DNA of 64,000 nt. Origin: a virus. Its lineage: Duplodnaviria; Caudoviricetes. The stretch lies in IMG/VR virus record IMGVR_UViG_3300042139_000023; one strand, written 5' to 3'. Of this stretch, positions 1 to 64,000 are shown one piece after another. Under the pieces are notes generated by a model. That model searched no databases and was not told where the DNA came from. It worked only from the letters and a program-made list of their open reading frames with translations. The translations under genes were made by a program, and so were the position numbers. The stretch's first letter is position 1; the number at the start of each line of letters is the position of its first letter.

Positions 1-351
1 ACCGGCAAGTCGGTTCCCGCCCTGGTCATCTTCCAGACCGACGGCTCGCCCAGGGACAAGAAGGCCGCCGCCCGGCGCATCTGCCAGTACGCGAACCTGC
101 CGATCTTCTGGCAGTTCGTCGGCTTCGGCGAGGACCGCGAGTACGACTACGACGACGAGGAGGGCCTGGGCTTCCTCCAGCGCCTCGACGACATCCCGGT
201 CCCGCAGTACCGGCCCATCGACAACTCGGACTTCTTCGCCGTCGGCCAGGACCCGACCGCGATGCGTGACGCCGAGCTGTACCGGCGCCTGATGAACGAG
301 TTCCCGGGCTGGCTGGCCAAGGCCCGCCAGATGGGCATCGTCCGCGTCTGA
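1..351 (+). CDS. vWA-domain protein (TerF-associated vWA type), 3' end only
   Basis: Frame +1 reads ...PALVIFQTDGSP...LPIFWQFVGFG...FLQRLDD...IDNSDFF...ELYRRLMNEFPGWL...stop at 349-351; typical C-terminal half of actinobacterial Ter-associated vWA proteins. Not in the ORF track because it is truncated by the window edge. Confidence 0.75.
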   Translation, partial: TGKSVPALVIFQTDGSPRDKKAAARRICQYANLPIFWQFVGFGEDREYDYDDEEGLGFLQRLDDIPVPQYRPIDNSDFFAVGQDPTAMRDAELYRRLMNEFPGWLAKARQMGIVRV

Positions 352-360
352 GGAGGACTC

Positions 361-558
361 ATGGCCAAGCCCGCGTACGCCCGCGAGGCGGCACAGGTGA
401 AGACGGCCCACCCGGATCTCGACGACGCCACGGCCCGGCGAGTCGCGGAGACCTACGTACAGGTCTCCCGTGACAGCGGTACGCCGCTTCCGGAGCTGCT
501 GGCCGAGTCGGTGCGAGCCGAGAACAGCTCGGCCGCAGGCAACCAGACCGGCGCCTGA
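361..558 (+). CDS. hypothetical protein (65 aa)
   Basis: GGAGG RBS at 352-356, ATG, GC3-rich codons. Confidence 0.6.
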   Translation: MAKPAYAREAAQVKTAHPDLDDATARRVAETYVQVSRDSGTPLPELLAESVRAENSSAAGNQTGA

Positions 559-572
559 CCGCAACATCCCTT

Positions 573-596
573 GAGGGGGCCCCGACGGGCCCCCTC
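573..596 (+). terminator. hairpin, putative terminator
   Basis: GAGGGGGCCC-CGAC-GGGCCCCCTC, perfect 10-bp stem. Confidence 0.6.
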
Positions 597-619
597 TGTC
601 GTACAGGAGATAAGTCGAC

Positions 620-1108
620 ATGTCGATGGCAGTTCTGTTCTACGGCTACAGCCTGGGCGTTCCCGACGACGGCGACTGGGCCATCAAGAACACGGACGAG
701 TTCGAGCCGGACTGGCTCACCGAGTACGAGGCGGCCCTGGAGAAGGATGACGACGGCGAGGGCTACGAGTTCTACATGCGCCGCGCCCTCCTGCTGGCCT
801 CCGGCGTCCCCGACGACCTGATCACCAGGGGCAACGCCGAGGCCACGCTGAAGGAACAGGGCCTGGAGGTCATCACCTTCGGGCACTCCAACACGCAGTT
901 CTACGGTCTGGCACTCGCGGGCTCCGTGTACGAGGCGGACGACTGGTCGCCGAAGTGCATTGACCCGAACTTCGAGTGGAACCCGAACATCCGCATCCCG
1001 GGCGTCGACTTCCCCGACGACGGCTACCTGCACAACGGCCTGCGCGCCCTGTCGATGGAGCCCGTCCAGGAGCGGGCCTCCTGGATCATCGCCCCTCGGG
1101 AGTACTAA
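620..1108 (+). CDS. hypothetical protein (162 aa)
   Basis: AGGAG RBS, acidic globular ORF with phage-like codon usage. Confidence 0.75.
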   Translation: MSMAVLFYGYSLGVPDDGDWAIKNTDEFEPDWLTEYEAALEKDDDGEGYEFYMRRALLLASGVPDDLITRGNAEATLKEQGLEVITFGHSNTQFYGLALAGSVYEADDWSPKCIDPNFEWNPNIRIPGVDFPDDGYLHNGLRALSMEPVQERASWIIAPREY

Positions 1109-1113
1109 AAGAC

Positions 1114-1143
1114 TTGCGATCCCCTCGCAGGATCCCGTAATGT
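1114..1143 (+). promoter_or_regulatory. sigma70/HrdB-type promoter of the RNA array
   Basis: TTGCGA (1114-1119), 18-nt spacer, TAATGT (1138-1143); predicted start near 1150-1151, exactly where RNA unit 1 begins. Confidence 0.7.
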
Positions 1144-1150
1144 TTTATCT

Positions 1151-1228
1151 GCACCCCGGAGCGTTCGTGCGAACGGTTACTTCATCCTGCGAAGAGAACA
1201 CCGGGCGCCATCTTGTTGGCCGGGGCGC
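1151..1228 (+). ncRNA. Y-RNA-like RNA unit 1 (short, no T/D arms)
   Basis: Ends pair (CCCCGG/CCGGGG); shares boxes CCGGAGCG..AACGGTTACTTC and CACCGGG..GTTGGCCGG with units 2 and 3; inner stem GCG-AA-CGGT/ACCG-GG-CGC; apical CTTC-ATCCTGC-GAAG hairpin. Confidence 0.75.
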
Positions 1229-1230
1229 GT

Positions 1231-1394
1231 AACAGAAGATCCAGAAGGGTTACCGGAGCGTTTTGAGAAACGGTTACTTCTTCTGGAAAAAGAAACTGAG
1301 GGCGGGTTCGAATCCCGTCGTTGCCGACGCTTGGCATAACTGGCAAACACCGGGTCTCGCCTAGTTGGCCGGTGGCTCCTCTGGATCTTCTGTT
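1231..1394 (+). ncRNA. Y-RNA-like RNA unit 2 with T arm and anticodon-arm-like hairpin
   Basis: Perfect 15-bp closing stem AACAGAAGATCCAGA (1231-1245)/TCTGGATCTTCTGTT (1380-1394); same conserved boxes; T arm GCGGG-TTCGAAT-CCCGT (1302-1318). Confidence 0.8.
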
Positions 1395-1399
1395 TCTCG

Positions 1400-1581
1400 G
1401 TGTGTGGGTGAGGTGCCCGGAGCGTCTTGGCAACGGTTACTTCACAGTGGAACCAAATGTTTCAGGTTCGAGTCCTGATCCGCGAGCTTGCTCGTGGATA
1501 GCTCAATTGGCAGAGCGTTGGTCGAGGAAGGTTCGAAAGAACCACCGGGGCCTATCTGTTGGCCGGGCACCCCACACATAC
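1400..1581 (+). ncRNA. yrlA: YrlA-like Y RNA unit 3 with complete circularly permuted tRNA module
   Basis: T arm TCAGG-TTCGAGT-CCTGA (1462-1478), acceptor-like stem TCCGCGAG/CTCGTGGA closed by CTTG loop (1479-1498), TA, D arm GCTC-AATTGGCA-GAGC (1501-1516), ACCAA (1452-1456)/TTGGT (1518-1522) in the anticodon-stem position; adjacent to a Ro60 gene. Confidence 0.85.
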
Positions 1582-1592
1582 ATCGAGACGCG

Positions 1593-1625
1593 CCCCCTGC
1601 TCCCATCCCGGGACAGGGGGTTTTT
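1593..1625 (+). terminator. intrinsic terminator between RNA array and Ro60 CDS
   Basis: CCCCCTG-C-TCCC-loop-GGGA-CAGGGGG followed by TTTTT. Confidence 0.75.
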
Positions 1626-1651
1626 GCGTTTCAAGGAAAGGGAGAAGGGTC

Positions 1652-3343
1652 ATGGCAACGTTCAACAAGCCGGGCGCGAAGGCGCGCGTCACGTCCCAGG
1701 TGAAGACGACCGGCACGACCAAGACGTTCGAAGGCGCGAGCGGTTTCACGCGCAGCCCGCTGTCGGACCTCTACCTGCTCTCGGTGTCCAACCTCGTCGG
1801 CAAGGACGCGTTCTACGAGCGCGCCAGCGACCGCAACGAGCGCTACGTGGACCTCCTGCACGGCACCGCCCTGCTGGAGCAGGAGCACGTCACGGCCATG
1901 CTGCCGTGGCTGCGCACCGACGGCTACATGCGCACCACGTCGCTCCTCGCGGCGGCCGAGGTCGCCAAGACGCTCTGCGACGAGCACCGGTACAAGGGCG
2001 TCGAGGACATGGTCGACGGGGTGCTCCAGCGTGCCGACGAGCCGGGCGAGTTCATCGCCTACTGGTTCTCGATCGCGGGCAAGGCGTGGCCGAAGCGCTA
2101 CCTGCCGGTCAAGAAGGGCCTGAAGCGGGCCGTCGCACGCCTGTACACCGAGTACTCGTACAGCAAGTACGACTCGCCGCGCCGGGCCTACCGGTTCGCC
2201 GACGTGATCGACATCGTCCACCCGGCGCCGACCGCCCAGTGGCAGTCGGACCTGTTCCGGCTGATCCTCGACCGGCGCCACGGGCACAGCGGCGCGATCA
2301 CGCCGACCCTGTCGATGACGCGCAACCAGCGCGAGTGGCGCCAGGCGGCTGCGGGTGTCCCGCGCAAGGCGTCGGCCGAGTACATCTACGGGTCGGGCCT
2401 GATCGCCCCGCAGGTGCTCAAGGACGCGGGCCTCACGTGGGAGGACGTGCTGTCGGAGCTGGGCGGCAAGGTCGACAAGAAGCTGCTGTGGGAGGCGATG
2501 ATCCCGACCATGGCGCCGGGCGCGCTGATCAAGAACCTGCGCAACTTCGACGAGGCCGGTGTCTCCGACGCCTCGGCCGACGCGGTGGCGAAGGTGCTCT
2601 CGGACAGCGAGCGCGTGCGGAAGGCCCGGCTCTTCCCGTACCGCTTCCTGTCGGCGTACCGCGCCCTGTCGTCGCTGCGCTGGGGCCACACCCTGGAGCG
2701 CGGCCTGGCGGGTTCGCTGGAGCTGGTTCCGACCCTGCGGGGGAAGACCCTGATCCTCGTGGACCGCAGCCCGTCCATGTTCCCGGGCATGTGGGGTTCC
2801 ACCCCGCACAAGGGGGACATCTCGCTGGCCGACCAGGCGGCGCTCTTCGGGGCGGCGCTGGCCGTGAAGGCGCAGGACGCCAAGCTCGTCGAGTTCGGTG
2901 GCGACCAGGCGCTCGGCGGCTGGAACAGCCGGGGTGGCGGCGCCGGTTCGCGCACGGTCAACGTGCCGCGCGGGGCGAGCGTCCTGAAGATCGTCGAGAG
3001 CTTCGGCCCGTCGATCAACGGGACCGACATCCCGCGCGCCGTGAAGGACAACTTCACGAGCGAGTTCAACCGCGTCGTGATCGTCACGGACGAGCAGTCG
3101 CGGCCGGGCTGGCTCCCGTCGAACATGGGCGGGCGCACCTACGGCATGCCGGAGACGCGGATCGACGACCTGATCCCGAAGACCGTTCCGGTCTACCTGT
3201 GGAACATGGCGGGCTACGCGGGCTCCATCCTGGAGACCGGTGGCACCAACCGTCACTGCTTCGGTGGCCTCTCGGACGCGAGCTTCGGCCTGATCCAGCT
3301 TCTGGAGCAGGGCAAGAACGCGCCGTGGCCGTGGATGAAGTGA
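1652..3343 (+). CDS. rsr: Ro60/TROVE-domain RNA-binding protein with C-terminal vWA (Rsr orthologue)
   Basis: MATFN..TFEGASGF..SDLYLLSVSN..FYE..WLRTDGYMRT..QRADEPGEFIAYW..LYTEYSYSKYD..LIKNLRNF..RLFPYRFLSAY, then vWA LILVDRSPSM..GTDI..VVIVTDEQ..WNMAGY; RBS then ATG 1652. Confidence 0.9.
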   Translation: MATFNKPGAKARVTSQVKTTGTTKTFEGASGFTRSPLSDLYLLSVSNLVGKDAFYERASDRNERYVDLLHGTALLEQEHVTAMLPWLRTDGYMRTTSLLAAAEVAKTLCDEHRYKGVEDMVDGVLQRADEPGEFIAYWFSIAGKAWPKRYLPVKKGLKRAVARLYTEYSYSKYDSPRRAYRFADVIDIVHPAPTAQWQSDLFRLILDRRHGHSGAITPTLSMTRNQREWRQAAAGVPRKASAEYIYGSGLIAPQVLKDAGLTWEDVLSELGGKVDKKLLWEAMIPTMAPGALIKNLRNFDEAGVSDASADAVAKVLSDSERVRKARLFPYRFLSAYRALSSLRWGHTLERGLAGSLELVPTLRGKTLILVDRSPSMFPGMWGSTPHKGDISLADQAALFGAALAVKAQDAKLVEFGGDQALGGWNSRGGGAGSRTVNVPRGASVLKIVESFGPSINGTDIPRAVKDNFTSEFNRVVIVTDEQSRPGWLPSNMGGRTYGMPETRIDDLIPKTVPVYLWNMAGYAGSILETGGTNRHCFGGLSDASFGLIQLLEQGKNAPWPWMK

Positions 3344-3355
3344 CGTAGGGCACAG

Positions 3356-3382
3356 GACCCCCTCCTCGCCGGAGGGGGTCTT
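3356..3382 (+). terminator. terminator after Ro60 gene
   Basis: GACCCCCTCC-TCGCC-GGAGGGGGTC-TT. Confidence 0.7.
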
Positions 3383-3446
3383 CGTGTTTCCATGCCCCTC
3401 AACTTTCGCTAGGATTGGATAAGTTGAGGAAAGGTAGGAGAGACGG

Positions 3447-3845
3447 ATGGCAAATTCATTCGAGACCGGCGGGGAAGTCCTGACGGTCGGCAGCAAGGTC
3501 GTCGTGTTCGACGGCAACAGCCAGCGCGAGCTGGCCATCACCAGCATCGGAACCAAGCGGGTCTTCATCGAGTCGGCGTACGGCTTCAGGCCGGTCCCCT
3601 TCAGCAAGGAGGACCGCACGTCCCAGCAGGGGGCCTACCACCAGTACTTCAAGACGCTGACCGAAGTGGCCCTGGAGCAGGAGCGGGCGGTCGCGAAGTC
3701 CCGCCTGCGCGACCTGGGGATCGAGGCCAGGATTTCCGGCCACGGCAAGGACGGCCTGGACCCCTACTCCGTGGACACGCTGCGCGAGATCGCCGGGATC
3801 CTGGAGGCTGCGAAGCTCAAGTTCGAGCAATCCCAACAAGGTTGA
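3447..3845 (+). CDS. hypothetical protein (132 aa)
   Basis: AGGAG RBS; upstream TAGGAT -10 at 3410-3415. Confidence 0.7.
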   Translation: MANSFETGGEVLTVGSKVVVFDGNSQRELAITSIGTKRVFIESAYGFRPVPFSKEDRTSQQGAYHQYFKTLTEVALEQERAVAKSRLRDLGIEARISGHGKDGLDPYSVDTLREIAGILEAAKLKFEQSQQG

Positions 3846-3868
3846 GGCATTTCGACCCGGGGCTGTGC

Positions 3869-3884
3869 TAAGCTGGCCTAGGCC
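3869..3884 (+). promoter_or_regulatory. -10 box plus GGCCTAGGCC operator
   Basis: TG-extended TAAGCT (3869-3874) immediately followed by palindrome 3875-3884. Confidence 0.7.
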
Positions 3885-3898
3885 GAAAGGGGAAGTAC

Positions 3899-4207
3899 GT
3901 GCAGACCTTCTACGACAGCACCTACGTGGCGAAGCACCTCGGCGTCAGCAAGTCGACCGTCATCAACTGGGTCGACCGGCCGACGGCGGCCTTCCCCATG
4001 CCTGCCGCATCGGTCCGCTACGGCGACCGGCCCCGTCAGGAGAACCCCTCCTGGACCGGCGACCAGCTCCCGCTTCTGCGCGAGTGGCTGGCACACCGGC
4101 TGGACCTGAGCGACCCGGCGGCGCACTGGGCCCTCATCGACAACGGAGGGCAGCCGCCCGGGGGTCACCAGGATCAGGGCGCCCTCTTCGACTCCGAAGG
4201 AACGTGA
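3899..4207 (+). CDS. helix-turn-helix DNA-binding protein (AlpA/excisionase-like)
   Basis: YDSTYVAKHLGVSKSTVINWVDR HTH; GAAAGGGG RBS, GTG start. Confidence 0.7.
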   Translation: MQTFYDSTYVAKHLGVSKSTVINWVDRPTAAFPMPAASVRYGDRPRQENPSWTGDQLPLLREWLAHRLDLSDPAAHWALIDNGGQPPGGHQDQGALFDSEGT

Positions 4208-4807
4208 TGTCCTACCTGGCCAGAATGCTTGTCGTGATGGTTCCGGCGCTCCTGATCAACGAGGAGGTCAACTTCTTCGCGGCGATGACGTGGGTCTTCG
4301 CCTGCTGGATGATCCGCCTCAGCATGTCCGAGAGGATCTGGATCCGCCGATGAAGCCGCACGAACTGCGCTACGTCTTCGTGGCGATGGTCCTGTCGGTC
4401 GGTGTCGCGTTCGGCATCGCCATCCCTCTGGGAGAGCCCATCGGGCCCTGGGGGTTCACCGCCTACCTGATCACGTTCTACGTGGTCTACCAGAACAGCG
4501 AATGGCTGAACCGGGCGATCGAGAAGATCGCCAACGGAAGGGAGCAGAAGAAGTGAAGCCGATCAAGGACGTGGACGACCACCTCGTGGCCCACGACGTC
4601 GCTTCGATCACGGTTGCCGGAGTGCTCGGCGCCGCAGCCGTGGCGGTCACCGGATCGCCCGAGGCGGGTATCGCGGCGGCCGGTGTCATCGCCACCACGG
4701 GCATCGGCGGCATGAAGGTCGGGCCCGTGCGCCGCACCGTCAACCGCGCCGCTCTGGCGGTCGCGGAGATCGGCCCCCTCAAGAAGGTCCCGGGGCGCAA
4801 GTCGTGA
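4207..4807 (+). CDS. three small overlapping hydrophobic ORFs (4207-4353, 4350-4556, 4553-4807)
   Basis: Translationally coupled by 1-4 nt overlaps; each has one or two predicted TM segments. Confidence 0.6.
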
Positions 4808-5301
4808 AGGCCGAGGTGCGCACCTTCCCGGTCGAGTGGCTGGAGCGTCACCACATCGCCGTCGAGGGCATGAGCAAGCTCGTCGTGCACCGTGAGTTCG
4901 TCGAGCACCAGGAGTACGGCTCCCTGTGGTCCGTCGTCTTCATGGACGAGGGCCGCTACTGGAAGGCGTCCTACCTGGAGCCGAACACCTCTGCGGTCCA
5001 CGTCGACACCTGGGGCAACGACTTGGACATCCCGGCGGTCGAGGTCCGGCCGGTGCCGAAGTTCGTCACCGAGTGGGTCGCCACCACGTCCAGCCGGGGC
5101 GGCACGTGCAAGGCCGCCCTGACCGAGACATTCAGCGACAAGGTGCTCGGACCCTGTGGTCTCGCCGCGCCGTTCCTGCTGGCCGTCACCAAGGGCAACA
5201 AGGTCGAGAGCCTGGAGCGCTGCGTAGCACATGCGCATCAGATGATGTCCTCGCCCGAGACGTTCCCCCTGATCGAGGAGGTGCGGCGCAGGTGGCACTG
5301 A
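4804..5301 (+). CDS. hypothetical protein (165 aa)
   Basis: Coupled GTGA overlap; Cys/His near C-terminus. Confidence 0.65.
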   Translation: MKAEVRTFPVEWLERHHIAVEGMSKLVVHREFVEHQEYGSLWSVVFMDEGRYWKASYLEPNTSAVHVDTWGNDLDIPAVEVRPVPKFVTEWVATTSSRGGTCKAALTETFSDKVLGPCGLAAPFLLAVTKGNKVESLERCVAHAHQMMSSPETFPLIEEVRRRWH

Positions 5302-5519
5302 CCCTCATCGGCGACCACGTGTTCCGGGGTGAACGTCACTGCCTCTTCCCGAACTGCGGCCAGCCCGAGGCGGCGCACCGCGAGTCGGCTGACGCCCGGC
5401 TCCCGCAGGTGCCTCACTGGTTCATCGGCATCCGCCTGTGCACCTGCTGCGGCATCGGATTCAACCACCCGTCCCACTGCTTCTCGCCTGCCTGGGCGAG
5501 GGCGGTCCTGAGCCGGTAG
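5292..5519 (+). CDS. small Cys/His-rich protein
   Basis: HCLFPNC..H..CTCC..H..HC pattern; GTG at 5292. Confidence 0.5.
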   Translation: MALTLIGDHVFRGERHCLFPNCGQPEAAHRESADARLPQVPHWFIGIRLCTCCGIGFNHPSHCFSPAWARAVLSR

Positions 5520-5535
5520 CCCCCGAGGAGGGGCC

Positions 5536-5745
5536 ATGAATCTCCACATCGACCTGGCGGTACTTCTCGCGATCGTCCTGTTCTTCCGGCTCCGTCCCTC
5601 AGAGGAGCCGCGCAGCTCGGGCAGTGTGCAAGTCACGGCAGTTCTGGTGCTGGTTTTCGGACTCCTCATCGCAGGGACGAACACGGGACAGATCGCTCTC
5701 GACGCGGTCAAGGGCACCGTAGGGATGCTGGGCCAGATCGGCTAG
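5536..5745 (+). CDS. small two-TM protein of the type seen in Streptomyces plasmids/AICEs
   Basis: MNLHIDLAVLLAIVLFFRLR..TAVLVLVFGLLIAGT; GAGGAGG RBS. Confidence 0.6.
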   Translation: MNLHIDLAVLLAIVLFFRLRPSEEPRSSGSVQVTAVLVLVFGLLIAGTNTGQIALDAVKGTVGMLGQIG

Positions 5746-5779
5746 AAATAGGCTGGGCGCTCAGCGAGAAAGGAACGCC

Positions 5780-6786
5780 ATGGCCGACACGGAAAGCGAC
5801 CCGGAGCGCATCAGGGTCATACGAGAACTCCTGGCTGAAGCCGAGGGTGAAAGCTCCCACACGATGGAGGACGCGGTCGCCCGGCAAGGAGCCGTGACGT
5901 TCCTGAGCTGGAAGCTGCGCGATGCGGAAAGGATGCAGGCCCATGGAGGGTGAGAATCTGCCGGAAGTCCGGCTGGAATGCCTGGACGAGGAGGCGGCGG
6001 AGAAGGTCATGGAGCACGTTCGTGGAGTGCCCGAGGCCAGGCGAGGAAACAACCACGCCCGCCGCGAAGGGGCGACCATCGTCATCACGTACACCAACAA
6101 GATGTGGCCCTACGACCTGGCCGACATGGCGGGCGAGCTGAGGCTGGCCGGAGATGCGGAGTCGGCGGCGGTGTTCGCATGCCTCTGAACGAACCCTCCG
6201 ACCTGGGTGGCGGCCGTGGCCTGTACATGTACGGCGGCAGCGAGGTGAAGATGCGGGACGGGGGACGCCTGCGCGTGCAGGACTCCTCGGCTGCCGAGAG
6301 TCCGCACCTCCGGCTGTACTTCGAGAAGGGTGAGCATGGAAGCCCGGAGCCGCACCTGAACCTGGAAGCCGTCATCGAGCTGCGCGACCGCCTGAACCAG
6401 GCGATCCGCGCCATCAGGGAAGACTGGGGCGACGCCGTCGTGCGCGCCGCCTACAGGGAGGTCGCCCGTAACCGGGCGGCAGAGCGAGAAGGAGAAGAGA
6501 CGTGCTGAAGCACGAGGAGGACGCCCGGAAGGTGCACCCGAAGGCTGAGGACTTCCGGCCCGTCATGGCCGGTCTTCCGCTGGCCAAGCGGGTCGTCGGC
6601 TGGACTTTCTCCGTCCCCCGCGACCCCGGGCAGGACTACAGCCACGACGGCTACTCGTGGGTGGACCTCAGCGGCGACGTGCCGAACGACACCTACAACA
6701 CCGAGCATGTGGCCGCGAGCGTCATGAAGGCGCACCTGCGGCAGAAGAACCAGGTGCCCGTGAACGAACTGGAGAAGCGCGCGTGA
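5780..6786 (+). CDS. four small hypothetical ORFs (5780-5953, 5943-6188, 6179-6508, 6502-6786)
   Basis: Chain of overlapping ORFs with RBSs and GC3 bias. Confidence 0.55.
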
Positions 6787-8429
6787 AGACCCTGCGTCCC
6801 TACCAGGAGGAGACGCGGCGCATCCTGGCCGGAGGTGGCATCAACGCCTCCGGCCTCGGTGCCGGTAAGACCGTCACCAGCGTTGAGGCGGTGCGTCTGC
6901 TCAAGCTCGGCCGCATGCCCCGCGTCCTCGTGGTGGCCCCGATCAACACCCTTGGTCAGTGGCAGCGGACCTTCGAGGAGCAGTTCCCGTCGCTTGCGGA
7001 GAAGGGCCTTACCCGGCTCCTCGGGACGCACCGCAAGGACACCGAGAACTGGACCGCACTGACCTCCCGAGCGAAGCCGCCCGGCGTCTTCATCATCGGA
7101 TGGAACGCCATGCACGGCGGTATACCCGAGGACATCCGGCGCCGGGCGTCCAACGGCCGCAACGCTCTGGCCAAGGAGCCCAAGGCGACCAAGGCGGCTG
7201 CCCTGAAGGCGATGAAGGAGGGCACCGTCCCGCCGTGGACCCGGACCGGAACCTGGGATCTGGTCATCCTCGACGAGTCCCACCGGATGGTGAACCGGCA
7301 CGGCGTCCCCCGTTACGTCCTGAAGTGCATCAAGGCGGACCGCTGGCTCCTCCTGTCGGCCACGCCTGGCGGCAACAAGCCGGAGGGCCTGTGGACCCCG
7401 CTGAACCTGATCTGGCCCGACCGGTATCCGGCGTTCCACGACTGGGCCCGCGCGCACTTCCACATGGACGACAAGAGCTACTACAAGGCGGGCAAGAAGG
7501 TCGAGGTCGAGACCATCGGGGACGAGCTGGTTCCCGGCGGCGTCTGGCGCGACATCCCGGCCGTGGTCCGGTATCGCACGGAAGAGGTCGTTGACCAGCT
7601 TCCGCCGGTCATCGAGCGGGAGATCCTGGTACCGCTCGGCGCTGAGCAGCTTGAGCAGTACCGCGACTTCGAGGGGCAGTCCCTGGCATGGCTGGCTGAT
7701 CAGCCAGTCGCCGCACCGCTACCGGTGGAACAGCGCACCCGACTGCGACAGGCCGCCCTGGGGACGCTTCGGGCCGACGAGGTGACCAGCAGGAAGAAGA
7801 GCTGGGTCACCCCACAGAAGCACTTCGAGCTGCGTATGGACGCCAGGGTGTACGACCTGAAGGTGTTGGAGGAGAAGACCGACGAGGACACCGGCCAGAC
7901 GAAGGTCCACGTCTCCTACGCGATCGACAAGCTGGAGATCTCCTACGAGGAGAACGCCCCGCAGCCGAAGCTGACGGCACTGATCGACCTGCTCGCCGAC
8001 CTTCCTCCAGAGGAGCCCCTTCTGGTGTGGACACACTCCGCACGCTGGGCCCGGATGGCAGAGAAGGCGCTCGGCTCGCAGGCCGTGGCCTGGACGATGA
8101 AGACCACGTCGGCCAAGCGGAAGCAGATCGAGACGGGGTTCGGCACCGAGTGGCGGGTGCTGATCGCTCAGCTCCAGTCCCTCTCGGAGGGCGTGGACTG
8201 GCTGAAGGATGTCTGCCGGTGTGAGGCGATCATCTCCTACACCGAGGACAACGTGATGAACGAGCAGGCGGAGGGGCGCCTGCACCGGCCTGGCCAGACG
8301 TCACCGGTTCAGCGCTGGAGATTCACGAGCGTCGGCACGATCGACGACGAGGTATACCTGAACAACCTGGAGAAGAGGTCCCGGATGGGATCGCTCTACC
8401 GGGACGACTCGGAAAGAGAGAAGGCGTAA
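6783..8429 (+). CDS. SNF2-family (SF2) helicase
   Basis: LRPYQ Q-motif, GLGAGKT, LVILDESHRM (DExH), LSATP, QSLSEGVD, QAEGRLHRPGQ. Confidence 0.9.
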   Translation: MKTLRPYQEETRRILAGGGINASGLGAGKTVTSVEAVRLLKLGRMPRVLVVAPINTLGQWQRTFEEQFPSLAEKGLTRLLGTHRKDTENWTALTSRAKPPGVFIIGWNAMHGGIPEDIRRRASNGRNALAKEPKATKAAALKAMKEGTVPPWTRTGTWDLVILDESHRMVNRHGVPRYVLKCIKADRWLLLSATPGGNKPEGLWTPLNLIWPDRYPAFHDWARAHFHMDDKSYYKAGKKVEVETIGDELVPGGVWRDIPAVVRYRTEEVVDQLPPVIEREILVPLGAEQLEQYRDFEGQSLAWLADQPVAAPLPVEQRTRLRQAALGTLRADEVTSRKKSWVTPQKHFELRMDARVYDLKVLEEKTDEDTGQTKVHVSYAIDKLEISYEENAPQPKLTALIDLLADLPPEEPLLVWTHSARWARMAEKALGSQAVAWTMKTTSAKRKQIETGFGTEWRVLIAQLQSLSEGVDWLKDVCRCEAIISYTEDNVMNEQAEGRLHRPGQTSPVQRWRFTSVGTIDDEVYLNNLEKRSRMGSLYRDDSEREKA

Positions 8430-8971
8430 TGCGAACCTGGGAAGCCGACGTCATCGCGGCCAAGGCGCACAAGGATCAGTTCGACAAGAACGGGGTGCCG
8501 TACATCGAGCACGCGCGGGCGGTCTCCGCTGGCCTCGCGTCGTTCTCGGAACCCGTCCGGGTTGCCGGGCTGCTGCACGACGTCGTCGAGGACACCGACG
8601 AGACCCTGGAGTCCCTGCGGGCGGCGGGCGTCACCGAGATCTCCCTGGAGATCATCGACGCGGTCACGAAGGTGCCGGGATCGACGAAGCGTGAGCAGAT
8701 CGAACGGGTCATCCAGGGCGGCTACGCGGCCATGCTGGTGAAGACGAGCGACAACGCCCACAACTCCCTGCCCGATCGCCTCAAGCACCTGGACGGGCCC
8801 ACCAGGGACCGCCTGGAGCGCAAGTACAAGGAGGCCCGGCGGATGATGTGGCCGCACCTGCGCCCCGCCGACATCTACGAGATCCTGCGGATCGTGAACC
8901 CCTCCCTCACCCCCGAGCTGAGCGAGCACGAGGCGGGCCGGAACAAGGGGGTGCGATGGACGGACGAGTGA
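8429..8971 (+). CDS. HD-domain phosphohydrolase, SpoT/Mesh1-like small alarmone hydrolase
   Basis: AHKDQ.DK.GVPYIEH..AGLLHDVVEDT..IDAVTK..LVKTSDNAHN. Confidence 0.8.
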   Translation: MRTWEADVIAAKAHKDQFDKNGVPYIEHARAVSAGLASFSEPVRVAGLLHDVVEDTDETLESLRAAGVTEISLEIIDAVTKVPGSTKREQIERVIQGGYAAMLVKTSDNAHNSLPDRLKHLDGPTRDRLERKYKEARRMMWPHLRPADIYEILRIVNPSLTPELSEHEAGRNKGVRWTDE

Positions 8972-9264
8972 AGCGGCCCGACCTGGACAATCACAAGATC
9001 GCGCTGGCGTGGCTCGAAGGTCTGTCACACCTCGATCTGTCGATCAAGTTCGACTGCTCTCCGCAGACCATCAGCACGCGCCTGGCGAAGGCCCGCAAGG
9101 AGTTCCCGGACCTGCCCTGGGGTGAACGGCAGATCATTCCGGGAAGTACGGCATCCGGCGGTTCCGGCGTGAAGGGCTACCTGCGCATGAACGACGGCAG
9201 GCCGGGCGAGTCGGCCCTTCCTCGGGGATCGATCGTGAACGGCGGCGCCCTGCGCAGGCGGTGA
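8956..9264 (+). CDS. HTH-containing protein
   Basis: LSHLDLSIKFDCSPQTISTRLAKAR resembles a sigma region-4/LuxR-type HTH. Confidence 0.55.
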   Translation: MDGRVKRPDLDNHKIALAWLEGLSHLDLSIKFDCSPQTISTRLAKARKEFPDLPWGERQIIPGSTASGGSGVKGYLRMNDGRPGESALPRGSIVNGGALRRR

Positions 9265-9269
9265 ATTCA

Positions 9270-9302
9270 GAAGGGCCCGGCCTCCCCCAGGCCGGGCCCT
9301 TC
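9270..9302. terminator. bidirectional terminator between convergent genes
   Basis: GAAGGGCCCGGCCT-CCCCC-AGGCCGGGCCCTTC, 14-bp stem. Confidence 0.75.
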
Positions 9303-9303
9303 G

Positions 9304-9678
9304 TCAGGTTCCGTTGCGGTTGTACTCGACGATCCTCTCCGGCGGCGCCGGGGGCTCGATGCCATGCGAGCGCATCTGCCCGGTCAGCTCCGAGACGTAC
9401 CAGGAGAACGCCCGGACCAGAGAAGTGAGGCTGTCGATGCGGTTCTCGTGCCGCTCCAGCTTCCTCTCCAGTCCGTCACGGATCTCCCGGAAGGTCGCCA
9501 GATCCTGCTGTCGCTGGGCCGGTTCCGCGTTCGCCACAGCAGTCGCCCGCTGGGCTTCGGCGGTCATCTTGGCAGCCGCCTTGGTGGCGCGGGCGGCAAA
9601 AAGGCCAGAACCGAGGAGCGCAAGTGCCCCCAGAACGGCCCCGACGACGGGCAGGACAGCCCCCCAGTCTTCGCTCAT
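9304..9678 (-). CDS. lysis-cassette membrane protein (N-terminal TM plus coiled coil)
   Basis: TM AVLPVVGAVLGALALLGSGLF then helical tail; last gene of the lysis operon. Confidence 0.65.
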   Translation of the reverse strand: MSEDWGAVLPVVGAVLGALALLGSGLFAARATKAAAKMTAEAQRATAVANAEPAQRQQDLATFREIRDGLERKLERHENRIDSLTSLVRAFSWYVSELTGQMRSHGIEPPAPPERIVEYNRNGT

Positions 9679-10109
9679 CTTCGCTCCTTCTGGAGGGTCT
9701 GGCGGGGCACTGAGTACTCAGGTACTGACGCGGCCCACAGGATGATGCCGACGTGGCTTATCGCGTACCACGCGGCGAGGGCGAACCCCCTGGGATAGTC
9801 GCCGGAGACCGCACTCCAGAGGAACGTGGAACCCCACACCAGGGGAGGGATCAGCGCGGTGAAGAACCCGAGCCAATCCCTCCCGATGCGGAGCCAGGCG
9901 CACCCGAAGGTGATGGATCCGCAGATGATCCAGACCGACGACCAGCACTGAACGCCGCCATGCCTGTTGAGGAGTCCCAGACCCACCGGGCTCGGGCCCG
10001 GATCGAGTGCGTACCCCAGGCCGAAGCAGACCTTGCCCAGGCCCAGGAGTACGAGTGCGGTACCACGGCGACCCAGCCTCTTGTACAGCCGCCGGATCGC
10101 CGTGGCCAT
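9675..10109 (-). CDS. four-TM membrane protein of lysis cassette
   Basis: RLGRRG.ALVLLG pattern and four hydrophobic segments. Confidence 0.65.
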   Translation of the reverse strand: MATAIRRLYKRLGRRGTALVLLGLGKVCFGLGYALDPGPSPVGLGLLNRHGGVQCWSSVWIICGSITFGCAWLRIGRDWLGFFTALIPPLVWGSTFLWSAVSGDYPRGFALAAWYAISHVGIILWAASVPEYSVPRQTLQKERR

Positions 10110-10486
10110 CAGGCCGCCCGGCTGAAGGCGGTGGGCGCCTTCTGCTCGATCGGTACGGAGACGACGGGCGCCGTGACCCTCTCACGCAGCCACAGCGCGA
10201 CCGCACTCTCGACGATCAGCATCCACAGGGCCTGCTGTTCGGCGCTCATCTCCAGCCCGAAGGCGAGGAACAGGGCCAGCGCACCCTGCGCCAGGTTGAT
10301 CACGGCCGCACCGACGGCGCCCGTCTTCAGGACGACCGCCTCGACGAGCGCGACCACCAGGCTGAGGAAAGCCATGATGGCGCCCTGCATCTCGTCGGAG
10401 ACGTCCAGGCCGTACGCCGACGCCAGCTTCAGCGCGACGGCGATGAAGGCCAGGATGTACACCGGCTCTCTGCCGAAGATCTTCAT
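10109..10486 (-). CDS. holin
   Basis: MKIFGREPV..four TMs..RERVTAPV, typical actinophage holin; directly downstream of endolysin. Confidence 0.75.
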   Translation of the reverse strand: MKIFGREPVYILAFIAVALKLASAYGLDVSDEMQGAIMAFLSLVVALVEAVVLKTGAVGAAVINLAQGALALFLAFGLEMSAEQQALWMLIVESAVALWLRERVTAPVVSVPIEQKAPTAFSRAA

Positions 10487-10503
10487 TGGGCCACCTTTCG
10501 TGG

Positions 10504-11604
10504 TCACGCGACGACGGTGAAACCGTGCTTCTCGCCGAGCCTAGTGAGACTGTCGTTCCCGGGTATGCCATCTGCTGCACCACCCGGAGCCGTACTGGCA
10601 CCCGGGTACAGCTTGAGCTGCCACTTGCGGTACGCCTCGACGGTCGTCGTGCCGAAGTGTCCGTCGAGGTAGGTCTTCGCCAGGAGCCCTTCGTCCACCA
10701 GAGCGGCTTCGACCGTCTTCGTTCCGGCGTACGTGACCGGCTGACCCGACGCCTTCGGGTCGGACTTGGCCGCCGCGACGAGCTGCGACAGGTCGACCTT
10801 CGGCTTCTGCGGCTTCGGCAGGCCGGATCCCTTGGGGACCGTCAGCTCCTGCCCAGGGAAGATCTCGTTCTTGTTCTTGATCTTGTCCTTGTTGGCCGCG
10901 TACAGGGCGTCGACCGTCACGCCCAGGGCCTTCGCGATACCGCTCAGCGTGTCGCCCGGCTTCACGGTGTACGTGGTGCCGGTGGACGGCGGCGGGGTCG
11001 GCTTGTCGGGCCCTGCACCCAGGCGCGAGCGCACGCGCGCACGCATGGAGTCCATGGTGAAGCCCAGCGGGTCCACCTTCCCGGGCTGCCACTCCTTGTG
11101 GCCGATGACCGAGAGCGGGCCCCAGTCGTGGTACCGGCAGATGGCCGCTGCGACCCGTTCGATGGCTTCGAGCTGAGCTGCGGGCCAGGGGTCCTTGCCG
11201 TTGCCCAGGTTCTCGCACTCGAAGCCGTAGAAGGCCCTGTTGCCGTCCACGGTGGCCTCGTTGTCGGCGGGCGCCGAGCGCTCGTCGATGACCGCCTGGA
11301 GTACGTCCGGGTCGCCGAGGCCAGCATGGTTGGCACGGCCGTAGCCAACCAAGTAGACCTTGCCGCTCTTGGCGATCATGCCGTGGCAGAGCGGACCGGG
11401 CAGGCCGGAGTAGCCGTTGTTCACGATGTTGACGGTGTTCTGGGTGCCACTGGTGACGGTGTGATGGATCATCACGCCATGCACGGCACCCCACGGTCCC
11501 TTGCTGTTGCGGTTGTGGGTCTCCCAGTTGCCGACTTCGACAACCTCGACGCCTTCCGCCTTCAGAGCGGCCAGAAATCTGGCTGCGCTCATCGGTGTAG
11601 ACAC
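10504..11604 (-). CDS. endolysin: N-acetylmuramoyl-L-alanine amidase, LysM, peptidoglycan-binding domain
   Basis: VMIHHT..GLPGPLCH..RANHAG..GFECEN..VIGHKEW..KVDP; LysM YTVKPGDTLSGIA..IFPGQEL; DGHFGTTTVEAYRKWQ; GGAGGGAGG RBS before GTG 11604. Confidence 0.92.
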   Translation of the reverse strand: MSTPMSAARFLAALKAEGVEVVEVGNWETHNRNSKGPWGAVHGVMIHHTVTSGTQNTVNIVNNGYSGLPGPLCHGMIAKSGKVYLVGYGRANHAGLGDPDVLQAVIDERSAPADNEATVDGNRAFYGFECENLGNGKDPWPAAQLEAIERVAAAICRYHDWGPLSVIGHKEWQPGKVDPLGFTMDSMRARVRSRLGAGPDKPTPPPSTGTTYTVKPGDTLSGIAKALGVTVDALYAANKDKIKNKNEIFPGQELTVPKGSGLPKPQKPKVDLSQLVAAAKSDPKASGQPVTYAGTKTVEAALVDEGLLAKTYLDGHFGTTTVEAYRKWQLKLYPGASTAPGGAADGIPGNDSLTRLGEKHGFTVVA

Positions 11605-11706
11605 GGGTTCCTCCCTCCGTGTGATGGTCATAGCTTCGCACGAATCTACGAAGAAGCGACTCGACAACTTCCCGCTTTCCTGCAATACTGTTTCTAGGAA
11701 AGGGGA

Positions 11707-12375
11707 TTGACCGTGAACAAGAAGACCGTAGTGATCGCATCTGGGGCCGCTGGCATCATCCTGGCCGTCTCCGCGTGTGGTACCGACACCTACGACTACG
11801 AGGTTTCCGGCCTCGTGCAGGGGCAGCAGGTCGACTACGACTGCCCCAACGAGCTGTCCATGGACGCCGTCGCGTTCGTGACCGGCAAGGGCGGCGGCGG
11901 AGGCAGGAGCAGCAGCAAGAAGTCCTCCAGCGACAGCAGCAGCTCGGACTCCTCGGACTCCAGCGACAGCAGCAGCACCACCACGAACCGGCAGCAGAAC
12001 CGCTCCTCCGGCACGACGGCTTCGAAGGCGCCCTCCAAGGCTGCCTCGACCCCGGCCTCGAAGGCCCCGTCGACCAGCTCCGGAACGAACCAGCGCAGCT
12101 CCAGCCCGAGCGCCGCGCCGCCCGTCAAGAACAAGGGCGTCAAGCTGAAGAAGAAGCCCGAGAAGCCGCAGAAGCTCAAGGGCAAGAAGCTCCCCAAGGT
12201 GAAGTACAAGTTCAAGCCGAAGGGCTGCGAGACGGAGTACGAGATCTTCGTCCTCGCCGACGACGGCTACCTGTACGAGCAGGACGTCCGCAAGGCCGAC
12301 TACGACAACTGCGTGAAGGCCAAGATCCCGGCCGGGAAGAAGAACAAGCTCTTCCCGCTCTGCACCAAGGGCTGA
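11707..12375 (+). CDS. lipoprotein with Ser-rich and Lys-rich linker
   Basis: Signal peptide with lipobox VSA-C; poly-Ser tract; four further Cys. Confidence 0.75.
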   Translation: MTVNKKTVVIASGAAGIILAVSACGTDTYDYEVSGLVQGQQVDYDCPNELSMDAVAFVTGKGGGGGRSSSKKSSSDSSSSDSSDSSDSSSTTTNRQQNRSSGTTASKAPSKAASTPASKAPSTSSGTNQRSSSPSAAPPVKNKGVKLKKKPEKPQKLKGKKLPKVKYKFKPKGCETEYEIFVLADDGYLYEQDVRKADYDNCVKAKIPAGKKNKLFPLCTKG

Positions 12376-12463
12376 TGTCGTACGCGATCGAGTGGGTGGC
12401 CACCCTGGCTGGTTCCGGGGTGGCCGCTCGCGCGTTCCTGTTCCTGAAGGAGAGGGGAAGGCG

Positions 12464-12877
12464 TTGAGCTACACCGGATCGGTGAGCGGGGTGTTCACCA
12501 TCGACCCGCCGCTCCCGTGGTCACAGATCAAGAACAGCCGGTTCTACCTGGACAACAAGCCCGACTCCCGGGACGACCCGAGCGTGGTTCTCGCGGTCGA
12601 GCGTTCCGAAGAGGAGACCGACACCGGCATCTCCACCGTCTTCACGTCGAGCGCGGCCATTCCGTGGCGCGAGTCCTTCGACTGTCGCGACCTGGAGAAG
12701 GACGTGAAGAAGCTGGTCGCCGAGATGACGGAGATCGACAGAACCGTTCAGGGCGTGATGGTGGTCGACGGCGAGTGGGCCGGTGACATCTGGCGCGTCG
12801 TCGCCGACGAGGACGGGGTGCGCAGGGAGAACGCCCGCTTCGTGTGGCCCGACGGAACCGAAGTCCAGTTCAAGTGA
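12464..12877 (+). CDS. hypothetical protein (DUF6205-like)
   Basis: MSYTGSVSGVFTIDPPLPWSQI..G....DGE..GDIWRVV pattern; TTG start after GGAGAGG. Confidence 0.6.
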   Translation: MSYTGSVSGVFTIDPPLPWSQIKNSRFYLDNKPDSRDDPSVVLAVERSEEETDTGISTVFTSSAAIPWRESFDCRDLEKDVKKLVAEMTEIDRTVQGVMVVDGEWAGDIWRVVADEDGVRRENARFVWPDGTEVQFK

Positions 12878-12935
12878 GACCGCCTGGAGGGGCACGGCAT
12901 CACGCCGTGCCCCTCTTTGGCGTGAAGGGAGACCG

Positions 12936-13220
12936 ATGAGGAACGACATGAGAACGATGCTCCGGACCGAGGTGTCGGAGTCCGTCAGGGCCCTTCTGGA
13001 GAAGCGGCGAAAAGACGTACTCGCCATGCTCGCTTCCTGTGGAGTGGACCCGATGGACATTCCGAGATGGCCGGAGATCTGGCGCGACGAGGAAGGGATC
13101 CACATCGACCGGTACATGCGGACCGAAGACGGCAGACTTCGCCGAGACGACTTCGGGTTCATGGTCGAGGAGTCCGTCATCCAGCCGACGGTGATCCCCG
13201 ACTGGATCGCGTACGGCTGA
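12936..13220 (+). CDS. hypothetical protein
   Basis: RBS GAAGGGAG; followed by terminator hairpin AGGCCCGTCGG-GAGA-CCGGCGGGCCT-TT (13225-13252). Confidence 0.6.
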   Translation: MRNDMRTMLRTEVSESVRALLEKRRKDVLAMLASCGVDPMDIPRWPEIWRDEEGIHIDRYMRTEDGRLRRDDFGFMVEESVIQPTVIPDWIAYG

Positions 13221-13266
13221 ACGGAGGCCCGTCGGGAGACCGGCGGGCCTTTCGTGTGCCATCAGC

Positions 13267-13379
13267 CTACCGTTCGGTAACTTTCCTTCGCCTCGAACCC
13301 GAAGAGAAGCTACCGAGAAGTAACAAGAATCGGGTCGGAAGACACCCGAATCCCGGAAGAAAAGCTACCGAAGGGTAAC
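13267..13379. repeat. three imperfect 15-bp direct repeats CTACCGNNNRGTAAC
   Basis: 13267 CTACCGTTCGGTAAC, 13310 CTACCGAGAAGTAAC, 13365 CTACCGAAGGGTAAC in a 390-bp intergenic region. Confidence 0.6.
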
Positions 13380-13579
13380 TGACAGAACGGGTGAATCGGA
13401 TGATTCGGGCTGTCCGTATCGACCACTTATGTCCTGCTGTAGCGTGTCGGAGATCCATAAAAAGTGGTCCGGTATGCCTGATTCGCAGGAGTTCATGGTG
13501 ATTCGAGGAAGGCCAGAATCGCAACGAATCTGGACAAGGTGCCCCAGGAGGTGGCCTACCCGGGCGGTAGGCCATCGGG

Positions 13580-13596
13580 TAGGATCGGCCTAGGCC
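13580..13596 (+). promoter_or_regulatory. -10 box plus GGCCTAGGCC operator
   Basis: TAGGAT (13580-13585), palindrome 13587-13596, GAAAGGAGG RBS, ATG 13613. Confidence 0.7.
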
Positions 13597-13612
13597 GTTC
13601 GAAAGGAGGCAC

Positions 13613-14080
13613 ATGGACGCCCAATCGCAGCTAGAGGCAAGCAAGTTGGTCCTCAACTTGCCGTACTTCGAGCTGATCATCACCGGCTCCAGGGACTGGG
13701 CGGACCGCAGAGCGGTCCATCTGCCGCTGACCCGCCTGCTGAAACGCCACGGCCGCCTGCTCATCCGCAACGGAAAGAACAGGCGAGGCGCCGACAGGAT
13801 CGTCAGCGACTGGTCCTCCCACTTCATCGACGTGCTGGTCCTGGAGAAGCCGTACCTGCCCGACTGGGACAGCCACGGCAACTACGCGGGCAACCTCCGC
13901 AACCAGGACATGGTCGATGCCGGGGCCCAGGCCGTCATGGCGTGGGCCAACCCCTGCCGGAAGAACGGCCGCTGGTGCCCGCCGGGCGAACACCCCTCGC
14001 ACGGCACGGCCGACTGTGTCGAACGCGCCAGGAAGGCGAACATCCCCGTCTACTTCAGCCCCGAAGGGATGAGCTGGTAG
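13613..14080 (+). CDS. DUF2493/YspA-like SLOG-family protein
   Basis: LIITGSRDW..GADRI..PDW..AG..RNQDMVD.GA..SHGTADCVERARKANIPV. Confidence 0.8.
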   Translation: MDAQSQLEASKLVLNLPYFELIITGSRDWADRRAVHLPLTRLLKRHGRLLIRNGKNRRGADRIVSDWSSHFIDVLVLEKPYLPDWDSHGNYAGNLRNQDMVDAGAQAVMAWANPCRKNGRWCPPGEHPSHGTADCVERARKANIPVYFSPEGMSW

Positions 14081-14140
14081 TTCGGCTCGAATTCCAGCGC
14101 GAACATCCGGAAGAACCTCGGAATCCAAGGAGATCGCACC

Positions 14141-14578
14141 ATGCAGAAGCTCACCACCGTCGCCCTGTCCACCGCGCTCGCGGGAGGGATGATGCTGACC
14201 GTGGCGCCCAGCGCCGATGCGGCCACCTCGATACGGGTGAAGGCCCTGAGTACCGCCGCCGCTCAGAAGGGGGACCCCTACAAGAGCGGCGCCGCTGGTC
14301 CGAACTACTTCGACTGCTCGGGCCTGACGTACTACTCGTTCAAGAAGAACGGCAGGACGCTCCCCCGCACGGCCCAGGCCCAGTACAACAAGTCCACGAA
14401 GATCCCCGCGAGCAAGCGGACCAAGGGTGACCTGGTCTTCTTCGGCGGCGCGAACTCGATCTACCACGTCGGCATCTACGCGGGCAGCGGCTACATCTGG
14501 CACTCCCCGAAGCCCGGCAAGAAGGTCGAGAAGGTCAAGCTGTGGACCTCTTCGGTCCGGTACGGGCGGTTCGTCTGA
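14141..14578 (+). CDS. secreted NlpC/P60 peptidoglycan endopeptidase
   Basis: Signal peptide; GDPY..GAAGPNYFDCSGL..GDLVFFG..HVGIYAG..WH. Confidence 0.9.
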   Translation: MQKLTTVALSTALAGGMMLTVAPSADAATSIRVKALSTAAAQKGDPYKSGAAGPNYFDCSGLTYYSFKKNGRTLPRTAQAQYNKSTKIPASKRTKGDLVFFGGANSIYHVGIYAGSGYIWHSPKPGKKVEKVKLWTSSVRYGRFV

Positions 14579-15926
14579 TGGCTGCCTTCCTGGTCACGGT
14601 GCGACTCGCCAAGAACCCCGAGCACAACCCGCGCGAGAAGAAGACCGGCCCGTGTCCGGTCAACGGAAAGCCCTGCACGGACGTGACGGGCGAGCACCAC
14701 ACCTTCCTGGTCGAGCTGGACGACGTGGACGATGCGGAGGCGGCACGCGAGATCTACACGGGCCTCTACCGGGTGACCCGCATCGAGACCGTATGACCGT
14801 GGGGATTCGCCTTGGATTCCAGGGCGAATCCCCGTAAGAACCCTCGGAATGGAGAGAACGTGAGCTGGACCGGAGGAACGGAGATCTTCGAATCGGTCTC
14901 CGAGGCGATCGAGCAGCGCGAGGAGGGCGAGATCTCCGGCAAGGAGCTGGTCGGCGCCCTCATCGAGGCGCTGAAGAAGCGGGGCTGGGACCCCACGGAC
15001 TATGGCGTCGGCGGCCTCGCCGAGGACTCCATCATCCGTGAGGCCATGGCCGAGCACGGCAACGTGGAGAAGTGCGACGGCGAGCACCCCGTGCAGCCGT
15101 GGCAGTGCGAGGAAAGCAAGGGCCACTACCCGGCCACGAAGCACGAGGACTACCAGGGAAACACCTGGTCGGAAGAGGAGGAAGCGTGAGCGAGATCCGC
15201 GCCCTGAACAGCCTGGGCGACATCGACAGGAGCGCCCGGCTCGCCGTGGAGAAGAGCATGACCCCGGGGTGCCACATCGTCATCGGCGGCTTCGGCCCGG
15301 TGAAGACGGGCTTCGGCGAGCGCATGACGGTACCGCTGGGGGACGCCCAGCTCGACGAGGACCCCGGCATCTTCGCCGAGCTGACCTACGAGCAGGCGCT
15401 GGACCTGAATGCGAAGCTGGCGGCGAAGCTGAACGAGCTGGCTTCCGAGCGCTGAGCAGCAGGAACGAGGAGAACGCGATGAGCATGTACGAGAAGATGC
15501 TCTGTACCGGCCCTTCGGGGTGCGGGCACCCCCGGCACGAGCACACCGGAACGCACGTGAAGGGCTCCCGGACGGCGTGCCGTCACAAGCTGGCGCAGGG
15601 CCGAGGGGTCTGCGCCTGCACCGAATTCAAGGAGGTTCGGGCTAATTCGTCCGTTTCGAAGCGGACTCCGGAAGCCGCTCGTGGCTGAGCGGCCGACCCC
15701 GCAGGAGGTCGAGACGAGCCGCCTGGCCAAGCTCCTGCTGGATCTGCACCGCTGCGAGCACGGCCGTCTGGAGGGGGACCCCTGTCTCTCGTGCGGCGGT
15801 CCGTCGGCGGGCAACCGCCTCATCCCACCAGGCACGCACATCGGGTACACCAGGTATGGGGACCGCATCGTGGTCCCCTCCTGGGAGGAGCACAACGACC
15901 CCAGAAAGTGGGTCCAAGGCCGCTGA
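14578..15926 (+). CDS. five small hypothetical ORFs (14578-14796, 14860-15189, 15186-15455, 15479-15688, 15681-15926), several Cys/His-rich
   Basis: Coupled starts and RBSs; motifs such as CPVNGKPC, CGHPRHEH..C..C.C, RCEHGR..CLSC. Confidence 0.55.
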
Positions 15927-16005
15927 AAAGTGGCCTGCAAGAACCAGCGAAAACGGCCCGCCGGAACGGCTCCGGCGGGCCACTCGGAGAGGAGATGAGG
16001 AGGTC

Positions 16006-17454
16006 ATGGCGATCCGCGTGAAGGTCCCGCAGGCAGCGGGAATCAGGCAGTCGATGGAGGTCCAGAACGGCTCCAAGGGCCTGGGCAGGATGTTCCGCAG
16101 GGGGCTGCACGGAAGCAAGAACTGGGTGCTGGAGCTGGACGAGAACGGCGAGCACCGCTCGGTGTGGGCCAAGGGTGGCCGGGCGTTCATCGTGCTCATC
16201 CCGGTCTGGGTGGTCCTGAGTGCGGCGACCGGCGGCCCGGAGCGGGGCGGCCACTCGACGAGCGTTCCGCAGGCGCTCGGCGCGGCTCTCCTTCTCACGG
16301 TGATCGGGCTGGCGGTGTTCTCCGCGCGTGAGCGGAAGCTGGGCCGCGAAGAGCCGTGGGTCACCGAGGGAGGCGACTCCAAGGGGATCACGGAAAGTGA
16401 GGATGGCGAGAACAAGACGCTCGTCGACCCCGCGCCGGAGAACTCCACGCAGATCCTCGAAAACCCGCAGGTCGAAGAGTCGGGTTCCGACGATGGGGCC
16501 GAACAGGAGATGGACGATTCGGAAGATTCGGTCGAAACCGAGCGATTCGAACAGCCGGATTTGCAGGAGCCGGTGCAGCAGGCCATTCCGTCCGAGGCGG
16601 AAACCCGCGTCATGACTGCGCCGGAGGCACCCACGACGGTGTTGCCGCAGGTCGTGCAGCAGGCCACTTCTGATGTCGCAGACCAGGACAAGTCGGGCCA
16701 GTCGTTCGAGGACATCGCCTCGGTGGCGAACGACTTTCGGACCGAAGCCTCGCAGCAGGCCAGTCAGGAACCGGCATATTCCCTGGTCAAGGACTCTGCG
16801 CCCGACATGCAGGAGCCCGTGCAGCAGGCCACTCCCCAGTGGACGAAGCTGGACGTTTCCGGCGTCACCGAGGGTGATAACGGACTCATCCCTGACGAGC
16901 CCACCACGCCCTTGCGGACCACCGTGCAGACGGCCTTGCACCAGAACCCCGATGCAAGCGAATCCGTGCAGGTCAGCCTGGAGAAGGAGCCCGTGCAGCA
17001 ACCCTTGCAGGGGGAGTTGCAGGTCCAGTTCGCCCAGGCTGGGCCCTACCCGGCCGGGGAAGAGCCGGAGCACGAGGACTGGTGGGTGGTGGCACCCGAC
17101 ATCGAGCCCGCAGCGGAGGCGGAGGAAGTCGCCCTGGAGCCCGTTCAGGAAGATGTCGCGCCCGAGCCCGTCCCCGTCTTCGCGGAGGCCGCAGAAGCGG
17201 AGCAGGAGGCGTCTCAGGTTCCGGTCGGCCGTCACCCGATGGTCGTGCTCACCTACCTCGCCTCCCAGGCCCCGAAGTCCGGCTTCACGCCCGAGGAGAA
17301 GGAGGCGGCTCGCACGGCTGTCATCACGTGGCTGCACGGGGAGATCCAGCAGGGACACCTGAACCGCGCCGAAGGCGCTCGTGTTCTCGGCGTGGACGCC
17401 TCCACGGTCGGTCGCTGGCTGAGCGACCTGAACGACGACCCCTGGGCCGGGTGA
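16006..17454 (+). CDS. membrane protein with acidic repeat-rich linker and C-terminal HTH
   Basis: Two TMs (FIVLIPVWVVL, LGAALLLTVIGLAVF), EPVQQA-type repeats, LNRAEGARVLGVDASTVGRWL. Confidence 0.7.
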   Translation: MAIRVKVPQAAGIRQSMEVQNGSKGLGRMFRRGLHGSKNWVLELDENGEHRSVWAKGGRAFIVLIPVWVVLSAATGGPERGGHSTSVPQALGAALLLTVIGLAVFSARERKLGREEPWVTEGGDSKGITESEDGENKTLVDPAPENSTQILENPQVEESGSDDGAEQEMDDSEDSVETERFEQPDLQEPVQQAIPSEAETRVMTAPEAPTTVLPQVVQQATSDVADQDKSGQSFEDIASVANDFRTEASQQASQEPAYSLVKDSAPDMQEPVQQATPQWTKLDVSGVTEGDNGLIPDEPTTPLRTTVQTALHQNPDASESVQVSLEKEPVQQPLQGELQVQFAQAGPYPAGEEPEHEDWWVVAPDIEPAAEAEEVALEPVQEDVAPEPVPVFAEAAEAEQEASQVPVGRHPMVVLTYLASQAPKSGFTPEEKEAARTAVITWLHGEIQQGHLNRAEGARVLGVDASTVGRWLSDLNDDPWAG

Positions 17455-17479
17455 CCAGGCCACACGAAATGGCCTACTC

Positions 17480-17514
17480 GAAGGGCCGCCAGACGATGTT
17501 CTGGCGGCCCTTCG
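17480..17514 (+). terminator. hairpin
   Basis: GAAGGGCCGCCAGA-CGATGT-TCTGGCGGCCCTTC. Confidence 0.6.
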
Positions 17515-17557
17515 CCGTACGCTGATGCCCGACACGGATCACTGGAAAGGTGATGGC

Positions 17558-17989
17558 ATGAGCGAGAACGCCTACGACCGCAGCGCGCTGGGCCACGAGG
17601 CAGGAAAGCTGCTGGACGCCCTCCTGAAGCATGTGAACGAGATCGGGCGGGCCCAGGTGGCAACATCCGCCCTCCTGAAGGACAGCGGACTGACCCAGGG
17701 TGCCCTGGTGCGCGCCAGGGCGGAACTCACCCGGAACGGGCTGCTGCGAACGGAGCCGGGCTTCTCCTCTACCGGGCTGCGCGGGGCGAACGTCTACGTG
17801 CTGAACATGACCGCGATCGAGCCCCCTTCCAAGGAGATTCTGGAAGACGAAACCGGACGAATCGAGGCAGACGATCCCGATGGTGCTGGTCACCAGGTTT
17901 CCGGAGAGGTTCCTGCCCCTTCCGGGCGGCATCGCAGCGAGCGGAAGGGCTTCCTTCGTGGCCTCTTCCGTGGGTCTCGTTCTTCCTGA
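17558..17989 (+). CDS. winged-helix DNA-binding protein
   Basis: LLKDSGLTQGALVRARAELTRNGLLR..G.RGANVYVL wing. Confidence 0.65.
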   Translation: MSENAYDRSALGHEAGKLLDALLKHVNEIGRAQVATSALLKDSGLTQGALVRARAELTRNGLLRTEPGFSSTGLRGANVYVLNMTAIEPPSKEILEDETGRIEADDPDGAGHQVSGEVPAPSGRHRSERKGFLRGLFRGSRSS

Positions 17990-18157
17990 AGCACGGAAGG
18001 ACTGCCGCCCTGTCGGAAGAAGCCGAAGAAGAGGTGGTTGTTCTCCACTCGAATCGGACGAATGAGGACACGACGGGGCGGCAGTTCGTGGCACGCTTCT
18101 CGAATCGCAGTGAATTCGGACAGAACGGACGACTTCCAGGATCCTGCCCTGGTTCGC

Positions 18158-18187
18158 TTGACACGGCCTAGGCCACGCTGGCACAGT
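18158..18187 (+). promoter_or_regulatory. promoter with GGCCTAGGCC operator in the spacer
   Basis: Consensus TTGACA (18158-18163), palindrome 18165-18174, CACAGT at 18-nt spacing. Confidence 0.7.
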
Positions 18188-18252
18188 CATGCGTAACGCC
18201 CCCAAGCGAGGTTTCAGAAACCGGGGGTTTTCGGAAAGGGAGAAACCCAGAC

Positions 18253-19413
18253 ATGGACAAGACGGAAAACAACGAGAAGGTCGCGAAGGTCGACATCGAC
18301 GAGGACGGTCCGAAGCGTTTCTCCGTTCTGGTTCTGATGGCGAGCATCCTCTCGATCGGCTCCCTCGCCTGGAGTACCTGGTCCTTCATCGACCTGTACA
18401 AGGTCGACGCGCTCACCATCGACAAGCTGGGCGGGCTCAGCCTGATCTCCCTCTCGGCCGCCGCAACGATGGACGTCGTCTGGAGCGCGACGATGGTGGC
18501 CCAGTACCAGGGCCAGAAGCTGATGGGGAAGCTGCCGAAGGTCAAGAAGTCCTTCGACTTCCTCCCGCTCATCGGGTGGATCGAGGCCCTGTTCGTCGCC
18601 GGACTGCTCGGCTACCACGGAACGACGATCGGCGGCGGCGCCGCAGGGTTCGCGGCGGTCCTCCCGGTCTTCACGAAGCTCACGTGGACGATGGCCCTGA
18701 ACGGCCTGAAGGACCCGAGCGAACTGACCGACGAGGAGAAGGCCGAGATGGCGGCCGAGAAGCGGAAGTCGAAGCTCACCCGGGCCAAGGCCGACGCAAC
18801 CCAGGAGCAGCATGCGGCCGACATGATCCTGAAGAACCGCGAGCACGAGGCGGCCCTGGCCGAGCAGCGGCGCCTGGCGGCCATCGAGCACGAGAAGGTC
18901 CAGGCCGAGATCGAGCGCAAGAAGCTGGAGCAGCAGGCCCAGTTCGAGCTGGAGAAGGCCCGGCTGGAGGGTGAGGCCGAGACCAAGCTGATGCGTCAGC
19001 AGCTCAACGCGCGGCTCCAGATCGAGACCCTGCGCAGCCAGCAGGGCATCAGCCTGGAGCGCATGGACGCCGAGCAGGAGCTGCGCCTGCGGGCCCCGCT
19101 GGACCTCGGCTTCAACGTCATCCAGGGGCAGGTCTCCCGGCCGCAGCTCGCGAAGAGCAACGTCTCGTTCGAGGAGGAGGACGACGCGGAGGGCATCAGC
19201 CTGGACGGCCTGAACCTGACCGACGCCGAGCGCCGGAAGGTGAACCTGGCGGCCCGCTACTACGCCGCCGACGCGGCCGAGGGCGGCATCACCAAGGCCG
19301 CCTTCGCGAAGGCCAACCAGACGGGCGCCCCCCGGGTGACCGAGGCGACCACCGCCTTCCCGCTGGAGTGGTTCGTCGAGAACGGTCTCGCGAGCTGGAT
19401 GAACCAGGGCTGA
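18253..19413 (+). CDS. SpdB-like plasmid-spreading membrane protein (four TMs plus coiled coil)
   Basis: SLAWSTWSFIDL..AAATMDVVWSATMVAQ..PLIGW..LLGYHG..LPVFTKLTWTMAL..DP resembles Streptomyces SpdB-family proteins; terminator GAAGCCCCCG/CGGGGGCTTC 19431-19456. Confidence 0.55.
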   Translation: MDKTENNEKVAKVDIDEDGPKRFSVLVLMASILSIGSLAWSTWSFIDLYKVDALTIDKLGGLSLISLSAAATMDVVWSATMVAQYQGQKLMGKLPKVKKSFDFLPLIGWIEALFVAGLLGYHGTTIGGGAAGFAAVLPVFTKLTWTMALNGLKDPSELTDEEKAEMAAEKRKSKLTRAKADATQEQHAADMILKNREHEAALAEQRRLAAIEHEKVQAEIERKKLEQQAQFELEKARLEGEAETKLMRQQLNARLQIETLRSQQGISLERMDAEQELRLRAPLDLGFNVIQGQVSRPQLAKSNVSFEEEDDAEGISLDGLNLTDAERRKVNLAARYYAADAAEGGITKAAFAKANQTGAPRVTEATTAFPLEWFVENGLASWMNQG

Positions 19414-19512
19414 CAAGCCCGCACGACAGAGAAGCCCCCGCCCCGGCGGGGGCTTCCTGTTTTCCCCAACTTGCCTGTATTCTGGTTATGTTGAAGTGGA
19501 GAGGAGAATGAC

Positions 19513-21401
19513 ATGGCGTGGCGAATCGAGGCATCCGGAGGAACCGGATCCGCCAATTACGTTGTGATCCAGCCGATGATGGACGACGACCCGGAGAGCG
19601 AAGTCCGGCACGCGCTCATCACCATCTCGCCGAAGGGCGGTCGCGAGCACCCGACGATTCCGATGCTTCCGCCGGGCGCCCTGTACCGGGATCGGCTCGG
19701 TATGGCGTATCGCATTCAGGAGGCAACCATCGTCGAGACAGGAACCGACGACGGTGAACACTCCATGTGGCGCTACGAGTACCTGGTCGCCTACAGCGCG
19801 ACCCTTCCGCTCCGGCCCGTCTCATGATGGAGAAGGTCGTCACCTGGGCCATCGCGAAGGCGGTCGAAGATGTTGACGACAGCGTGACCACGGCTGCCCT
19901 GATGGGCGCCGCACTGGATACCGCCACCTTCTCGGCGATCGGCGTACCGGCGACCGGGGCTGTGATCGCAGGGGCCGCCACGGGCGTGGGCCTGAACGTG
20001 GTACGCAAGCTGAGGAAGGGAGAAGGGGAATGACCGACTGGTGGAACACGTCCGCGCCGCGACAGGAGGGCGAGCCGGTTCGCGCTGAACCCGCTATCGG
20101 GTGGGACCCGGAACCCATGCCGTCGATGCCCGCCTCTCCGCCCGAGCCTCCGGCCCAGCAGGAGGAGCCGGAAGCGCAGAAGCCGGATCGCCGCAAGAGC
20201 CTTCTCCTCGGTGCGGCCGGTGCTGCCGCCGTGGGGGTCCTGGTTTTCACCGTCATGCCGCACGACGGCTCGACTCCGGCCGACGTTCCCGGTGTGTCCG
20301 CATCATCGTCCGTCGGGGACTTCCCCCCTGCGGCCGGTGGCGGGCCCTCGGAAGGTGCACAGGACCGCGCTGAAGAATCCCGGGCACCCGCCCCGCAGAA
20401 GCCGAAGGTGGTCACCCTCTCTGCCACACCCAGTGGCTCCGGCAGCGTCGGCGCGATCGTGAAGCTGACGGTCGTGAACAACACCGACGAGGCCGTGGTC
20501 GTCATGTCGTCGATGGTGAAGGGTGACGGCCGCCCGGCGGTCATCGGAGAGGGCACGCTGGCGCCCGGCTCCCGGCGCGTAGAGCCCGGAGAGACGGCGA
20601 CCGGAACCGTGGAGTTCGCCACGAAGAAGGCGCCCGCCCAGGTGGCTCTCGTCGACCTCAGCGGGAACGTGGTGGCGGCCAGTGGCTGAACCCCTGCTGC
20701 ACCGCCTTCCGTCGACCGGGAAGTACGACAAGAAGTACCAGGTGCACGGTCACGACCACCTGATCGTCGAGGCGTACTACTCCGACGCCGAAGACAGCAA
20801 GCCGGAGTTCGGGTGCTGGTGGGTGATCGACGCCCGCTTCACCGCCCTCGACCGGTACCGTCGGCAGATCGTCTTCTCCTCCACGTACCTCTCCGACATC
20901 CGGAGCTGGCTGAAGGCTGGAGGGGCGAGCCTGTGGGACCCCGAGAAGAGGAAGGCCGACAAGGACTGGAAGCCGATTCCCGAAGGGTGGTCCCCCGACG
21001 ACAGCCGACTGGAGGCGAAGCGTCGTACACCCTTCAGGCCGTTCGGCGAGAAGGGGTCACGGGCACACAGGTCGGCGCGCAGGCCCGAGGAGCCGGAGCC
21101 CAGCGACTACCCGCTCTACCCAAGGGGCCTGACGGGCAAGAAGTACGCCGTCGTCCCCGGGTGGGTCACCTCCGTCAACGACGGTCAGCGGCACTGGATC
21201 GGATTCGGTGCACTCACCTGGCTGTACGGGGTTAATCCGGCCGAGTGCATCAAGGTCGACGACGAGACCGAACGTGGCTGGAACGACGACCTGCGGGCAC
21301 ATCTGATCTGGCTGTATCCGCAACGCAGGCACGAGGACTACGAATCGATGAAGGAGGAGCTGGCCAGGGGCGAGGACGCCTTCAAGCTGATCGAGCCCTG
21401 A
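19513..21401 (+). CDS. four hypothetical ORFs (19513-19827, 19824-20033, 20030-20689 membrane-anchored with Ig-like C-terminus, 20682-21401)
   Basis: Coupled overlaps; TM SLLLGAAGAAAVGVLVFTVM in 20030-20689. Confidence 0.6.
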
Positions 21402-21410
21402 GCATGCGAA

Positions 21411-21440
21411 AGCCCCCGTCGCACCGTTGCGACGGGGGCT
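21411..21440. terminator. bidirectional terminator
   Basis: AGCCCCCGTCGCA-CCGT-TGCGACGGGGGCT between convergent genes. Confidence 0.7.
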
Positions 21441-21461
21441 CTGCACATCCGCATGGGGTCC

Positions 21462-22196
21462 TCACAGGGGCACGTGGAACGAGACCGGCCTGTTGCCCTC
21501 GCAGACCTTCACGGCGACCTCGACGACCTTGCCGTTGGCCAGGAGGACCCGACGCGCCGTCTGCGTGACGATCGCGTACGCGCCCTTCAGTTCCAGCAGC
21601 TCCCGCTCCCGGTCCGTCGCCAGACGCGACGTGATGACGGGGATCAGGTCCTTCTGCCGGGAGCCCATGCGTTCGGCCGCCAGCTCCCGCGAACCGCGCG
21701 GGGTGGACTCGGCCATCGCCAGCTCGGGCGTCACGGCCGTCACCTCGGGCGGGTAGTACGAGTGTCCGGTGGCGACCGGCTTGCCGTCGATCTTGTTCAG
21801 GCGCTCCCGGTACACGACCCCCTCGCCGGGCTCGACGCCCAGCGCGGAAGCGATGCTGGCCGGGCACGGCACCGTCTCCACCCGCAGGATCTCCGAGGTC
21901 TCTCGGGCGCCCAGCGCCTTGCCGCTCGCCGCGTAGTTCCCGACGCGGTCCTGGACCGTCGCCGTGCGTCCCGAGATGTCCGCCACGACCGGCGGCCGGT
22001 TGCCGCTGGACGGCTCCAGGACCCCTTCCGCCGTCAGCAGCTCCACGACCTTGTCGATGGTGACGCGCGACGTCTTGTGGGTCTTGGCGAGCCTGCGGCG
22101 CGACTCCAGCGGGGTACCCGGCGCCAGATCACCAGAGGTGATCCTGGATCGGTAATGTGCCGCAATGGCACGGTACTTGGGAATCTGCTCGCTCAC
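21462..22196 (-). CDS. GntR/HutC-family regulator with UTRA domain (KorA/TraR/KorSA-like)
   Basis: PKYRAIA..ITSGDLAPG.PLESRRRLA...SRVTI.K....L..EGVL, C-terminal UTRA-like domain; GAGGAG RBS, GTG 22196. Confidence 0.9.
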   Translation of the reverse strand: MSEQIPKYRAIAAHYRSRITSGDLAPGTPLESRRRLAKTHKTSRVTIDKVVELLTAEGVLEPSSGNRPPVVADISGRTATVQDRVGNYAASGKALGARETSEILRVETVPCPASIASALGVEPGEGVVYRERLNKIDGKPVATGHSYYPPEVTAVTPELAMAESTPRGSRELAAERMGSRQKDLIPVITSRLATDRERELLELKGAYAIVTQTARRVLLANGKVVEVAVKVCEGNRPVSFHVPL

Positions 22197-22215
22197 TTTT
22201 TCTCCTCGCGTTCGC

Positions 22216-22244
22216 TTGTGGCCTAGGCCGTATTGTGTCATGCT
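22216..22244. promoter_or_regulatory. divergent promoter region with GGCCTAGGCC operator
   Basis: Palindrome 22220-22229, 24 nt upstream of the GntR start; TTGTGG-17-CATGCT on +. Confidence 0.65.
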
Positions 22245-22283
22245 GGACTCCACAACGCCAGCAGGGACCGAAGAGAGGGCGAC

Positions 22284-22448
22284 ATGGAAGGTAACGGGGA
22301 GGTTCAGGAGCCGGTTGTGCCGCAACCTCAGCACGTGCCGGAGGCTTCTCTGGGGCAGCTTTCTGACTTCGCTGCCAACCAGGATATCGCCCGATTGGAG
22401 GCAACCGTAGAGGCCAACATCGGACTAGCTTCCGACGGAAAGCCGTAA
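22284..22448 (+). CDS. small hypothetical protein
   Basis: GAGGG RBS, ATG 22284. Confidence 0.45.
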   Translation: MEGNGEVQEPVVPQPQHVPEASLGQLSDFAANQDIARLEATVEANIGLASDGKP

Positions 22449-22463
22449 CGCGGAAGGAGAAAC

Positions 22464-23426
22464 GTGGCGACGAAGGCAGCCATTCCGCCGAAGCCGAAGA
22501 CGGCCCCCACCGTGCACCTCAAGGGCCAGAAGCGGAAGCCGCCACGGACCCTGAAGGGCGACCTCAAGGCACTGAAGGGGAAGCTCGGTTCGGCCACCAC
22601 TCGGTGGACCGAGAGTCAGGGCAAGGCGGAAGAGAAGAAGGAGAAGGTACGCCAGGAGGCCGAGAAGATCCTGGCCCCCGTCAAGGAAAAGGCCGCAGAG
22701 GAGAAGAAGCTCGCGGCCGAAGTGATGAAGCCCGTTCAGGCGGCTGCCGCCGCCATCAAGAACGGGTTGGATCCGGCCAACGGAAAGACCCGGCCGTACG
22801 TCACTTCGTTCATGATCTCCTCGGTGATGTCGTGGGCTGTCGGACCGCAGATTCTGACCGCTCTGTACGAGCGAATCCGCTTCGGCACCTCGACCACCGG
22901 ATGGGGAATCCTGAACGGCCCTGGCAGGTGGTTCAGGGACACGATCGGCATGGCGTACGAGTCGGACCGGCTCGGCAGCCTGATCTGGGCAGCGATCATG
23001 GGGCTCACCCCCATGATCCTGATGTTCACCCGGAACCAGGTCGCCGGATACCTGGCCCAGAGCACGTACCGGGGGCGGATGGTCGCCTTCAGCATCAAGT
23101 GGCTGACCCGTTCGGCCTGGCTGGTTCCGGTCCTGTTCTTCGTGGGGGTCTCGTACCCCGACGAGGTGACGGCGATCTTCGGTTCGCCGTGGACCTTCCA
23201 GATGTGGCAGTTCTGGGTCGCCGGTCTGTTCTGCATGGCGTTCTACGCGACCATGTGGGTCTTCGACCGGATCGAACGGCTCAACCGCGAGCGGTCGGCC
23301 ATGTCGGAGGAGGAGCGCGAGAAGTCCCAGAGCATGGGGCCGGGCATCTTCCACGCCGTACTCATGATCCCGCTGGCGTCGATCGTCACGGGGATCCTGC
23401 TCTACGCACCGGGCGCCGCCTGGTGA
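22464..23426 (+). CDS. multi-TM membrane protein with N-terminal basic coiled coil (transfer-region-like)
   Basis: Lys/Ala-rich N-terminus, five to six hydrophobic helices. Confidence 0.65.
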   Translation: MATKAAIPPKPKTAPTVHLKGQKRKPPRTLKGDLKALKGKLGSATTRWTESQGKAEEKKEKVRQEAEKILAPVKEKAAEEKKLAAEVMKPVQAAAAAIKNGLDPANGKTRPYVTSFMISSVMSWAVGPQILTALYERIRFGTSTTGWGILNGPGRWFRDTIGMAYESDRLGSLIWAAIMGLTPMILMFTRNQVAGYLAQSTYRGRMVAFSIKWLTRSAWLVPVLFFVGVSYPDEVTAIFGSPWTFQMWQFWVAGLFCMAFYATMWVFDRIERLNRERSAMSEEEREKSQSMGPGIFHAVLMIPLASIVTGILLYAPGAAW

Positions 23427-23651
23427 TGCACAAGGGCCTCCGCTGCCGTGTGGCAGCCCAGCTACCGCTGGAAGCCGGTTCGCATCCGGCCGGAGGTACG
23501 AAGCGGACGAACGAGCCGCTTGGAAAGGGGACGAGTCGTGTTCCAGAAGGACGACGACCTCGACGGGCTGCCGGTACTGAAGCCCGCCGGTCCCGGCCGG
23601 TGAGTCTGTGGGGCCGCTGGAGGGCGGCCCCACAGGGAAGGTGAGGGAAAA

Positions 23652-24230
23652 GTGATTCTGGCACTCACGCAGCAGCAGCAGATCGAGGTTCCGGAGAATT
23701 CGTGGATCGGTCACACCACGATGGCAGGCTTCGGAATCATCCTGCTGGTGCTCTCGTTCCTCTGCATCAAGGGGAACAAGAAGGGTCAGCAGATGTTCCT
23801 CTGGGGCGGGCTGACCAAGGCGCTGATGACCAAGGCCGTGCAGCAGCCGACCAGCCGCATGATGACGAAGGTCCACGGAGGTCCGAGCGAAGGGTTCGAC
23901 TGGCGGTCCGCAATGACATTCCTCGTGGGAATGTGGGCCATGACGTCGATCGTCAGCTCGACCGGTGGGTTCGTCGTCGACCTGGTCGACTGGTTCCAGG
24001 GTCTGGTCATGGCGCTGGCCGACTGGCCGGTCCTGTCCGACATCGGAGCCGGAGGCATCTGCCTCTTCCTCGGGTTCCTCGCGATGCGGAACAAGGATGA
24101 CGACAAGCAGGATCTGATGTACGGCGCCATCTGCGGGTTCTTCTTCCCGCTCGGCGGCGGCACCTGGGCCGAGATCACACTCCAGATCGGCAACTGGATC
24201 CCGCAGCTCATGCAGAGCCCGTTCCACTGA
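23652..24230 (+). CDS. multi-TM membrane protein (transfer-region-like)
   Basis: Four to five hydrophobic helices; terminator AACGGCCGGGCCC/GGGTCCGGCCGTT follows. Confidence 0.65.
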   Translation: MILALTQQQQIEVPENSWIGHTTMAGFGIILLVLSFLCIKGNKKGQQMFLWGGLTKALMTKAVQQPTSRMMTKVHGGPSEGFDWRSAMTFLVGMWAMTSIVSSTGGFVVDLVDWFQGLVMALADWPVLSDIGAGGICLFLGFLAMRNKDDDKQDLMYGAICGFFFPLGGGTWAEITLQIGNWIPQLMQSPFH

Positions 24231-24303
24231 GGTGGGCGGTTCCAACGGCCGGGCCCTTCGCGGGTCCGGCCGTTCGGCTTTTCAACTCCAGTACAGGTTC
24301 ACC

Positions 24304-24333
24304 TTGTTGGCTGGCCTAGGTCAATGTTAGAGT
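24304..24333 (+). promoter_or_regulatory. promoter with GGCCTAGGTC operator variant
   Basis: TTGTTG-18-TAGAGT (24328-24333), operator variant 24313-24322 in the spacer. Confidence 0.6.
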
Positions 24334-24355
24334 GGAGCCCGGAGAAGGGAGGAAC

Positions 24356-24994
24356 GTGATGCGCAGGGCAGGCGGAGTATTCGTCGGCGTGTTTCTGGCA
24401 GTTGGGGCAGTTCAGGCCGTCACCGGTTTCATTCCGGCGGTCCCGTCTGCCGCGTCCGTCGCGGCGCCTCCGAAGCAGGAGGCCACCGGGGACTACAAGT
24501 TCACGGGCACCTCTGCCCCGATCCGGCCCGGCTCGGTCCCGAAGAAGCGCTGGGAAGAGCTGATCAACAAGTGGGGCAACAAGTGCAAGACGTTGACCCC
24601 CGCCCTCCTGGCGGCCCAGCTCGATCAGGAGAGCATGGGATTCAAGCCTGAAGTCATCGACGGACGACTGGACTCCCCGGCCTCCGCCAAGGGCATGGCC
24701 CAGTTCATCGACGGCACGTGGGCCACCGAGGGGATCGACGCAAACGGGGACGGCAAGCGCAACAAGTACGACCCCGAGGACGCCATCCCCTCGGCCGCGA
24801 CGCTGGACTGCAAGCTCGCGAACGGCCTGAAGGACATACCTGGCCCCACCTGGAAGAACATGCTCGCCGGATACAACGCGGGCGGCTTCCGGGTGAAGCA
24901 GTACAACGGCGTCCCGCCGTGCTCGTTCGCCAGGTGCGAGACCTACAACTACGTGAAGTTCATCGAGCGGAAGACGAGGAAGTACGAGCAGTGA
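24356..24994 (+). CDS. secreted lytic transglycosylase (SLT)
   Basis: LLAAQLDQES.GF..SPASAKGMAQFIDGTW..DGDG......DPEDAI..LAGYNAG. Confidence 0.9.
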   Translation: MMRRAGGVFVGVFLAVGAVQAVTGFIPAVPSAASVAAPPKQEATGDYKFTGTSAPIRPGSVPKKRWEELINKWGNKCKTLTPALLAAQLDQESMGFKPEVIDGRLDSPASAKGMAQFIDGTWATEGIDANGDGKRNKYDPEDAIPSAATLDCKLANGLKDIPGPTWKNMLAGYNAGGFRVKQYNGVPPCSFARCETYNYVKFIERKTRKYEQ

Positions 24995-25590
24995 ACCGGA
25001 CTCAGCGAGCGGCCCTGGCGGTCGCCTCCGTGGCGCTGCTCGTGCCCGTCACGTCATCCTGTGCCGCGCTCAACGCGGCGCCCATCTCGAACGCCACGGC
25101 GAACCCCAACCCGGAGATCGAGAAGATCAACTGGTACTCGCCCGAGCAGCGCGCCAAGGAGGCGAAGCGACAGGAGCGGGACACCAAGGTCTCCAGTTCC
25201 CGGTCGGGCGACGCGGCGGCCGTGGCCATCGCGTACGCCCGCACGAAGATCGGAGTTCCCTACCTCTGGGGCGGCACCGGCACCAGCGCCCAGGGCGGTC
25301 GCTTCGACTGCTCCGGCCTGACGCAGGCCGCGTACGCCAAGGCGGGGATCAGGATCCCTCGGGTCGCGAACGACCAGTACAACACGACCAGCAATCATCC
25401 ATCCTGGGATGAACTGGAGCCGGGTGACCTGGTCTTCTTCGGCCAGAAGGGGAATTCGCGCTCGATTCATCACGTCGGCATCTACATCGGTGGCGGCAAG
25501 ATGCTGCACGCGCCACGGACCGGAACGAAGATCCGCGTCAACGACGTGCACTACATGAACGACTACTTCGGAGCGACGAGGGTGGCCTGA
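24991..25590 (+). CDS. NlpC/P60 lipoprotein
   Basis: Lipobox TSS-C; IGVPYLWGG..FDCSGL..PGDLVFFG..HHVGIYIG..LHAP. Confidence 0.9.
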   Translation: MNRTQRAALAVASVALLVPVTSSCAALNAAPISNATANPNPEIEKINWYSPEQRAKEAKRQERDTKVSSSRSGDAAAVAIAYARTKIGVPYLWGGTGTSAQGGRFDCSGLTQAAYAKAGIRIPRVANDQYNTTSNHPSWDELEPGDLVFFGQKGNSRSIHHVGIYIGGGKMLHAPRTGTKIRVNDVHYMNDYFGATRVA

Positions 25591-26773
25591 TGGCTGAACA
25601 CACGGTGCGCGTATGGCGCAGGACAAGGCCCCTCACGGGTGACCCGACCCGGGTCATCGGCCTGGAGCGGGACGAGATCACCCTTGAGGCGCCGAGCTTG
25701 AAGTCGGCCCTGGAGCAGGTGGTCGACGCCGAGTACAAGGAGGGCGGCAAGCAGCTCCGGGTGTACGCCCAGATCGAGCGGCCCGAAGGAGGTCACCTCG
25801 GGATCGGCGATTACACCCTCTGCGAGCTGGCTTTCGCGGAAGACGAGAAGCGCCGGGCGGAGCAGTCCGGCGACATCGAGAAGTAACGGAAACGGAGAAA
25901 CACGTGGAATCCAGTCTCGGAACGCCGGACGACATGCTGCGCCAGTCGATGAAGCAGCTCGGCATCGACCGTGAGACGGCCATCTCCCTGGCCGTGAAAG
26001 GCTTCGAGGCGGCCCTGCGGGTCGAGGGCGAGGTGACCGAGGAGAAGGTGGACCGCAAGCTGGCCGAACTCTTCGTCGCCGAGAGCCGCAACCGGTCCCC
26101 CTGGTTCGTGACGCTGATGCAGGCGCACTACCGCAAGAACCTCCCCGCCTGGGAGAAGCTGCACGACGACGCGGTGGAGCGCGGCCAGGACCCGGCGACG
26201 AAGATGTCCATCACCGAGAGCGTGATCATGGAGATGGCGCAGGAACGCGTCGAGCTGGTGAAGCTCGCCAAGCAGGGCAAGTCGATCGAGGAGATCACTG
26301 AGGCGGCCTTCGCCTTCGACGACGCGCGGCCCGACGGCGAGCTGTACCTGCTCCTCGCGCGACAGATGGGCTGACGGAGAACCCCGGACGGGCGGCCGAT
26401 GTGAACGGCCGCCCGTCGTCACATCTCGGAAGGGAAGAAGGGCATGACGAAGAACGCCAAGCGAGCGGGCGTCATCACGATCGAGGTCGAGCTGCTGAAG
26501 CCGCTCAGCCGGATGCGGAAGGTGGCTCTGGAGCTGGCCTGGGAGGACATGCTGGACCTCCCGCTGTCGACCGACAAGCTCCAGATCGACCGCATGGAGA
26601 TCAACCTGACGCTCGGCCCGGCCGACGACGGAACGATCCTCGACGCGCCGAACTCGCTTCAGGACTTCACCTGGCAGGGCACCTACGACAGCGGCGAGTG
26701 GGTGGCCGCCGAGACCTTCATCGCCAACGCCCGGCACGACCGTCGAGTGCTGAACGTCAAGGCGATCCGGTGA
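25590..26773 (+). CDS. three hypothetical ORFs (25590-25886, 25904-26374, 26444-26773)
   Basis: RBSs, GC3 bias; hairpin 26387-26417. Confidence 0.6.
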
Positions 26774-27483
26774 AGGGGTCGGTGCACGCGGCGATCGGAG
26801 CCTCGGCACCGGCAGGGCTCGTGCTCACTCAGCACGTCAGCATCCTTCAGGGTGTGGTGATGGCGGCGGTCTCGGCGGGTTTCTCCCTGATGCCCGACCT
26901 GGACCACCCCAACGCCTGCGCCACGAAGGCCCTGGGCAAGCCCGTCCACAGGGTCGTCCACACCCTGTGCAAGGCGGTCGTGAAGGGCACGGCACTGGGC
27001 CGCGATCGAAGCTACCTGACCTTCCGGAAGGCCCGTGGCCAGGACCCCTACCACCGGACCCTGACGCATACCTTGCTCGTCTCGGTGGCGATGGGTGCCC
27101 TGGCGTACATCCTGGCGATGGCTTCGCCCATCGCCTGCGGGGCCGTGGCCGCGCTCGGGGTCTTCACGCTCTGGCCGTTGTACCGGAAGACCATCGGCCT
27201 GGTCGTCCTCGGTGCCGCCGTTGCGGCCGTCGGGTCAGTGATCTACCTGGATCCCTGGTTGATGGCACTGGCCGTGACCGGCGGATACGCAAGTCACGTG
27301 GTGGCCGACGGCTGCACGACGGCCGGGGTTCCGGCGTTCTGGCCGCTGACCATCCAGGGCAAGCGCTGGTGGAACATCCGGCTCCTTGGAGGATCCGTCT
27401 CTTCGGGGTCGGCCGCAGAGAAGGGACCGGCGATCGGGGTGGCAATGGCCTCCAACGCACTTCTGGTCCTGCTCAGCATGTAG
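26770..27483 (+). CDS. membrane-bound metal-dependent hydrolase (YbcI/YdjM-like)
   Basis: VHAAIG..SLMPDLDHP..HRTLTHT..YASHVVADGCT..GVP.FWP. Confidence 0.85.
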   Translation: MKGSVHAAIGASAPAGLVLTQHVSILQGVVMAAVSAGFSLMPDLDHPNACATKALGKPVHRVVHTLCKAVVKGTALGRDRSYLTFRKARGQDPYHRTLTHTLLVSVAMGALAYILAMASPIACGAVAALGVFTLWPLYRKTIGLVVLGAAVAAVGSVIYLDPWLMALAVTGGYASHVVADGCTTAGVPAFWPLTIQGKRWWNIRLLGGSVSSGSAAEKGPAIGVAMASNALLVLLSM

Positions 27484-27583
27484 GGAAGCCCGGCCTCTGG
27501 CCGGGCTTTTCTGCTCTTGGCGAATGACCCACATCTGGCGCACAATTGAAGACGGAAGTGGAGGGAAAGGTGATGCGATTCCG

Positions 27584-28496
27584 GTGACGTACGAGAAGGA
27601 CGAGGTCTACGGCACGACGACGCGCCGGACTCTGGCGTACACGCGCGCCCAGGACGAGCTGCTCACGGCAGACTTCCGGCCCCGCGCGGTGCCTGCGCCT
27701 GTTCAGCCCCAGGAGCGCATGGCCCCGCTGCCGCCCGAGGAGACCAGCCCGTACGGACCGGAGGCGATCGTCCGGGCCCGCGAGATGGACTACGAGCTGA
27801 CGACACGCATCCAGCAGGAGTCGCCGTACGTGGCGCAGGAGGTGGTCGAGCACAAGATCCACGACTACCGGCTGTACGTCGGCATGTGGATCGTGGCCGG
27901 TCTGAGCGCCGTGACGGCCTTCCTCACGTTCGACCTCGTCCACCTGGCCATAGCCGGTGTCGCGGTCGTCTTCGCTCTGATGTCCTCCCCCGGTCAGCAG
28001 TACCGGGATGCGGATTGACGCATCCAGCATGGCTGCCATAGACTGAACTTACCCGAACGGAAGGGAAGTTCATGGGAGTCCTCAAGCGCGTCAAGCGCCT
28101 CCTGATGCAGGGCGGCGGCGTGGCTGTCGTCGAGAACACCGGCCCGGCGACAGCCACCGATGGCGGCTCTGCGATCACCGGCTACAGCGGTCCGCCGCCG
28201 AAGCGCGGTCAGACCGTCGTCGTGAAGAACACCGGCCCCGCGACCGCATCTGGTCCCGGCAGCCGGGCCGTCTCCGGAATCGACTACACCTGATGGCCGG
28301 GCGGAAGAAGTCCGAGCAGGGGCCGGAAAAACGCGAAGAGCGCACCGTCGTGCGTTGGACGAAGAGCGAGAAGAAGCGACTCGCTACGGCCAAGCAGAGC
28401 ATGGGTGTTCCGTACGACGTCGATGTGGTGCGGATTCTGACCCTACGGGGTCTCGATTCCCTGCTGGGCAAGGAGCCGGAAAACGTGGCAGAGTGA
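27584..28496 (+). CDS. three small ORFs (27584-28018 two-TM; 28072-28293 with duplicated VV.NTGPATA motif; 28293-28496 basic, RHH/HTH-like)
   Basis: RBSs and coupled starts; internal repeat VVENTGPATA/VVKNTGPATA. Confidence 0.55.
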
Positions 28497-28501
28497 TCGC
28501 C

Positions 28502-28687
28502 ATGACGAACAGCATCTCCCCGGATCCCCTGGTCGACATCACCGAGGCCGCCGCGCGCATGGGTGTGAAGGAACGCCGGGCCCGCCGCATTCTCGCTCAG
28601 AACCTGATCCAGCCGGTCCGGACCGCCCAGGGGATTCGCTACCGGCTGGACGACGTCCGCGACGTGAAGCGGATGTACCAGCAGTGA
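28502..28687 (+). CDS. excisionase/MerR-like HTH protein
   Basis: LVDITEAAARMGVKERRARR..GIRYRLDDV. Confidence 0.7.
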   Translation: MTNSISPDPLVDITEAAARMGVKERRARRILAQNLIQPVRTAQGIRYRLDDVRDVKRMYQQ

Positions 28688-28831
28688 AGACGTTTCTCAG
28701 GCAGGCCGTGAAGGAGCTGACGTTCGCCGTCGTGGCGATGGCTGTCTTTTCGGTGCTGTTCATCCTGGGCCATCTTGCGATTTACCAGGAGTGGCCCCGC
28801 TGGAAGTAGCGGGGCCTGGAATGGAGAAGAA

Positions 28832-29377
28832 GTGAACGATCAGGAGATCCGCGCTGCCGCCGCCCAGGCTGCGGCCACGCTCATGGCTCCGATGCAGCCC
28901 ATGCCCGCCGACTTCGTCGCCGTGGCCGAGGTCGTCGAGGCGTTCATCCGGGACGGCAAGGAGGCGGCCTTCGCTCTCACGGTCCCCCTGGACGCCCCGA
29001 CCCAGCTCCCGGCCCCCGAACCCGAGCCGCCCGCCCAGGCGAGTCAGGCTCCGGTCGAGGACGTCCGTCCGATCCAGGACGCGGCGCCCCCGGAGGATCC
29101 CACCCCTGCGCCCCAGCCCGAGCCGGAGGCCCAGGTGATCCAGATGGTGGGTCGCGTCGCCTCCCCGAAGCAGCAGGAGGCCCGGAGCATCATCGAGCGC
29201 AAGAAGAAGGAGCGCGTCGATTCGATCGTGGCCGAGGCTTCTGTCGCCAAGGTCAAGGCCCACAAGCAGCGCCTTCTCGACGACGCCGAGGGGGCTGGGT
29301 TGTCTGACTACCCCGTCGTGATCAAGGGTTCGACGATGACCCTGGGAACGTATCTCGGTTCCCTGCTTGGAAGTTGA
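28832..29377 (+). CDS. hypothetical Pro/Glu-rich protein
   Basis: GGAG RBS, GTG start. Confidence 0.6.
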   Translation: MNDQEIRAAAAQAAATLMAPMQPMPADFVAVAEVVEAFIRDGKEAAFALTVPLDAPTQLPAPEPEPPAQASQAPVEDVRPIQDAAPPEDPTPAPQPEPEAQVIQMVGRVASPKQQEARSIIERKKKERVDSIVAEASVAKVKAHKQRLLDDAEGAGLSDYPVVIKGSTMTLGTYLGSLLGS

Positions 29378-29454
29378 CCTCTTCTGGTGATAGAATCGCA
29401 GAAGAAGGGAAAACGCCGGTATCTTTGAGTGACCAGTTCACGAGGAGGTACCGA

Positions 29455-29745
29455 ATGCTCAGCACAGGCGCGACCATCAGCCGGACCGTCGAGAATCTGC
29501 TGGCCATCATGGTCAGCGAGGACCGAGATCGACTGGCTGGAAGCACGGTCCGCAAGGTGTACTCGGAGAAACTGAAGGCGCTGGCAACGCACCTCGGAGT
29601 CTCCGAAGCGTACCTGCCGAGGAAGATCCAGGCAGGCACGTGGGATGCGAAGGAACTCGATCAACTCGCCGAGTTCTTCGAGATGTGGCCCGGCGATTTC
29701 GTTCCGGGCCCAGAAGATGAGAAAACGGAAACGGAGAAGGCGTGA
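29455..29745 (+). CDS. XRE-like HTH regulator
   Basis: LKALATHLGVSEAYL.RKI..GTW...ELDQLAEFF; promoter TTGGAA-18-TAGAAT at 29367-29396. Confidence 0.65.
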   Translation: MLSTGATISRTVENLLAIMVSEDRDRLAGSTVRKVYSEKLKALATHLGVSEAYLPRKIQAGTWDAKELDQLAEFFEMWPGDFVPGPEDEKTETEKA

Positions 29746-31256
29746 AGTTCACGGACGAACAGCAGGCCGCGATCGACCTCGCCCTGAAGGGTGAGAACTT
29801 CTCCCTCGTGGCCCCGGCCGGTTCGGGCAAGAGCGCCACGGCGCTCGGCATCGCCATCGCGATGAAGTCCACGCTGGTCAGCCAGGGCCTCAAGGGCCTC
29901 TACTTGGTCTACAACACGCAGGCACGCAAGGAAGCGGAGGCGAAGTTCAAGCGGGCGGGCATCACCTGGTTCGACGTCCGCACCACGAGCCAGCTCGCCT
30001 GGCGCGCGTACGCCAACACGCACAAGGAGCGCATGGCGATCGACGCTCCGGCGGTCCCCGCCAAGGAGGTCGCGAAGGCGCTGGACCTGACCCCGAAGGA
30101 CTTCGGCGACAAGCTGATCCTCGACGGGTTCACCCAGGCCCGTCTGGCTTCCGACGCGATCGAGCGGTTCTGCAACTCGAACCACGTCCAGCTCACCGAG
30201 AAGGACGTCTACATTCCGGTCGCCGGGCCGGGCGAGGCCGCCATCAAGGCGGCGCAGTCCTTCATCGCGAAGCTCGCATGGGCGCTGTGGAAGCAGTCGA
30301 TCATGCCGAACTCCCGCCTCCGCTTCACGATGAACCACGCGTTCAAGCTGGTCGCCGAGAGCGGCAAGGACTACGGCTACGGAGTCGTCCTGATCGACGA
30401 GGCGCAGGACAGCAACGACGCCACGATGAAGTTCCTGCTCAACCAGAAGAACGCGCAGGGCATCCTCATCGGCGACCCGGCGCAGTCCCTGTACGCCTGG
30501 CGCGGCGCCTCCGACCAGATCATGCGGTACGACGCCCCGCGCCTGTACCTCACCCAGTCGTTCCGCTTCGGCGACGGTGTCGCCGAGGAGGCGATGAAGC
30601 ACCTGCCCCACACGGAGACCGGCGTCACGATCAAGGGCCTTTCCTCCATCGCCGACATGGTCACCGAGGATGACATGGAGGACCCGAACGTCGTCCTCAC
30701 CCGGACCAACGCGGGCGCCATGACCTACGCGATCAGCTACCTGAAGGCGGGCAAGCGGGTCGCGATGGTCAAGGGCACCAAGCAGATCCTGGACATCGCC
30801 TACGCGGCCCGCGACCTGATGGCGGGCAAGAAGGCGCGAAGCCTGGAACTGAGTGCCTTCGACAACTGGGCCGAGCTGGTCGAGTACACGAAGGAACCCG
30901 GCGGCGGTCACCTCAAGGCGATCGTGAAGCTGATCAACGTGTACGGCATCAGCGACCTGATCGCCGCGTGCAACCGCATGGCCCGGTACAACGAGCCGCA
31001 CGACGTGGCGGTCACCACGTGCCACTCGATCAAGGGCCTGGAGTGGAAGAAGGTCCAGATCGGCGACGACTTCTTCGAGCCGGAGCCGTTCGAGAACCCG
31101 CTCACCCAGGAGATGGAGCCGGGTGTCATCGACCGGCACGAAGCGATGATCCACTACGTGGCGGTCACCCGGGCCCAGGAGCACCTGGACCGTGGCGGCC
31201 TGAAGTGGATCGACAACTACCCGGCGCCGGTCGGCGGCCATGCCCTCCGGAAGTGA
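29742..31256 (+). CDS. UvrD/Rep-family (SF1) helicase
   Basis: FTDEQ, APAGSGKS, VLIDEAQD, IGDPAQSLYAWRGA, LTQSFRFG, TTCHSIKGLEW, YVAVTRA. Confidence 0.92.
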   Translation: MKFTDEQQAAIDLALKGENFSLVAPAGSGKSATALGIAIAMKSTLVSQGLKGLYLVYNTQARKEAEAKFKRAGITWFDVRTTSQLAWRAYANTHKERMAIDAPAVPAKEVAKALDLTPKDFGDKLILDGFTQARLASDAIERFCNSNHVQLTEKDVYIPVAGPGEAAIKAAQSFIAKLAWALWKQSIMPNSRLRFTMNHAFKLVAESGKDYGYGVVLIDEAQDSNDATMKFLLNQKNAQGILIGDPAQSLYAWRGASDQIMRYDAPRLYLTQSFRFGDGVAEEAMKHLPHTETGVTIKGLSSIADMVTEDDMEDPNVVLTRTNAGAMTYAISYLKAGKRVAMVKGTKQILDIAYAARDLMAGKKARSLELSAFDNWAELVEYTKEPGGGHLKAIVKLINVYGISDLIAACNRMARYNEPHDVAVTTCHSIKGLEWKKVQIGDDFFEPEPFENPLTQEMEPGVIDRHEAMIHYVAVTRAQEHLDRGGLKWIDNYPAPVGGHALRK

Positions 31257-32410
31257 CCGCGACTGGCTGAAGGCCGAACTGGCGGGGTCCCTCGAAGGAT
31301 TCCGCCAGTTCGGCTGGAGCGTCGAGACCGGCCACACGAAGAAGACGTTCCAGGAGTTCGCCCACGGGCGGCACAGGAACCCCTTCGGGATGGACGAGTC
31401 TCTGGTCACCGCCCGTTTCACCGACGACGGGCGGCTGGAGCTAAAGAGGTACGCACTCCCGCGCGGCATCACCGAGTGGATCGAGTGTGACGAGGCGGCC
31501 TTCCTGGGCTTCCTCGCCGAGGGCGAGACCGGGCTGGACAAGGGTTCGCACTTCACGCGGCCCACGTACTGCCCGTGCGACAAGAAGCGCCACCGCTCCG
31601 TCCTGCGGGGCGAGGCGTTCGCCCGGCGAGTCGCCCAGGAGGCGGGCAGCGACGGCCTTCAGCGCGCCTACCGGTGCGACTGGAACGCACGTGCCGTGCA
31701 CCTCTCCAGCAAGAAGCGCGGCACGCTCGGCGAGCCGATCCCCGGCGCCTACGTGGTGCTGGCTGAAGGGTGGAACTCGTGAAGCACGAAACACCGGCCC
31801 TGTGGCGCCCCGTTGAGGGGCGCCTGGTCATCAAGATGCCCTTCGCGAAGACGAATCGGGCCTGGTTCAAGAGCGTGCTCGGCAGCCGGATCCGGCCCGA
31901 CTGGAACGGTGAGACGAAGCGCTGGGAGATCGCCCGGGATCACTTCGGTCCGCTGGTGCAGGCGCTCGCGCAGCGCTACGGCAAGGTCGACGTCTACATG
32001 GACTTCCGCCAGACCGAGCGGTGTGACACCCGGTGCCGGAACGCCCGGAGCCGCGAATGCACCTGCTCCTGCCTCGGCAAGAGCCACGGCCAGGGAGTCA
32101 GCTTCGGCTGGAAGGTCGTCAGCGACAACCACACGATGGTGCGCACCACCGGCACCATCCGGCGGCACATCGTCGTCGAGCGCGACGAGGAGGACTGATG
32201 GGCAAGCCGACGCCCCGCATCGCCTGCCACCTCTGGCAGCCGTTCAACCACGTCGGTCACGCCTACCGGCGCGGCGACCAGACCGTCCACTGTCCCGGGC
32301 GCAACCGGCCCGGGATGCCATGGGTGAGCCCGAAGCCCAGCCGGGCAACCCAGCGGGCGGCCGTCATGACGGCCTGGATGGAGCAGCACCCCGAGAGCTT
32401 CGTTTCGTGA
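31240..32410 (+). CDS. three hypothetical ORFs (31240-31782, 31779-32198 with CxxxC..CxCxC cluster, 32198-32410)
   Basis: Coupled overlaps; CDTRCRNARSRECTCSCLGKSHG. Confidence 0.6.
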
Positions 32411-32418
32411 GGAGAGAG

Positions 32419-32793
32419 ATGACGCAAGAGCAGGAGAAAGTCCCCGAGATCCACCAGGTGATCCGGTCCCTGACCGACTGGCTCGGGCCCTCACTGCTCG
32501 GTGAGCTGTGCGGCCTGCCCGGGGCGGCGCCGCTGAGGCGCTGGCTGGTCCAGCCCCCCGACATCGAGACCGAGGCGAAGCTGCGCATCGGGTACGACGT
32601 GTTCCAGATCCTCCGCAAGGCGGAGGGTGTCGACATCGCCCGCGCCTGGATGATCGGCATGAACCCGCACCTGGTCAACCACGACGGCGGCAACTACCCC
32701 GACGGCTGCCCCACCACGGAGATCGGACTGGGGTACGGCACGGACGTCCTCGCGGCGGCCCGCGCCTACGTGCAGGACCCGAGCGTCACGTGA
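32419..32793 (+). CDS. Xre/MbcA/ParS-antitoxin-like protein
   Basis: LRRW..P....EAKLR....VF..L...EG.DIARAWMIGMNPHL resembles actinobacterial Xre/MbcA-like domain. Confidence 0.5.
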   Translation: MTQEQEKVPEIHQVIRSLTDWLGPSLLGELCGLPGAAPLRRWLVQPPDIETEAKLRIGYDVFQILRKAEGVDIARAWMIGMNPHLVNHDGGNYPDGCPTTEIGLGYGTDVLAAARAYVQDPSVT

Positions 32794-33071
32794 AGCGCGA
32801 ATGGCAGGGGAAGTCCCTGGACTCCTTGCTGGCCAAGAGGCGGGAGATCGGCCGGATCAACGAGCAGATCTTCCGCCTCTCTGATCGGCGCGGCCGGATC
32901 GAAAGAGACTTCCTCGACGAGCTGGCCGTTCTCCTCGGGTGCCCCGAAGCGACCCTGCTGGACTCCCACCACATCTGCCCGGAGTCTCCGATCGAGCACT
33001 GCGTGTTCGAGATCACGATCGACACCACCGATCTGAGCTGCATGTTCTGCGGCGGCAAGATCAACCGATAG
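32790..33071 (+). CDS. small zinc-finger-like protein
   Basis: HICPESPIEHC..CMFCG. Confidence 0.55.
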   Translation: MKREWQGKSLDSLLAKRREIGRINEQIFRLSDRRGRIERDFLDELAVLLGCPEATLLDSHHICPESPIEHCVFEITIDTTDLSCMFCGGKINR

Positions 33072-33085
33072 CGGAAAGAGAGAAG

Positions 33086-33712
33086 ATGAAGGCCACCTAC
33101 CCCGGCTTCGAGTTCGTCTACGGCGACTCCGAGTTCACCCCCGACAACCACACCCCGGCGGGCCTGGTGTCCACGGCCCTCCAGGCGGATCACGACTGGC
33201 TGTACCTGGTGAACGCCGAGACGGACCGCGAGGACTTCTGCTCCGACCCGTTCCGGCGTGACCACATCTGGTCGAAGCTGCCCCTGCGGGCCGACGGCTC
33301 GCTCGACCGCAGCAGCCCCTACGTGGTCCCGTACAGCGCCATCTGCTCGGCCGTTGGATCCTTCTTCGACGGCCTGACCGACAAGCAGAAGTACAAGAAC
33401 CGGATCGGCTTCGTCGCAGATCACTGCACGCAGGACATGCAGCGGATCCACGACATGTTCCACAACGACTGGTTCGGCGAGATGCCCCAGTCCGTCCCGA
33501 AGCACCCGTTTGTCGACCTGGCCTCCCTGGAGATGCTGGCCGGAGTCGAGGACGACCACCTGCCCAGCGGCCTCCGGCTGCCCGAGAAGTACGCCGAGAG
33601 GGCCCACCACGCCCTCTACGATGCCCGCTGGGACAAGGAGGTCCACGAGTTCCTGCTGGGGCACTCCAGGGCCGTACGGGTGGCTTCCGGCGTCGAGCGC
33701 CTGGAGGACTGA
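33086..33712 (+). CDS. DEDDh 3'-5' exoribonuclease (Rv2179c/DUF5051-like)
   Basis: YGDSEF..LVSTAL..YLVNAE..DHIWSKL..HHALYDARW. Confidence 0.8.
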   Translation: MKATYPGFEFVYGDSEFTPDNHTPAGLVSTALQADHDWLYLVNAETDREDFCSDPFRRDHIWSKLPLRADGSLDRSSPYVVPYSAICSAVGSFFDGLTDKQKYKNRIGFVADHCTQDMQRIHDMFHNDWFGEMPQSVPKHPFVDLASLEMLAGVEDDHLPSGLRLPEKYAERAHHALYDARWDKEVHEFLLGHSRAVRVASGVERLED

Positions 33713-34056
33713 TGGCCGAGGGTCACCGCTACCTCCCGAGCCCGGTGTACGTCCTGAAGGCCGAGATCGATCACGACCGGATGGACTGCGAGGATGACGA
33801 TCCCCGCAAGGTGTGGGTCGTCGCCTCGTGGTCCCTGCGCCGGGCCGTGCTCACCCATGCCGCGCCGTTCCTGGAGGCGGCCGGTACCACGGACGTGATG
33901 TCCCTGGAGGGCAAGCACTTCATGACCCGGATCGATCTGAGCGACCCGCCACCCTTCGAGCACGAGGGCGGCGAGCGGCTGGAGTGGCCCGAGCTGAGGC
34001 TGGCCCGACCGATCGCAGAGATCTGCGCCGACCTGGGGATCGAACCCCCACAGTGA
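33712..34056 (+). CDS. hypothetical protein
   Basis: Coupled start. Confidence 0.55.
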   Translation: MAEGHRYLPSPVYVLKAEIDHDRMDCEDDDPRKVWVVASWSLRRAVLTHAAPFLEAAGTTDVMSLEGKHFMTRIDLSDPPPFEHEGGERLEWPELRLARPIAEICADLGIEPPQ

Positions 34057-34142
34057 GATCCGCGCCGCTGGCGCGTCATACAAGAAGGTGGCGTTCCTGG
34101 GCCCCGCCCCGGCGGGGCCCATCCGCCCGGACTGGAGAAGAG

Positions 34143-34688
34143 ATGACCAAGCCCTTTCTGCTGATCGACGTGGACGGGCCGTTGAACCCGCACGCCGCGA
34201 AGCCGCACCGCCGCCCCGAGGGGTACAGCACACATCGCCTGAACCCCACCGACCAGAACGGCGAGCACTGGACGAACGTCTACGGCAAGCCCTTGCGTGT
34301 CTGGCTGAACGAGTCGCACGGCGTCGAGCTGCTGAAGCTGGCCGAGCACTTCACGCTCGCGTGGGCCAGCATGTGGGGCCCCGAGGCGAACGAGTGGATC
34401 GGTCCGCTCATCGGCCTGCCCGAGCTGGAGTACGTGGACTTCTGGGCCAACGACCCGCATCCGGAGAAGAACGGCCGCACCGACGGCGTCTTCTGGAAGA
34501 CGCCGCACATCGTGGCGTGGGCCGACGGGCGCCCGTTCGCCTGGATCGACGACGAGATCCAGACCGGCGACCGCGAGTTCGTGGCCGCCGGTCATCAGGG
34601 CCAGGCCCTGCTGCACCACGTCAGCCCGAGGACCGGGCTGCTCGACGAGGACTTCAAGGCGCTCGCGGCGTGGGTCGCCGGGCTGTAG
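34143..34688 (+). CDS. HAD phosphatase of the Swiss-Army-Knife RNA-repair type
   Basis: LLIDVDGPLNP..WASMWG..AN..WKT......GRPFAWIDD..VSPRTGL. Confidence 0.8.
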   Translation: MTKPFLLIDVDGPLNPHAAKPHRRPEGYSTHRLNPTDQNGEHWTNVYGKPLRVWLNESHGVELLKLAEHFTLAWASMWGPEANEWIGPLIGLPELEYVDFWANDPHPEKNGRTDGVFWKTPHIVAWADGRPFAWIDDEIQTGDREFVAAGHQGQALLHHVSPRTGLLDEDFKALAAWVAGL

Positions 34689-34702
34689 GAGGGGGGAAGA
34701 CC

Positions 34703-35203
34703 ATGAAGCAGGAGCAGAACGTACCGGTGCGCGGATGCTGCGACCGCACCGAGGAGCTGGCCCGGAGGGCGCACGAGGGCGGTGAGATCTTCTACCTCAC
34801 GGATCAGAGCCGGACCCTGGCGGCCATCGTTCCGGTCGGCTCGAAGGCCAGCGCCGCGCCGGATAGCACGCTCGACGCTGCGTACGACGCGGCCTTCCCG
34901 GGTCTTCCGGGGGAGATGACCGAGGGCGAGGCCAGGAGGCGCCTGACGGCGGCACTGAACGCCGCCTACCCGCACCTGGCCGACCTGCTGGAACGGGCCG
35001 AGGAGCGTGGTGCCCGGCGGGCGATGTCAGAGGCGTGGCGTAGGTTCGAGCTGAACACGGAGGAGCCCGACAACCCCTCGGCCGACGCGCTCGCCCGGCA
35101 CATCGCGGACCACCCGGTCTCGACGATCCAGGCGGCGATGCGGATCCTGGGATGGAAGGTTTCCTTCGAACTCGTCATGCAGGAAAACGACCAGAACGCC
35201 TGA
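34703..35203 (+). CDS. hypothetical protein with Phd/YefM-like N-terminus
   Basis: ELARRAHEGGEIFYLTDQSRTLAAIVPV resembles the prevent-host-death fold. Confidence 0.45.
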   Translation: MKQEQNVPVRGCCDRTEELARRAHEGGEIFYLTDQSRTLAAIVPVGSKASAAPDSTLDAAYDAAFPGLPGEMTEGEARRRLTAALNAAYPHLADLLERAEERGARRAMSEAWRRFELNTEEPDNPSADALARHIADHPVSTIQAAMRILGWKVSFELVMQENDQNA

Positions 35204-35303
35204 TCCGTGATTCTGAGAACAGAGATTCGCGAAAATCTCGCAGGTCTCTGATAGAGTGATACTCACAAGCCCCGGAAGACGGGGCTTCGGAAGGGGAACG
35301 AAC

Positions 35304-36011
35304 GTGAGCCAGGACAGCATCGTCGACAAGCAGCTCTACTTCAACGTCCGCACGAAGAAGATCGTTGCCGTGCTCGGCAAGGACAGCCGTGAGGCGAACA
35401 TCGCCACGGTCAACGACGGCAGCCTCGGCCGCCGCCGCACCGTGCGGGCCTCGCTCATCCACTCGGAGTACCTGGCCTCCGACGGTCAGCCGCAGGACAA
35501 CGGCTACGTGCCGCTGGCGGCCCTCCCGGAGGACCACCCCCACGCCGTCAAGGCGCCGGAGAAGAACTGGAGCGGCATGAACCCCGACGACATCGACAAC
35601 CTCGACGACGCGGCGCTGGCCGTGTTCATCCTGGAGCAGGAGCGCATCAAGAAGGACGCGGCCGACATGGTCGAGCGCGCCAAGGCCGTGGCGAAGTTCC
35701 GCCGGGGCGGCAACCTGGGGATCGACATCCAGGACGGTGTGGCCCTCGTCTACACGTCCGGCACGAAGTTCGACGCCCCGACCGCCAAGCGGAACCTGTC
35801 GAAGGAGGACTACCAGCGGATCCTCCTGCCGAAGCCCGACGCCACGATGGCGCGCAAGCTCTTCGAGCACGAGCCCGAGAAGCTGGAGGCGTGCCTGAAG
35901 GACAACGGTCCGACGCTGACGGTCCGCCGGGCGACCGACGAGGACAAGGCGAAGTACCTGGCGTCCCGCCCCTCCGGCAACGACGACGAGGACTTCAGCT
36001 TCGAGGGCTGA
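35304..36011 (+). CDS. hypothetical protein (Gam/gp157-like coiled-coil C-half possible)
   Basis: GAAGGGG RBS; -10 TAGAGT at 35252-35257; terminator AAACGGGCC..GGCCCGTTT 36028-36064. Confidence 0.55.
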   Translation: MSQDSIVDKQLYFNVRTKKIVAVLGKDSREANIATVNDGSLGRRRTVRASLIHSEYLASDGQPQDNGYVPLAALPEDHPHAVKAPEKNWSGMNPDDIDNLDDAALAVFILEQERIKKDAADMVERAKAVAKFRRGGNLGIDIQDGVALVYTSGTKFDAPTAKRNLSKEDYQRILLPKPDATMARKLFEHEPEKLEACLKDNGPTLTVRRATDEDKAKYLASRPSGNDDEDFSFEG

Positions 36012-36082
36012 CCCTCCCGGGTGCAGGAAACGGGCCCCGCTGTCCCCTGAGCGGTGGCCCGTTTCCATGCCAGGATACGGCC

Positions 36083-36790
36083 ATGAACGACATCGCCGTC
36101 CTGATCCCTTACGGGAACGAAACGCCCTGGCGCAAGCAGGCGCTGGAGCACGTGAAGTCCTGGTACGCCAGCGAGCTGGAAAGTCCCAGGATTCAGGTCG
36201 GGTTCAGTGAACAGCCGTGGTGCAAGGCGAAGGCCGTCGCCACCGCGCTGGCCTCCTGTCCCGAGCCGATCGTGATCGTGGCCGACGCGGACTCGATCAC
36301 GCCGGGCCTGAAGCAGGCCGTTCGCGCCGTACGGCAGGGGGCGGCCTGGGCGGTTCCGCACCTGAAGGTGTACCGGATGGGCCAGGTCGCCACGAAGCAC
36401 GTCTTCGAGGGGGCCAACCCCGGCTCCTTCACCGGGCAGCTCCGCTGGCTCGACCAGCGGCCCTACAAGGGCTTCGAGGGCGGCGGCATCACGGTGCTGC
36501 GGCGCGAGGTCTACCTGAACTGCCCTCTCGACCCGGGCTTCGTCGGGTGGGGGCAGGAGGACGAGGCATGGGCGCTCGCCCTGAACGGGATCTACGGCCC
36601 CTCCTGGCGCGGCCGGGCTCCGCTCTACCACCTGTGGCACGAAAAGCCAGCGCGCATCACCCGGTACGCCGGGTCGGCCGAGTCGCTGGCCAGGCTGAAG
36701 CTCTACAAGGAGGCCGGGTCAGGCGGCTCGTGGGACGAACTGATGACCCCCGGCCGGGAGCTGGCCTCCACTGTCAGTGCCCCGGTGTAG
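36083..36790 (+). CDS. GT-A fold glycosyltransferase (GT2/galactosyltransferase-like)
   Basis: VLIPY..VADADS (DxD)..GGGITV..DPGFVGWGQED..LYHLWH. Confidence 0.8.
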   Translation: MNDIAVLIPYGNETPWRKQALEHVKSWYASELESPRIQVGFSEQPWCKAKAVATALASCPEPIVIVADADSITPGLKQAVRAVRQGAAWAVPHLKVYRMGQVATKHVFEGANPGSFTGQLRWLDQRPYKGFEGGGITVLRREVYLNCPLDPGFVGWGQEDEAWALALNGIYGPSWRGRAPLYHLWHEKPARITRYAGSAESLARLKLYKEAGSGGSWDELMTPGRELASTVSAPV

Positions 36791-36799
36791 GGTTGCGAC

Positions 36800-37642
36800 A
36801 TGACAGCAGAAGATCAGGAAAATATTCGCACTTTCGTCGAGGGAATCGCGGTGGCCACCATCACCCGGCCGTCGACCCGCGACAAGCAGAAGGCCCCCGG
36901 CCCGAGCGACCTTGCCGACAAGTGCGACCTCTGCGTGGCACGGAAGATCGCCGCATCACTGGGCATGGGCTCCCACACCGAGCGAGGGTTCAGCCTGAAG
37001 GCGTGGCTCGGCACGGCTGTGCACGAGAAGCTGGAGCGCGACCTGCCTGCGGTGTACGCCCACGCCGAGCAGGAGATCACCGTGGACGTGGCACAGGTCC
37101 CGGGCATCGGCCTGGTGCAGGGGCATGTGGATGTCTTCCTCCCCCGGAAGAAGACCCTGGTCGACTGGAAGACGACCGACCTGAAGAAGCTGAAGAAGTA
37201 CCAGACCCAGGCGGGTCCCGGCGCCTACGTCCACGGGCTGACGGCTCCGGAGCGCGAGGATCTGACCAAGCTCAAGGCGATGGACCGGGCGGGCCTGCTG
37301 ACCGAGGCCGACCTGGGCCGGATGGTCATGCTGATGTCGCGGTCCGAAGAGCACTCGGGCGGCGTGCCGTCGGAGTACATGGGCCAGACGATGCTGTACC
37401 TGTACGGACTGCGGGCGATGGGGCGTGAAGCGGACTACGCTGTCCTCGCGTTCATCCCCCGGGACTCGAACAACGTGAGCGACATCTGGGTGGCCTCCTG
37501 TGCCTACCGGCCCGACGTGGCCCAAGGCGTCATCAACAGGGCCGCTCACCTGGCCTCTCTCGTGCGCACCGGCAAGATCGGTGAGCTTTCGGCCCACCCC
37601 GAGTGCTTCCCGTGCTCGATTCGGCCTAGGCTGCGCGGCTAA
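36800..37642 (+). CDS. Cas4/AddB-like PD-(D/E)xK exonuclease with four-Cys cluster
   Basis: PSDL..KCDLC..GTAVH..GHVD..VDWKT..Q..LY..CFPC; possibly leaderless (TAGGGT 36788-36793, 6 nt before ATG). Confidence 0.85.
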   Translation: MTAEDQENIRTFVEGIAVATITRPSTRDKQKAPGPSDLADKCDLCVARKIAASLGMGSHTERGFSLKAWLGTAVHEKLERDLPAVYAHAEQEITVDVAQVPGIGLVQGHVDVFLPRKKTLVDWKTTDLKKLKKYQTQAGPGAYVHGLTAPEREDLTKLKAMDRAGLLTEADLGRMVMLMSRSEEHSGGVPSEYMGQTMLYLYGLRAMGREADYAVLAFIPRDSNNVSDIWVASCAYRPDVAQGVINRAAHLASLVRTGKIGELSAHPECFPCSIRPRLRG

Positions 37643-37725
37643 ATAGTGGTAGAGTGGAGACACAAGAACACGACACCACGCGAACCAAAAACGACACAAG
37701 AACAAGCACTGAAAACGAGGCACGC

Positions 37726-38883
37726 ATGACTGAGCTTGTCCGTCGTACGACCGGCGAGGTGGATCCCGCCGAAGCAGCGCGGCTGTCGAAGTCGAAGCTG
37801 ATGCCGGAGCACATCGCAGGTGATGCAGCCTCCGCCGAGTACATGATGCGCTTCGGCGCCGCCCTGGGCATCGACCCGATGTCCTCCTTCCAGCACATCT
37901 TCGTCTTCCCCGACGGCAAGGGGCGCCTGAAGGCGGGCATGAGTGCTCACCTGATGCAGGCGCTCGCCGTTGCCGCCGGTCACACCGTGCACATCGAGGG
38001 CAATGCCGTGAAGGCGACCGCCGTCCTGGTGCGCAAGACGTCCGACGAAGACCTCCAGCGCTTCCAGCGGATGCGCGAGGAGGAGCGGCGCCAGAAGCTG
38101 GCCCGGCTGGAGGACATGGACCGGCTGTACAAGATGCAGCGCGGCCAGATCCTGGAGCGGATCGAAGACCTCCGAGCCCTTGCCGAGTTCGACGAGAAGG
38201 CGTCTCCCGAGGAGATCGCGGCCCTGCGCAAGCAGATCGCGGCCCTGCACGGGCAGTACAACTTCGACGAGCTGCGCGAATCCATCTCCACCACGAACTT
38301 CGACCTGTCCAAGCTGGTCCGGTTCGAGTCCGTGTGGTCGATGGCGCGAGCCAACCAGATCGGCCTCAACTCCAAGAGCACCTGGCAGAACTACGGTCCC
38401 GAGATGCTGAAGAGCCGGGCCAAGTCGGGTGTGGTGCGAGACGGCGCGATCGACGTCATCCTCGGCGTCAAGAACATCCTCGGCGAGATGGGCCTGTCCC
38501 TCTCCGAGGACGACCACGACCACCTGGCCATGGCCTCCGCCGCCTACACCCCCGAGGAACTGGGGGCCGAGGTGAACGAGGAAGGCGTGCCGATCCAGGG
38601 TGAGGTCATCGACGTCACCAAGGGCGGCAGCAAGAAGCAGAAGGCCATGCTCGACGCAGCCCGCAAGGCCGTCGACAAGGGGACCCCGCAGCAGCTCGCC
38701 GACTGGGCCTCCCGCATGACCGGCGACGACAGCTCGTCTGTCGACGACAAGATCTCCCGCATCTACGCCATTCAGGAAGCGGCGCGAGAAGCGGGCAAGG
38801 GGGATCAGGCGGTGGGCCAGGGCGACGCCCAGGTTCCGCTGAGCCTCCACCTGGAATCCATCGTCAACTCCCTCCGCAACTGA
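37726..38883 (+). CDS. RecT-like ssDNA annealing protein
   Basis: LGIDPM..F.HI..MSA.LM.AL...GH..W...RA...GL..K.TW..Y..EML..RA..DVILG..YTPEELG; directly after the exonuclease. Confidence 0.75.
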   Translation: MTELVRRTTGEVDPAEAARLSKSKLMPEHIAGDAASAEYMMRFGAALGIDPMSSFQHIFVFPDGKGRLKAGMSAHLMQALAVAAGHTVHIEGNAVKATAVLVRKTSDEDLQRFQRMREEERRQKLARLEDMDRLYKMQRGQILERIEDLRALAEFDEKASPEEIAALRKQIAALHGQYNFDELRESISTTNFDLSKLVRFESVWSMARANQIGLNSKSTWQNYGPEMLKSRAKSGVVRDGAIDVILGVKNILGEMGLSLSEDDHDHLAMASAAYTPEELGAEVNEEGVPIQGEVIDVTKGGSKKQKAMLDAARKAVDKGTPQQLADWASRMTGDDSSSVDDKISRIYAIQEAAREAGKGDQAVGQGDAQVPLSLHLESIVNSLRN

Positions 38884-38914
38884 CGCGGACCACAAGGACA
38901 AGGACAAGAACACC

Positions 38915-40153
38915 ATGAGCGACAACACCGAGTTCGACCCGTTCAACCAGCCCGAGGGTGCCCAGGGCGCCGACGTGAACGACGCGGTCCCGGCGGGCGA
39001 CGACGTCCTCGCGGGTGTCGACCTGGACGCCGAGCTGGACGACCTCTTCGCGGGCGCCGAGATGGAGCTGGAGGAGGAGGAGTCCGACGAGGAGGTGCGC
39101 GTCTACGAGGCGGGCAACACCTACGTCAACCCGCTCGACGTCGGCCTCAAGGACAAGATGTGGGTCCCGATCCGGATCTCCGTCGCCGAGTTCAAGGAGA
39201 AGCACACCCCCCGCCTCTCCTCCAAGGTCTGCGTCGCGGTGAAGGTCGGCGAGGACGGCAAGAAGCGCGTCTACGTGCCGTTCGACCAGGTCGAGGCCGC
39301 GCTTCAGACCGGCGCCACCGAGGTCGTCACCGAGATGGAGCTGCCCTACTTCATCTGCGAGGCCAACCACGTCGCCCCCGAGTTCGGCCAGCGCCGCTAC
39401 CCGTACGAGATCGAGTCCCCGGCGCTCACCATCAAGACGGCCTTCTTCAAGGAGCAGCGCTCCGGCCGCAAGGGCTACAAGAACGAGGACGGCCGCACCC
39501 TGCGCGTCGCCGCCAGCGCCACGCAGCCCGGCGAGAAGGTCAGCCTGAAGACCATGCCGGATATCGCCAAGCGCATCGAGGGCAAGATCGTGATGGCGTG
39601 CATCTCGCTCTCCACGAAGACGAAGACCCGCCCGCGCCTCGACGGCAACAACCAGCCGATCAACGTGCTGGTCGACCCGGAGACCGGCGCCCCGGTCACC
39701 GTCTTCTCCCCGCAGGACGGCACCGGCTACATCCTCAACGACGGCTCCGGCCAGGTCTGGGAGGGCAACGAGAAGCTGCTGGTCAAGGTCGACGACCGGG
39801 TCTACGCCATCGCCGACCGGGGCGAGAACTCCGCGCCGCTCATGGAGGAGTACGCGCAGACCACCGACTACCTGAAGACCAAGTTCCTGCCGGTGCCGGA
39901 GCGCAAGGTCGAGGTCGAGCTGCGCAACGGCGAGACCGTCAAGGGCGAGATCACCTGGGGCACCGTCGGCGCCATCGCGCAGGACAAGACGCCCGGCGTG
40001 TTCGTGGACGTCATGCTCGGTGCGGGCGCGGGCGACATGACCGGCAAGACGATCACCGCCGTCTGGCTGGGCACCCAGTGGACGGAGGTCGCCAAGGACG
40101 GCGAGGGTGAGGGCGGCGGGCTCGACGAGTTCGCGGGCGCCAAGAACCTCTGA
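38915..40153 (+). CDS. acidic replication-associated protein (SSB-like candidate)
   Basis: Very acidic N- and C-termini, beta-rich core, position between annealase and primase; terminator 40206-40232. Confidence 0.6.
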   Translation: MSDNTEFDPFNQPEGAQGADVNDAVPAGDDVLAGVDLDAELDDLFAGAEMELEEEESDEEVRVYEAGNTYVNPLDVGLKDKMWVPIRISVAEFKEKHTPRLSSKVCVAVKVGEDGKKRVYVPFDQVEAALQTGATEVVTEMELPYFICEANHVAPEFGQRRYPYEIESPALTIKTAFFKEQRSGRKGYKNEDGRTLRVAASATQPGEKVSLKTMPDIAKRIEGKIVMACISLSTKTKTRPRLDGNNQPINVLVDPETGAPVTVFSPQDGTGYILNDGSGQVWEGNEKLLVKVDDRVYAIADRGENSAPLMEEYAQTTDYLKTKFLPVPERKVEVELRNGETVKGEITWGTVGAIAQDKTPGVFVDVMLGAGAGDMTGKTITAVWLGTQWTEVAKDGEGEGGGLDEFAGAKNL

Positions 40154-40274
40154 TCGCAACAAGATGAGCTGGGCGGATACGATCGGTTATCCGCCCGGTT
40201 CATGACGGGCGGGGCCTTCCGGGGTCCCGCCCGTTCTGCGTCCGGAAAGTCGCACAAGAAAAGGAGGGACGCAG

Positions 40275-42560
40275 GTGAGCTTCGTCTTCTTCGACACCCT
40301 CTTTCCGAAGATCAATGACGACGGAAAGGATCTGGGGTTCGTCGCGATCTCGTTGTTCCCGGGCGGCACGTACGACCCGGATGAAAAGACGGGGCCGACG
40401 CAGACCACCTTCTTCGCGTGGCCGTCGCAGCGCGACGACCTCGTTGCCTTCTGCCTGGGGAGCAGCGACAAGGACGTCTACACCGTCCCCGCGCTGTTCC
40501 GCACCCGGAGCAGTCGCAAGGGCAGCAACATCGCCCACCAGTGGGCCGCGTACGCCGACGCCGACACGCTCCCCCTGGACCGGCTCAAGGTCGAGCCGAC
40601 GATGATCGTCGAGACGTCCGAGGGGCGCCACCACCTGTACTGGGTGACCGAGACCGACGACCCCCAGCAGCTCATCGACATCTCCCGGGCCATCGCCTCC
40701 GAGCACACCCGCGACGGCTGCGACCCCAGCGGATGGGACGCGGGCCAGCTCCTGCGCGTGCCTGGCACGGCGAACAACAAGTACTCCCGGCACGGCCGCC
40801 CGCGCTGGCAGGTTCCGCAGCCGAAGATGGGCGCCACGTACACGATGAAGGCGCTGGCCAGCGCCTATCCGCCCTACAGCACGCAGGACCGGCCGAGCGT
40901 CGCCAGCGACATGCCGCCGAAGAGCGACTGGTACTTCTCGCAGCAGTCCATCCGCGAGTCTGCCGAGGTCTTCCGTTCCAGTCCCGAGGTGCACGACCTG
41001 TACGCGGCCGACCTGAAGCCGGACCAGGACCGCTCGAAGACCCTGTGGAAGCTGCTCAGTCTGCTCTCCCGGCTGAACGTCTCCCGCATCACAGCCATGC
41101 ACATCGCGTGGTCGGCGAAGTGCAACAAGTACAAGATCGATGGACGTCCCGAGGAAGAGCTGTGGCAGCAGCTCTGCAAGGCGTACGACCACCCCGACAA
41201 CCAGCCCAAGCGCAACAGCTTCTCCGACCTCGGGTTCCGCAAGGAGGCCGACGAAAGTGAGGAGAACCCGGAGAAGAAGCTCGCCGACTTCGCCGAGGCC
41301 GTCTCGATCCTCCTGCCGGAGGAGCGTGACCGGGTCCCGATGGACACCTTCATCGACCGGTACCAGCAGTGGGCCGAGACGCGCACCGACGCCCCGTCCT
41401 GCTACCACCGGGCGGGCGCCGCGACGGTCCTGTCCACCGTGCTGGGCGAGTTCGGCAAGTGCCCGACGAAGTTCGACACGAACCTGACCCTGTGGTTCTT
41501 CATCCTCGGCCCGACCACTCGGGCCAGGAAGACGACCGCGATGATGATGTGGGTCGACTTCCTGGACGAGCTGTCCAACGACACCTTCCCGTACCTGCTC
41601 GGCTCCGATGTCACGTCGGAGGCCCTGAGCGTCATCCTCCCCGACCGCAACGGCCGCTCCTCGGTGTTCTACCGGGACGAGGCTCACGGTCTGCTGTACG
41701 AGCAGGCCGCGAAGCGATACCTGGCGGGCGTGCGCGAGCACATGACGGAGCTGTTCACCGGCCGCGTCCGTATCGCTCTGCGTGTCGGCAACCTGAAGGA
41801 GCACGAGGACCGCGACCTGTCGGTCATCCGCACGAACTTCCTGATGTTCCTGTGCGGCACGCTCCAGCAGGTCACCGAGCACCTGACGATCGGCGACTAC
41901 CAGTCCGGCCACCTGGCCCGCTTCCTCATCGCGGAGGCCGACCCGCCGCCGATGACCGAAGAGGGCATGTTCACCGAACAGTTCGACGGCCAGACCCCGG
42001 CCGACGACGTGATGCGCCAGGGGCTGCTCAACGACATGTTCGCGGCGCGGGCCTTCTGGATGGAGGAGACCAAGCCGGGCGACACGGTGATGATCCCCTT
42101 CGACGACCCGACCTGGCGCCGCCTCCAGAAGGCCAAGTGGGAGCTGTACGCGGCGGCCGACAAGCACGAGCTGGCCGAGGTGCTGCTGCCCACAACTTCC
42201 CGCATGGGCGACTCGATGATGAAGATGGCCGTCCTCATCGCGATGTCCGAACGGGAGAAGATCGTGCGGATGCCGCACCTCCTGAAGGCGATGCACCTGA
42301 CCGAGGAGTGGTACCGGTCTACGGCGCGCGTCGCGGGCAAGATTCTCCACTCGGAATGGGCTGCCCGGCAGAACGAAATCCTCACTGCGATCCAGGCACG
42401 GAAGGAGGGCGTCACGGAGCAGGACATCTACTCGCGGTTCCGCTCTAAGATCCAGGAGAGGGACATCGAGTCGGACCTGCACGTGCTCGCCAAGGCGGGC
42501 CTGATTCACAAGACGATGGAACGCGGAAGGGTTCGTTACGTACCGATCGCGCGGAGCTGA
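40275..42560 (+). CDS. primase (RepB/AEP-like) fused to DUF3987 P-loop domain
   Basis: YADAD..PTMIVETSEGRHHLYW..GQLLRVPGT.N; C-half NLTLWFFILGPTTRARKTT..TSEAL..DEAHG..SGHLARF. Confidence 0.85.
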   Translation: MSFVFFDTLFPKINDDGKDLGFVAISLFPGGTYDPDEKTGPTQTTFFAWPSQRDDLVAFCLGSSDKDVYTVPALFRTRSSRKGSNIAHQWAAYADADTLPLDRLKVEPTMIVETSEGRHHLYWVTETDDPQQLIDISRAIASEHTRDGCDPSGWDAGQLLRVPGTANNKYSRHGRPRWQVPQPKMGATYTMKALASAYPPYSTQDRPSVASDMPPKSDWYFSQQSIRESAEVFRSSPEVHDLYAADLKPDQDRSKTLWKLLSLLSRLNVSRITAMHIAWSAKCNKYKIDGRPEEELWQQLCKAYDHPDNQPKRNSFSDLGFRKEADESEENPEKKLADFAEAVSILLPEERDRVPMDTFIDRYQQWAETRTDAPSCYHRAGAATVLSTVLGEFGKCPTKFDTNLTLWFFILGPTTRARKTTAMMMWVDFLDELSNDTFPYLLGSDVTSEALSVILPDRNGRSSVFYRDEAHGLLYEQAAKRYLAGVREHMTELFTGRVRIALRVGNLKEHEDRDLSVIRTNFLMFLCGTLQQVTEHLTIGDYQSGHLARFLIAEADPPPMTEEGMFTEQFDGQTPADDVMRQGLLNDMFAARAFWMEETKPGDTVMIPFDDPTWRRLQKAKWELYAAADKHELAEVLLPTTSRMGDSMMKMAVLIAMSEREKIVRMPHLLKAMHLTEEWYRSTARVAGKILHSEWAARQNEILTAIQARKEGVTEQDIYSRFRSKIQERDIESDLHVLAKAGLIHKTMERGRVRYVPIARS

Positions 42561-42572
42561 CCCGGAGGAAGC

Positions 42573-43520
42573 GTGGCCCGAAAGCCGACCGGGCGACCAC
42601 CGGGAAGGCCGCCTGGGGACCGCTACGGAACGCCCCAGGAGCGCGTCTCCCGGGCCAGGACGCTCGTTCCCTCACTGCACCGCTTCCCGCACCTCGTGAG
42701 GGCCGTGGAGCGCGTCATGGAGGCTCCCAACCGGACCGTCTTCCGCAGCCCGTACAACACCAATCCAGCCGACGTCGACCTGCTCCACGTGTACAGCCCG
42801 GCGGAGAGGGGGCAGATCCTCTCCTTCACCTGGTGGGCCCACGTGAACCGCCGCAGGTGGAGCAGGCGGCGTCGGCTGGCTGCGGTGACCCTGCTCAGCC
42901 CGTTGCTGCTCTTCAGCTCCTCCTTCTTCGAGGAGATGACCGAGCTGCCCTCGGCGACCTGCCAGAAGTGGATGGTCCGGCCCGAGGGGATGCAGGCCAC
43001 GCGGGTGCTCGGTTCGTGCGACATGCGGGTGATCCACCTGGCCCTGGAAGCGGCGACGCGCGGCGACACGGCCTTCCGGCTGTTCGCTGCCGACATCGTC
43101 CGCGACAAGGGCGTTCCCGAGGCCATGGCCTCCCGGCTCACGGGCGTCCCCAAGGTCGTCCTGCTGGAGCCGTCCCGTGGTGTTCAGTTCACGCCGGTCG
43201 GTCCGGACCTGGACACCCTGTCGGTGCGTTCGCGTGAAGACCAGATGTTCTGGCAGGGCATGGCGAGCGAGCGCGAGGTGGAGCTGGCGCCGTACGTCTA
43301 CGGCCAGGAGTGGGTGCGCGACCTGTTCCCGGAAATGCTCCTGAAGGAGAACATCTTCACTGCGACGCCCGTCCCCAGAAACGGTGAGGACTGCTACCAT
43401 TTGTGCATCCCCGAGCTGCCTAGGCCACATCGCGCCCGGCACCTCGGCAGCAGGTACTACGACCTGCTCTACTCGTGGGAGGAGAAGTACCTCCTGCCCG
43501 CGACCACGGGAATCGCGTGA
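42573..43520 (+). CDS. hypothetical protein (315 aa)
   Basis: GAGG RBS, GTG start, lies between primase and polymerase. Confidence 0.6.
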   Translation: MARKPTGRPPGRPPGDRYGTPQERVSRARTLVPSLHRFPHLVRAVERVMEAPNRTVFRSPYNTNPADVDLLHVYSPAERGQILSFTWWAHVNRRRWSRRRRLAAVTLLSPLLLFSSSFFEEMTELPSATCQKWMVRPEGMQATRVLGSCDMRVIHLALEAATRGDTAFRLFAADIVRDKGVPEAMASRLTGVPKVVLLEPSRGVQFTPVGPDLDTLSVRSREDQMFWQGMASEREVELAPYVYGQEWVRDLFPEMLLKENIFTATPVPRNGEDCYHLCIPELPRPHRARHLGSRYYDLLYSWEEKYLLPATTGIA

Positions 43521-43534
43521 CGGAGGGGAAGAAG

Positions 43535-45502
43535 ATGGCCGGTGTAGTCGGCTTCGACATCGAGACCGCCAGCGCCGACCTGCTCTTCAAGGGGGGATAC
43601 GAGGGTCCGTTCGTCCGGCTCGTCGGCTGGGTGGTCGACGACGGCGAGCCGCAGATCTCCACGGACCCGCAGGATCTGCTCGACGTCCTGCGCGACGCGA
43701 ACGTGATCTACGGCCACAACATCCTCGGATTCGACCTTGTCGCCCTGGCCGTGCATTGCGGCGCCAACTACCACGACCTGGCCGAGAAAGCGATCGACAC
43801 CCTCGTGGGCGAGCGCACCATCAACCCGCCCTACCCGAAGCTGCGGCCCGGCGTGAAGGTCAACTTCAGGGCGCTCGCGCGGCGCGGTCTCACGCCGTCC
43901 GACCTGCGCATCAGCTACCGGCTCAACGACGTGGCCGAGCGCTACGGGTTCGAGGGGAAAACCGATCACCTGCCGCGCATGGCCGCGCAGTACGGCGGCT
44001 ACGACAAAATCCCCCTCATGCTGGCGGAGTACTGGGACTACCTCCGTGGCGACCTGATCGCTTCTCGGGACGTCTACCGCGAGATGGGCCAGCGGGCCTA
44101 CCGCAAGAACCTGATTCCCGTGGTCAAGCGCGAGATGCTGATCGCCGCCATCCAGAACGGCATGTACCTCAAAGGTCTCGGCGTCGACATGGACGAGATC
44201 CACCAGCAGATCAAGCTGGCCGAGCAGCAGCGCACCCAGGCGTACGAGCTGCTGCACGAGAAGGCCGGGGTGCCGTTGCCGAACTCCGAGGTCCGGTGGC
44301 AGGAACGCGTCGAGGTGCGCATCCCCCGCACGACCAGGCACGGCAAGCTGGTGCGCTCCCGGTACGAGTCGCTGTTCAACCGGCCGTGCCCCGATCTGCG
44401 CATGGGCTGGAAGTGGCGCAGCAAGACGATCGGCCCGTCCCCCCTCACGACGAACGAGGGGCGTGACGCGTTCGAGCGGGCGCTGCGCCGGGCCGGGGTG
44501 CGTGACGAGGATGTTCCGTACACGCCCAACGGCGGCAAGCTCGCACTGTCCAAGGACGCTCTCGGGAAGGATGCCTGGCTGCGCGGCAACGAGTCCGTCC
44601 CGGGCCTGAGCCGGAAGTACGCCGACAACCCCGATGTGCTGGAGCTGTGCGAGGCGGCCATCATGGTCGGATCTGCCAGCGCCAAGGCCGAAGAGGTGCT
44701 GGAGAACGTCTGCCCCGACGGCCGGGTCCACCCGCAGATCGGCGACATTCAGGCATCCGGCCGCTGGGCCCACATCAAGCCGTCCGTGACGAACATCGGC
44801 AAGCGCGGCGCGGCGCTGCTCCAGCGCCGGATGTTCAAGGCGAAGCGGGGGCACGTCTTCATCGCCATCGACCTCGACCAGGTCGACGCCCGCGCCGTGG
44901 CCGGATGGTGCCAGGACCCCGAGTACATGAAGCTCGCCCGGCCGGGGATGGACATGCACCGCGAGGTCGCGTTCCGCGTCTTCGGCAGCCGCGACGACGA
45001 TGCGCGCGGCCGGGCCAAGGCGATCACCCACGCCTGGAACTACGGCCAGGGCCCGAAGGGTGCCTCGGCCCACACCGAGCTGCCGCTGGAGGTCACCAGG
45101 AAGTTCGACGACGGGATGAAGAGGGCGTTCCCGGTGCTGTGCCGCTGGCGCGACCGCATCCGGCGCCGAGCCGAGCAGACGGGCCTGGTGCCCAGCAAGT
45201 GGGGCCGGGTTCTGCGCGTCATCCCAGGTCAGGAGTACACGCAGGCGCCCGCCCAGGTCGGCCAGTCGACGACTCGCGATCTGCTCTGCGACGGCCTGCT
45301 GAGGATGGACCGCGAGGTGCTGGAGATGCTGGTCCTCGTGATCCACGACGAGATCGTGCTGGAGGTCCCCCAGGACCGGGTCGAGGAGATCTCGGCGAGG
45401 GCCATGAAGGCGCTGACGACCTTCTTCGAGACCGTCCCGATCACGTGCGGCGCGAGCCCGGCTTCACGGACGTGGATCGGCTGCTACGAGAAGGCGGCGT
45501 AG
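43535..45502 (+). CDS. polA: family A DNA polymerase with 3'-5' exonuclease
   Basis: GFDIET, GHNILGFD, AIDLDQVDAR (motif A), RGRAKAITHAWNYG (B), VIHDEIV (C). Confidence 0.93.
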   Translation: MAGVVGFDIETASADLLFKGGYEGPFVRLVGWVVDDGEPQISTDPQDLLDVLRDANVIYGHNILGFDLVALAVHCGANYHDLAEKAIDTLVGERTINPPYPKLRPGVKVNFRALARRGLTPSDLRISYRLNDVAERYGFEGKTDHLPRMAAQYGGYDKIPLMLAEYWDYLRGDLIASRDVYREMGQRAYRKNLIPVVKREMLIAAIQNGMYLKGLGVDMDEIHQQIKLAEQQRTQAYELLHEKAGVPLPNSEVRWQERVEVRIPRTTRHGKLVRSRYESLFNRPCPDLRMGWKWRSKTIGPSPLTTNEGRDAFERALRRAGVRDEDVPYTPNGGKLALSKDALGKDAWLRGNESVPGLSRKYADNPDVLELCEAAIMVGSASAKAEEVLENVCPDGRVHPQIGDIQASGRWAHIKPSVTNIGKRGAALLQRRMFKAKRGHVFIAIDLDQVDARAVAGWCQDPEYMKLARPGMDMHREVAFRVFGSRDDDARGRAKAITHAWNYGQGPKGASAHTELPLEVTRKFDDGMKRAFPVLCRWRDRIRRRAEQTGLVPSKWGRVLRVIPGQEYTQAPAQVGQSTTRDLLCDGLLRMDREVLEMLVLVIHDEIVLEVPQDRVEEISARAMKALTTFFETVPITCGASPASRTWIGCYEKAA

Positions 45503-45683
45503 TCCGGCACCAACAGGTCGGCAGGTGGACGTAGCGCACCCGCCTGGTCTCCGCGTTCTCCTGGTACTGCACCTGGTGCCGGTTCCCGGCCGTGTCGGTC
45601 ATGGGTACGGGCCACGCGTGTACGTACCGCCAGGACTTTTCGCTCATTAGGCACCAATTACCGGAAGGGAAAGGGATGTTGAG

Positions 45684-46265
45684 ATGGATTCCGAAACGGC
45701 TGCACAGGGGTACTTCATGGACTGCATGGACCCCGGCGGCGAAACGGGGATGAGCCTGCTGCACATCCGCCCGCGCGAGTTCGAGCTGATCGACTGGGCC
45801 ACGGTCCCCTATGATCCTCGGCTGGGCAGCCTGGGCGCCATGCCGTCGATGAAGCTCATCGAGTGGAACGCGCAGTACCCCGGAAGGCACCATCTGCTCT
45901 ACGAGAACTTCCACCTGCGCAACAACGACGCCCAGAAGGACGTCACGGCCCTGCGGGTCATCGGATCCGTGGAACAGGTCATGTTCGAGCGGGACCTGTT
46001 CGAGGCCGTGCACCCCCAGGAGCCCGTCGAGGCCAAGCACATGGTCCCCGACGAGGTGCTGGAGGCGCTGGGCCTCCACATGGGCCACGAGCACGCCCAG
46101 CGCCACGTCAGGGACTCCCTGCGGCATGCCGTGGCCCACCTGACCCGCATGCGGTATCTGCCGGTGTGCCGGGTGGCCTATCCGAGGGGTGGCCGGACTA
46201 CGACCCCTCCAGCCCCTCGTTCGCGCCGGTCAGGCGGTTCCACTCGGGCCACGTCAGCACCGTGA
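45684..46265 (+). CDS. RuvC-like Holliday junction resolvase
   Basis: MDPGGETG..LLYENF..IGSV..HVRDSLRHA; 3' end overlaps the convergent tail gene. Confidence 0.75.
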   Translation: MDSETAAQGYFMDCMDPGGETGMSLLHIRPREFELIDWATVPYDPRLGSLGAMPSMKLIEWNAQYPGRHHLLYENFHLRNNDAQKDVTALRVIGSVEQVMFERDLFEAVHPQEPVEAKHMVPDEVLEALGLHMGHEHAQRHVRDSLRHAVAHLTRMRYLPVCRVAYPRGGRTTTPPAPRSRRSGGSTRATSAP

Positions 46266-46671
46266 CGGTGCCCAGCTCGATGGTTTCGGTCATCGTGCTG
46301 GGCTCGCCGCCCTCGTCCGGATTCAGGGCGCCCGTACCGGACTCGGTCTGGGCGCCCCAGGCGTAGGCGGTGATGATGCAGCCGGGCTCCAGCGAGATGC
46401 CCTCGTTCACCCAGACCTCCGCCTGCTGCGGAGCGTCCAGTGGGGCGGGGAGCTGCGCGATGAAGGTCCGGCTCATCGGGCCGGTGGCACTCTCGGTGAG
46501 GGTGTAGTTCACGCCTCCCAGCAGGAGCCTCGGCTGGAACGGGCTTGGGTTGTCCTGCCCGAAGGTGAAGTAGACGCGCACCCCGCCGATGGTGGGGAAG
46601 TCGCCCGGCTGAGGCACCTCGAAGGGGAGCTTCGCGATCACGCCAGACGGCGGAATCTGCATGTCGGTCAC
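46198..46671 (-). CDS. putative minor tail/accessory protein
   Basis: Last gene of the minus-strand tail operon. Confidence 0.55.
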   Translation of the reverse strand: MTDMQIPPSGVIAKLPFEVPQPGDFPTIGGVRVYFTFGQDNPSPFQPRLLLGGVNYTLTESATGPMSRTFIAQLPAPLDAPQQAEVWVNEGISLEPGCIITAYAWGAQTESGTGALNPDEGGEPSTMTETIELGTVTVLTWPEWNRLTGANEGLEGS

Positions 46672-46847
46672 GGCATCTCCTGCGGGTCGGCCTGATCAGT
46701 CGGCTGGCTGGCGATACGGGCCTGAGCGGCGGCCCGGCGCTCACGCTCCAGGGCGGCCTCCAGCATGGCGATCTTCCTGTGAGCCTCGGTGAGCTGGCGT
46801 TCGTACGAACCCAGCACATCCTCCGAGGACACCGTCCCTACATCCAC
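46668..46847 (-). CDS. small coiled-coil protein
   Basis: GGAGGAG RBS, GTG 46847, YERQLTEAHRKIAMLEAALERERR; missed by the ORF track. Confidence 0.6.
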   Translation of the reverse strand: MDVGTVSSEDVLGSYERQLTEAHRKIAMLEAALERERRAAAQARIASQPTDQADPQEMP

Positions 46848-47608
46848 GTGTTCTCCTCCAGAATGCCGCGCCTGACGGCGGCGGCCACCACCCGCTTGCG
46901 CATGATCTCCGGCACGTTGCTCGTCATCAGGGCGTGGCTCACGAACCCGTCCCGGGCCGTCTCCAGCTCGCTCTCCCGGTCGGTCAGGAGCTGGCGCACC
47001 TCGTCGAGCGGACCGGAGGAGACCAGCTCCAGTCGCTGGGTCTGCTCCTCCATGCGCGTCATCGTGTCAGTCCGAGCCCCGACCGTATCGGTCGACAGTC
47101 CGGTCATCCCCTTACAGGGGAAAGTCTGCTGCTGGTCCGATGCCAGGCAGCCCTTCACGTCGTCGATTCCCGACAGCACCGTGTCCAGGCACATCTTCAC
47201 CGCGCCGTCCGTCGTCCCGGGCAGCGCGGTGAGCCGGGATTCGACGCGGTCCAGAACGTAGTCCGGGCGGAAGGACTTCATGCGGACCGGGGGCGCATCG
47301 AAGTAGTGCTCCGTGATGGTCGCAAGCGGATGCACGCCATAGTCCTCATTGTCGGACTCCCGGGCGTAGTACCGCTCCAGATCCTTCAGCTCCATGTCGA
47401 TGGTGCTGGCGTAGTCCCCCAGCCCCCACATCTCCTTGCGATAGGCGACCACACTCAGGCGGATGTGGTGACCGAACTCCACTGGATCATCCGGATCGTT
47501 GGGGTTCCTGTGGACGACGATCAGCATGTCCTGTGTCGGGTCGTACTCCTCACCCTTGGCGGGCTGGTGCGGCCGGATTACGTGCCGGATCACGTCGATT
47601 TCAGCCAT
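46838..47608 (-). CDS. tail-associated hypothetical protein
   Basis: Follows the tail-tip gene in the operon. Confidence 0.6.
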   Translation of the reverse strand: MAEIDVIRHVIRPHQPAKGEEYDPTQDMLIVVHRNPNDPDDPVEFGHHIRLSVVAYRKEMWGLGDYASTIDMELKDLERYYARESDNEDYGVHPLATITEHYFDAPPVRMKSFRPDYVLDRVESRLTALPGTTDGAVKMCLDTVLSGIDDVKGCLASDQQQTFPCKGMTGLSTDTVGARTDTMTRMEEQTQRLELVSSGPLDEVRQLLTDRESELETARDGFVSHALMTSNVPEIMRKRVVAAAVRRGILEENTWM

Positions 47609-47614
47609 CTTTCC

Positions 47615-50600
47615 TCACGGAGTTCCACAGACGGCGATGAAGAATACCTCGGTGGTTCCCGAGGAGGAAACGTACTGGAATCCACCCTCGGTTCCGCTGG
47701 GGAAGGTGACGATTGAACTGGTTGCGGGCGTACTTCCAGCGTTCGGGGTGATGATCGGGTAGTACCGGCGAGTGGTGACCGATCCGTACGAATACGTACC
47801 GTTCTGGAACCCGACCCGGTCCATCCGGAACATGTCGTTCTGGAAATGGCCGGTGTTGAACATGCCACCGATACGGAAACGAGCCACCGAGGAATCCCAG
47901 TAGATTCCCTGAACGGAGATCGTCTCGGTTCCGTACTGTCGAGTAATCTTCGAACCGTTCACACCGTAGGCAAACTGAAGGTCCACCCGGCCGGAGGAGT
48001 TCACCGTCTGCTCCGGGCCGGTGATGACGAAGCCGCGCGGGTCCCACCCCCCAGTACCGGATGCGTCGGCCTGAAAAATGCGGGGGCCGTAGTTCGTCAG
48101 GCCGTCCCAGCGGATACCGGACTGACCGTTGAAGTTGGCATTCTCCGTGATCTTGATGACGGCGCCGCCGGACTGGCTCGTCATCTCGTAGTAAGCCGAC
48201 CTGATCGAGTGCTTGGCCGTGATGGCGTCGGCGTTCAGGACGTCGGTGGTCACCGCGTTGGCGGCGAGCAGTGGAGTCTTGATCAGGCCGTTGCCGATGA
48301 AGACCGACTGCTCCTGCCAGATCTCGATCTGGGTGAACTCCAGAGCCACGGCCGGGTCCACCGTGTTCTCGAACTTTACATACAGATAAGGGATGTAGCT
48401 GACCGTACCGGCCGCCGGGTTCCATCCGGTCGTCGACTCAACCGTGTAGGTGCCATTCGCCGAGATCGTGAAGTCCGACCGGATCGTTCCCGAAGTGGCG
48501 ATGGGGGCACCACTGCTCTGGAACTGACGCGCCAGCATGGCCACGTTGATCGTTGCTGCGCCCGGACTGGCCGGAATGCCGGTCGCCGTGACGACGAACC
48601 GGCACTTGATACTTCCGGTGGAAATGCCGTCCGTGTTGCCCGGCCGGGTGAAGGGGATCGCCAGTTCGTTGCTGCTCAGGGACGGACCGGGGAAGGTCTG
48701 GAGCGGGTAGTTCACCAGCGTGTTGTTGGTGAAACCGAACCGGTTGAAGTTGTTCGCGCCGGAGTTGTTGTCGATCCGGAGGGCGCCCCCGGCGGTTATC
48801 GACCAAGCCACACCGCTACCGGAAGTAGCGGTCGCCTGAGTGAGGCGCGCGGTGTTCAGCGGGGCCGAGGAGAACGTCGGGTCGACGACCAGATTCGACG
48901 GGTTGCCGACCGCCAGGTTCTCCACGGTGAGACTGTGGGCCTTGATCTGCTCGGCCGTCAGGGTGCCGGTGGCGATGTTGTTCGCCGTGATCGTGTTCGC
49001 CGCGATGTCCGGGCCACTGACACCGAGCACGACGATCGAGCTGACTGCCGAAGTCGCCGAGATGACCGAGGCGCTGTTCATCGCCTTGAAGCGGACGTAG
49101 ACGGTGTTGCCGACGTTCCAGGTCGGCAGGCCGCCCTTGCCGCTCATGATGAGCCCGGCGCCGCCCGAGAAGATGTCGCCCGCGTGGAACCACGTGGAGT
49201 TGTTGGTCGACACCTCGACCTGGACTTCGCGAAACTCCGGTGGGTAGGCGTTGCCGTCCTCGTCCTTGCCGTCCCACTCGGCCTTCACCGTGCTGAGCTT
49301 CGACGAGAGGATCGGCGCCGAGGGGATCTCGGGGGCCGTCGTCGGGTAACCCATCGTCTGGGTGATGGCGTTCGACCAGTCCGAGGCGTAGCCCGAATCG
49401 CGGATGGCCTGCACCCGGAACTCGTAGCTGTAGCCCGAGTCCAGCAGCGGCACCTTGGCGTGGATCACCTGGCCGGTGGACGGCGAATCAGGCTGGGTCA
49501 CCTGGACGGTGAACGCCTGCTGCCAGTTGAAGTCCGACCGGCGCGCGGCCACGTTGTACCGCAGGATGTCGATCGTGCGGTTCTCGACGTCCTTGGTGGA
49601 GACCTGGAAGGCGACGTCGGCCATCGAGACCGGGTCGCCCAGCGAGGAGAAGTACGGCTCGTTGGTCACCGAGTTCAGGATCGGCGCCTTGGGGGGCGTG
49701 GAGTCGATCGGAGCGGGCTTCTGGGGCTTCGTACCGGCGCCCGTGCCTCCGCCGCCCGTGGGGCCGCCCGCGCCCGACACACGGGAAACCCAGCGCTCCG
49801 TCTGGAGGGCGCGGTCGGTGAACCGGTCGTTGAGGGTGAGCGCTACACCGACGCCGTACGGATCCGTCCCGGAGAGGGTGATCTGGTAGACACGCATCGA
49901 CGCCTTCTGGGCGCCGGTCGTCGCGTCACTCATCGCCCGGATGAAGTCGCCCGGCCGGTAGTCCACGAGCGGCACCGGGGCACCCTCGGTCCAGACGAAC
50001 TTCTTCGTGTACTGGGTGCGGCTCTTGTACTTCGTGAGCAGCAGGTTGTCGGTGATCTGAGCGAGGGTCTGCACATCGGTGACGCCTGACGCCGAGATCG
50101 ATTCGTCCCACTTCCCCCAGGGGTACTCGACGGAGTCCGGCGCCTCGACCATGCCGGAGATGAGCTGCTGGTCGCCGACGGCCACGATGAATCCGGCCAG
50201 GTCTTCCCAGGTGCGCTCGACCGGCTCTTCGGTGGTGCCGACCATGCTGTGGACGTGAACGCCCGTGTCGCTGTCGAGCTGGCGCCGCAGTGTCGTGTCG
50301 GCCTTGTACATCTGGAGAACGCGCTTGTTCATCCGCCAGTCGAAGAAGCCCTGACGGGAGAGGGCGTCGATCATCGACCAGGCGTCCTGGCCGTAATCGA
50401 AGTTGCCCTTCATCGTGACGCCCCAGGCAGTGCCTGCGGAATCCACACTGCCGGTGAAGTCGTACGTCAGGCCGGGGATGTTCCCCCGGTTCCTGGCGAG
50501 GTCGATGATGTCCTTGACGGGAAGCGCCGGGGACACGGACGTCTTGTAAGCGATCTGCCCGTCCTTGTTCAGGCGCGGGTTGTCCGGGTCCATCCAGCGG

Positions 50601-50935
50601 ACCTTCTTGAGCTGCCATCCGTACGACGGCATCGTGAAGGAGAGGATGCGCGGCCGGGCGGCGAGGTCGAACGACCGGCGGACGTTCATGAACCGGCACC
50701 CGGGGTGTTCGGTGAAGGTGCCCGTGTTGGGGTCGCGCAGCTCAAGCGCCACTTCGCAGGGCGACTTCAGCAGGTTGGCCGCGTCCGACCCGTCCGGGTA
50801 GGTCATCGTCAGCGAGGGCATGTCGTTGAGCGGAATGCCAGCTTCCCAGGAAAGCGGATGCGGCAGGATTCCGATCGCCGCGCCGTTTGCGGCGTACGCC
50901 CGGAAGCGAACGACCAGCGTATTCACCAGCGCCAT
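47615..50935 (-). CDS. tail-tip/host-recognition protein (Tal/central fibre, FN3-like domains)
   Basis: 1106 aa after Dit; FN3-like segments, IAANTITANNIATGTLTAEQI trimeric beta repeats. Confidence 0.85.
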   Translation of the reverse strand: MALVNTLVVRFRAYAANGAAIGILPHPLSWEAGIPLNDMPSLTMTYPDGSDAANLLKSPCEVALELRDPNTGTFTEHPGCRFMNVRRSFDLAARPRILSFTMPSYGWQLKKVRWMDPDNPRLNKDGQIAYKTSVSPALPVKDIIDLARNRGNIPGLTYDFTGSVDSAGTAWGVTMKGNFDYGQDAWSMIDALSRQGFFDWRMNKRVLQMYKADTTLRRQLDSDTGVHVHSMVGTTEEPVERTWEDLAGFIVAVGDQQLISGMVEAPDSVEYPWGKWDESISASGVTDVQTLAQITDNLLLTKYKSRTQYTKKFVWTEGAPVPLVDYRPGDFIRAMSDATTGAQKASMRVYQITLSGTDPYGVGVALTLNDRFTDRALQTERWVSRVSGAGGPTGGGGTGAGTKPQKPAPIDSTPPKAPILNSVTNEPYFSSLGDPVSMADVAFQVSTKDVENRTIDILRYNVAARRSDFNWQQAFTVQVTQPDSPSTGQVIHAKVPLLDSGYSYEFRVQAIRDSGYASDWSNAITQTMGYPTTAPEIPSAPILSSKLSTVKAEWDGKDEDGNAYPPEFREVQVEVSTNNSTWFHAGDIFSGGAGLIMSGKGGLPTWNVGNTVYVRFKAMNSASVISATSAVSSIVVLGVSGPDIAANTITANNIATGTLTAEQIKAHSLTVENLAVGNPSNLVVDPTFSSAPLNTARLTQATATSGSGVAWSITAGGALRIDNNSGANNFNRFGFTNNTLVNYPLQTFPGPSLSSNELAIPFTRPGNTDGISTGSIKCRFVVTATGIPASPGAATINVAMLARQFQSSGAPIATSGTIRSDFTISANGTYTVESTTGWNPAAGTVSYIPYLYVKFENTVDPAVALEFTQIEIWQEQSVFIGNGLIKTPLLAANAVTTDVLNADAITAKHSIRSAYYEMTSQSGGAVIKITENANFNGQSGIRWDGLTNYGPRIFQADASGTGGWDPRGFVITGPEQTVNSSGRVDLQFAYGVNGSKITRQYGTETISVQGIYWDSSVARFRIGGMFNTGHFQNDMFRMDRVGFQNGTYSYGSVTTRRYYPIITPNAGSTPATSSIVTFPSGTEGGFQYVSSSGTTEVFFIAVCGTP

Positions 50936-50938
50936 ATG

Positions 50939-51781
50939 TCACACCACCGCGTACCTGGATCGCACCTGCACTCCGTTGTTTCCGCCAGCAGTTGTAACGG
51001 TGAATGTACCGGTCCTGTTCCCGAAAGAACCGGAACCGCGCGACGTAAAAGTCAGCGGTCCGTTTCCACGGAATTCCAGGGCGCCCGTGACGTTCGTTCC
51101 CGTGGTGAAAGTCCAGACTTCCGAGGACTGAAGGCGAGCCCTCATGTAGCGGGGGTCGATGAGCAGCCACTGCGCCGAGCTGACCGAGGACGACCCGTCA
51201 CCCCAGAAGACCGAGGTCGTCGAGGTGTTGTCGGTGACCGTGAGGGAGGTGGCCGGACCCTTCAGCAGCAGGAGCGAATCGGCGATGGGCACCGTCGAGG
51301 AGAGCGCGTTGGCCAGGGTGTTCGAGGAGCTGTTGAAGAAGGTCACCGTGGTCTCGGTGCCCCGCCAGGCGCCGCCGGGGATGTTGAAGATGATCGTCGC
51401 GTCGGCCCGGTTGCTCGGGCAGGAGAAGTCCGGAGTGTTCATCGAGACGAGCTGGGCATCGGCCGTCTCCTCGATCGTCCCCCGGACCCGGGTGAGGGTG
51501 ATGGGCTGGTTCGTACCCATGCCGAGCAGGCCCATCAGAGTGTTCCACCGCGAGGCCAGCGCCTCTGGCGTGAGATCGACGATGCGGATCTTCAGGGAGA
51601 CCGTGATCTGCGACAGCGGATCGTCCCACTGGGGGATCGCGTAGTGCGTGTTCGGTACCTCGATGACGGCACGGCGCGGCGCCAGGGCCGGTGCGTACTC
51701 GGTGCCCTCCAGGAGGTACATCCCCGAGGTGATGGCCTTGCCGCCGATCGTGAACCCGTTGATCTTGTATGCCGTCGCCAT
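50939..51781 (-). CDS. distal tail protein (Dit-like)
   Basis: Directly after tape measure; size and beta-rich content typical. Confidence 0.75.
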   Translation of the reverse strand: MATAYKINGFTIGGKAITSGMYLLEGTEYAPALAPRRAVIEVPNTHYAIPQWDDPLSQITVSLKIRIVDLTPEALASRWNTLMGLLGMGTNQPITLTRVRGTIEETADAQLVSMNTPDFSCPSNRADATIIFNIPGGAWRGTETTVTFFNSSSNTLANALSSTVPIADSLLLLKGPATSLTVTDNTSTTSVFWGDGSSSVSSAQWLLIDPRYMRARLQSSEVWTFTTGTNVTGALEFRGNGPLTFTSRGSGSFGNRTGTFTVTTAGGNNGVQVRSRYAVV

Positions 51782-51784
51782 CGC

Positions 51785-54700
51785 TCACACCCCGCTGATC
51801 GTCGCTGCGTAGGCCAGCGACCTGTTGATCGTAGTCGACGTGGGCTCGGCCTGCGGGTACTGGTTGTTGATGTTGAAGACGTTCGTCGGACCCTGTGACG
51901 GGGCGGCCAGACGGGCGGTGAACACCGACACGCTCTCCGGCGGAACCTGCTGCACCGCACTGCTGCCGCCGAGCATCGTCGTCCCCGCGCCTCCCTGCCG
52001 CGCCCGGACCTGCTTCGAGCCGCCCGTCACGCCGGAGTCCAGCAGGCGCTTGGCCACACCGGAGAAGCCCCGGCCGCCGTGCCGGTTGATGACCTCCAGC
52101 AGGGCGCCGAAGCGCTTGGCCGAGGCAGCGTTCACGACGAACTCGCCGTTGGAGAGCATCGCCGGAATCACGTCGGACTTCGGGCCGCCAGGCCCGTTGA
52201 TCCAGCCACCGTTGGCCGCCGCGTAGCTCTTCGGCGGGGAGTTCTTCTGGTAGTAGTAGTAACCCACCGAGACGGTTGCCGACCTGGTCAGCGCGTTGGT
52301 GATCCGGCCACCGGCCGTATACGCGGCCTGGACGATTCCGCCGAGCTGCCGGTTGAAGGTGCCGACACCGGCCAGGGTGACGGTGCCCTTCGGGTTCAGC
52401 TTCCCCTTGTTCGCGTCGGCGACCGCGCGCTTCAGAGCTTCCAGCAGAGCCTTGAACTCGTCGTCGTCGAGCTTGCCGTCACCGTTGACGTCGAACTCAC
52501 CGGCCGCCTCCTTGCCCAGGATGAGCTGGGCAAGGGCGGTCATCTGGGCCCGGTACTCCTTGTCGTTGAGCTGGGCCTTGCCCTTCGGGTTGAGCAGACC
52601 CTGGCCCTCCGTGGACGCCAGGAACTCGGTCATCGCGAGCACCTTCGCCCGGTACTCCGCGTCGCTCAGCTTGCCCTTGCCCTTCGCGTCCAGCTTGCCC
52701 TCGGCCTCCAGGCCGTCCACGAACGTGGTGAGCTGGGTGAGCTGCGACTGGAAGATCAGGGTGTTGAGGGTGGCCTTGCCCTCCTTGTTCAGGTTCGCGT
52801 TCTTCAGCAGCTCCTGGAGCTTGGCGATGTCACCCTGCGCCTTGATGATGTCGATGGCGACCTCGGGCTTGACCTTCTTCTTGCCGACGAGGTCGATGTA
52901 CAGACTCAGGTCGCTCAGCGACTTGAACGCCTTGGCGTCGTCGGCCGAAATGTCGATCTTCACGCCCTTGACCTGGCTGAGCTGGGTCACCAGCTTGGCG
53001 TACTGGTTCGAGACGTCGGCGAAGTCCTCGCTGGTCTTCGCCTTGTCGATCAGGTTGCCGAAGACATCGGCGATGATCGTGCGCGTCTGGAGTGTGGCGT
53101 TCTCGATCTTCCCGGAGTTCTGAATGATGGCCGCCGCGAGGTTGCTGGTGGCGTCGCCGCCGATCTCGGCCAGGCGCGGGCCCAGCTTCTCCAGCTCCTT
53201 AGCCGAGAGGTCGGCCAGCTCGGCGACGGCGGGCGCCGCCTCCGGACCCATCTTGCGGAACTGCTCGGCGACCTCCGGCCCGAGGGTCGCGGAGATCTTG
53301 ATCAGGTTCGCCGACCAGTCGCGCTGCGCCTTGGCGATCTTCTCCAGTTCCTTGATATAGGCATCCAGGCCACCCTTGGTCTTCAGCGAGAACTTGTCGA
53401 TCGCGTCCTCGGCCTTGCCGAATGCCGACTCGGCCGCCGACTTGAAGGCGTCGAGCGGAGTGCCGAACTTCTCGAAGGTCTGGGCAAGCTGGTCGATCGC
53501 CTGCTGCGCCTCTTCGCCCGTGGTGTCCAGATCCTCCAGGGCGGACTTCGTCAGCTTGATCTTGCCGCTCGCCGAGCTGGCCGAGGTGCCGGTCTCGTCG
53601 AGCGCGTCGGCCAGCAGGCCCTTGGTGATCGAGAGCTTCGTCGAGGCGCTGTCTTCGGCGGAGATCGTCGTACGCAGGGCCTCCAGGAAGTTCTTCAGGC
53701 GGATGGCTGCGGCGGCCTCGTTATTGATCTGCTCACCGAGCTTGCCGGAGCCCGACGGTGCGTAGTTGTCGGCCGTCTTGCCGACTTCCTTGATCGCAGC
53801 GTCGAGCTGCCGAAGCGCCTTGTCGGGGTCGGAGAGGGACAGCTCCAGCAGGCTGCCGACGTTCACGCCCGCCTCGCCGAGCTGTTCCAGGGAGCGTCGG
53901 CTGAGGTCACTTCCGTCGGCCAGCTTCGACGTCTCCACTGCGGCCTGGGCGGTGTCGAGCAGCCACTGCTTGGTGTTCTCACCGATGGCCGCCGTGTTCT
54001 GGCCCAGCGCCTCGGTCGTCTTGTTGATGACGCCCTCTTCCTTCGCGATCTCGCGAAGGTAGCGCTGCGCCGCCTGGGCTCCGGTGCCGTGCCCCTTGGC
54101 CTGCTCCTCCAGGGCTTCCTTCGAACCCTTCGTCGCCTCGATCGCGCGCAGCCGCTCCTTGGCCTCCGTGCGCGCCGCCTCGGCCGAACGCACGTCGGCA
54201 TCGGCCAGGTCGCCCTTCGTGGTGGTGATCGTGCGGTAGACGCCGATGGACTCCAGAGCACTCTTCGAGCCGTCCTTGATCGCCGCGTTGTACTGCCTCA
54301 CGCCACCGGCCGCCAGCACCGCCGCGTCGGTGTCGGCCTTGATCGCGTTGGCCAGGGCCTGCGTGCCACCACTTGCCTCGAACGCGGCGTCGGCGATCTT
54401 CTCCGACTCCGATCGGAAGTCGAACATTTTGCCGATGAGCGGACCGAGCAGGATGCCCGCCGTGGCGATGGCGATACCCCAAGGGCCGAACGCGAAGGCT
54501 GCGGCGCGGGCCGCCAGACCCGAGGCCGTGATGCCGGTGGTTGCCCGGGTGAAGGCACCGGCCGCAACGGTGCTGGACGCGGCAGCCGTTCCCATACCGG
54601 CGCCCATCTGGGCACCGGCCGCCGCCGCGTTGCGCATGGAGGCCGACATCAGGTTGGTCGTCGGCACCGCGCGGGCGGTCGCGGTGTTCAGGCCCGCCAC

Positions 54701-57004
54701 GGCCGTTGCGGAGATGGCCGTCTGGCCAGCGAACACCCGGGAGGAGTTTGCGATCTGCGTCTGGGTGAGCGCCAGGTTCCGGTTGACGTTCGAGACGTTG
54801 GCCATGGCCAGGGCGGAGGCGGTCGCCTGGGCGCTGAGCTGGCGCATCGAGGTCTGCGTGGCGAGCGTAGAGGCGAACAGGGCGTCCTGGCCTCGCACCG
54901 CGTTGGCGCTGGCCGTGCTCATCGCGTTCAGCCCGGTCGCCGACTGGGCCGCCGCCAGCGAGTAGCCCCGGATCGTCGTCGAGGACGCGGCGAGCGCCGT
55001 CGACAGAGCCTCCGTGCTGACCGTGAGCTGACGCTGCGAGTTGGCCGCCGCAGCCTGCGCGGCCGTCGTGCCCTGGAAGCCGTTGCGGTAGATGTCGAGC
55101 GCGACACGAGCGCTCAGCGTGCTGACCTTCAGGCGCTCCTGGAGTTCGCGGGCCGCGATCAGAGACTGGATTGTCTTCGACAGGGCCACCTGGTAGAGCG
55201 CCCACCCGGCGGCAGCCGTGACCGCCAGGGCGCCGAGCGTACCGATGATGGGCACGACCGGACCGAGGTGGGCGAAGAAGCCGATGACATCGGCCAGGTG
55301 CCCGGCGATCGAGCCGATGGCCGAGGCCAGGGGGCCGCCGAGGGTGGCCAGCAGGGTACCGAAGGCGTCGGAGAGGTTCTGGAGTTCGGCCGCCGTGGTC
55401 TCGTAGATACCCTTCGACTGCCGGTTCAGCTCGGTGCCCTTGGCGAACTCCTGGTTGGCCCGGTCGAAGGACTCGCTGACGATATCGGCGTTGTTGGCCA
55501 GGCGGGAGAACACGTCGATGTCTCGGACCGCGTTGACACCCAGTTCACGGAGCACGCCCTGGACGTCACCACCGGCTCCTGCCGCCCGACTGAGTCCCTG
55601 GATGAAGGCCAGCAGGAAGTCGCCGCGCGTCGCCGGGTTGTTGTAGAGCTTCGAGACCTCGGCGTCGGTCATCCCCATGACCTTGGCCAGCTTGCTCAGC
55701 TCCGTACCGCCGTCGGAGACGGCCGTGGACAGCTCGTTGAACACGCGGGTCAGGGCACCACGTGACAGCTCGGGCCGGACCTGGAGGGTGGCCAGGGCTG
55801 CGGAGAGACCGGCCGTCTGCTGGGCGGTGAGGCCGAACAGGTTCGATACGGTGGCGATCGAGGCGTTGACGCGCAGGATCTCCTGGTCGGTTGCGGCCGA
55901 CGCGGTACCGAGGGCGAGGATCGCAGAGCCGAGCTGGTCGATCTCGGAGATCGGCACGTCCTGCATCTGTGCGATGCGGCCGAGAAGCAGCGTCGCCTCA
56001 TCGGCCGCCACGCCCGTGGTCAGCGAGAACTTCACGATGGTGTCGGTGAAGTCGCCGAGGTTCTGTTCGGAGATACCGATGGCCGCACCGAGCTGACCGA
56101 TACGGGCCACTTCCTCGAAGGAGATCGGCGCCTGCTGGGCGATCTCCTGGAACCTTGCGAGCAGGCCGACCGAGGCAGCCTCGGCCTCGCCCACGACTCG
56201 GGCCACCTGGGCGAACGCCTGCTCCTGAGAGATGGCCGCCCCGGCGAGTGCCGTGGGCACCTTCGACAACACGTTGAACAGCGACTGGAAGGAGCTTTCC
56301 AGCTCACCAACGGTGTTACGCAGGGCGAACGTGGAGCCCGAGTAGGAGACGGTCGACTGGTGGGCGCTCTGCGTCGCCTGAGCAGTACGGGCTCGGGCGG
56401 CGGCCAGGGCCTGCTCCTGCTGGGCAATGCGCTGGGCCGACTGCGCCAGCTTCTCCCGCTGGATCGCCAGCTTCTGCTCTTCGAGCGCGAGTCGCTGGGA
56501 AGTCTCGGCCGCCTTCCGCTTGGCCTGCTCCTCCTTCTGCTGCGCGGCGATGGCGTTCTGGGTGATCGACGACATCGACTTCTGCGCGTTGGCCAGCGTG
56601 CTGATGACCGAGGCCAGCTTCTGGTACAGCGTGACCGTGCGATTCAGGCGCTGGTACTCCTTCTCGCTCAGACCCTGAACAGAGGCCAGGGCGGAGCGGA
56701 GCTGCTGGAATGCCTGCGTCATCAGCTTGGCGCCGTTGGCGCTGTTCGCTTCGTTCTTCTGGAGAGCCTGAACTGCGGAGGCGTAGTTCTTGGTGGCCGA
56801 CGTGATCTGGTTGTAGACGGTCAGCGAGGTGCGGAGCTTGGCGGCAAGGCCGCTCTCCACGAGAGCGACCTTGCTCAGGACGGAGTTCAGGTTGGAGAAG
56901 ACCTTCTCCATCTGGCCGCCGGACTTCGTGACGGCCTGAGCGCCCTGGGCGAAAGAACGGATGTCCAGGTTGATGCGAGCTGTTGCATCGAAGCCCGTTG
57001 CCAC
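51785..57004 (-). CDS. tape measure protein
   Basis: 1739 aa Ala/Gln-rich; EQAFAQVARV..ISFEEVARIGQLGAAIG TP901-type core; C-terminal AANGGWINGPGGPKSDVIPAMLSNGEFVVNA. Confidence 0.95.
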   Translation of the reverse strand: MATGFDATARINLDIRSFAQGAQAVTKSGGQMEKVFSNLNSVLSKVALVESGLAAKLRTSLTVYNQITSATKNYASAVQALQKNEANSANGAKLMTQAFQQLRSALASVQGLSEKEYQRLNRTVTLYQKLASVISTLANAQKSMSSITQNAIAAQQKEEQAKRKAAETSQRLALEEQKLAIQREKLAQSAQRIAQQEQALAAARARTAQATQSAHQSTVSYSGSTFALRNTVGELESSFQSLFNVLSKVPTALAGAAISQEQAFAQVARVVGEAEAASVGLLARFQEIAQQAPISFEEVARIGQLGAAIGISEQNLGDFTDTIVKFSLTTGVAADEATLLLGRIAQMQDVPISEIDQLGSAILALGTASAATDQEILRVNASIATVSNLFGLTAQQTAGLSAALATLQVRPELSRGALTRVFNELSTAVSDGGTELSKLAKVMGMTDAEVSKLYNNPATRGDFLLAFIQGLSRAAGAGGDVQGVLRELGVNAVRDIDVFSRLANNADIVSESFDRANQEFAKGTELNRQSKGIYETTAAELQNLSDAFGTLLATLGGPLASAIGSIAGHLADVIGFFAHLGPVVPIIGTLGALAVTAAAGWALYQVALSKTIQSLIAARELQERLKVSTLSARVALDIYRNGFQGTTAAQAAAANSQRQLTVSTEALSTALAASSTTIRGYSLAAAQSATGLNAMSTASANAVRGQDALFASTLATQTSMRQLSAQATASALAMANVSNVNRNLALTQTQIANSSRVFAGQTAISATAVAGLNTATARAVPTTNLMSASMRNAAAAGAQMGAGMGTAAASSTVAAGAFTRATTGITASGLAARAAAFAFGPWGIAIATAGILLGPLIGKMFDFRSESEKIADAAFEASGGTQALANAIKADTDAAVLAAGGVRQYNAAIKDGSKSALESIGVYRTITTTKGDLADADVRSAEAARTEAKERLRAIEATKGSKEALEEQAKGHGTGAQAAQRYLREIAKEEGVINKTTEALGQNTAAIGENTKQWLLDTAQAAVETSKLADGSDLSRRSLEQLGEAGVNVGSLLELSLSDPDKALRQLDAAIKEVGKTADNYAPSGSGKLGEQINNEAAAAIRLKNFLEALRTTISAEDSASTKLSITKGLLADALDETGTSASSASGKIKLTKSALEDLDTTGEEAQQAIDQLAQTFEKFGTPLDAFKSAAESAFGKAEDAIDKFSLKTKGGLDAYIKELEKIAKAQRDWSANLIKISATLGPEVAEQFRKMGPEAAPAVAELADLSAKELEKLGPRLAEIGGDATSNLAAAIIQNSGKIENATLQTRTIIADVFGNLIDKAKTSEDFADVSNQYAKLVTQLSQVKGVKIDISADDAKAFKSLSDLSLYIDLVGKKKVKPEVAIDIIKAQGDIAKLQELLKNANLNKEGKATLNTLIFQSQLTQLTTFVDGLEAEGKLDAKGKGKLSDAEYRAKVLAMTEFLASTEGQGLLNPKGKAQLNDKEYRAQMTALAQLILGKEAAGEFDVNGDGKLDDDEFKALLEALKRAVADANKGKLNPKGTVTLAGVGTFNRQLGGIVQAAYTAGGRITNALTRSATVSVGYYYYQKNSPPKSYAAANGGWINGPGGPKSDVIPAMLSNGEFVVNAASAKRFGALLEVINRHGGRGFSGVAKRLLDSGVTGGSKQVRARQGGAGTTMLGGSSAVQQVPPESVSVFTARLAAPSQGPTNVFNINNQYPQAEPTSTTINRSLAYAATISGV

Positions 57005-57017
57005 CTAGACCTCCGCT

Positions 57018-57452
57018 TCAGTCGCCGTCCGGCATGTCGTGCTGGTAGGAGTGCGCCCGGGAAGGGAGCGGAGTGCCCGCGCCCCATACGTTACGTGCAG
57101 ACACGTACCGGGTCTCTCCCTTCTGGCGGATCTTCCCGCGCCGCTTCTCGCTGTCCTCGCGATCCTTCTCGATCTCCGCGCAGCCGTAGCAGACAGCGCC
57201 CTTCAGATCGAAGACGATCTCGTTGTTCGTCGACATGCCGATCCAGGCAGGAGTGCCGCACTGCTTGCACGTCTCCTCCTCCAGGATCGTCAGCGCCATG
57301 GCCAGCTTGCGGTTGCGCTCATCAGCCCAGTCAGAGGGCTGCCCCGTCAGCATTGTCAGCGGGGGCACGGACCACGACCTCGCCGTTTTCAACAGAGGTC
57401 GCACCCATGCCGATTTCTTCCAGGTGAGAGCTTCGGCCAAGAAACCCGGCAT
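57018..57452 (-). CDS. tail assembly chaperone, downstream (T-like) frame
   Basis: W.DERNRKLAMALTILEEETCKQCGTPAW motif; overlaps upstream chaperone by about 120 nt; no RBS before ATG 57452. Confidence 0.75.
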   Translation of the reverse strand: MPGFLAEALTWKKSAWVRPLLKTARSWSVPPLTMLTGQPSDWADERNRKLAMALTILEEETCKQCGTPAWIGMSTNNEIVFDLKGAVCYGCAEIEKDREDSEKRRGKIRQKGETRYVSARNVWGAGTPLPSRAHSYQHDMPDGD

Positions 57453-58131
57453 CGAGCTTGTCGGCCCAGTCACGCGAAGCCGACAGTCCGGTCCCCACGG
57501 ACTCCATCAGGCGCATGGTCTCCGAGGAGATGAGCTTCTTCAGGAGGAGGTCGGCGCCGTTCTGCGTCGGCGGCGGAACCTTCCGGCCGTCGGGCAGCTC
57601 GACCTCGATGCAGAAGTGGGAGATCTGCGCGGTCAAGGTGTAGCGGCTGCGGGCGGTGATGTAGTCGAGGTCGTTCTCGCTCGCGTCCTTGTAGTGCGGG
57701 TTCTCCTTGTGGAACTTGCGGGTCGCCTCGCGGGTGACCGTGCCCAGCTCCTCGGGCGTCTTGACCTGGAAGACGAGCGTGATGCCCGACTTCACGATCT
57801 TCTCCTTCAGTTCCTCGACCCGAGCGGAGAGCTTGTCGATCTCCTCTTCCAGCTCGGTGCGCTGCTCCTGGAGGCTGTCGAGCACCGAGTCCACGAACGA
57901 GTTCGCGGAGGTCTCCGTGCGCTTGCGGATGTCCTTCTCGACGCTCTCCAGCCTGCCGACCAGGTCGTCCAGCTCTTCGAGCACCGCGCCGAGTTCGGCT
58001 CCGCTCTTCTGGTCCAGGAAGGCCGTGTGCTTGAACACGGGGAACGTGGAGTTCCCCTCCAGGTAGTCCTCGAAGCTGAAGTTGTCGGGGCCGGGCTCCG
58101 GGTTGCCCGGCTCCGCAATGTCCTGCGCCAT
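57331..58131 (-). CDS. tail assembly chaperone (G-like)
   Basis: Between major tail and tape measure; coiled-coil N-half. Confidence 0.8.
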   Translation of the reverse strand: MAQDIAEPGNPEPGPDNFSFEDYLEGNSTFPVFKHTAFLDQKSGAELGAVLEELDDLVGRLESVEKDIRKRTETSANSFVDSVLDSLQEQRTELEEEIDKLSARVEELKEKIVKSGITLVFQVKTPEELGTVTREATRKFHKENPHYKDASENDLDYITARSRYTLTAQISHFCIEVELPDGRKVPPPTQNGADLLLKKLISSETMRLMESVGTGLSASRDWADKLDAGFLGRSSHLEEIGMGATSVENGEVVVRAPADNADGAAL

Positions 58132-58157
58132 GTCCGTTCCTTCGGTCGTACGGGTTG

Positions 58158-58724
58158 TCAGCTCGCGGTGCTGCCGACCTGCACGAGGCCGTCCGAGGAC
58201 TGGCCCTGTGCGTACATGGTCGGCTGAAGCTGAAGGGGGGCGGTCGCGTCGTTGATGACGTTGGGATCGCCGGAGAGGAACTTGAAGACCGTGACCCAGT
58301 CGTCGTCCACCGCGTTCGGGTCACGAACGGGGTGCTTCGAGATCCGCTGGACCAGGAACCCCGAGCGCAGGGGCTTCTTGAACAGGCGCATCACGTCGTT
58401 GTAGATCGACGGGTCGAGCTTGTTCGGGTCGCGGTCCAGGAAGACGTTGAGCTGGCCTTCGTAGTTTTTCGCGGTCGGGGTCGCCACGTTCGAGTCGTCG
58501 CAGAGGCCACGCGTGTCGTCCGTGTCGCGGTCCGTCCAGCCGAGCGTGATGTCGGTGGTCAGTGCGCACGAGATGTTCAGACCCGCGTTGATCTCTGCGG
58601 CGGTCGGGTGGTCGATGTCCGCGAAACCCTCGCCGTACGTGCCCTCGTACCCCTCGGACGTCTGGTCCGATTCGTCGACCCACCAGATGGTGAGCGACGG
58701 GGGGAGGCTCTTCACTGCTGCCAT
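58158..58724 (-). CDS. major tail (tube) protein
   Basis: PTAAEINAGLNISCAL..LCDDSN..T...NYEG, typical actinophage tail tube. Confidence 0.9.
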   Translation of the reverse strand: MAAVKSLPPSLTIWWVDESDQTSEGYEGTYGEGFADIDHPTAAEINAGLNISCALTTDITLGWTDRDTDDTRGLCDDSNVATPTAKNYEGQLNVFLDRDPNKLDPSIYNDVMRLFKKPLRSGFLVQRISKHPVRDPNAVDDDWVTVFKFLSGDPNVINDATAPLQLQPTMYAQGQSSDGLVQVGSTAS

Positions 58725-58834
58725 TCGTACCTCCGGCCGGAAGGCATGATCGTGCCTGACCGGAGTCTAACCGCGAAAGCCCCTGCCTGGGACGTCGGGC
58801 GCCCGAAGCGAATTCTTCACGAACCCGTTCCGGT

Positions 58835-59302
58835 GTGCTGACCGACATTCACGATGCCCTGGAACCCGATCGCCAGGTAGAAACGCAGCGTGTCGCCGAC
58901 ACCAACCGGGTACGGATCGCGGACTGTTCCCGATCCCGCTTCGCTGATCTCGCCCTGCTCGGCAGGCGTGTATCCGACCAGGAGATCCCGGCATGCCTGA
59001 GCAAGCTGGAGAAGCGAAAGGCCGGAAGGCGCAACGGATTCGACGATGAACCCCGCCTTCTTCGTGACACCCTTGTCCTCTCCGGAAACACCGCAGAGAT
59101 CTGCCACAGACAGACGGCCGCCGAATCCGGAGATGTCGAATGCCTGGCCGAACCAGAGGATGACGCTCGGCTTGTAGAAGCCCGACGGGTCCTTGATGAT
59201 GTCGGTGTTCTCGGGCACGCCTTCCAGAAAAACGGGCGTGTTGGGCAGGCCCGTGTCCAGGCGCTGGTAGATGTCGAGCTGCCAGTCCAGCAGGGAAGTC
59301 AT
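58835..59302 (-). CDS. tail terminator
   Basis: Position directly upstream of tail tube; ATGA overlap with upstream gene. Confidence 0.7.
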
Positions 59303-59715
59303 CAACGCCCCCCGATCCGGGCCTGGAGTTCGGCGGTCACCTGGTTGAAGGCGTCGAGCACGGCCATCATCGGAGTGATCCCGGTACGCGTACCGAACTC
59401 CTGGAACGGGGCGTAGTACGGGTTCATCGACTCCCACCCGAAGGAGATCTTCAGGATGTCCGTGCCGAAGTCGCCCGTGCCGGTGACCGAGGACTTCATC
59501 CGGCCGGTGTCCACGCGGGACTTCGCCCTCACCAGACCCTCGCCCCGGCGCCGGGCGTTCGACATGTCGAGCACGAGGCGCTGACGGGACTTGTTCAGGT
59601 GGTCGACGACGAAGGCGGAGAGGCCGATGTCGAAGGCGCCGTTCGGCGTGCCGCTCCCGTAGTACCGCTGGGCGCCGCCGAACCGGTAGTTGTACTTGAT
59701 CCCGATCTGGGCCAT
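59302..59715 (-). CDS. tail completion protein (HK97 gp10-like)
   Basis: SRVDTGRMKSS..YYAPFQEFGT. Confidence 0.8.
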   Translation of the reverse strand: MAQIGIKYNYRFGGAQRYYGSGTPNGAFDIGLSAFVVDHLNKSRQRLVLDMSNARRRGEGLVRAKSRVDTGRMKSSVTGTGDFGTDILKISFGWESMNPYYAPFQEFGTRTGITPMMAVLDAFNQVTAELQARIGGR

Positions 59716-60545
59716 TACAGGGCCTCCCTCACCTCGTCGACCGGCAGGTTCTCATCCAGGTCGATGACCTCATGGTCCTTCATCAGGCCCGCCATCGCAT
59801 TCATCTCCTCCGAGGTCATCGAGAGGATCTTCTCCGACCGGCGCTCGATCGAGCCCGAGAGTTTCCGGCCGGTCCGGTTGTACCCGTAGAACCCGGCATG
59901 GAAGGCCCGGGGCCGCTCCGGGTACACCGTCACGCCGCTCTGGCGCTCCCGGATCCGGTTGAACAGGCCGTCCTGCTCCGCATGCCCCGGCGGGATGAGG
60001 CTCCCGGGGAAAGTCCGGCGGCAGTACCCGACCATGTCGCCGTAGTAAACGGGCTTGTTGTGCTCGACCGCCTGACGGGCAACGTTGGGCCGGAAGGAAA
60101 CGCCCAGCGACTGATAGGAGGGGTGCCGGTATGCCGCAGCCGGAGGCTCCCCGACCAGGTTCTGGTTCCGGCAGGCGCTGACCGAGAAGGCGTCAGGAGC
60201 AGCCTCGTGGGCGGCTTCGTGGTAGGCGAAGTAGCCGAGCGAGACCATGATGTCGTCCTCGACCACGTGAATCAGATCCGCAGGAATGACCAGGGAGTCC
60301 TTCAGGCCCGACAGGATGTTGTAGGAATTCCCGTGAAACTGGTGATGGTGCATCACCCGCAGGAATATCTCGGAGAAGGAGCTGGAGAACGACTCGGCCA
60401 CCTGACGGCATTCGAGTGTCCCCTTGCGGTCGAGAGTGACCACCACACGCACGTCATATCCGGCTGCCGCCTTGGCCAGCCGGGTGAGACAGGCGTGCAG
60501 CATGTCGGGCCTGCGCCACGCTGGAACCAGAACCGTGTGCTTCAC
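59715..60545 (-). CDS. GT-A fold glycosyltransferase inside neck operon
   Basis: VLVPAWRRPDML..HVVEDDIMVS (ExDD)..HAG. Confidence 0.8.
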   Translation of the reverse strand: MKHTVLVPAWRRPDMLHACLTRLAKAAAGYDVRVVVTLDRKGTLECRQVAESFSSSFSEIFLRVMHHHQFHGNSYNILSGLKDSLVIPADLIHVVEDDIMVSLGYFAYHEAAHEAAPDAFSVSACRNQNLVGEPPAAAYRHPSYQSLGVSFRPNVARQAVEHNKPVYYGDMVGYCRRTFPGSLIPPGHAEQDGLFNRIRERQSGVTVYPERPRAFHAGFYGYNRTGRKLSGSIERRSEKILSMTSEEMNAMAGLMKDHEVIDLDENLPVDEVREAL

Positions 60546-61456
60546 CGCTCCACCAGCCTCAGTGCGACTTCCTTGAATTCTGCATTGCGCTTCAAGAAGC
60601 GGGCGCGGGCCGCCTTGCCGATCTGTTCACGGCGCTCCGGAGTGAGGGCGGCAGCCCGGCGCACCGCCTCGGCGATGAGCGTCGGGGAGGTGTACGTGAG
60701 AATCGCCTGGTGATGGTTGCGCGTACTGGTCACCCCGACCAGGTAGCCCCACTCCGGCCGGATGTGCTCGTTCATCGGCGAGGCGTCCGTCGTCACCACG
60801 ATGGCCCCCACCGACATGGCCTCGGTGATGTAGTGGCCCCACCCCTCCGCGATGGAGGGGCAGACGTGGATCTCCGCCTCGTTCATCAGGCGGTTGCGTT
60901 CCTCGTCCGAGGGTGAGAGGACGACCGTGATGCGGTCTTCCAGCCCGGCCGGGATGTGCACCTCGTCCTTCGAGATGATCGTGAGCGGAGGCAGCGTGGA
61001 GTCCTTCTGCCAGGCGCCGATGACCTGCTCGGTGCCCTTCATGCCCGACCGGCCGCGCAGGTGCATGCACTTCAGCTCGCGCTTCACGTCCGGATCGTAG
61101 AGATCTGTCCCCAGAAAGCCGGTGAGCTGCACGTTTTTACCGCCTCGATTGCGGCAGAAGCGCAGTGCGTAGTGACTTTTCGCCCAGATCTGGTCGAATG
61201 CCGGAAGGTACTTCATCCACTCTCGCGGATACCATTCCAGATTCAGAATGGCGATGTTCTTGTCGGCAAACTGAGCGAGGTTCCGGCTGACCAGTTCCAG
61301 GTGAAAGGCGACGTCCGTCCGGGGCATCTCCTTCGCCTGCCAGTCGTGGAATTCGACCTCGTGTCCAGCCGATTCGAAAAGTTCGGTGAGCAGCGCGGTG
61401 TCCAGCGACAGGCCCACGCCATTGTCCCGGCTGAGCAGCGCAATCTTCAGGCCCAC
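60542..61456 (-). CDS. GT-B (GT4-like) glycosyltransferase inside neck operon
   Basis: IHVCPSIAEGWGHYITEAMSVGAIVVTTDASPMNE (ExxxxxxxE motif). Confidence 0.88.
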   Translation of the reverse strand: MGLKIALLSRDNGVGLSLDTALLTELFESAGHEVEFHDWQAKEMPRTDVAFHLELVSRNLAQFADKNIAILNLEWYPREWMKYLPAFDQIWAKSHYALRFCRNRGGKNVQLTGFLGTDLYDPDVKRELKCMHLRGRSGMKGTEQVIGAWQKDSTLPPLTIISKDEVHIPAGLEDRITVVLSPSDEERNRLMNEAEIHVCPSIAEGWGHYITEAMSVGAIVVTTDASPMNEHIRPEWGYLVGVTSTRNHHQAILTYTSPTLIAEAVRRAAALTPERREQIGKAARARFLKRNAEFKEVALRLVER

Positions 61457-61475
61457 GTGGTTCCCTCTCCCCTGG

Positions 61476-62045
61476 TCAAGGACCCATCACGCCGTTGTTC
61501 ATGGCGACAGGCTCCATGGAGAACGGCGGCGGCAGCGTCTGCGGGTGCGCCGCGTCCACGTCACAGAGGACATTCCTCAGCCATGCGTTGGAGGACATGA
61601 GCGGGTTGCGTACGTGGAAAAGGTAATGGACCAACTCCGGATCCCCGAGGATCAGGTGACCGAGTTCCGGATCGTTCGGGTCGGGCTCAAGTGCGCGCAC
61701 CAGATCGTTGGCGTGTACCGGCGGGCATGTGCGGATGGGAACCTGCACACGGATCGCATGGTCCGTACCCATGTCACCGCGCTGGGTACGCACTCGGGCA
61801 CGCCAGTCCTTGTTGTTGACGATGCGGCCCGGACCCCGGTACAGCAGGATCAGTTCGGGGAACTTCTCGCCGCCCTGGCCGTCGGGAATCGTGAGGCCGC
61901 CAGAGATCGGATCGAAGCCGTACTCACCACCCTGCGACGGCCGCCGGAAGATCTCCACCGCCGCGTTCATGTGGCCGCGAGGAACCGACCGCTGGTGCAG
62001 TTGCCAGCGGGGATCCAGGGCGCTGCGCCTGTTGAGTGAGGCCAT
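61476..62045 (-). CDS. head-tail stopper (DUF6093-like)
   Basis: HMNAAVEIFR..FDP..LYRGPGRI..RVQVP. Confidence 0.7.
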   Translation of the reverse strand: MASLNRRSALDPRWQLHQRSVPRGHMNAAVEIFRRPSQGGEYGFDPISGGLTIPDGQGGEKFPELILLYRGPGRIVNNKDWRARVRTQRGDMGTDHAIRVQVPIRTCPPVHANDLVRALEPDPNDPELGHLILGDPELVHYLFHVRNPLMSSNAWLRNVLCDVDAAHPQTLPPPFSMEPVAMNNGVMGP

Positions 62046-62050
62046 GGGGC

Positions 62051-62239
62051 CTATTCTGCACGCAGACGCCCCGGAAGATCGCACTTCAGCGCGTTGAAGA
62101 TGCGGCAGGCGAGGGGTGGGGTGCCGCTGGGTACCGGTCCGTTCTCAGGGATGGAGACCTCGGTCTGATCGTAGGAGATGGTGATCTTTCCACCTCCCTC
62201 GGAGACGGTGATCGGCGGCTCGTATTCCTTCTTTTCCAT
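62051..62239 (-). CDS. small hypothetical protein
   Basis: RBS-like GGAGAGCAGGGA, ATG 62239. Confidence 0.45.
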   Translation of the reverse strand: MEKKEYEPPITVSEGGGKITISYDQTEVSIPENGPVPSGTPPLACRIFNALKCDLPGRLRAE

Positions 62240-62341
62240 GATCCCTGCTCTCCCAGAAGCTGGATCCATGGAAGCTACCCGCCTACGCGCCAGTAGGATC
62301 CAAGTTCAGGGAATCTTCACCCGAATCCCGGATCTCCCTTG

Positions 62342-62830
62342 TCACAGCCAGCGCGCGAGAGTAGAGCCGCCGATTCCCGCCATCCATCCCTGCGGGAAAC
62401 CGTGCAGGGCGAAGGGGAAGCCGTCCTGCGGCACCGGCTGGAAGTCCACGATCATCATGATCTCGGAATCCTCGTCGGCCGCATCTGCCCGGTCTTCGAG
62501 CTGCTTCGCTCCGGCGAGCAGGGCACCGGCCAGCTTCGCGCCGTCGGTCTGGAGGTCTTCGGTACGGATGACCTTCTGGATCAGACCTTCGGAAACGGCG
62601 AGCGCCCGAAGAGCCGATGCCGCCGCCCGGTAGATCCTCGCCGACCCCTCCCCGATGGCGATTGTGTACAGCCCGCGCAGGTGGGCGTCGCTGAACATGT
62701 ACTCCGCGATGCCGGAGTCCGAGTAGTCGACCTGCTCGACGTCCGGCACGAGGGCGCGGATCTGACCGATCACGGATCCGAAATCCGGCGGGTACACGTC
62801 CTGCGAAGCGGTCGTTCCTACGGCTGCCAT
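62342..62830 (-). CDS. head-tail adaptor
   Basis: PDFGSVIGQIRALVPD..MFSD....L..AAASAL..IRTEDLQTDGAKLA; GGGAGG RBS; first gene of the tail operon. Confidence 0.8.
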   Translation of the reverse strand: MAAVGTTASQDVYPPDFGSVIGQIRALVPDVEQVDYSDSGIAEYMFSDAHLRGLYTIAIGEGSARIYRAAASALRALAVSEGLIQKVIRTEDLQTDGAKLAGALLAGAKQLEDRADAADEDSEIMMIVDFQPVPQDGFPFALHGFPQGWMAGIGGSTLARWL

Positions 62831-62939
62831 CAGCCACCTCCCGGGTCTGTTGTCCCTGATCGTACGGGGCGCCACCTCCATGGTCAGCCCGCTGTCGACA
62901 GCCTTCGAAGGTACGAAGATCCTCCCAGGATGTCCTGAT

Positions 62940-63400
62940 TCGACGGGTGGTCCAGACGGTCAACTTGACATGCCACCAACAAGGGTAGCCCGAGTTGAGG
63001 AGTTTATTGCCAATAAGTCCGAATTAATACCCGTCGAGGGTATGACTCCCCTGACCTGCGGTTTCATTTGGTTCGGGGACCGAATCTGACTTGGAAGTTG
63101 AGGGGTATCCCGAATCTGCCAAGGGGTAGTCATCACTGCGTGCACATATACACAGGTCAGAGGGTGTGGCGGGCGTCGGGCGAGCAGGGGCTTCAATGTC
63201 GACATTGGACCCTGGCAGTCCGGGGGCAGGGAGGGGTATGTCGTGTCCGATTCGCACCCATTCATGGCGATTAACTTTGGCTGCCAGTCGTCCGGAAAAA
63301 CGAGAGTATCGAACCCCCGACTTATGCCCTGACCTGCGGAACCACCCACTCTTTAAGAACAGAAACATCCTCCTCTCTCCTGTCTGTACCTGTAGGCAAG
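62940..63400. other. AT-richer repeat/palindrome-rich intergenic region, candidate replication origin
   Basis: Palindromes GTCAA-C-TTGAC, TTATTG-C-CAATAA, ATACCC-GTCGA-GGGTAT; repeated RAGGG(G)TAK; CCGAATCTG twice; CTGACCTG three times. Confidence 0.55.
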
Positions 63401-63712
63401 GGCCCGCCATCCGGGCTGGCGCCCGGCCTGGCGGCGGGAGGACGGAGGAGTCGCTTCGCTCCAAAAAGATCTGGTGGCTGAGGCGGTCGGCAGGGTGAGG
63501 CCCGGAGGGCGGCTGGGCGGCGCTCCAGGGCGCGCGTAGGGGTCGGTGCGGCCCTGCGGCGGTCGGTGGGTGGCTGAGGCCGTCAGGCGGGCGCAGGCGG
63601 CTTCGTGGTGAAGGAGGTACGTGATGCTCACGGGCTTCAAAGGTGCTTCTCGCTAAGCCTTGCGCTCGACGGTGGAAAAGGGTGTACTGTGGTTCTCGGA
63701 AAGGAGAAGCAC

Positions 63713-64000
63713 ATGCAGCCGACCGACCGCGTCCTCGCGGCAGCCCTGACCCCGAACGTCCCGCACGGCGCCTTCCGGCTCTACGTGATCCTCGACGCGG
63801 CCTCACGAGAGGCGGGTGCCGAGGATGAGTACTTCCCGGTGACGCTGGACGGGCTGATGCAGCTCCACCCCGGCATCGCCGGTCGCAACGCCGGAGCCAC
63901 CACGATCATCAAGCAGGTGGCGGCACTGCGCGGGGCCGGACTGCTGGAGACCCGGGCGGCCATGCACCGCAACGAGCCGAAGATGCCGGTTCTCGTGAAG
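63713..64000 (+). CDS. winged-helix replication-initiator-like protein, 5' end only
   Basis: AAGGAG RBS, MQPTDRVL..HGAFRLYVIL..T..GL....G...TIIKQVAALRGAGLLE; -10 TACTGT 63685-63690; runs off the window. Confidence 0.6.
   Translation, partial: MQPTDRVLAAALTPNVPHGAFRLYVILDAASREAGAEDEYFPVTLDGLMQLHPGIAGRNAGATTIIKQVAALRGAGLLETRAAMHRNEPKMPVLVK

Follow-up and report, generated by a model that had tools for sequence, protein, structure and literature searches.

The window analysed here, 64,000 nucleotides of the IMG/VR record IMGVR_UViG_3300042139_000023, contains a cassette of membrane protein, regulatory and cell wall hydrolase genes from a Streptomyces siphophage of cluster BM, whose DNA is 90% identical to that of phage Frankenweenie over the whole region and 77-79% identical to that of six other BM phages. 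Genes were called by GC3 frame analysis, and the calls agree with the annotation of Frankenweenie. The SpdB-like, multi-TM, membrane/HTH, divergent GntR, lytic transglycosylase (SLT) and NlpC/P60 genes listed by the initial annotation are all present, as are the tail, lysis and replisome genes it placed in the same genome (tape measure, endolysin, holin, primase, DNA polymerase and helicases). The features of the locus are:

1.4-2.7 kb upstream of window base 1, same strand: Tra-like FtsK-type ATPase of 433 aa with a C-terminal wHTH
14141..14578, + strand: g122, predicted small secreted NlpC/P60 peptidoglycan endopeptidase (Pfam NLPC_P60, E 6.6e-24)
16006..17454, + strand: g116, membrane protein combining a pair of hydrophobic segments with an acidic linker and a weak HTH at the C-terminus
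17558..17989, + strand: g115, small soluble protein conserved in BM phages and the related lineage L008
18165..18174: palindrome GGCCTAGGCC, candidate GntR operator, directly after a TTGACA-like hexamer and 79 bp upstream of g114
18253..19413, + strand: g114, SpdB-like protein with four TM helices, a coiled coil of ~120 residues and a small C-terminal helical (HTH-like) domain
19513..21401, + strand: g113, g112, g111 and g110, four conserved genes that separate g114 from the GntR gene
21411-21440: hairpin directly downstream of g110, between it and the GntR gene
21462..22196, - strand: g109, GntR/HutC-type regulator with wHTH and UTRA domains (Pfam GntR, E 4e-7; UTRA, E 7.6e-16)
22220..22229: exact palindrome GGCCTAGGCC between the divergent genes, 24 bp ahead of the start codon of the GntR gene
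22317..22448, + strand: g108, 43-codon ORF, first of the operon divergent from the GntR gene
22464..23426, + strand: g107, novel polytopic membrane protein; its N-terminus is basic, residues 30-101 form a long helix, and the membrane domain comprises several helices
23427..23651, + strand: conserved intergenic gap with a tRNA-like element (T-arm-like GGTTCGCATCC) and an ORF of ~21 codons with a ribosome-binding site
23652..24230, + strand: g105, small polytopic membrane protein, always after g107
24313..24322: GGCCTAGGTC, one mismatch to palindrome GGCCTAGGCC, 37 bp upstream of the SLT gene
24359..24994, + strand: g104, predicted secreted lytic transglycosylase (Pfam SLT, E 4.7e-9)
24991..25590, + strand: g103, NlpC/P60 lipoprotein, predicted peptidoglycan endopeptidase (Pfam NLPC_P60, E 1.9e-28)
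26770..27483, + strand: YdjM-family membrane hydrolase (Pfam YdjM, E 1.4e-16)

Comparative analysis shows that g114 is an SpdB-type four-TM protein. The Pfam domain SpdB_N (PF27080) is present in eight clusters of g114 orthologs and in the ortholog from L012, the atlas neighbours of g114 are SpdB_N and HTH_SpdB_C clusters (scores of 0.87-0.88, with 183-188 shared features), and hhalign aligned it at 99.7% to a protein within the GntR-spd-TraB operon of the pZL12-like plasmid-phage NZ_CP108975. Its AF2 model contains helices at residues 22-48, 64-85, 104-126, 129-151, 160-278 and 324-376, and SpdB2 has likewise been reported to have four TM helices (PMC4447253). The match to pIJ101 SpdB was not significant (E 0.12), and BLAST homologues of g114 among 50,697 phage records were limited to seven BM phages.

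The N-terminus of g122 is a Sec-type signal that ends in ...APSADA, and this gene is kept in Frankenweenie, EhyElimayoE and L008. The g116 product has hydropathy segments at 53-71 and 87-105, an acidic linker of EPVQQA-type repeats that are visible in the DNA as repeats D1, D2 and D4, and an HTH_28 match at 447-476 that falls under the Pfam cut-off (E 0.021); it is not related to g114, and an atlas search with it returned no match. The only match of g115 is a weak one in PHROG, to a replication-initiator O-like family (E 0.008). In the block that follows, g111 encodes one TM segment and an extracytoplasmic domain, g110 is missing in EhyElimayoE, and none of g113-g110 was detectable in L009. 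Comparison of g116, g115, g113-g110, g107 and g105 with the Tra/Spd proteins of pIJ101 and pZL12-like elements detected no similarity.

The divergently transcribed g109 encodes a KorA/TraR-like GntR regulator, which is 39% identical to the GntR protein adjoining the spd operon of NZ_CP108975 (hhalign 100%) and aligns at 99% with pIJ101 KorA. It is oriented away from g108-g107, and its position and orientation are unchanged in L008, L009, L011 and L012. Exact copies of GGCCTAGGCC number 6 in the genome versus 0.7 expected, and ~17 sites with a CTAG-core palindrome are distributed genome-wide upstream of many genes, so the GntR protein looks like a general phage regulator, not a module-specific Kor protein.

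Among the genes of the divergent operon, g108 is also annotated in Frankenweenie and EhyElimayoE. The AF2 model of g107 (mean pLDDT 72.6) has no fold match in the PDB or the Atlas, a search for a plasmid homologue found none, and the family comprises only 40 clusters among 1.84 billion representatives; in every context read, its neighbours are a GntR gene, a g105-like gene and an SLT gene. The gap between g107 and g105, conserved in an alignment with Frankenweenie and EhyElimayoE, is annotated in Frankenweenie as tRNA-Sec(tca), and neither ARAGORN nor Rfam made a call within it. Orthologues of g105 occur in L008, L009, L011 and L012, followed in each by an SLT gene. The g104 sequence contains an N-terminal signal-like segment and a QES motif, while g103 resembles RipA/RipB/RipC (NCBIfam matches to the DIP1281, RipC and RipB families) and has a lipobox-like VTSSC, a DCSG Cys motif and His motifs. 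Together with these two, g122 would be a third exported wall hydrolase near the cassette. Parts of g122, g116, g114, g111, g110, g104 and g103 are covered by contigs from two soil RNA libraries that match the window at 97-100% identity, a weak hint that cassette genes are transcribed, as DNA carry-over in these libraries is possible.

The core order of SpdB-like gene, GntR gene (opposite strand), g107, g105, SLT and YdjM is kept in L009 and L012, and recurs in distant relatives that share ~24-30% identity. In every lineage examined, L008, L009 and L012 among them, the cassette is followed by a YdjM-family gene. An endopeptidase gene (NlpC/P60 or M23) follows SLT in two relatives; among the distant relatives read, one lies beside SLT only in L012, where SLT is followed by a 71-aa ORF and then by a Peptidase_M23 gene in the place where BM phages carry NlpC/P60.

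The initial annotation noted that the key TraB/FtsK translocase is not in the window, which is literally true, but the replicon does not lack one: an FtsK-type ATPase encoded 1.4 kb upstream is 31% identical to residues 187-526 of pIJ101 Tra (E 2e-45), with a near-identical Walker A motif and a C-terminal HTH at the same position. A tree nests the phage Tra-like clade among the Tra proteins of small plasmids (support of 98/99 to 100/99), showing that this motor is plasmid-derived and of pIJ101 type, and Walker A and B are invariant in 22 homologues, down to 41% identity. As had been proposed, transfer and spread proteins of Streptomyces plasmids thus have true relatives here, in g114, the KorA-like GntR protein and this translocase. 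The Tra-like protein begins immediately beyond the point where pIJ101 Tra has its single TM helix, no hydrophobic or N-terminal membrane segment was found in it, and the ORF upstream does not encode a membrane protein either. Related genes occur in other Streptomyces phages (TP1604, YDN12, Mischief19 and others), in which BLAST searches with g114 and with two plasmid SpdB proteins gave no match; because of this, and because ~17 kb separates the tra-like gene from the cassette, motor and cassette may work independently. A look for clt repeats, which the initial annotation had raised, revealed no such array of short repeats around the tra-like gene or within the cassette.

A role in exclusion or interference, in which the SpdB-like protein, the other membrane proteins and the Tra-like ATPase would block superinfection or jam the transfer of a resident plasmid or AICE, and so keep host DNA or rival elements inside the infected compartment, is improbable. 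Phage exclusion genes commonly take the form of membrane-protein cassettes under a repressor, and a truncated plasmid motor that has lost its anchor could be dominant-negative; however, full conservation of the ATPase motifs would be needless in a mere decoy, such a system would not be expected to include exported peptidoglycan hydrolases, and maintenance of the cassette across lineages with only ~25% identity argues for a core function.

The presence of plasmid-type genes beside exported wall enzymes suggests that phage DNA may travel from one hyphal compartment to the next independently of virus particles. We place at slightly below an even chance the reading that the cassette is a plasmid-derived module for crossing hyphal cross-walls, carried by a virulent BM phage of ~190 kb. 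The same genes might, with a rather low likelihood, remodel the envelope or aid lysis without DNA transfer: the pore-forming SpdB-like protein, the other membrane proteins, the exported transglycosylase and the endopeptidases would breach cross-walls or weaken the thick hyphal wall, pooling compartments or helping very large virions to exit, and the Tra-like ATPase would serve phage DNA metabolism elsewhere. Consistent with this, SpdB2 gave T7 lysozyme access to the wall in E. coli in a holin-like manner (PMC4447253), three exported hydrolases lie within or flank the cassette, the sole endopeptidase beside SLT in the distant relatives read is of another family, the tra-like gene is unlinked and its product unanchored, and most cassette proteins lack Spd/Tra homology. 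On the other hand, the genome already has a classical endolysin-holin pair, on the opposite strand and separate from the exported hydrolases, which need no holin given their own export signals; the plasmid-derived DNA pump is retained with intact motifs; and the C-terminal HTH-like domain and long coiled coil in the g114 model would suit DNA binding over lysis.

Cluster BM phages have genomes of 184-200 kb and prolate heads. Cultured members form plaques and have defined ends with ~1-kb direct terminal repeats, and an integrase and repressor are reported to be missing (PMC6687918, PMC10652959). No ParA, ParB or tyrosine integrase gene was found in the record, nor ParA or ParB in the complete Frankenweenie genome, and a search of the replicon for VirB4 and VirD4, which had been proposed along with ParA, was negative. 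Because integrase, ParA/ParB, VirB4 and VirD4 were not found, support is lacking for the initial description of a possibly conjugative phage-plasmid; rather than a plasmid, the element is a phage with borrowed plasmid parts. Persistence as a plasmid with movement by virion, mating and spreading, as reported for pZL12, is thus very improbable here, even though the nearest plasmid relatives of g114 and the GntR gene reside on Streptomyces plasmids of ~85-94 kb, and the relative examined (NZ_CP108975) encodes a terminase, capsid and tape measure as well as its GntR-spd-TraB operon. pZL12 has been described as a plasmid-phage with a tra gene (cited in PMC3583192 and PMC4487206). BM-like genomes also form large contigs, of 185,382 bp and 252,977 bp, in the assemblies of two Streptomyces isolates, a hint of persistence in cultures. 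Yet pZL12 and pSLE1 have the ParA and ParB (PMC4487206) that were found neither in this record nor in Frankenweenie, the only FtsK-type protein has no membrane part and is encoded 17 kb from the cassette, and the region has no DNA-level match in plasmid records.

If the cassette does serve passage across cross-walls, its membrane proteins would assemble at the cross-walls of the infected hypha, where exported hydrolases would thin septal peptidoglycan locally; the soluble Tra-like motor would then dock on the membrane complex and pump replicated double-stranded phage DNA into adjacent compartments, so that infection would spread within the mycelium without virions. The GntR protein would time or limit expression, as Kor/TraR proteins do for otherwise lethal tra/spd genes, probably via the GGCCTAGGCC palindromes in promoter-like sites. 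Published work describes SpdB2 as a pore-forming protein that binds both DNA and peptidoglycan and has TraB as an interaction partner, and its homologues were proposed earlier as possible spreaders of actinophage DNA (Thoma et al. 2015, PMC4447253). No sign of DNA movement itself was seen here.

The closest comparisons are with the plasmid spread and transfer regions korA-tra-spdA-spdB-kilB of pIJ101 and traR-spdB3-spd79-spdB2-traB of pSVH1 (Thoma et al. 2015, PMC4447253). Like these, the phage has an SpdB-type four-TM protein, a GntR gene divergent from a membrane-protein operon, and a dsDNA motor of FtsK type, which ends in a wHTH and demonstrably comes from plasmid Tra. Unlike them, it is a virulent replicon of 190 kb with a distant, unanchored motor, no clt found and no counterparts of SpdA, KilB or other Spd proteins, and neither of the two plasmid regions compared was found to encode its pair of novel membrane proteins or its exported SLT and NlpC/P60 enzymes.

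Gram-positive VirB1-type wall hydrolases such as pIP501 TraG and pCF10 PrgK combine SLT with CHAP or NlpC/P60-like domains. The phage likewise pairs predicted muramidase-type and endopeptidase activities next to putative membrane channel proteins, but in two separate exported proteins, and with a DNA pump of FtsK/TraB type in a genome without VirB4, VirD4 or a relaxase.

Tailed-phage and Tra/Spd-type genes also share one replicon in pZL12, pSLE1 and NZ_CP108975; it is in pZL12 relatives that g114 and the GntR gene have their nearest plasmid homologues, and a few lysis and tail genes are common to these elements and the BM phage. In contrast to the BM phage, pZL12-type elements are circular plasmids of ~90 kb with ParA/ParB (PMC4487206), and NZ_CP108975 has an integrase gene and a full-length 869-aa TraB, to which the phage motor is unrelated at the sequence level.

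Plasmid spread and transfer genes are found inside other Streptomyces phages: an 'FtsK-like DNA translocase' is annotated in many of them, and SpdB2 homologues in the temperate actinophages phiC31 and VWB are noted in PMC4447253 by way of its references 34 and 35. What differs here is the joint presence of SpdB-like and Tra-like genes in a virulent phage of jumbo size, with a conserved cassette that includes wall hydrolases.

The window is taken from the minus strand of an IMG/VR virus record of 168,372 bp (89% complete), in which it spans bases 80453-144452. It also codes for a tape measure protein and for helicases, a primase and a DNA polymerase, as well as an endolysin and a holin. Bases 16000-25600 match the Streptomyces phage Frankenweenie over their full length at 90% DNA identity, and the phages Satis, Kradal, EhyElimayoE, Quantum, JustBecause and Kela at 77-79%; no plasmid record matches this interval at the DNA level. 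These relatives are cluster BM phages, siphophages with prolate heads ~285-330 nm long and genomes of 184-200 kb, which have been isolated as plaques on S. lividans or S. scabiei. Their genomes are linear, with defined ends and ~1-kb direct terminal repeats (PMC6687918, PMC10652959). At least 16 metagenome runs of rhizosphere or soil, drawn from many studies, contain near-identical DNA.

The 66% G+C content of the genome leads to crowded ORF lists. Genes were called from GC3 frame analysis and from the Frankenweenie annotation; the two gave the same genes and bore out the initial description of the cassette.

Genes of the cassette and its flanks (window coordinates).
14141-14578, g122, secreted NlpC/P60 protein flanking the cassette
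16006-17454, g116, two hydrophobic segments, acidic EPVQQA-type repeats and a weak C-terminal HTH
17558-17989, g115, small soluble protein
18253-19413, g114, SpdB-like protein
19513-21401, g113, g112, g111 and g110, small conserved proteins, with one TM segment in g111
21462-22196, minus strand, g109, GntR protein with UTRA domain
22317-22448, g108, ORF of 43 codons
22464-23426, g107, polytopic membrane protein
23652-24230, g105, small polytopic membrane protein
24359-24994, g104, SLT protein with a signal-like N-terminus
24991-25590, g103, NlpC/P60 protein with a lipobox-like VTSSC
26770-27483, YdjM-type membrane hydrolase flanking the cassette

Hairpins behind g116, g114, g110 and g107 suggest that these genes form several transcription units, not one operon, and the classical endolysin-holin pair lies apart from them on the opposite strand. 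A consensus promoter scan returned no sites, and an Rfam scan of 15500-26500 gave a single match at chance level. Two soil RNA libraries yielded contigs that match the window at 97-100% identity and overlap parts of seven cassette genes; because DNA may have been carried over, they hint only weakly at transcription, and the lack of an X17/X19 RNA contig over g107-g105 says nothing of silence. Scans of g116, g115, g113, g112, g111, g110, g107 and g105 against Pfam, NCBIfam and PHROGs found nothing beyond noise, which says little because pIJ101 SpdA, SpdB and KilB are also without a family in the Pfam copy used. DUF2637 (PF10935) is absent, and feature searches of the Atlas with g107 and g116 gave no usable match.

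Several other features of the region were observed. Within g116, four to five EPVQQA-type peptide repeats (16550-17010) correspond to DNA repeats of 14-36 nt and lie inside a long acidic linker. Upstream of the cassette, at 13613-14080, lies a gene for a YAcAr/SLOG protein ("DprA-like" in the BM annotation), which is likewise found upstream of the cassette in two relatives, L008 and the distant L012. The gap between g107 and g105 (23427-23651) contains a conserved element that resembles a tRNA and includes a T-arm-like GGTTCGCATCC; it is annotated as tRNA-Sec(tca) in Frankenweenie, the anticodon region of the window copy is 9 bases shorter, and neither ARAGORN nor Rfam makes a call on it. Behind it are a conserved ORF of ~21 codons with a ribosome-binding site and a terminator hairpin (23606-23635).

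A relationship to Streptomyces plasmids is seen in g114. A word-based search with this protein returned BM-like phage proteins only, while precomputed tables place PF27080 (SpdB_N) on eight g114 ortholog clusters of 54-78% identity, and the same family is found on the L012 ortholog (an unmarked match, that is, E at most 1e-5). The nearest Atlas clusters are actinobacterial proteins named "putative protein SpdB" that contain SpdB_N plus HTH_SpdB_C (PF27079), with scores of 0.87-0.88 and 183-188 shared features. Among 72,556 plasmids, tblastn with g114 matched Streptomyces plasmids only, namely eight of ~85-94 kb and four S. zaomyceticus plasmids of 240-323 kb. For example, g114 matches WP_330479968 of plasmid NZ_CP108975 with a tblastn E of 2e-16 (7e-30 against two loci alone) and at 99.7% in hhalign. 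In this plasmid, the one examined, the corresponding gene lies between genes for a GntR protein and an 869-aa FtsK/TraB protein, in an operon divergent from the GntR gene and with kilB nearby. NZ_CP108975 carries phage genes as well (for terminase, major capsid protein and tape measure protein), and their presence beside a GntR-spd-TraB operon identifies it as a pZL12-type plasmid-phage. When 16 phage protein alignments were compared by hhalign with 32 proteins annotated on pIJ101 and on the pZL12-like plasmid, g109 and g114 alone found a match, and the remaining phage proteins had none in this set. The g114 profile did not match the pIJ101 SpdB sequence significantly (E 0.12, probability 0.5%), and tblastn with pIJ101 SpdB found no phage match.

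The AF2 model of g114 contains four TM helices (22-48, 64-85, 104-126 and 129-151, with low pLDDT there), a ~120-residue coiled coil and, at the C-terminus, a small helical domain. A crude hydropathy scan flags just two of the four helices, and a fold search with the model is dominated by coiled-coil matches and is uninformative. SpdB2 has been described as an oligomeric pore-forming protein with four TM helices that interacts with TraB and binds both DNA and peptidoglycan, and a need for such proteins in pock formation and spreading is a further property of the family (PMC4447253). The best-supported reading of the cassette is a plasmid-derived device for crossing hyphal cross-walls, and the chief rival, in which these genes have a purely wall-remodeling or lysis-accessory role, can draw on the holin-like behavior of SpdB2 in E. 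coli (PMC4447253).

The second protein with a plasmid counterpart, g109, is a HutC-type GntR protein (wHTH plus UTRA) whose gene is divergent from the membrane-protein operon, with a palindrome in the intergenic region. It shares 39% identity with the GntR protein encoded next to spd on NZ_CP108975 and scores 99% against pIJ101 KorA in hhalign; because any HutC protein scores high in hhalign, the position of the gene outweighs the score. The palindrome, GGCCTAGGCC, occurs in 6 exact copies in the record against 0.7 expected, and when one mismatch is allowed and the CTAG core is kept there are ~17 sites, almost all of them located 10-80 bp before a plus-strand gene.

Sites of the palindrome GGCCTAGGCC.
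Window 3875, 13587, 18165 and 22220, exact copies
Window 24313, 37623 and 43417, copies with one mismatch and a CTAG core, with more elsewhere in the record

The copy before g114 directly follows a TTGACA-like hexamer, that in the divergent region is 24 bp upstream of the GntR start, and sites of the same type precede the SLT gene and lie 13 bp past the stop of a tra-like gene outside the window. Across the genome, these sites often directly follow a TTGAC-like hexamer. By its placement, GGCCTAGGCC has the appearance of an operator or promoter element used across the genome, possibly marking a GntR regulon, and it resembles HutC-type operators such as the DasR box. Since the palindrome is found genome-wide, g109 may act in the general temporal regulation of the phage and not as a dedicated Kor protein.

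Comparison of more distant phages indicates which parts of the cassette stay together. The g107 family comprises 40 clusters among 1.84 billion representatives; g107 has no tblastn match among plasmids, and its model has no fold match in the PDB or the Atlas. The same neighbors recur around g107 in every context read.

Cassette genes at loci of phage relatives.
L008, 253-kb contig from a Streptomyces isolate assembly: g116-like, g114-like, two GntR genes, g107, g105, SLT
L009, 104-kb contig, ~28% identity: 491-aa g114 homologue, GntR on the opposite strand, g107, g105, SLT, YdjM
L011: GntR, g107, g105, SLT
L012, 80-kb contig: YAcAr, 339-aa SpdB_N protein, GntR on the opposite strand, 464-aa g107-like protein, g105-like protein, SLT, Peptidase_M23 at the NlpC/P60 position, YdjM

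At L008, tblastn adds an NlpC/P60 ORF behind the SLT gene; no endopeptidase was found beside SLT at L009 and L011. At L012 the endopeptidase belongs to another family and the order is otherwise kept, which suggests selection for a transglycosylase and endopeptidase pair together with the membrane proteins. In the contexts read, g107 and g105 are two orphan membrane families that travel with an SpdB-type protein and wall hydrolases. L012 also contains a stand-alone 112-aa FtsK gamma domain (17000-17338, E 1.2e-14) ~7 kb downstream of its cassette, and the stretch examined has no tra-like gene; this domain may be an alternative way to engage FtsK-type translocation.

The initial annotation had noted no TraB/FtsK translocase in the window, which holds, and a candidate is present on the replicon. 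A search of the whole record with the FtsK_SpoIIIE profile found one ORF of 433 aa (G000:C1:145863-147164), 1.4-2.7 kb upstream of window base 1 and on the cassette strand. Its Pfam FtsK_SpoIIIE score is sub-threshold (20-21 bits, cut-off 24), and it matches the PHROG "FtsK/SpoIIIE-like protein" with an E of 7.8e-42. The best plasmid matches are Streptomyces plasmids of 7-10 kb, including pIJ101, at up to 38% identity; residues 187-526 of pIJ101 Tra align with it (31% identity, E 2e-45), the Walker A motif being almost the same, and Walker A and B are invariant across 22 homologues, down to 41% identity. A weak HTH_IclR match at 382-425 (E 0.0012, 19 bits, cut-off 22) falls where pIJ101 Tra has MarR_2, and with this putative wHTH the phage protein would have the ATPase plus C-terminal wHTH layout of pIJ101 Tra. 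No hydrophobic segment was found in the Tra-like protein or in the preceding ORF, and the protein starts just after the position of the single TM helix of pIJ101 Tra (156-174). In a maximum-likelihood tree with an approximate root, the ~430-aa phage proteins form a monophyletic clade nested in 560-700-aa Streptomyces proteins from 4-12-kb contigs, as would be expected if a plasmid tra gene had been captured. The sole FtsK-type gene in the complete Frankenweenie genome is gene 156, "FtsK-like DNA translocase". The Tra-like protein has no sequence relationship with the long TraB that the pZL12-like plasmid encodes. Relatives are encoded by other Streptomyces phages, such as TP1604, YDN12 and Mischief19, and annotations of FtsK-like genes are routine among Streptomyces phages. 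In JustBecause and Kela the Tra-like protein is just 45.6% identical and the compared cassette DNA ~79% identical, suggesting allele replacement at the tra-like locus. A predicted complex of g114 with the Tra-like protein scored 0.00, which weighs neither way.

The clt-type repeats for which the initial annotation had proposed a search were not found at either locus: a repeat search of the cassette found coding repeats and terminator hairpins only, and a genome-wide scan for clusters of 8-mers placed no array near the tra-like gene. Elsewhere in the record, beyond the window, GCTCCCGC (reverse complement GCGGGAGC) occurs six times in a 220-bp stretch (G000:C1 ~51,840-52,060), 92.4 kb downstream of window base 1 and at the edge of a 30-kb zone in which CGGGAG is strongly strand-polar (52 vs 3 per 8 kb). 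It is conceivable that this array is a clt- or KOPS-like target of the putative wHTH of the Tra-like protein. Also outside the window, TCCTCCGG forms an iteron-like array of five copies at 54-66 bp spacing (G000:C1 ~17,090-17,330).

The proposal that the element is a conjugative phage-plasmid found no support in the searches made. ParA (two families), ParB and tyrosine integrases, the integrase class covered, are absent here, ParA and ParB are absent from complete Frankenweenie, and the AAA_10 and T4SS-DNA_transf families that would mark VirB4/VirD4 were not found in the 89% complete record. Frankenweenie has been reported to lack an integrase and a repressor (PMC10652959). In contrast to the pZL12-type plasmid-phages pZL12 and pSLE1, which carry ParA plus ParB (PMC4487206), the BM phage has neither protein and is linear with terminal repeats. 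BM-like genomes do occur as large contigs in two Streptomyces isolate assemblies, L010 (GCA_024295805.1, 185,382 bp, the size of a whole BM phage genome) and L008 (GCA_042741515.1, 252,977 bp); these may reflect a carrier state or pseudolysogeny, or phage contaminating the cultures. The holin and the endolysin's C-terminal portion (window 10109-11685) are 36-39% identical to products of NZ_CP108975 genes (25466-26227 of the plasmid locus), and two tail-protein segments are also common to both, which indicates mosaic exchange between two phage lineages.

In the cross-wall reading, the SpdB-like protein, g107 and g105 would form a membrane channel, presumably located at cross-walls, the exported enzymes would open the wall locally, and the Tra-like protein, a soluble motor, would possibly dock on a partner in the membrane and pump DNA. 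What the analysis establishes is the homologies, the architecture and the conservation; localization, docking and DNA passage are inferred. The main weaknesses of this reading are that the motor is anchor-less and unlinked, that clt was not found, and that most cassette proteins are novel.

Streptomyces grow as compartmented hyphae, and very large virions should diffuse poorly in soil. A more far-reaching version, which we consider rather improbable, is that a virulent, near-jumbo phage pumps its replicating 190-kb genome between compartments and so spreads as naked DNA, using an anchor-less, plasmid-derived Tra motor and a phage-specific cross-wall channel made of the SpdB-like protein, g107 and g105 together with the exported transglycosylase and endopeptidase. 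If so, the strand-polar CGGGAG words and the 8-mer arrays elsewhere in the genome could serve as a KOPS- or clt-like guide for the putative wHTH of the motor. If a virulent phage is able to move its DNA across hyphal cross-walls at all, its infection would be partly particle-free, comparable to the passage of plant viruses via plasmodesmata, and the reading of plaque growth, burst size and host containment in Streptomyces would change. Streptomyces development has been found to help contain phage infection at plaque edges (PMC10117723). A role in DNA spread was suggested for SpdB2 homologues in actinophages by Thoma et al. 2015 (PMC4447253), and this suggestion would become testable in cultured Frankenweenie, Satis and JustBecause.

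Within an incomplete coverage of the literature, no description of such a cassette and Tra set was found for cluster BM. The plasmid-phage pZL12 is already known; what appears to be new is that the replicon carrying these genes is a virulent phage of nearly jumbo size, that an SpdB-type protein is combined with two orphan membrane families and exported hydrolases, and that, judging from sequence, a plasmid Tra protein seems to have been trimmed to a soluble motor.
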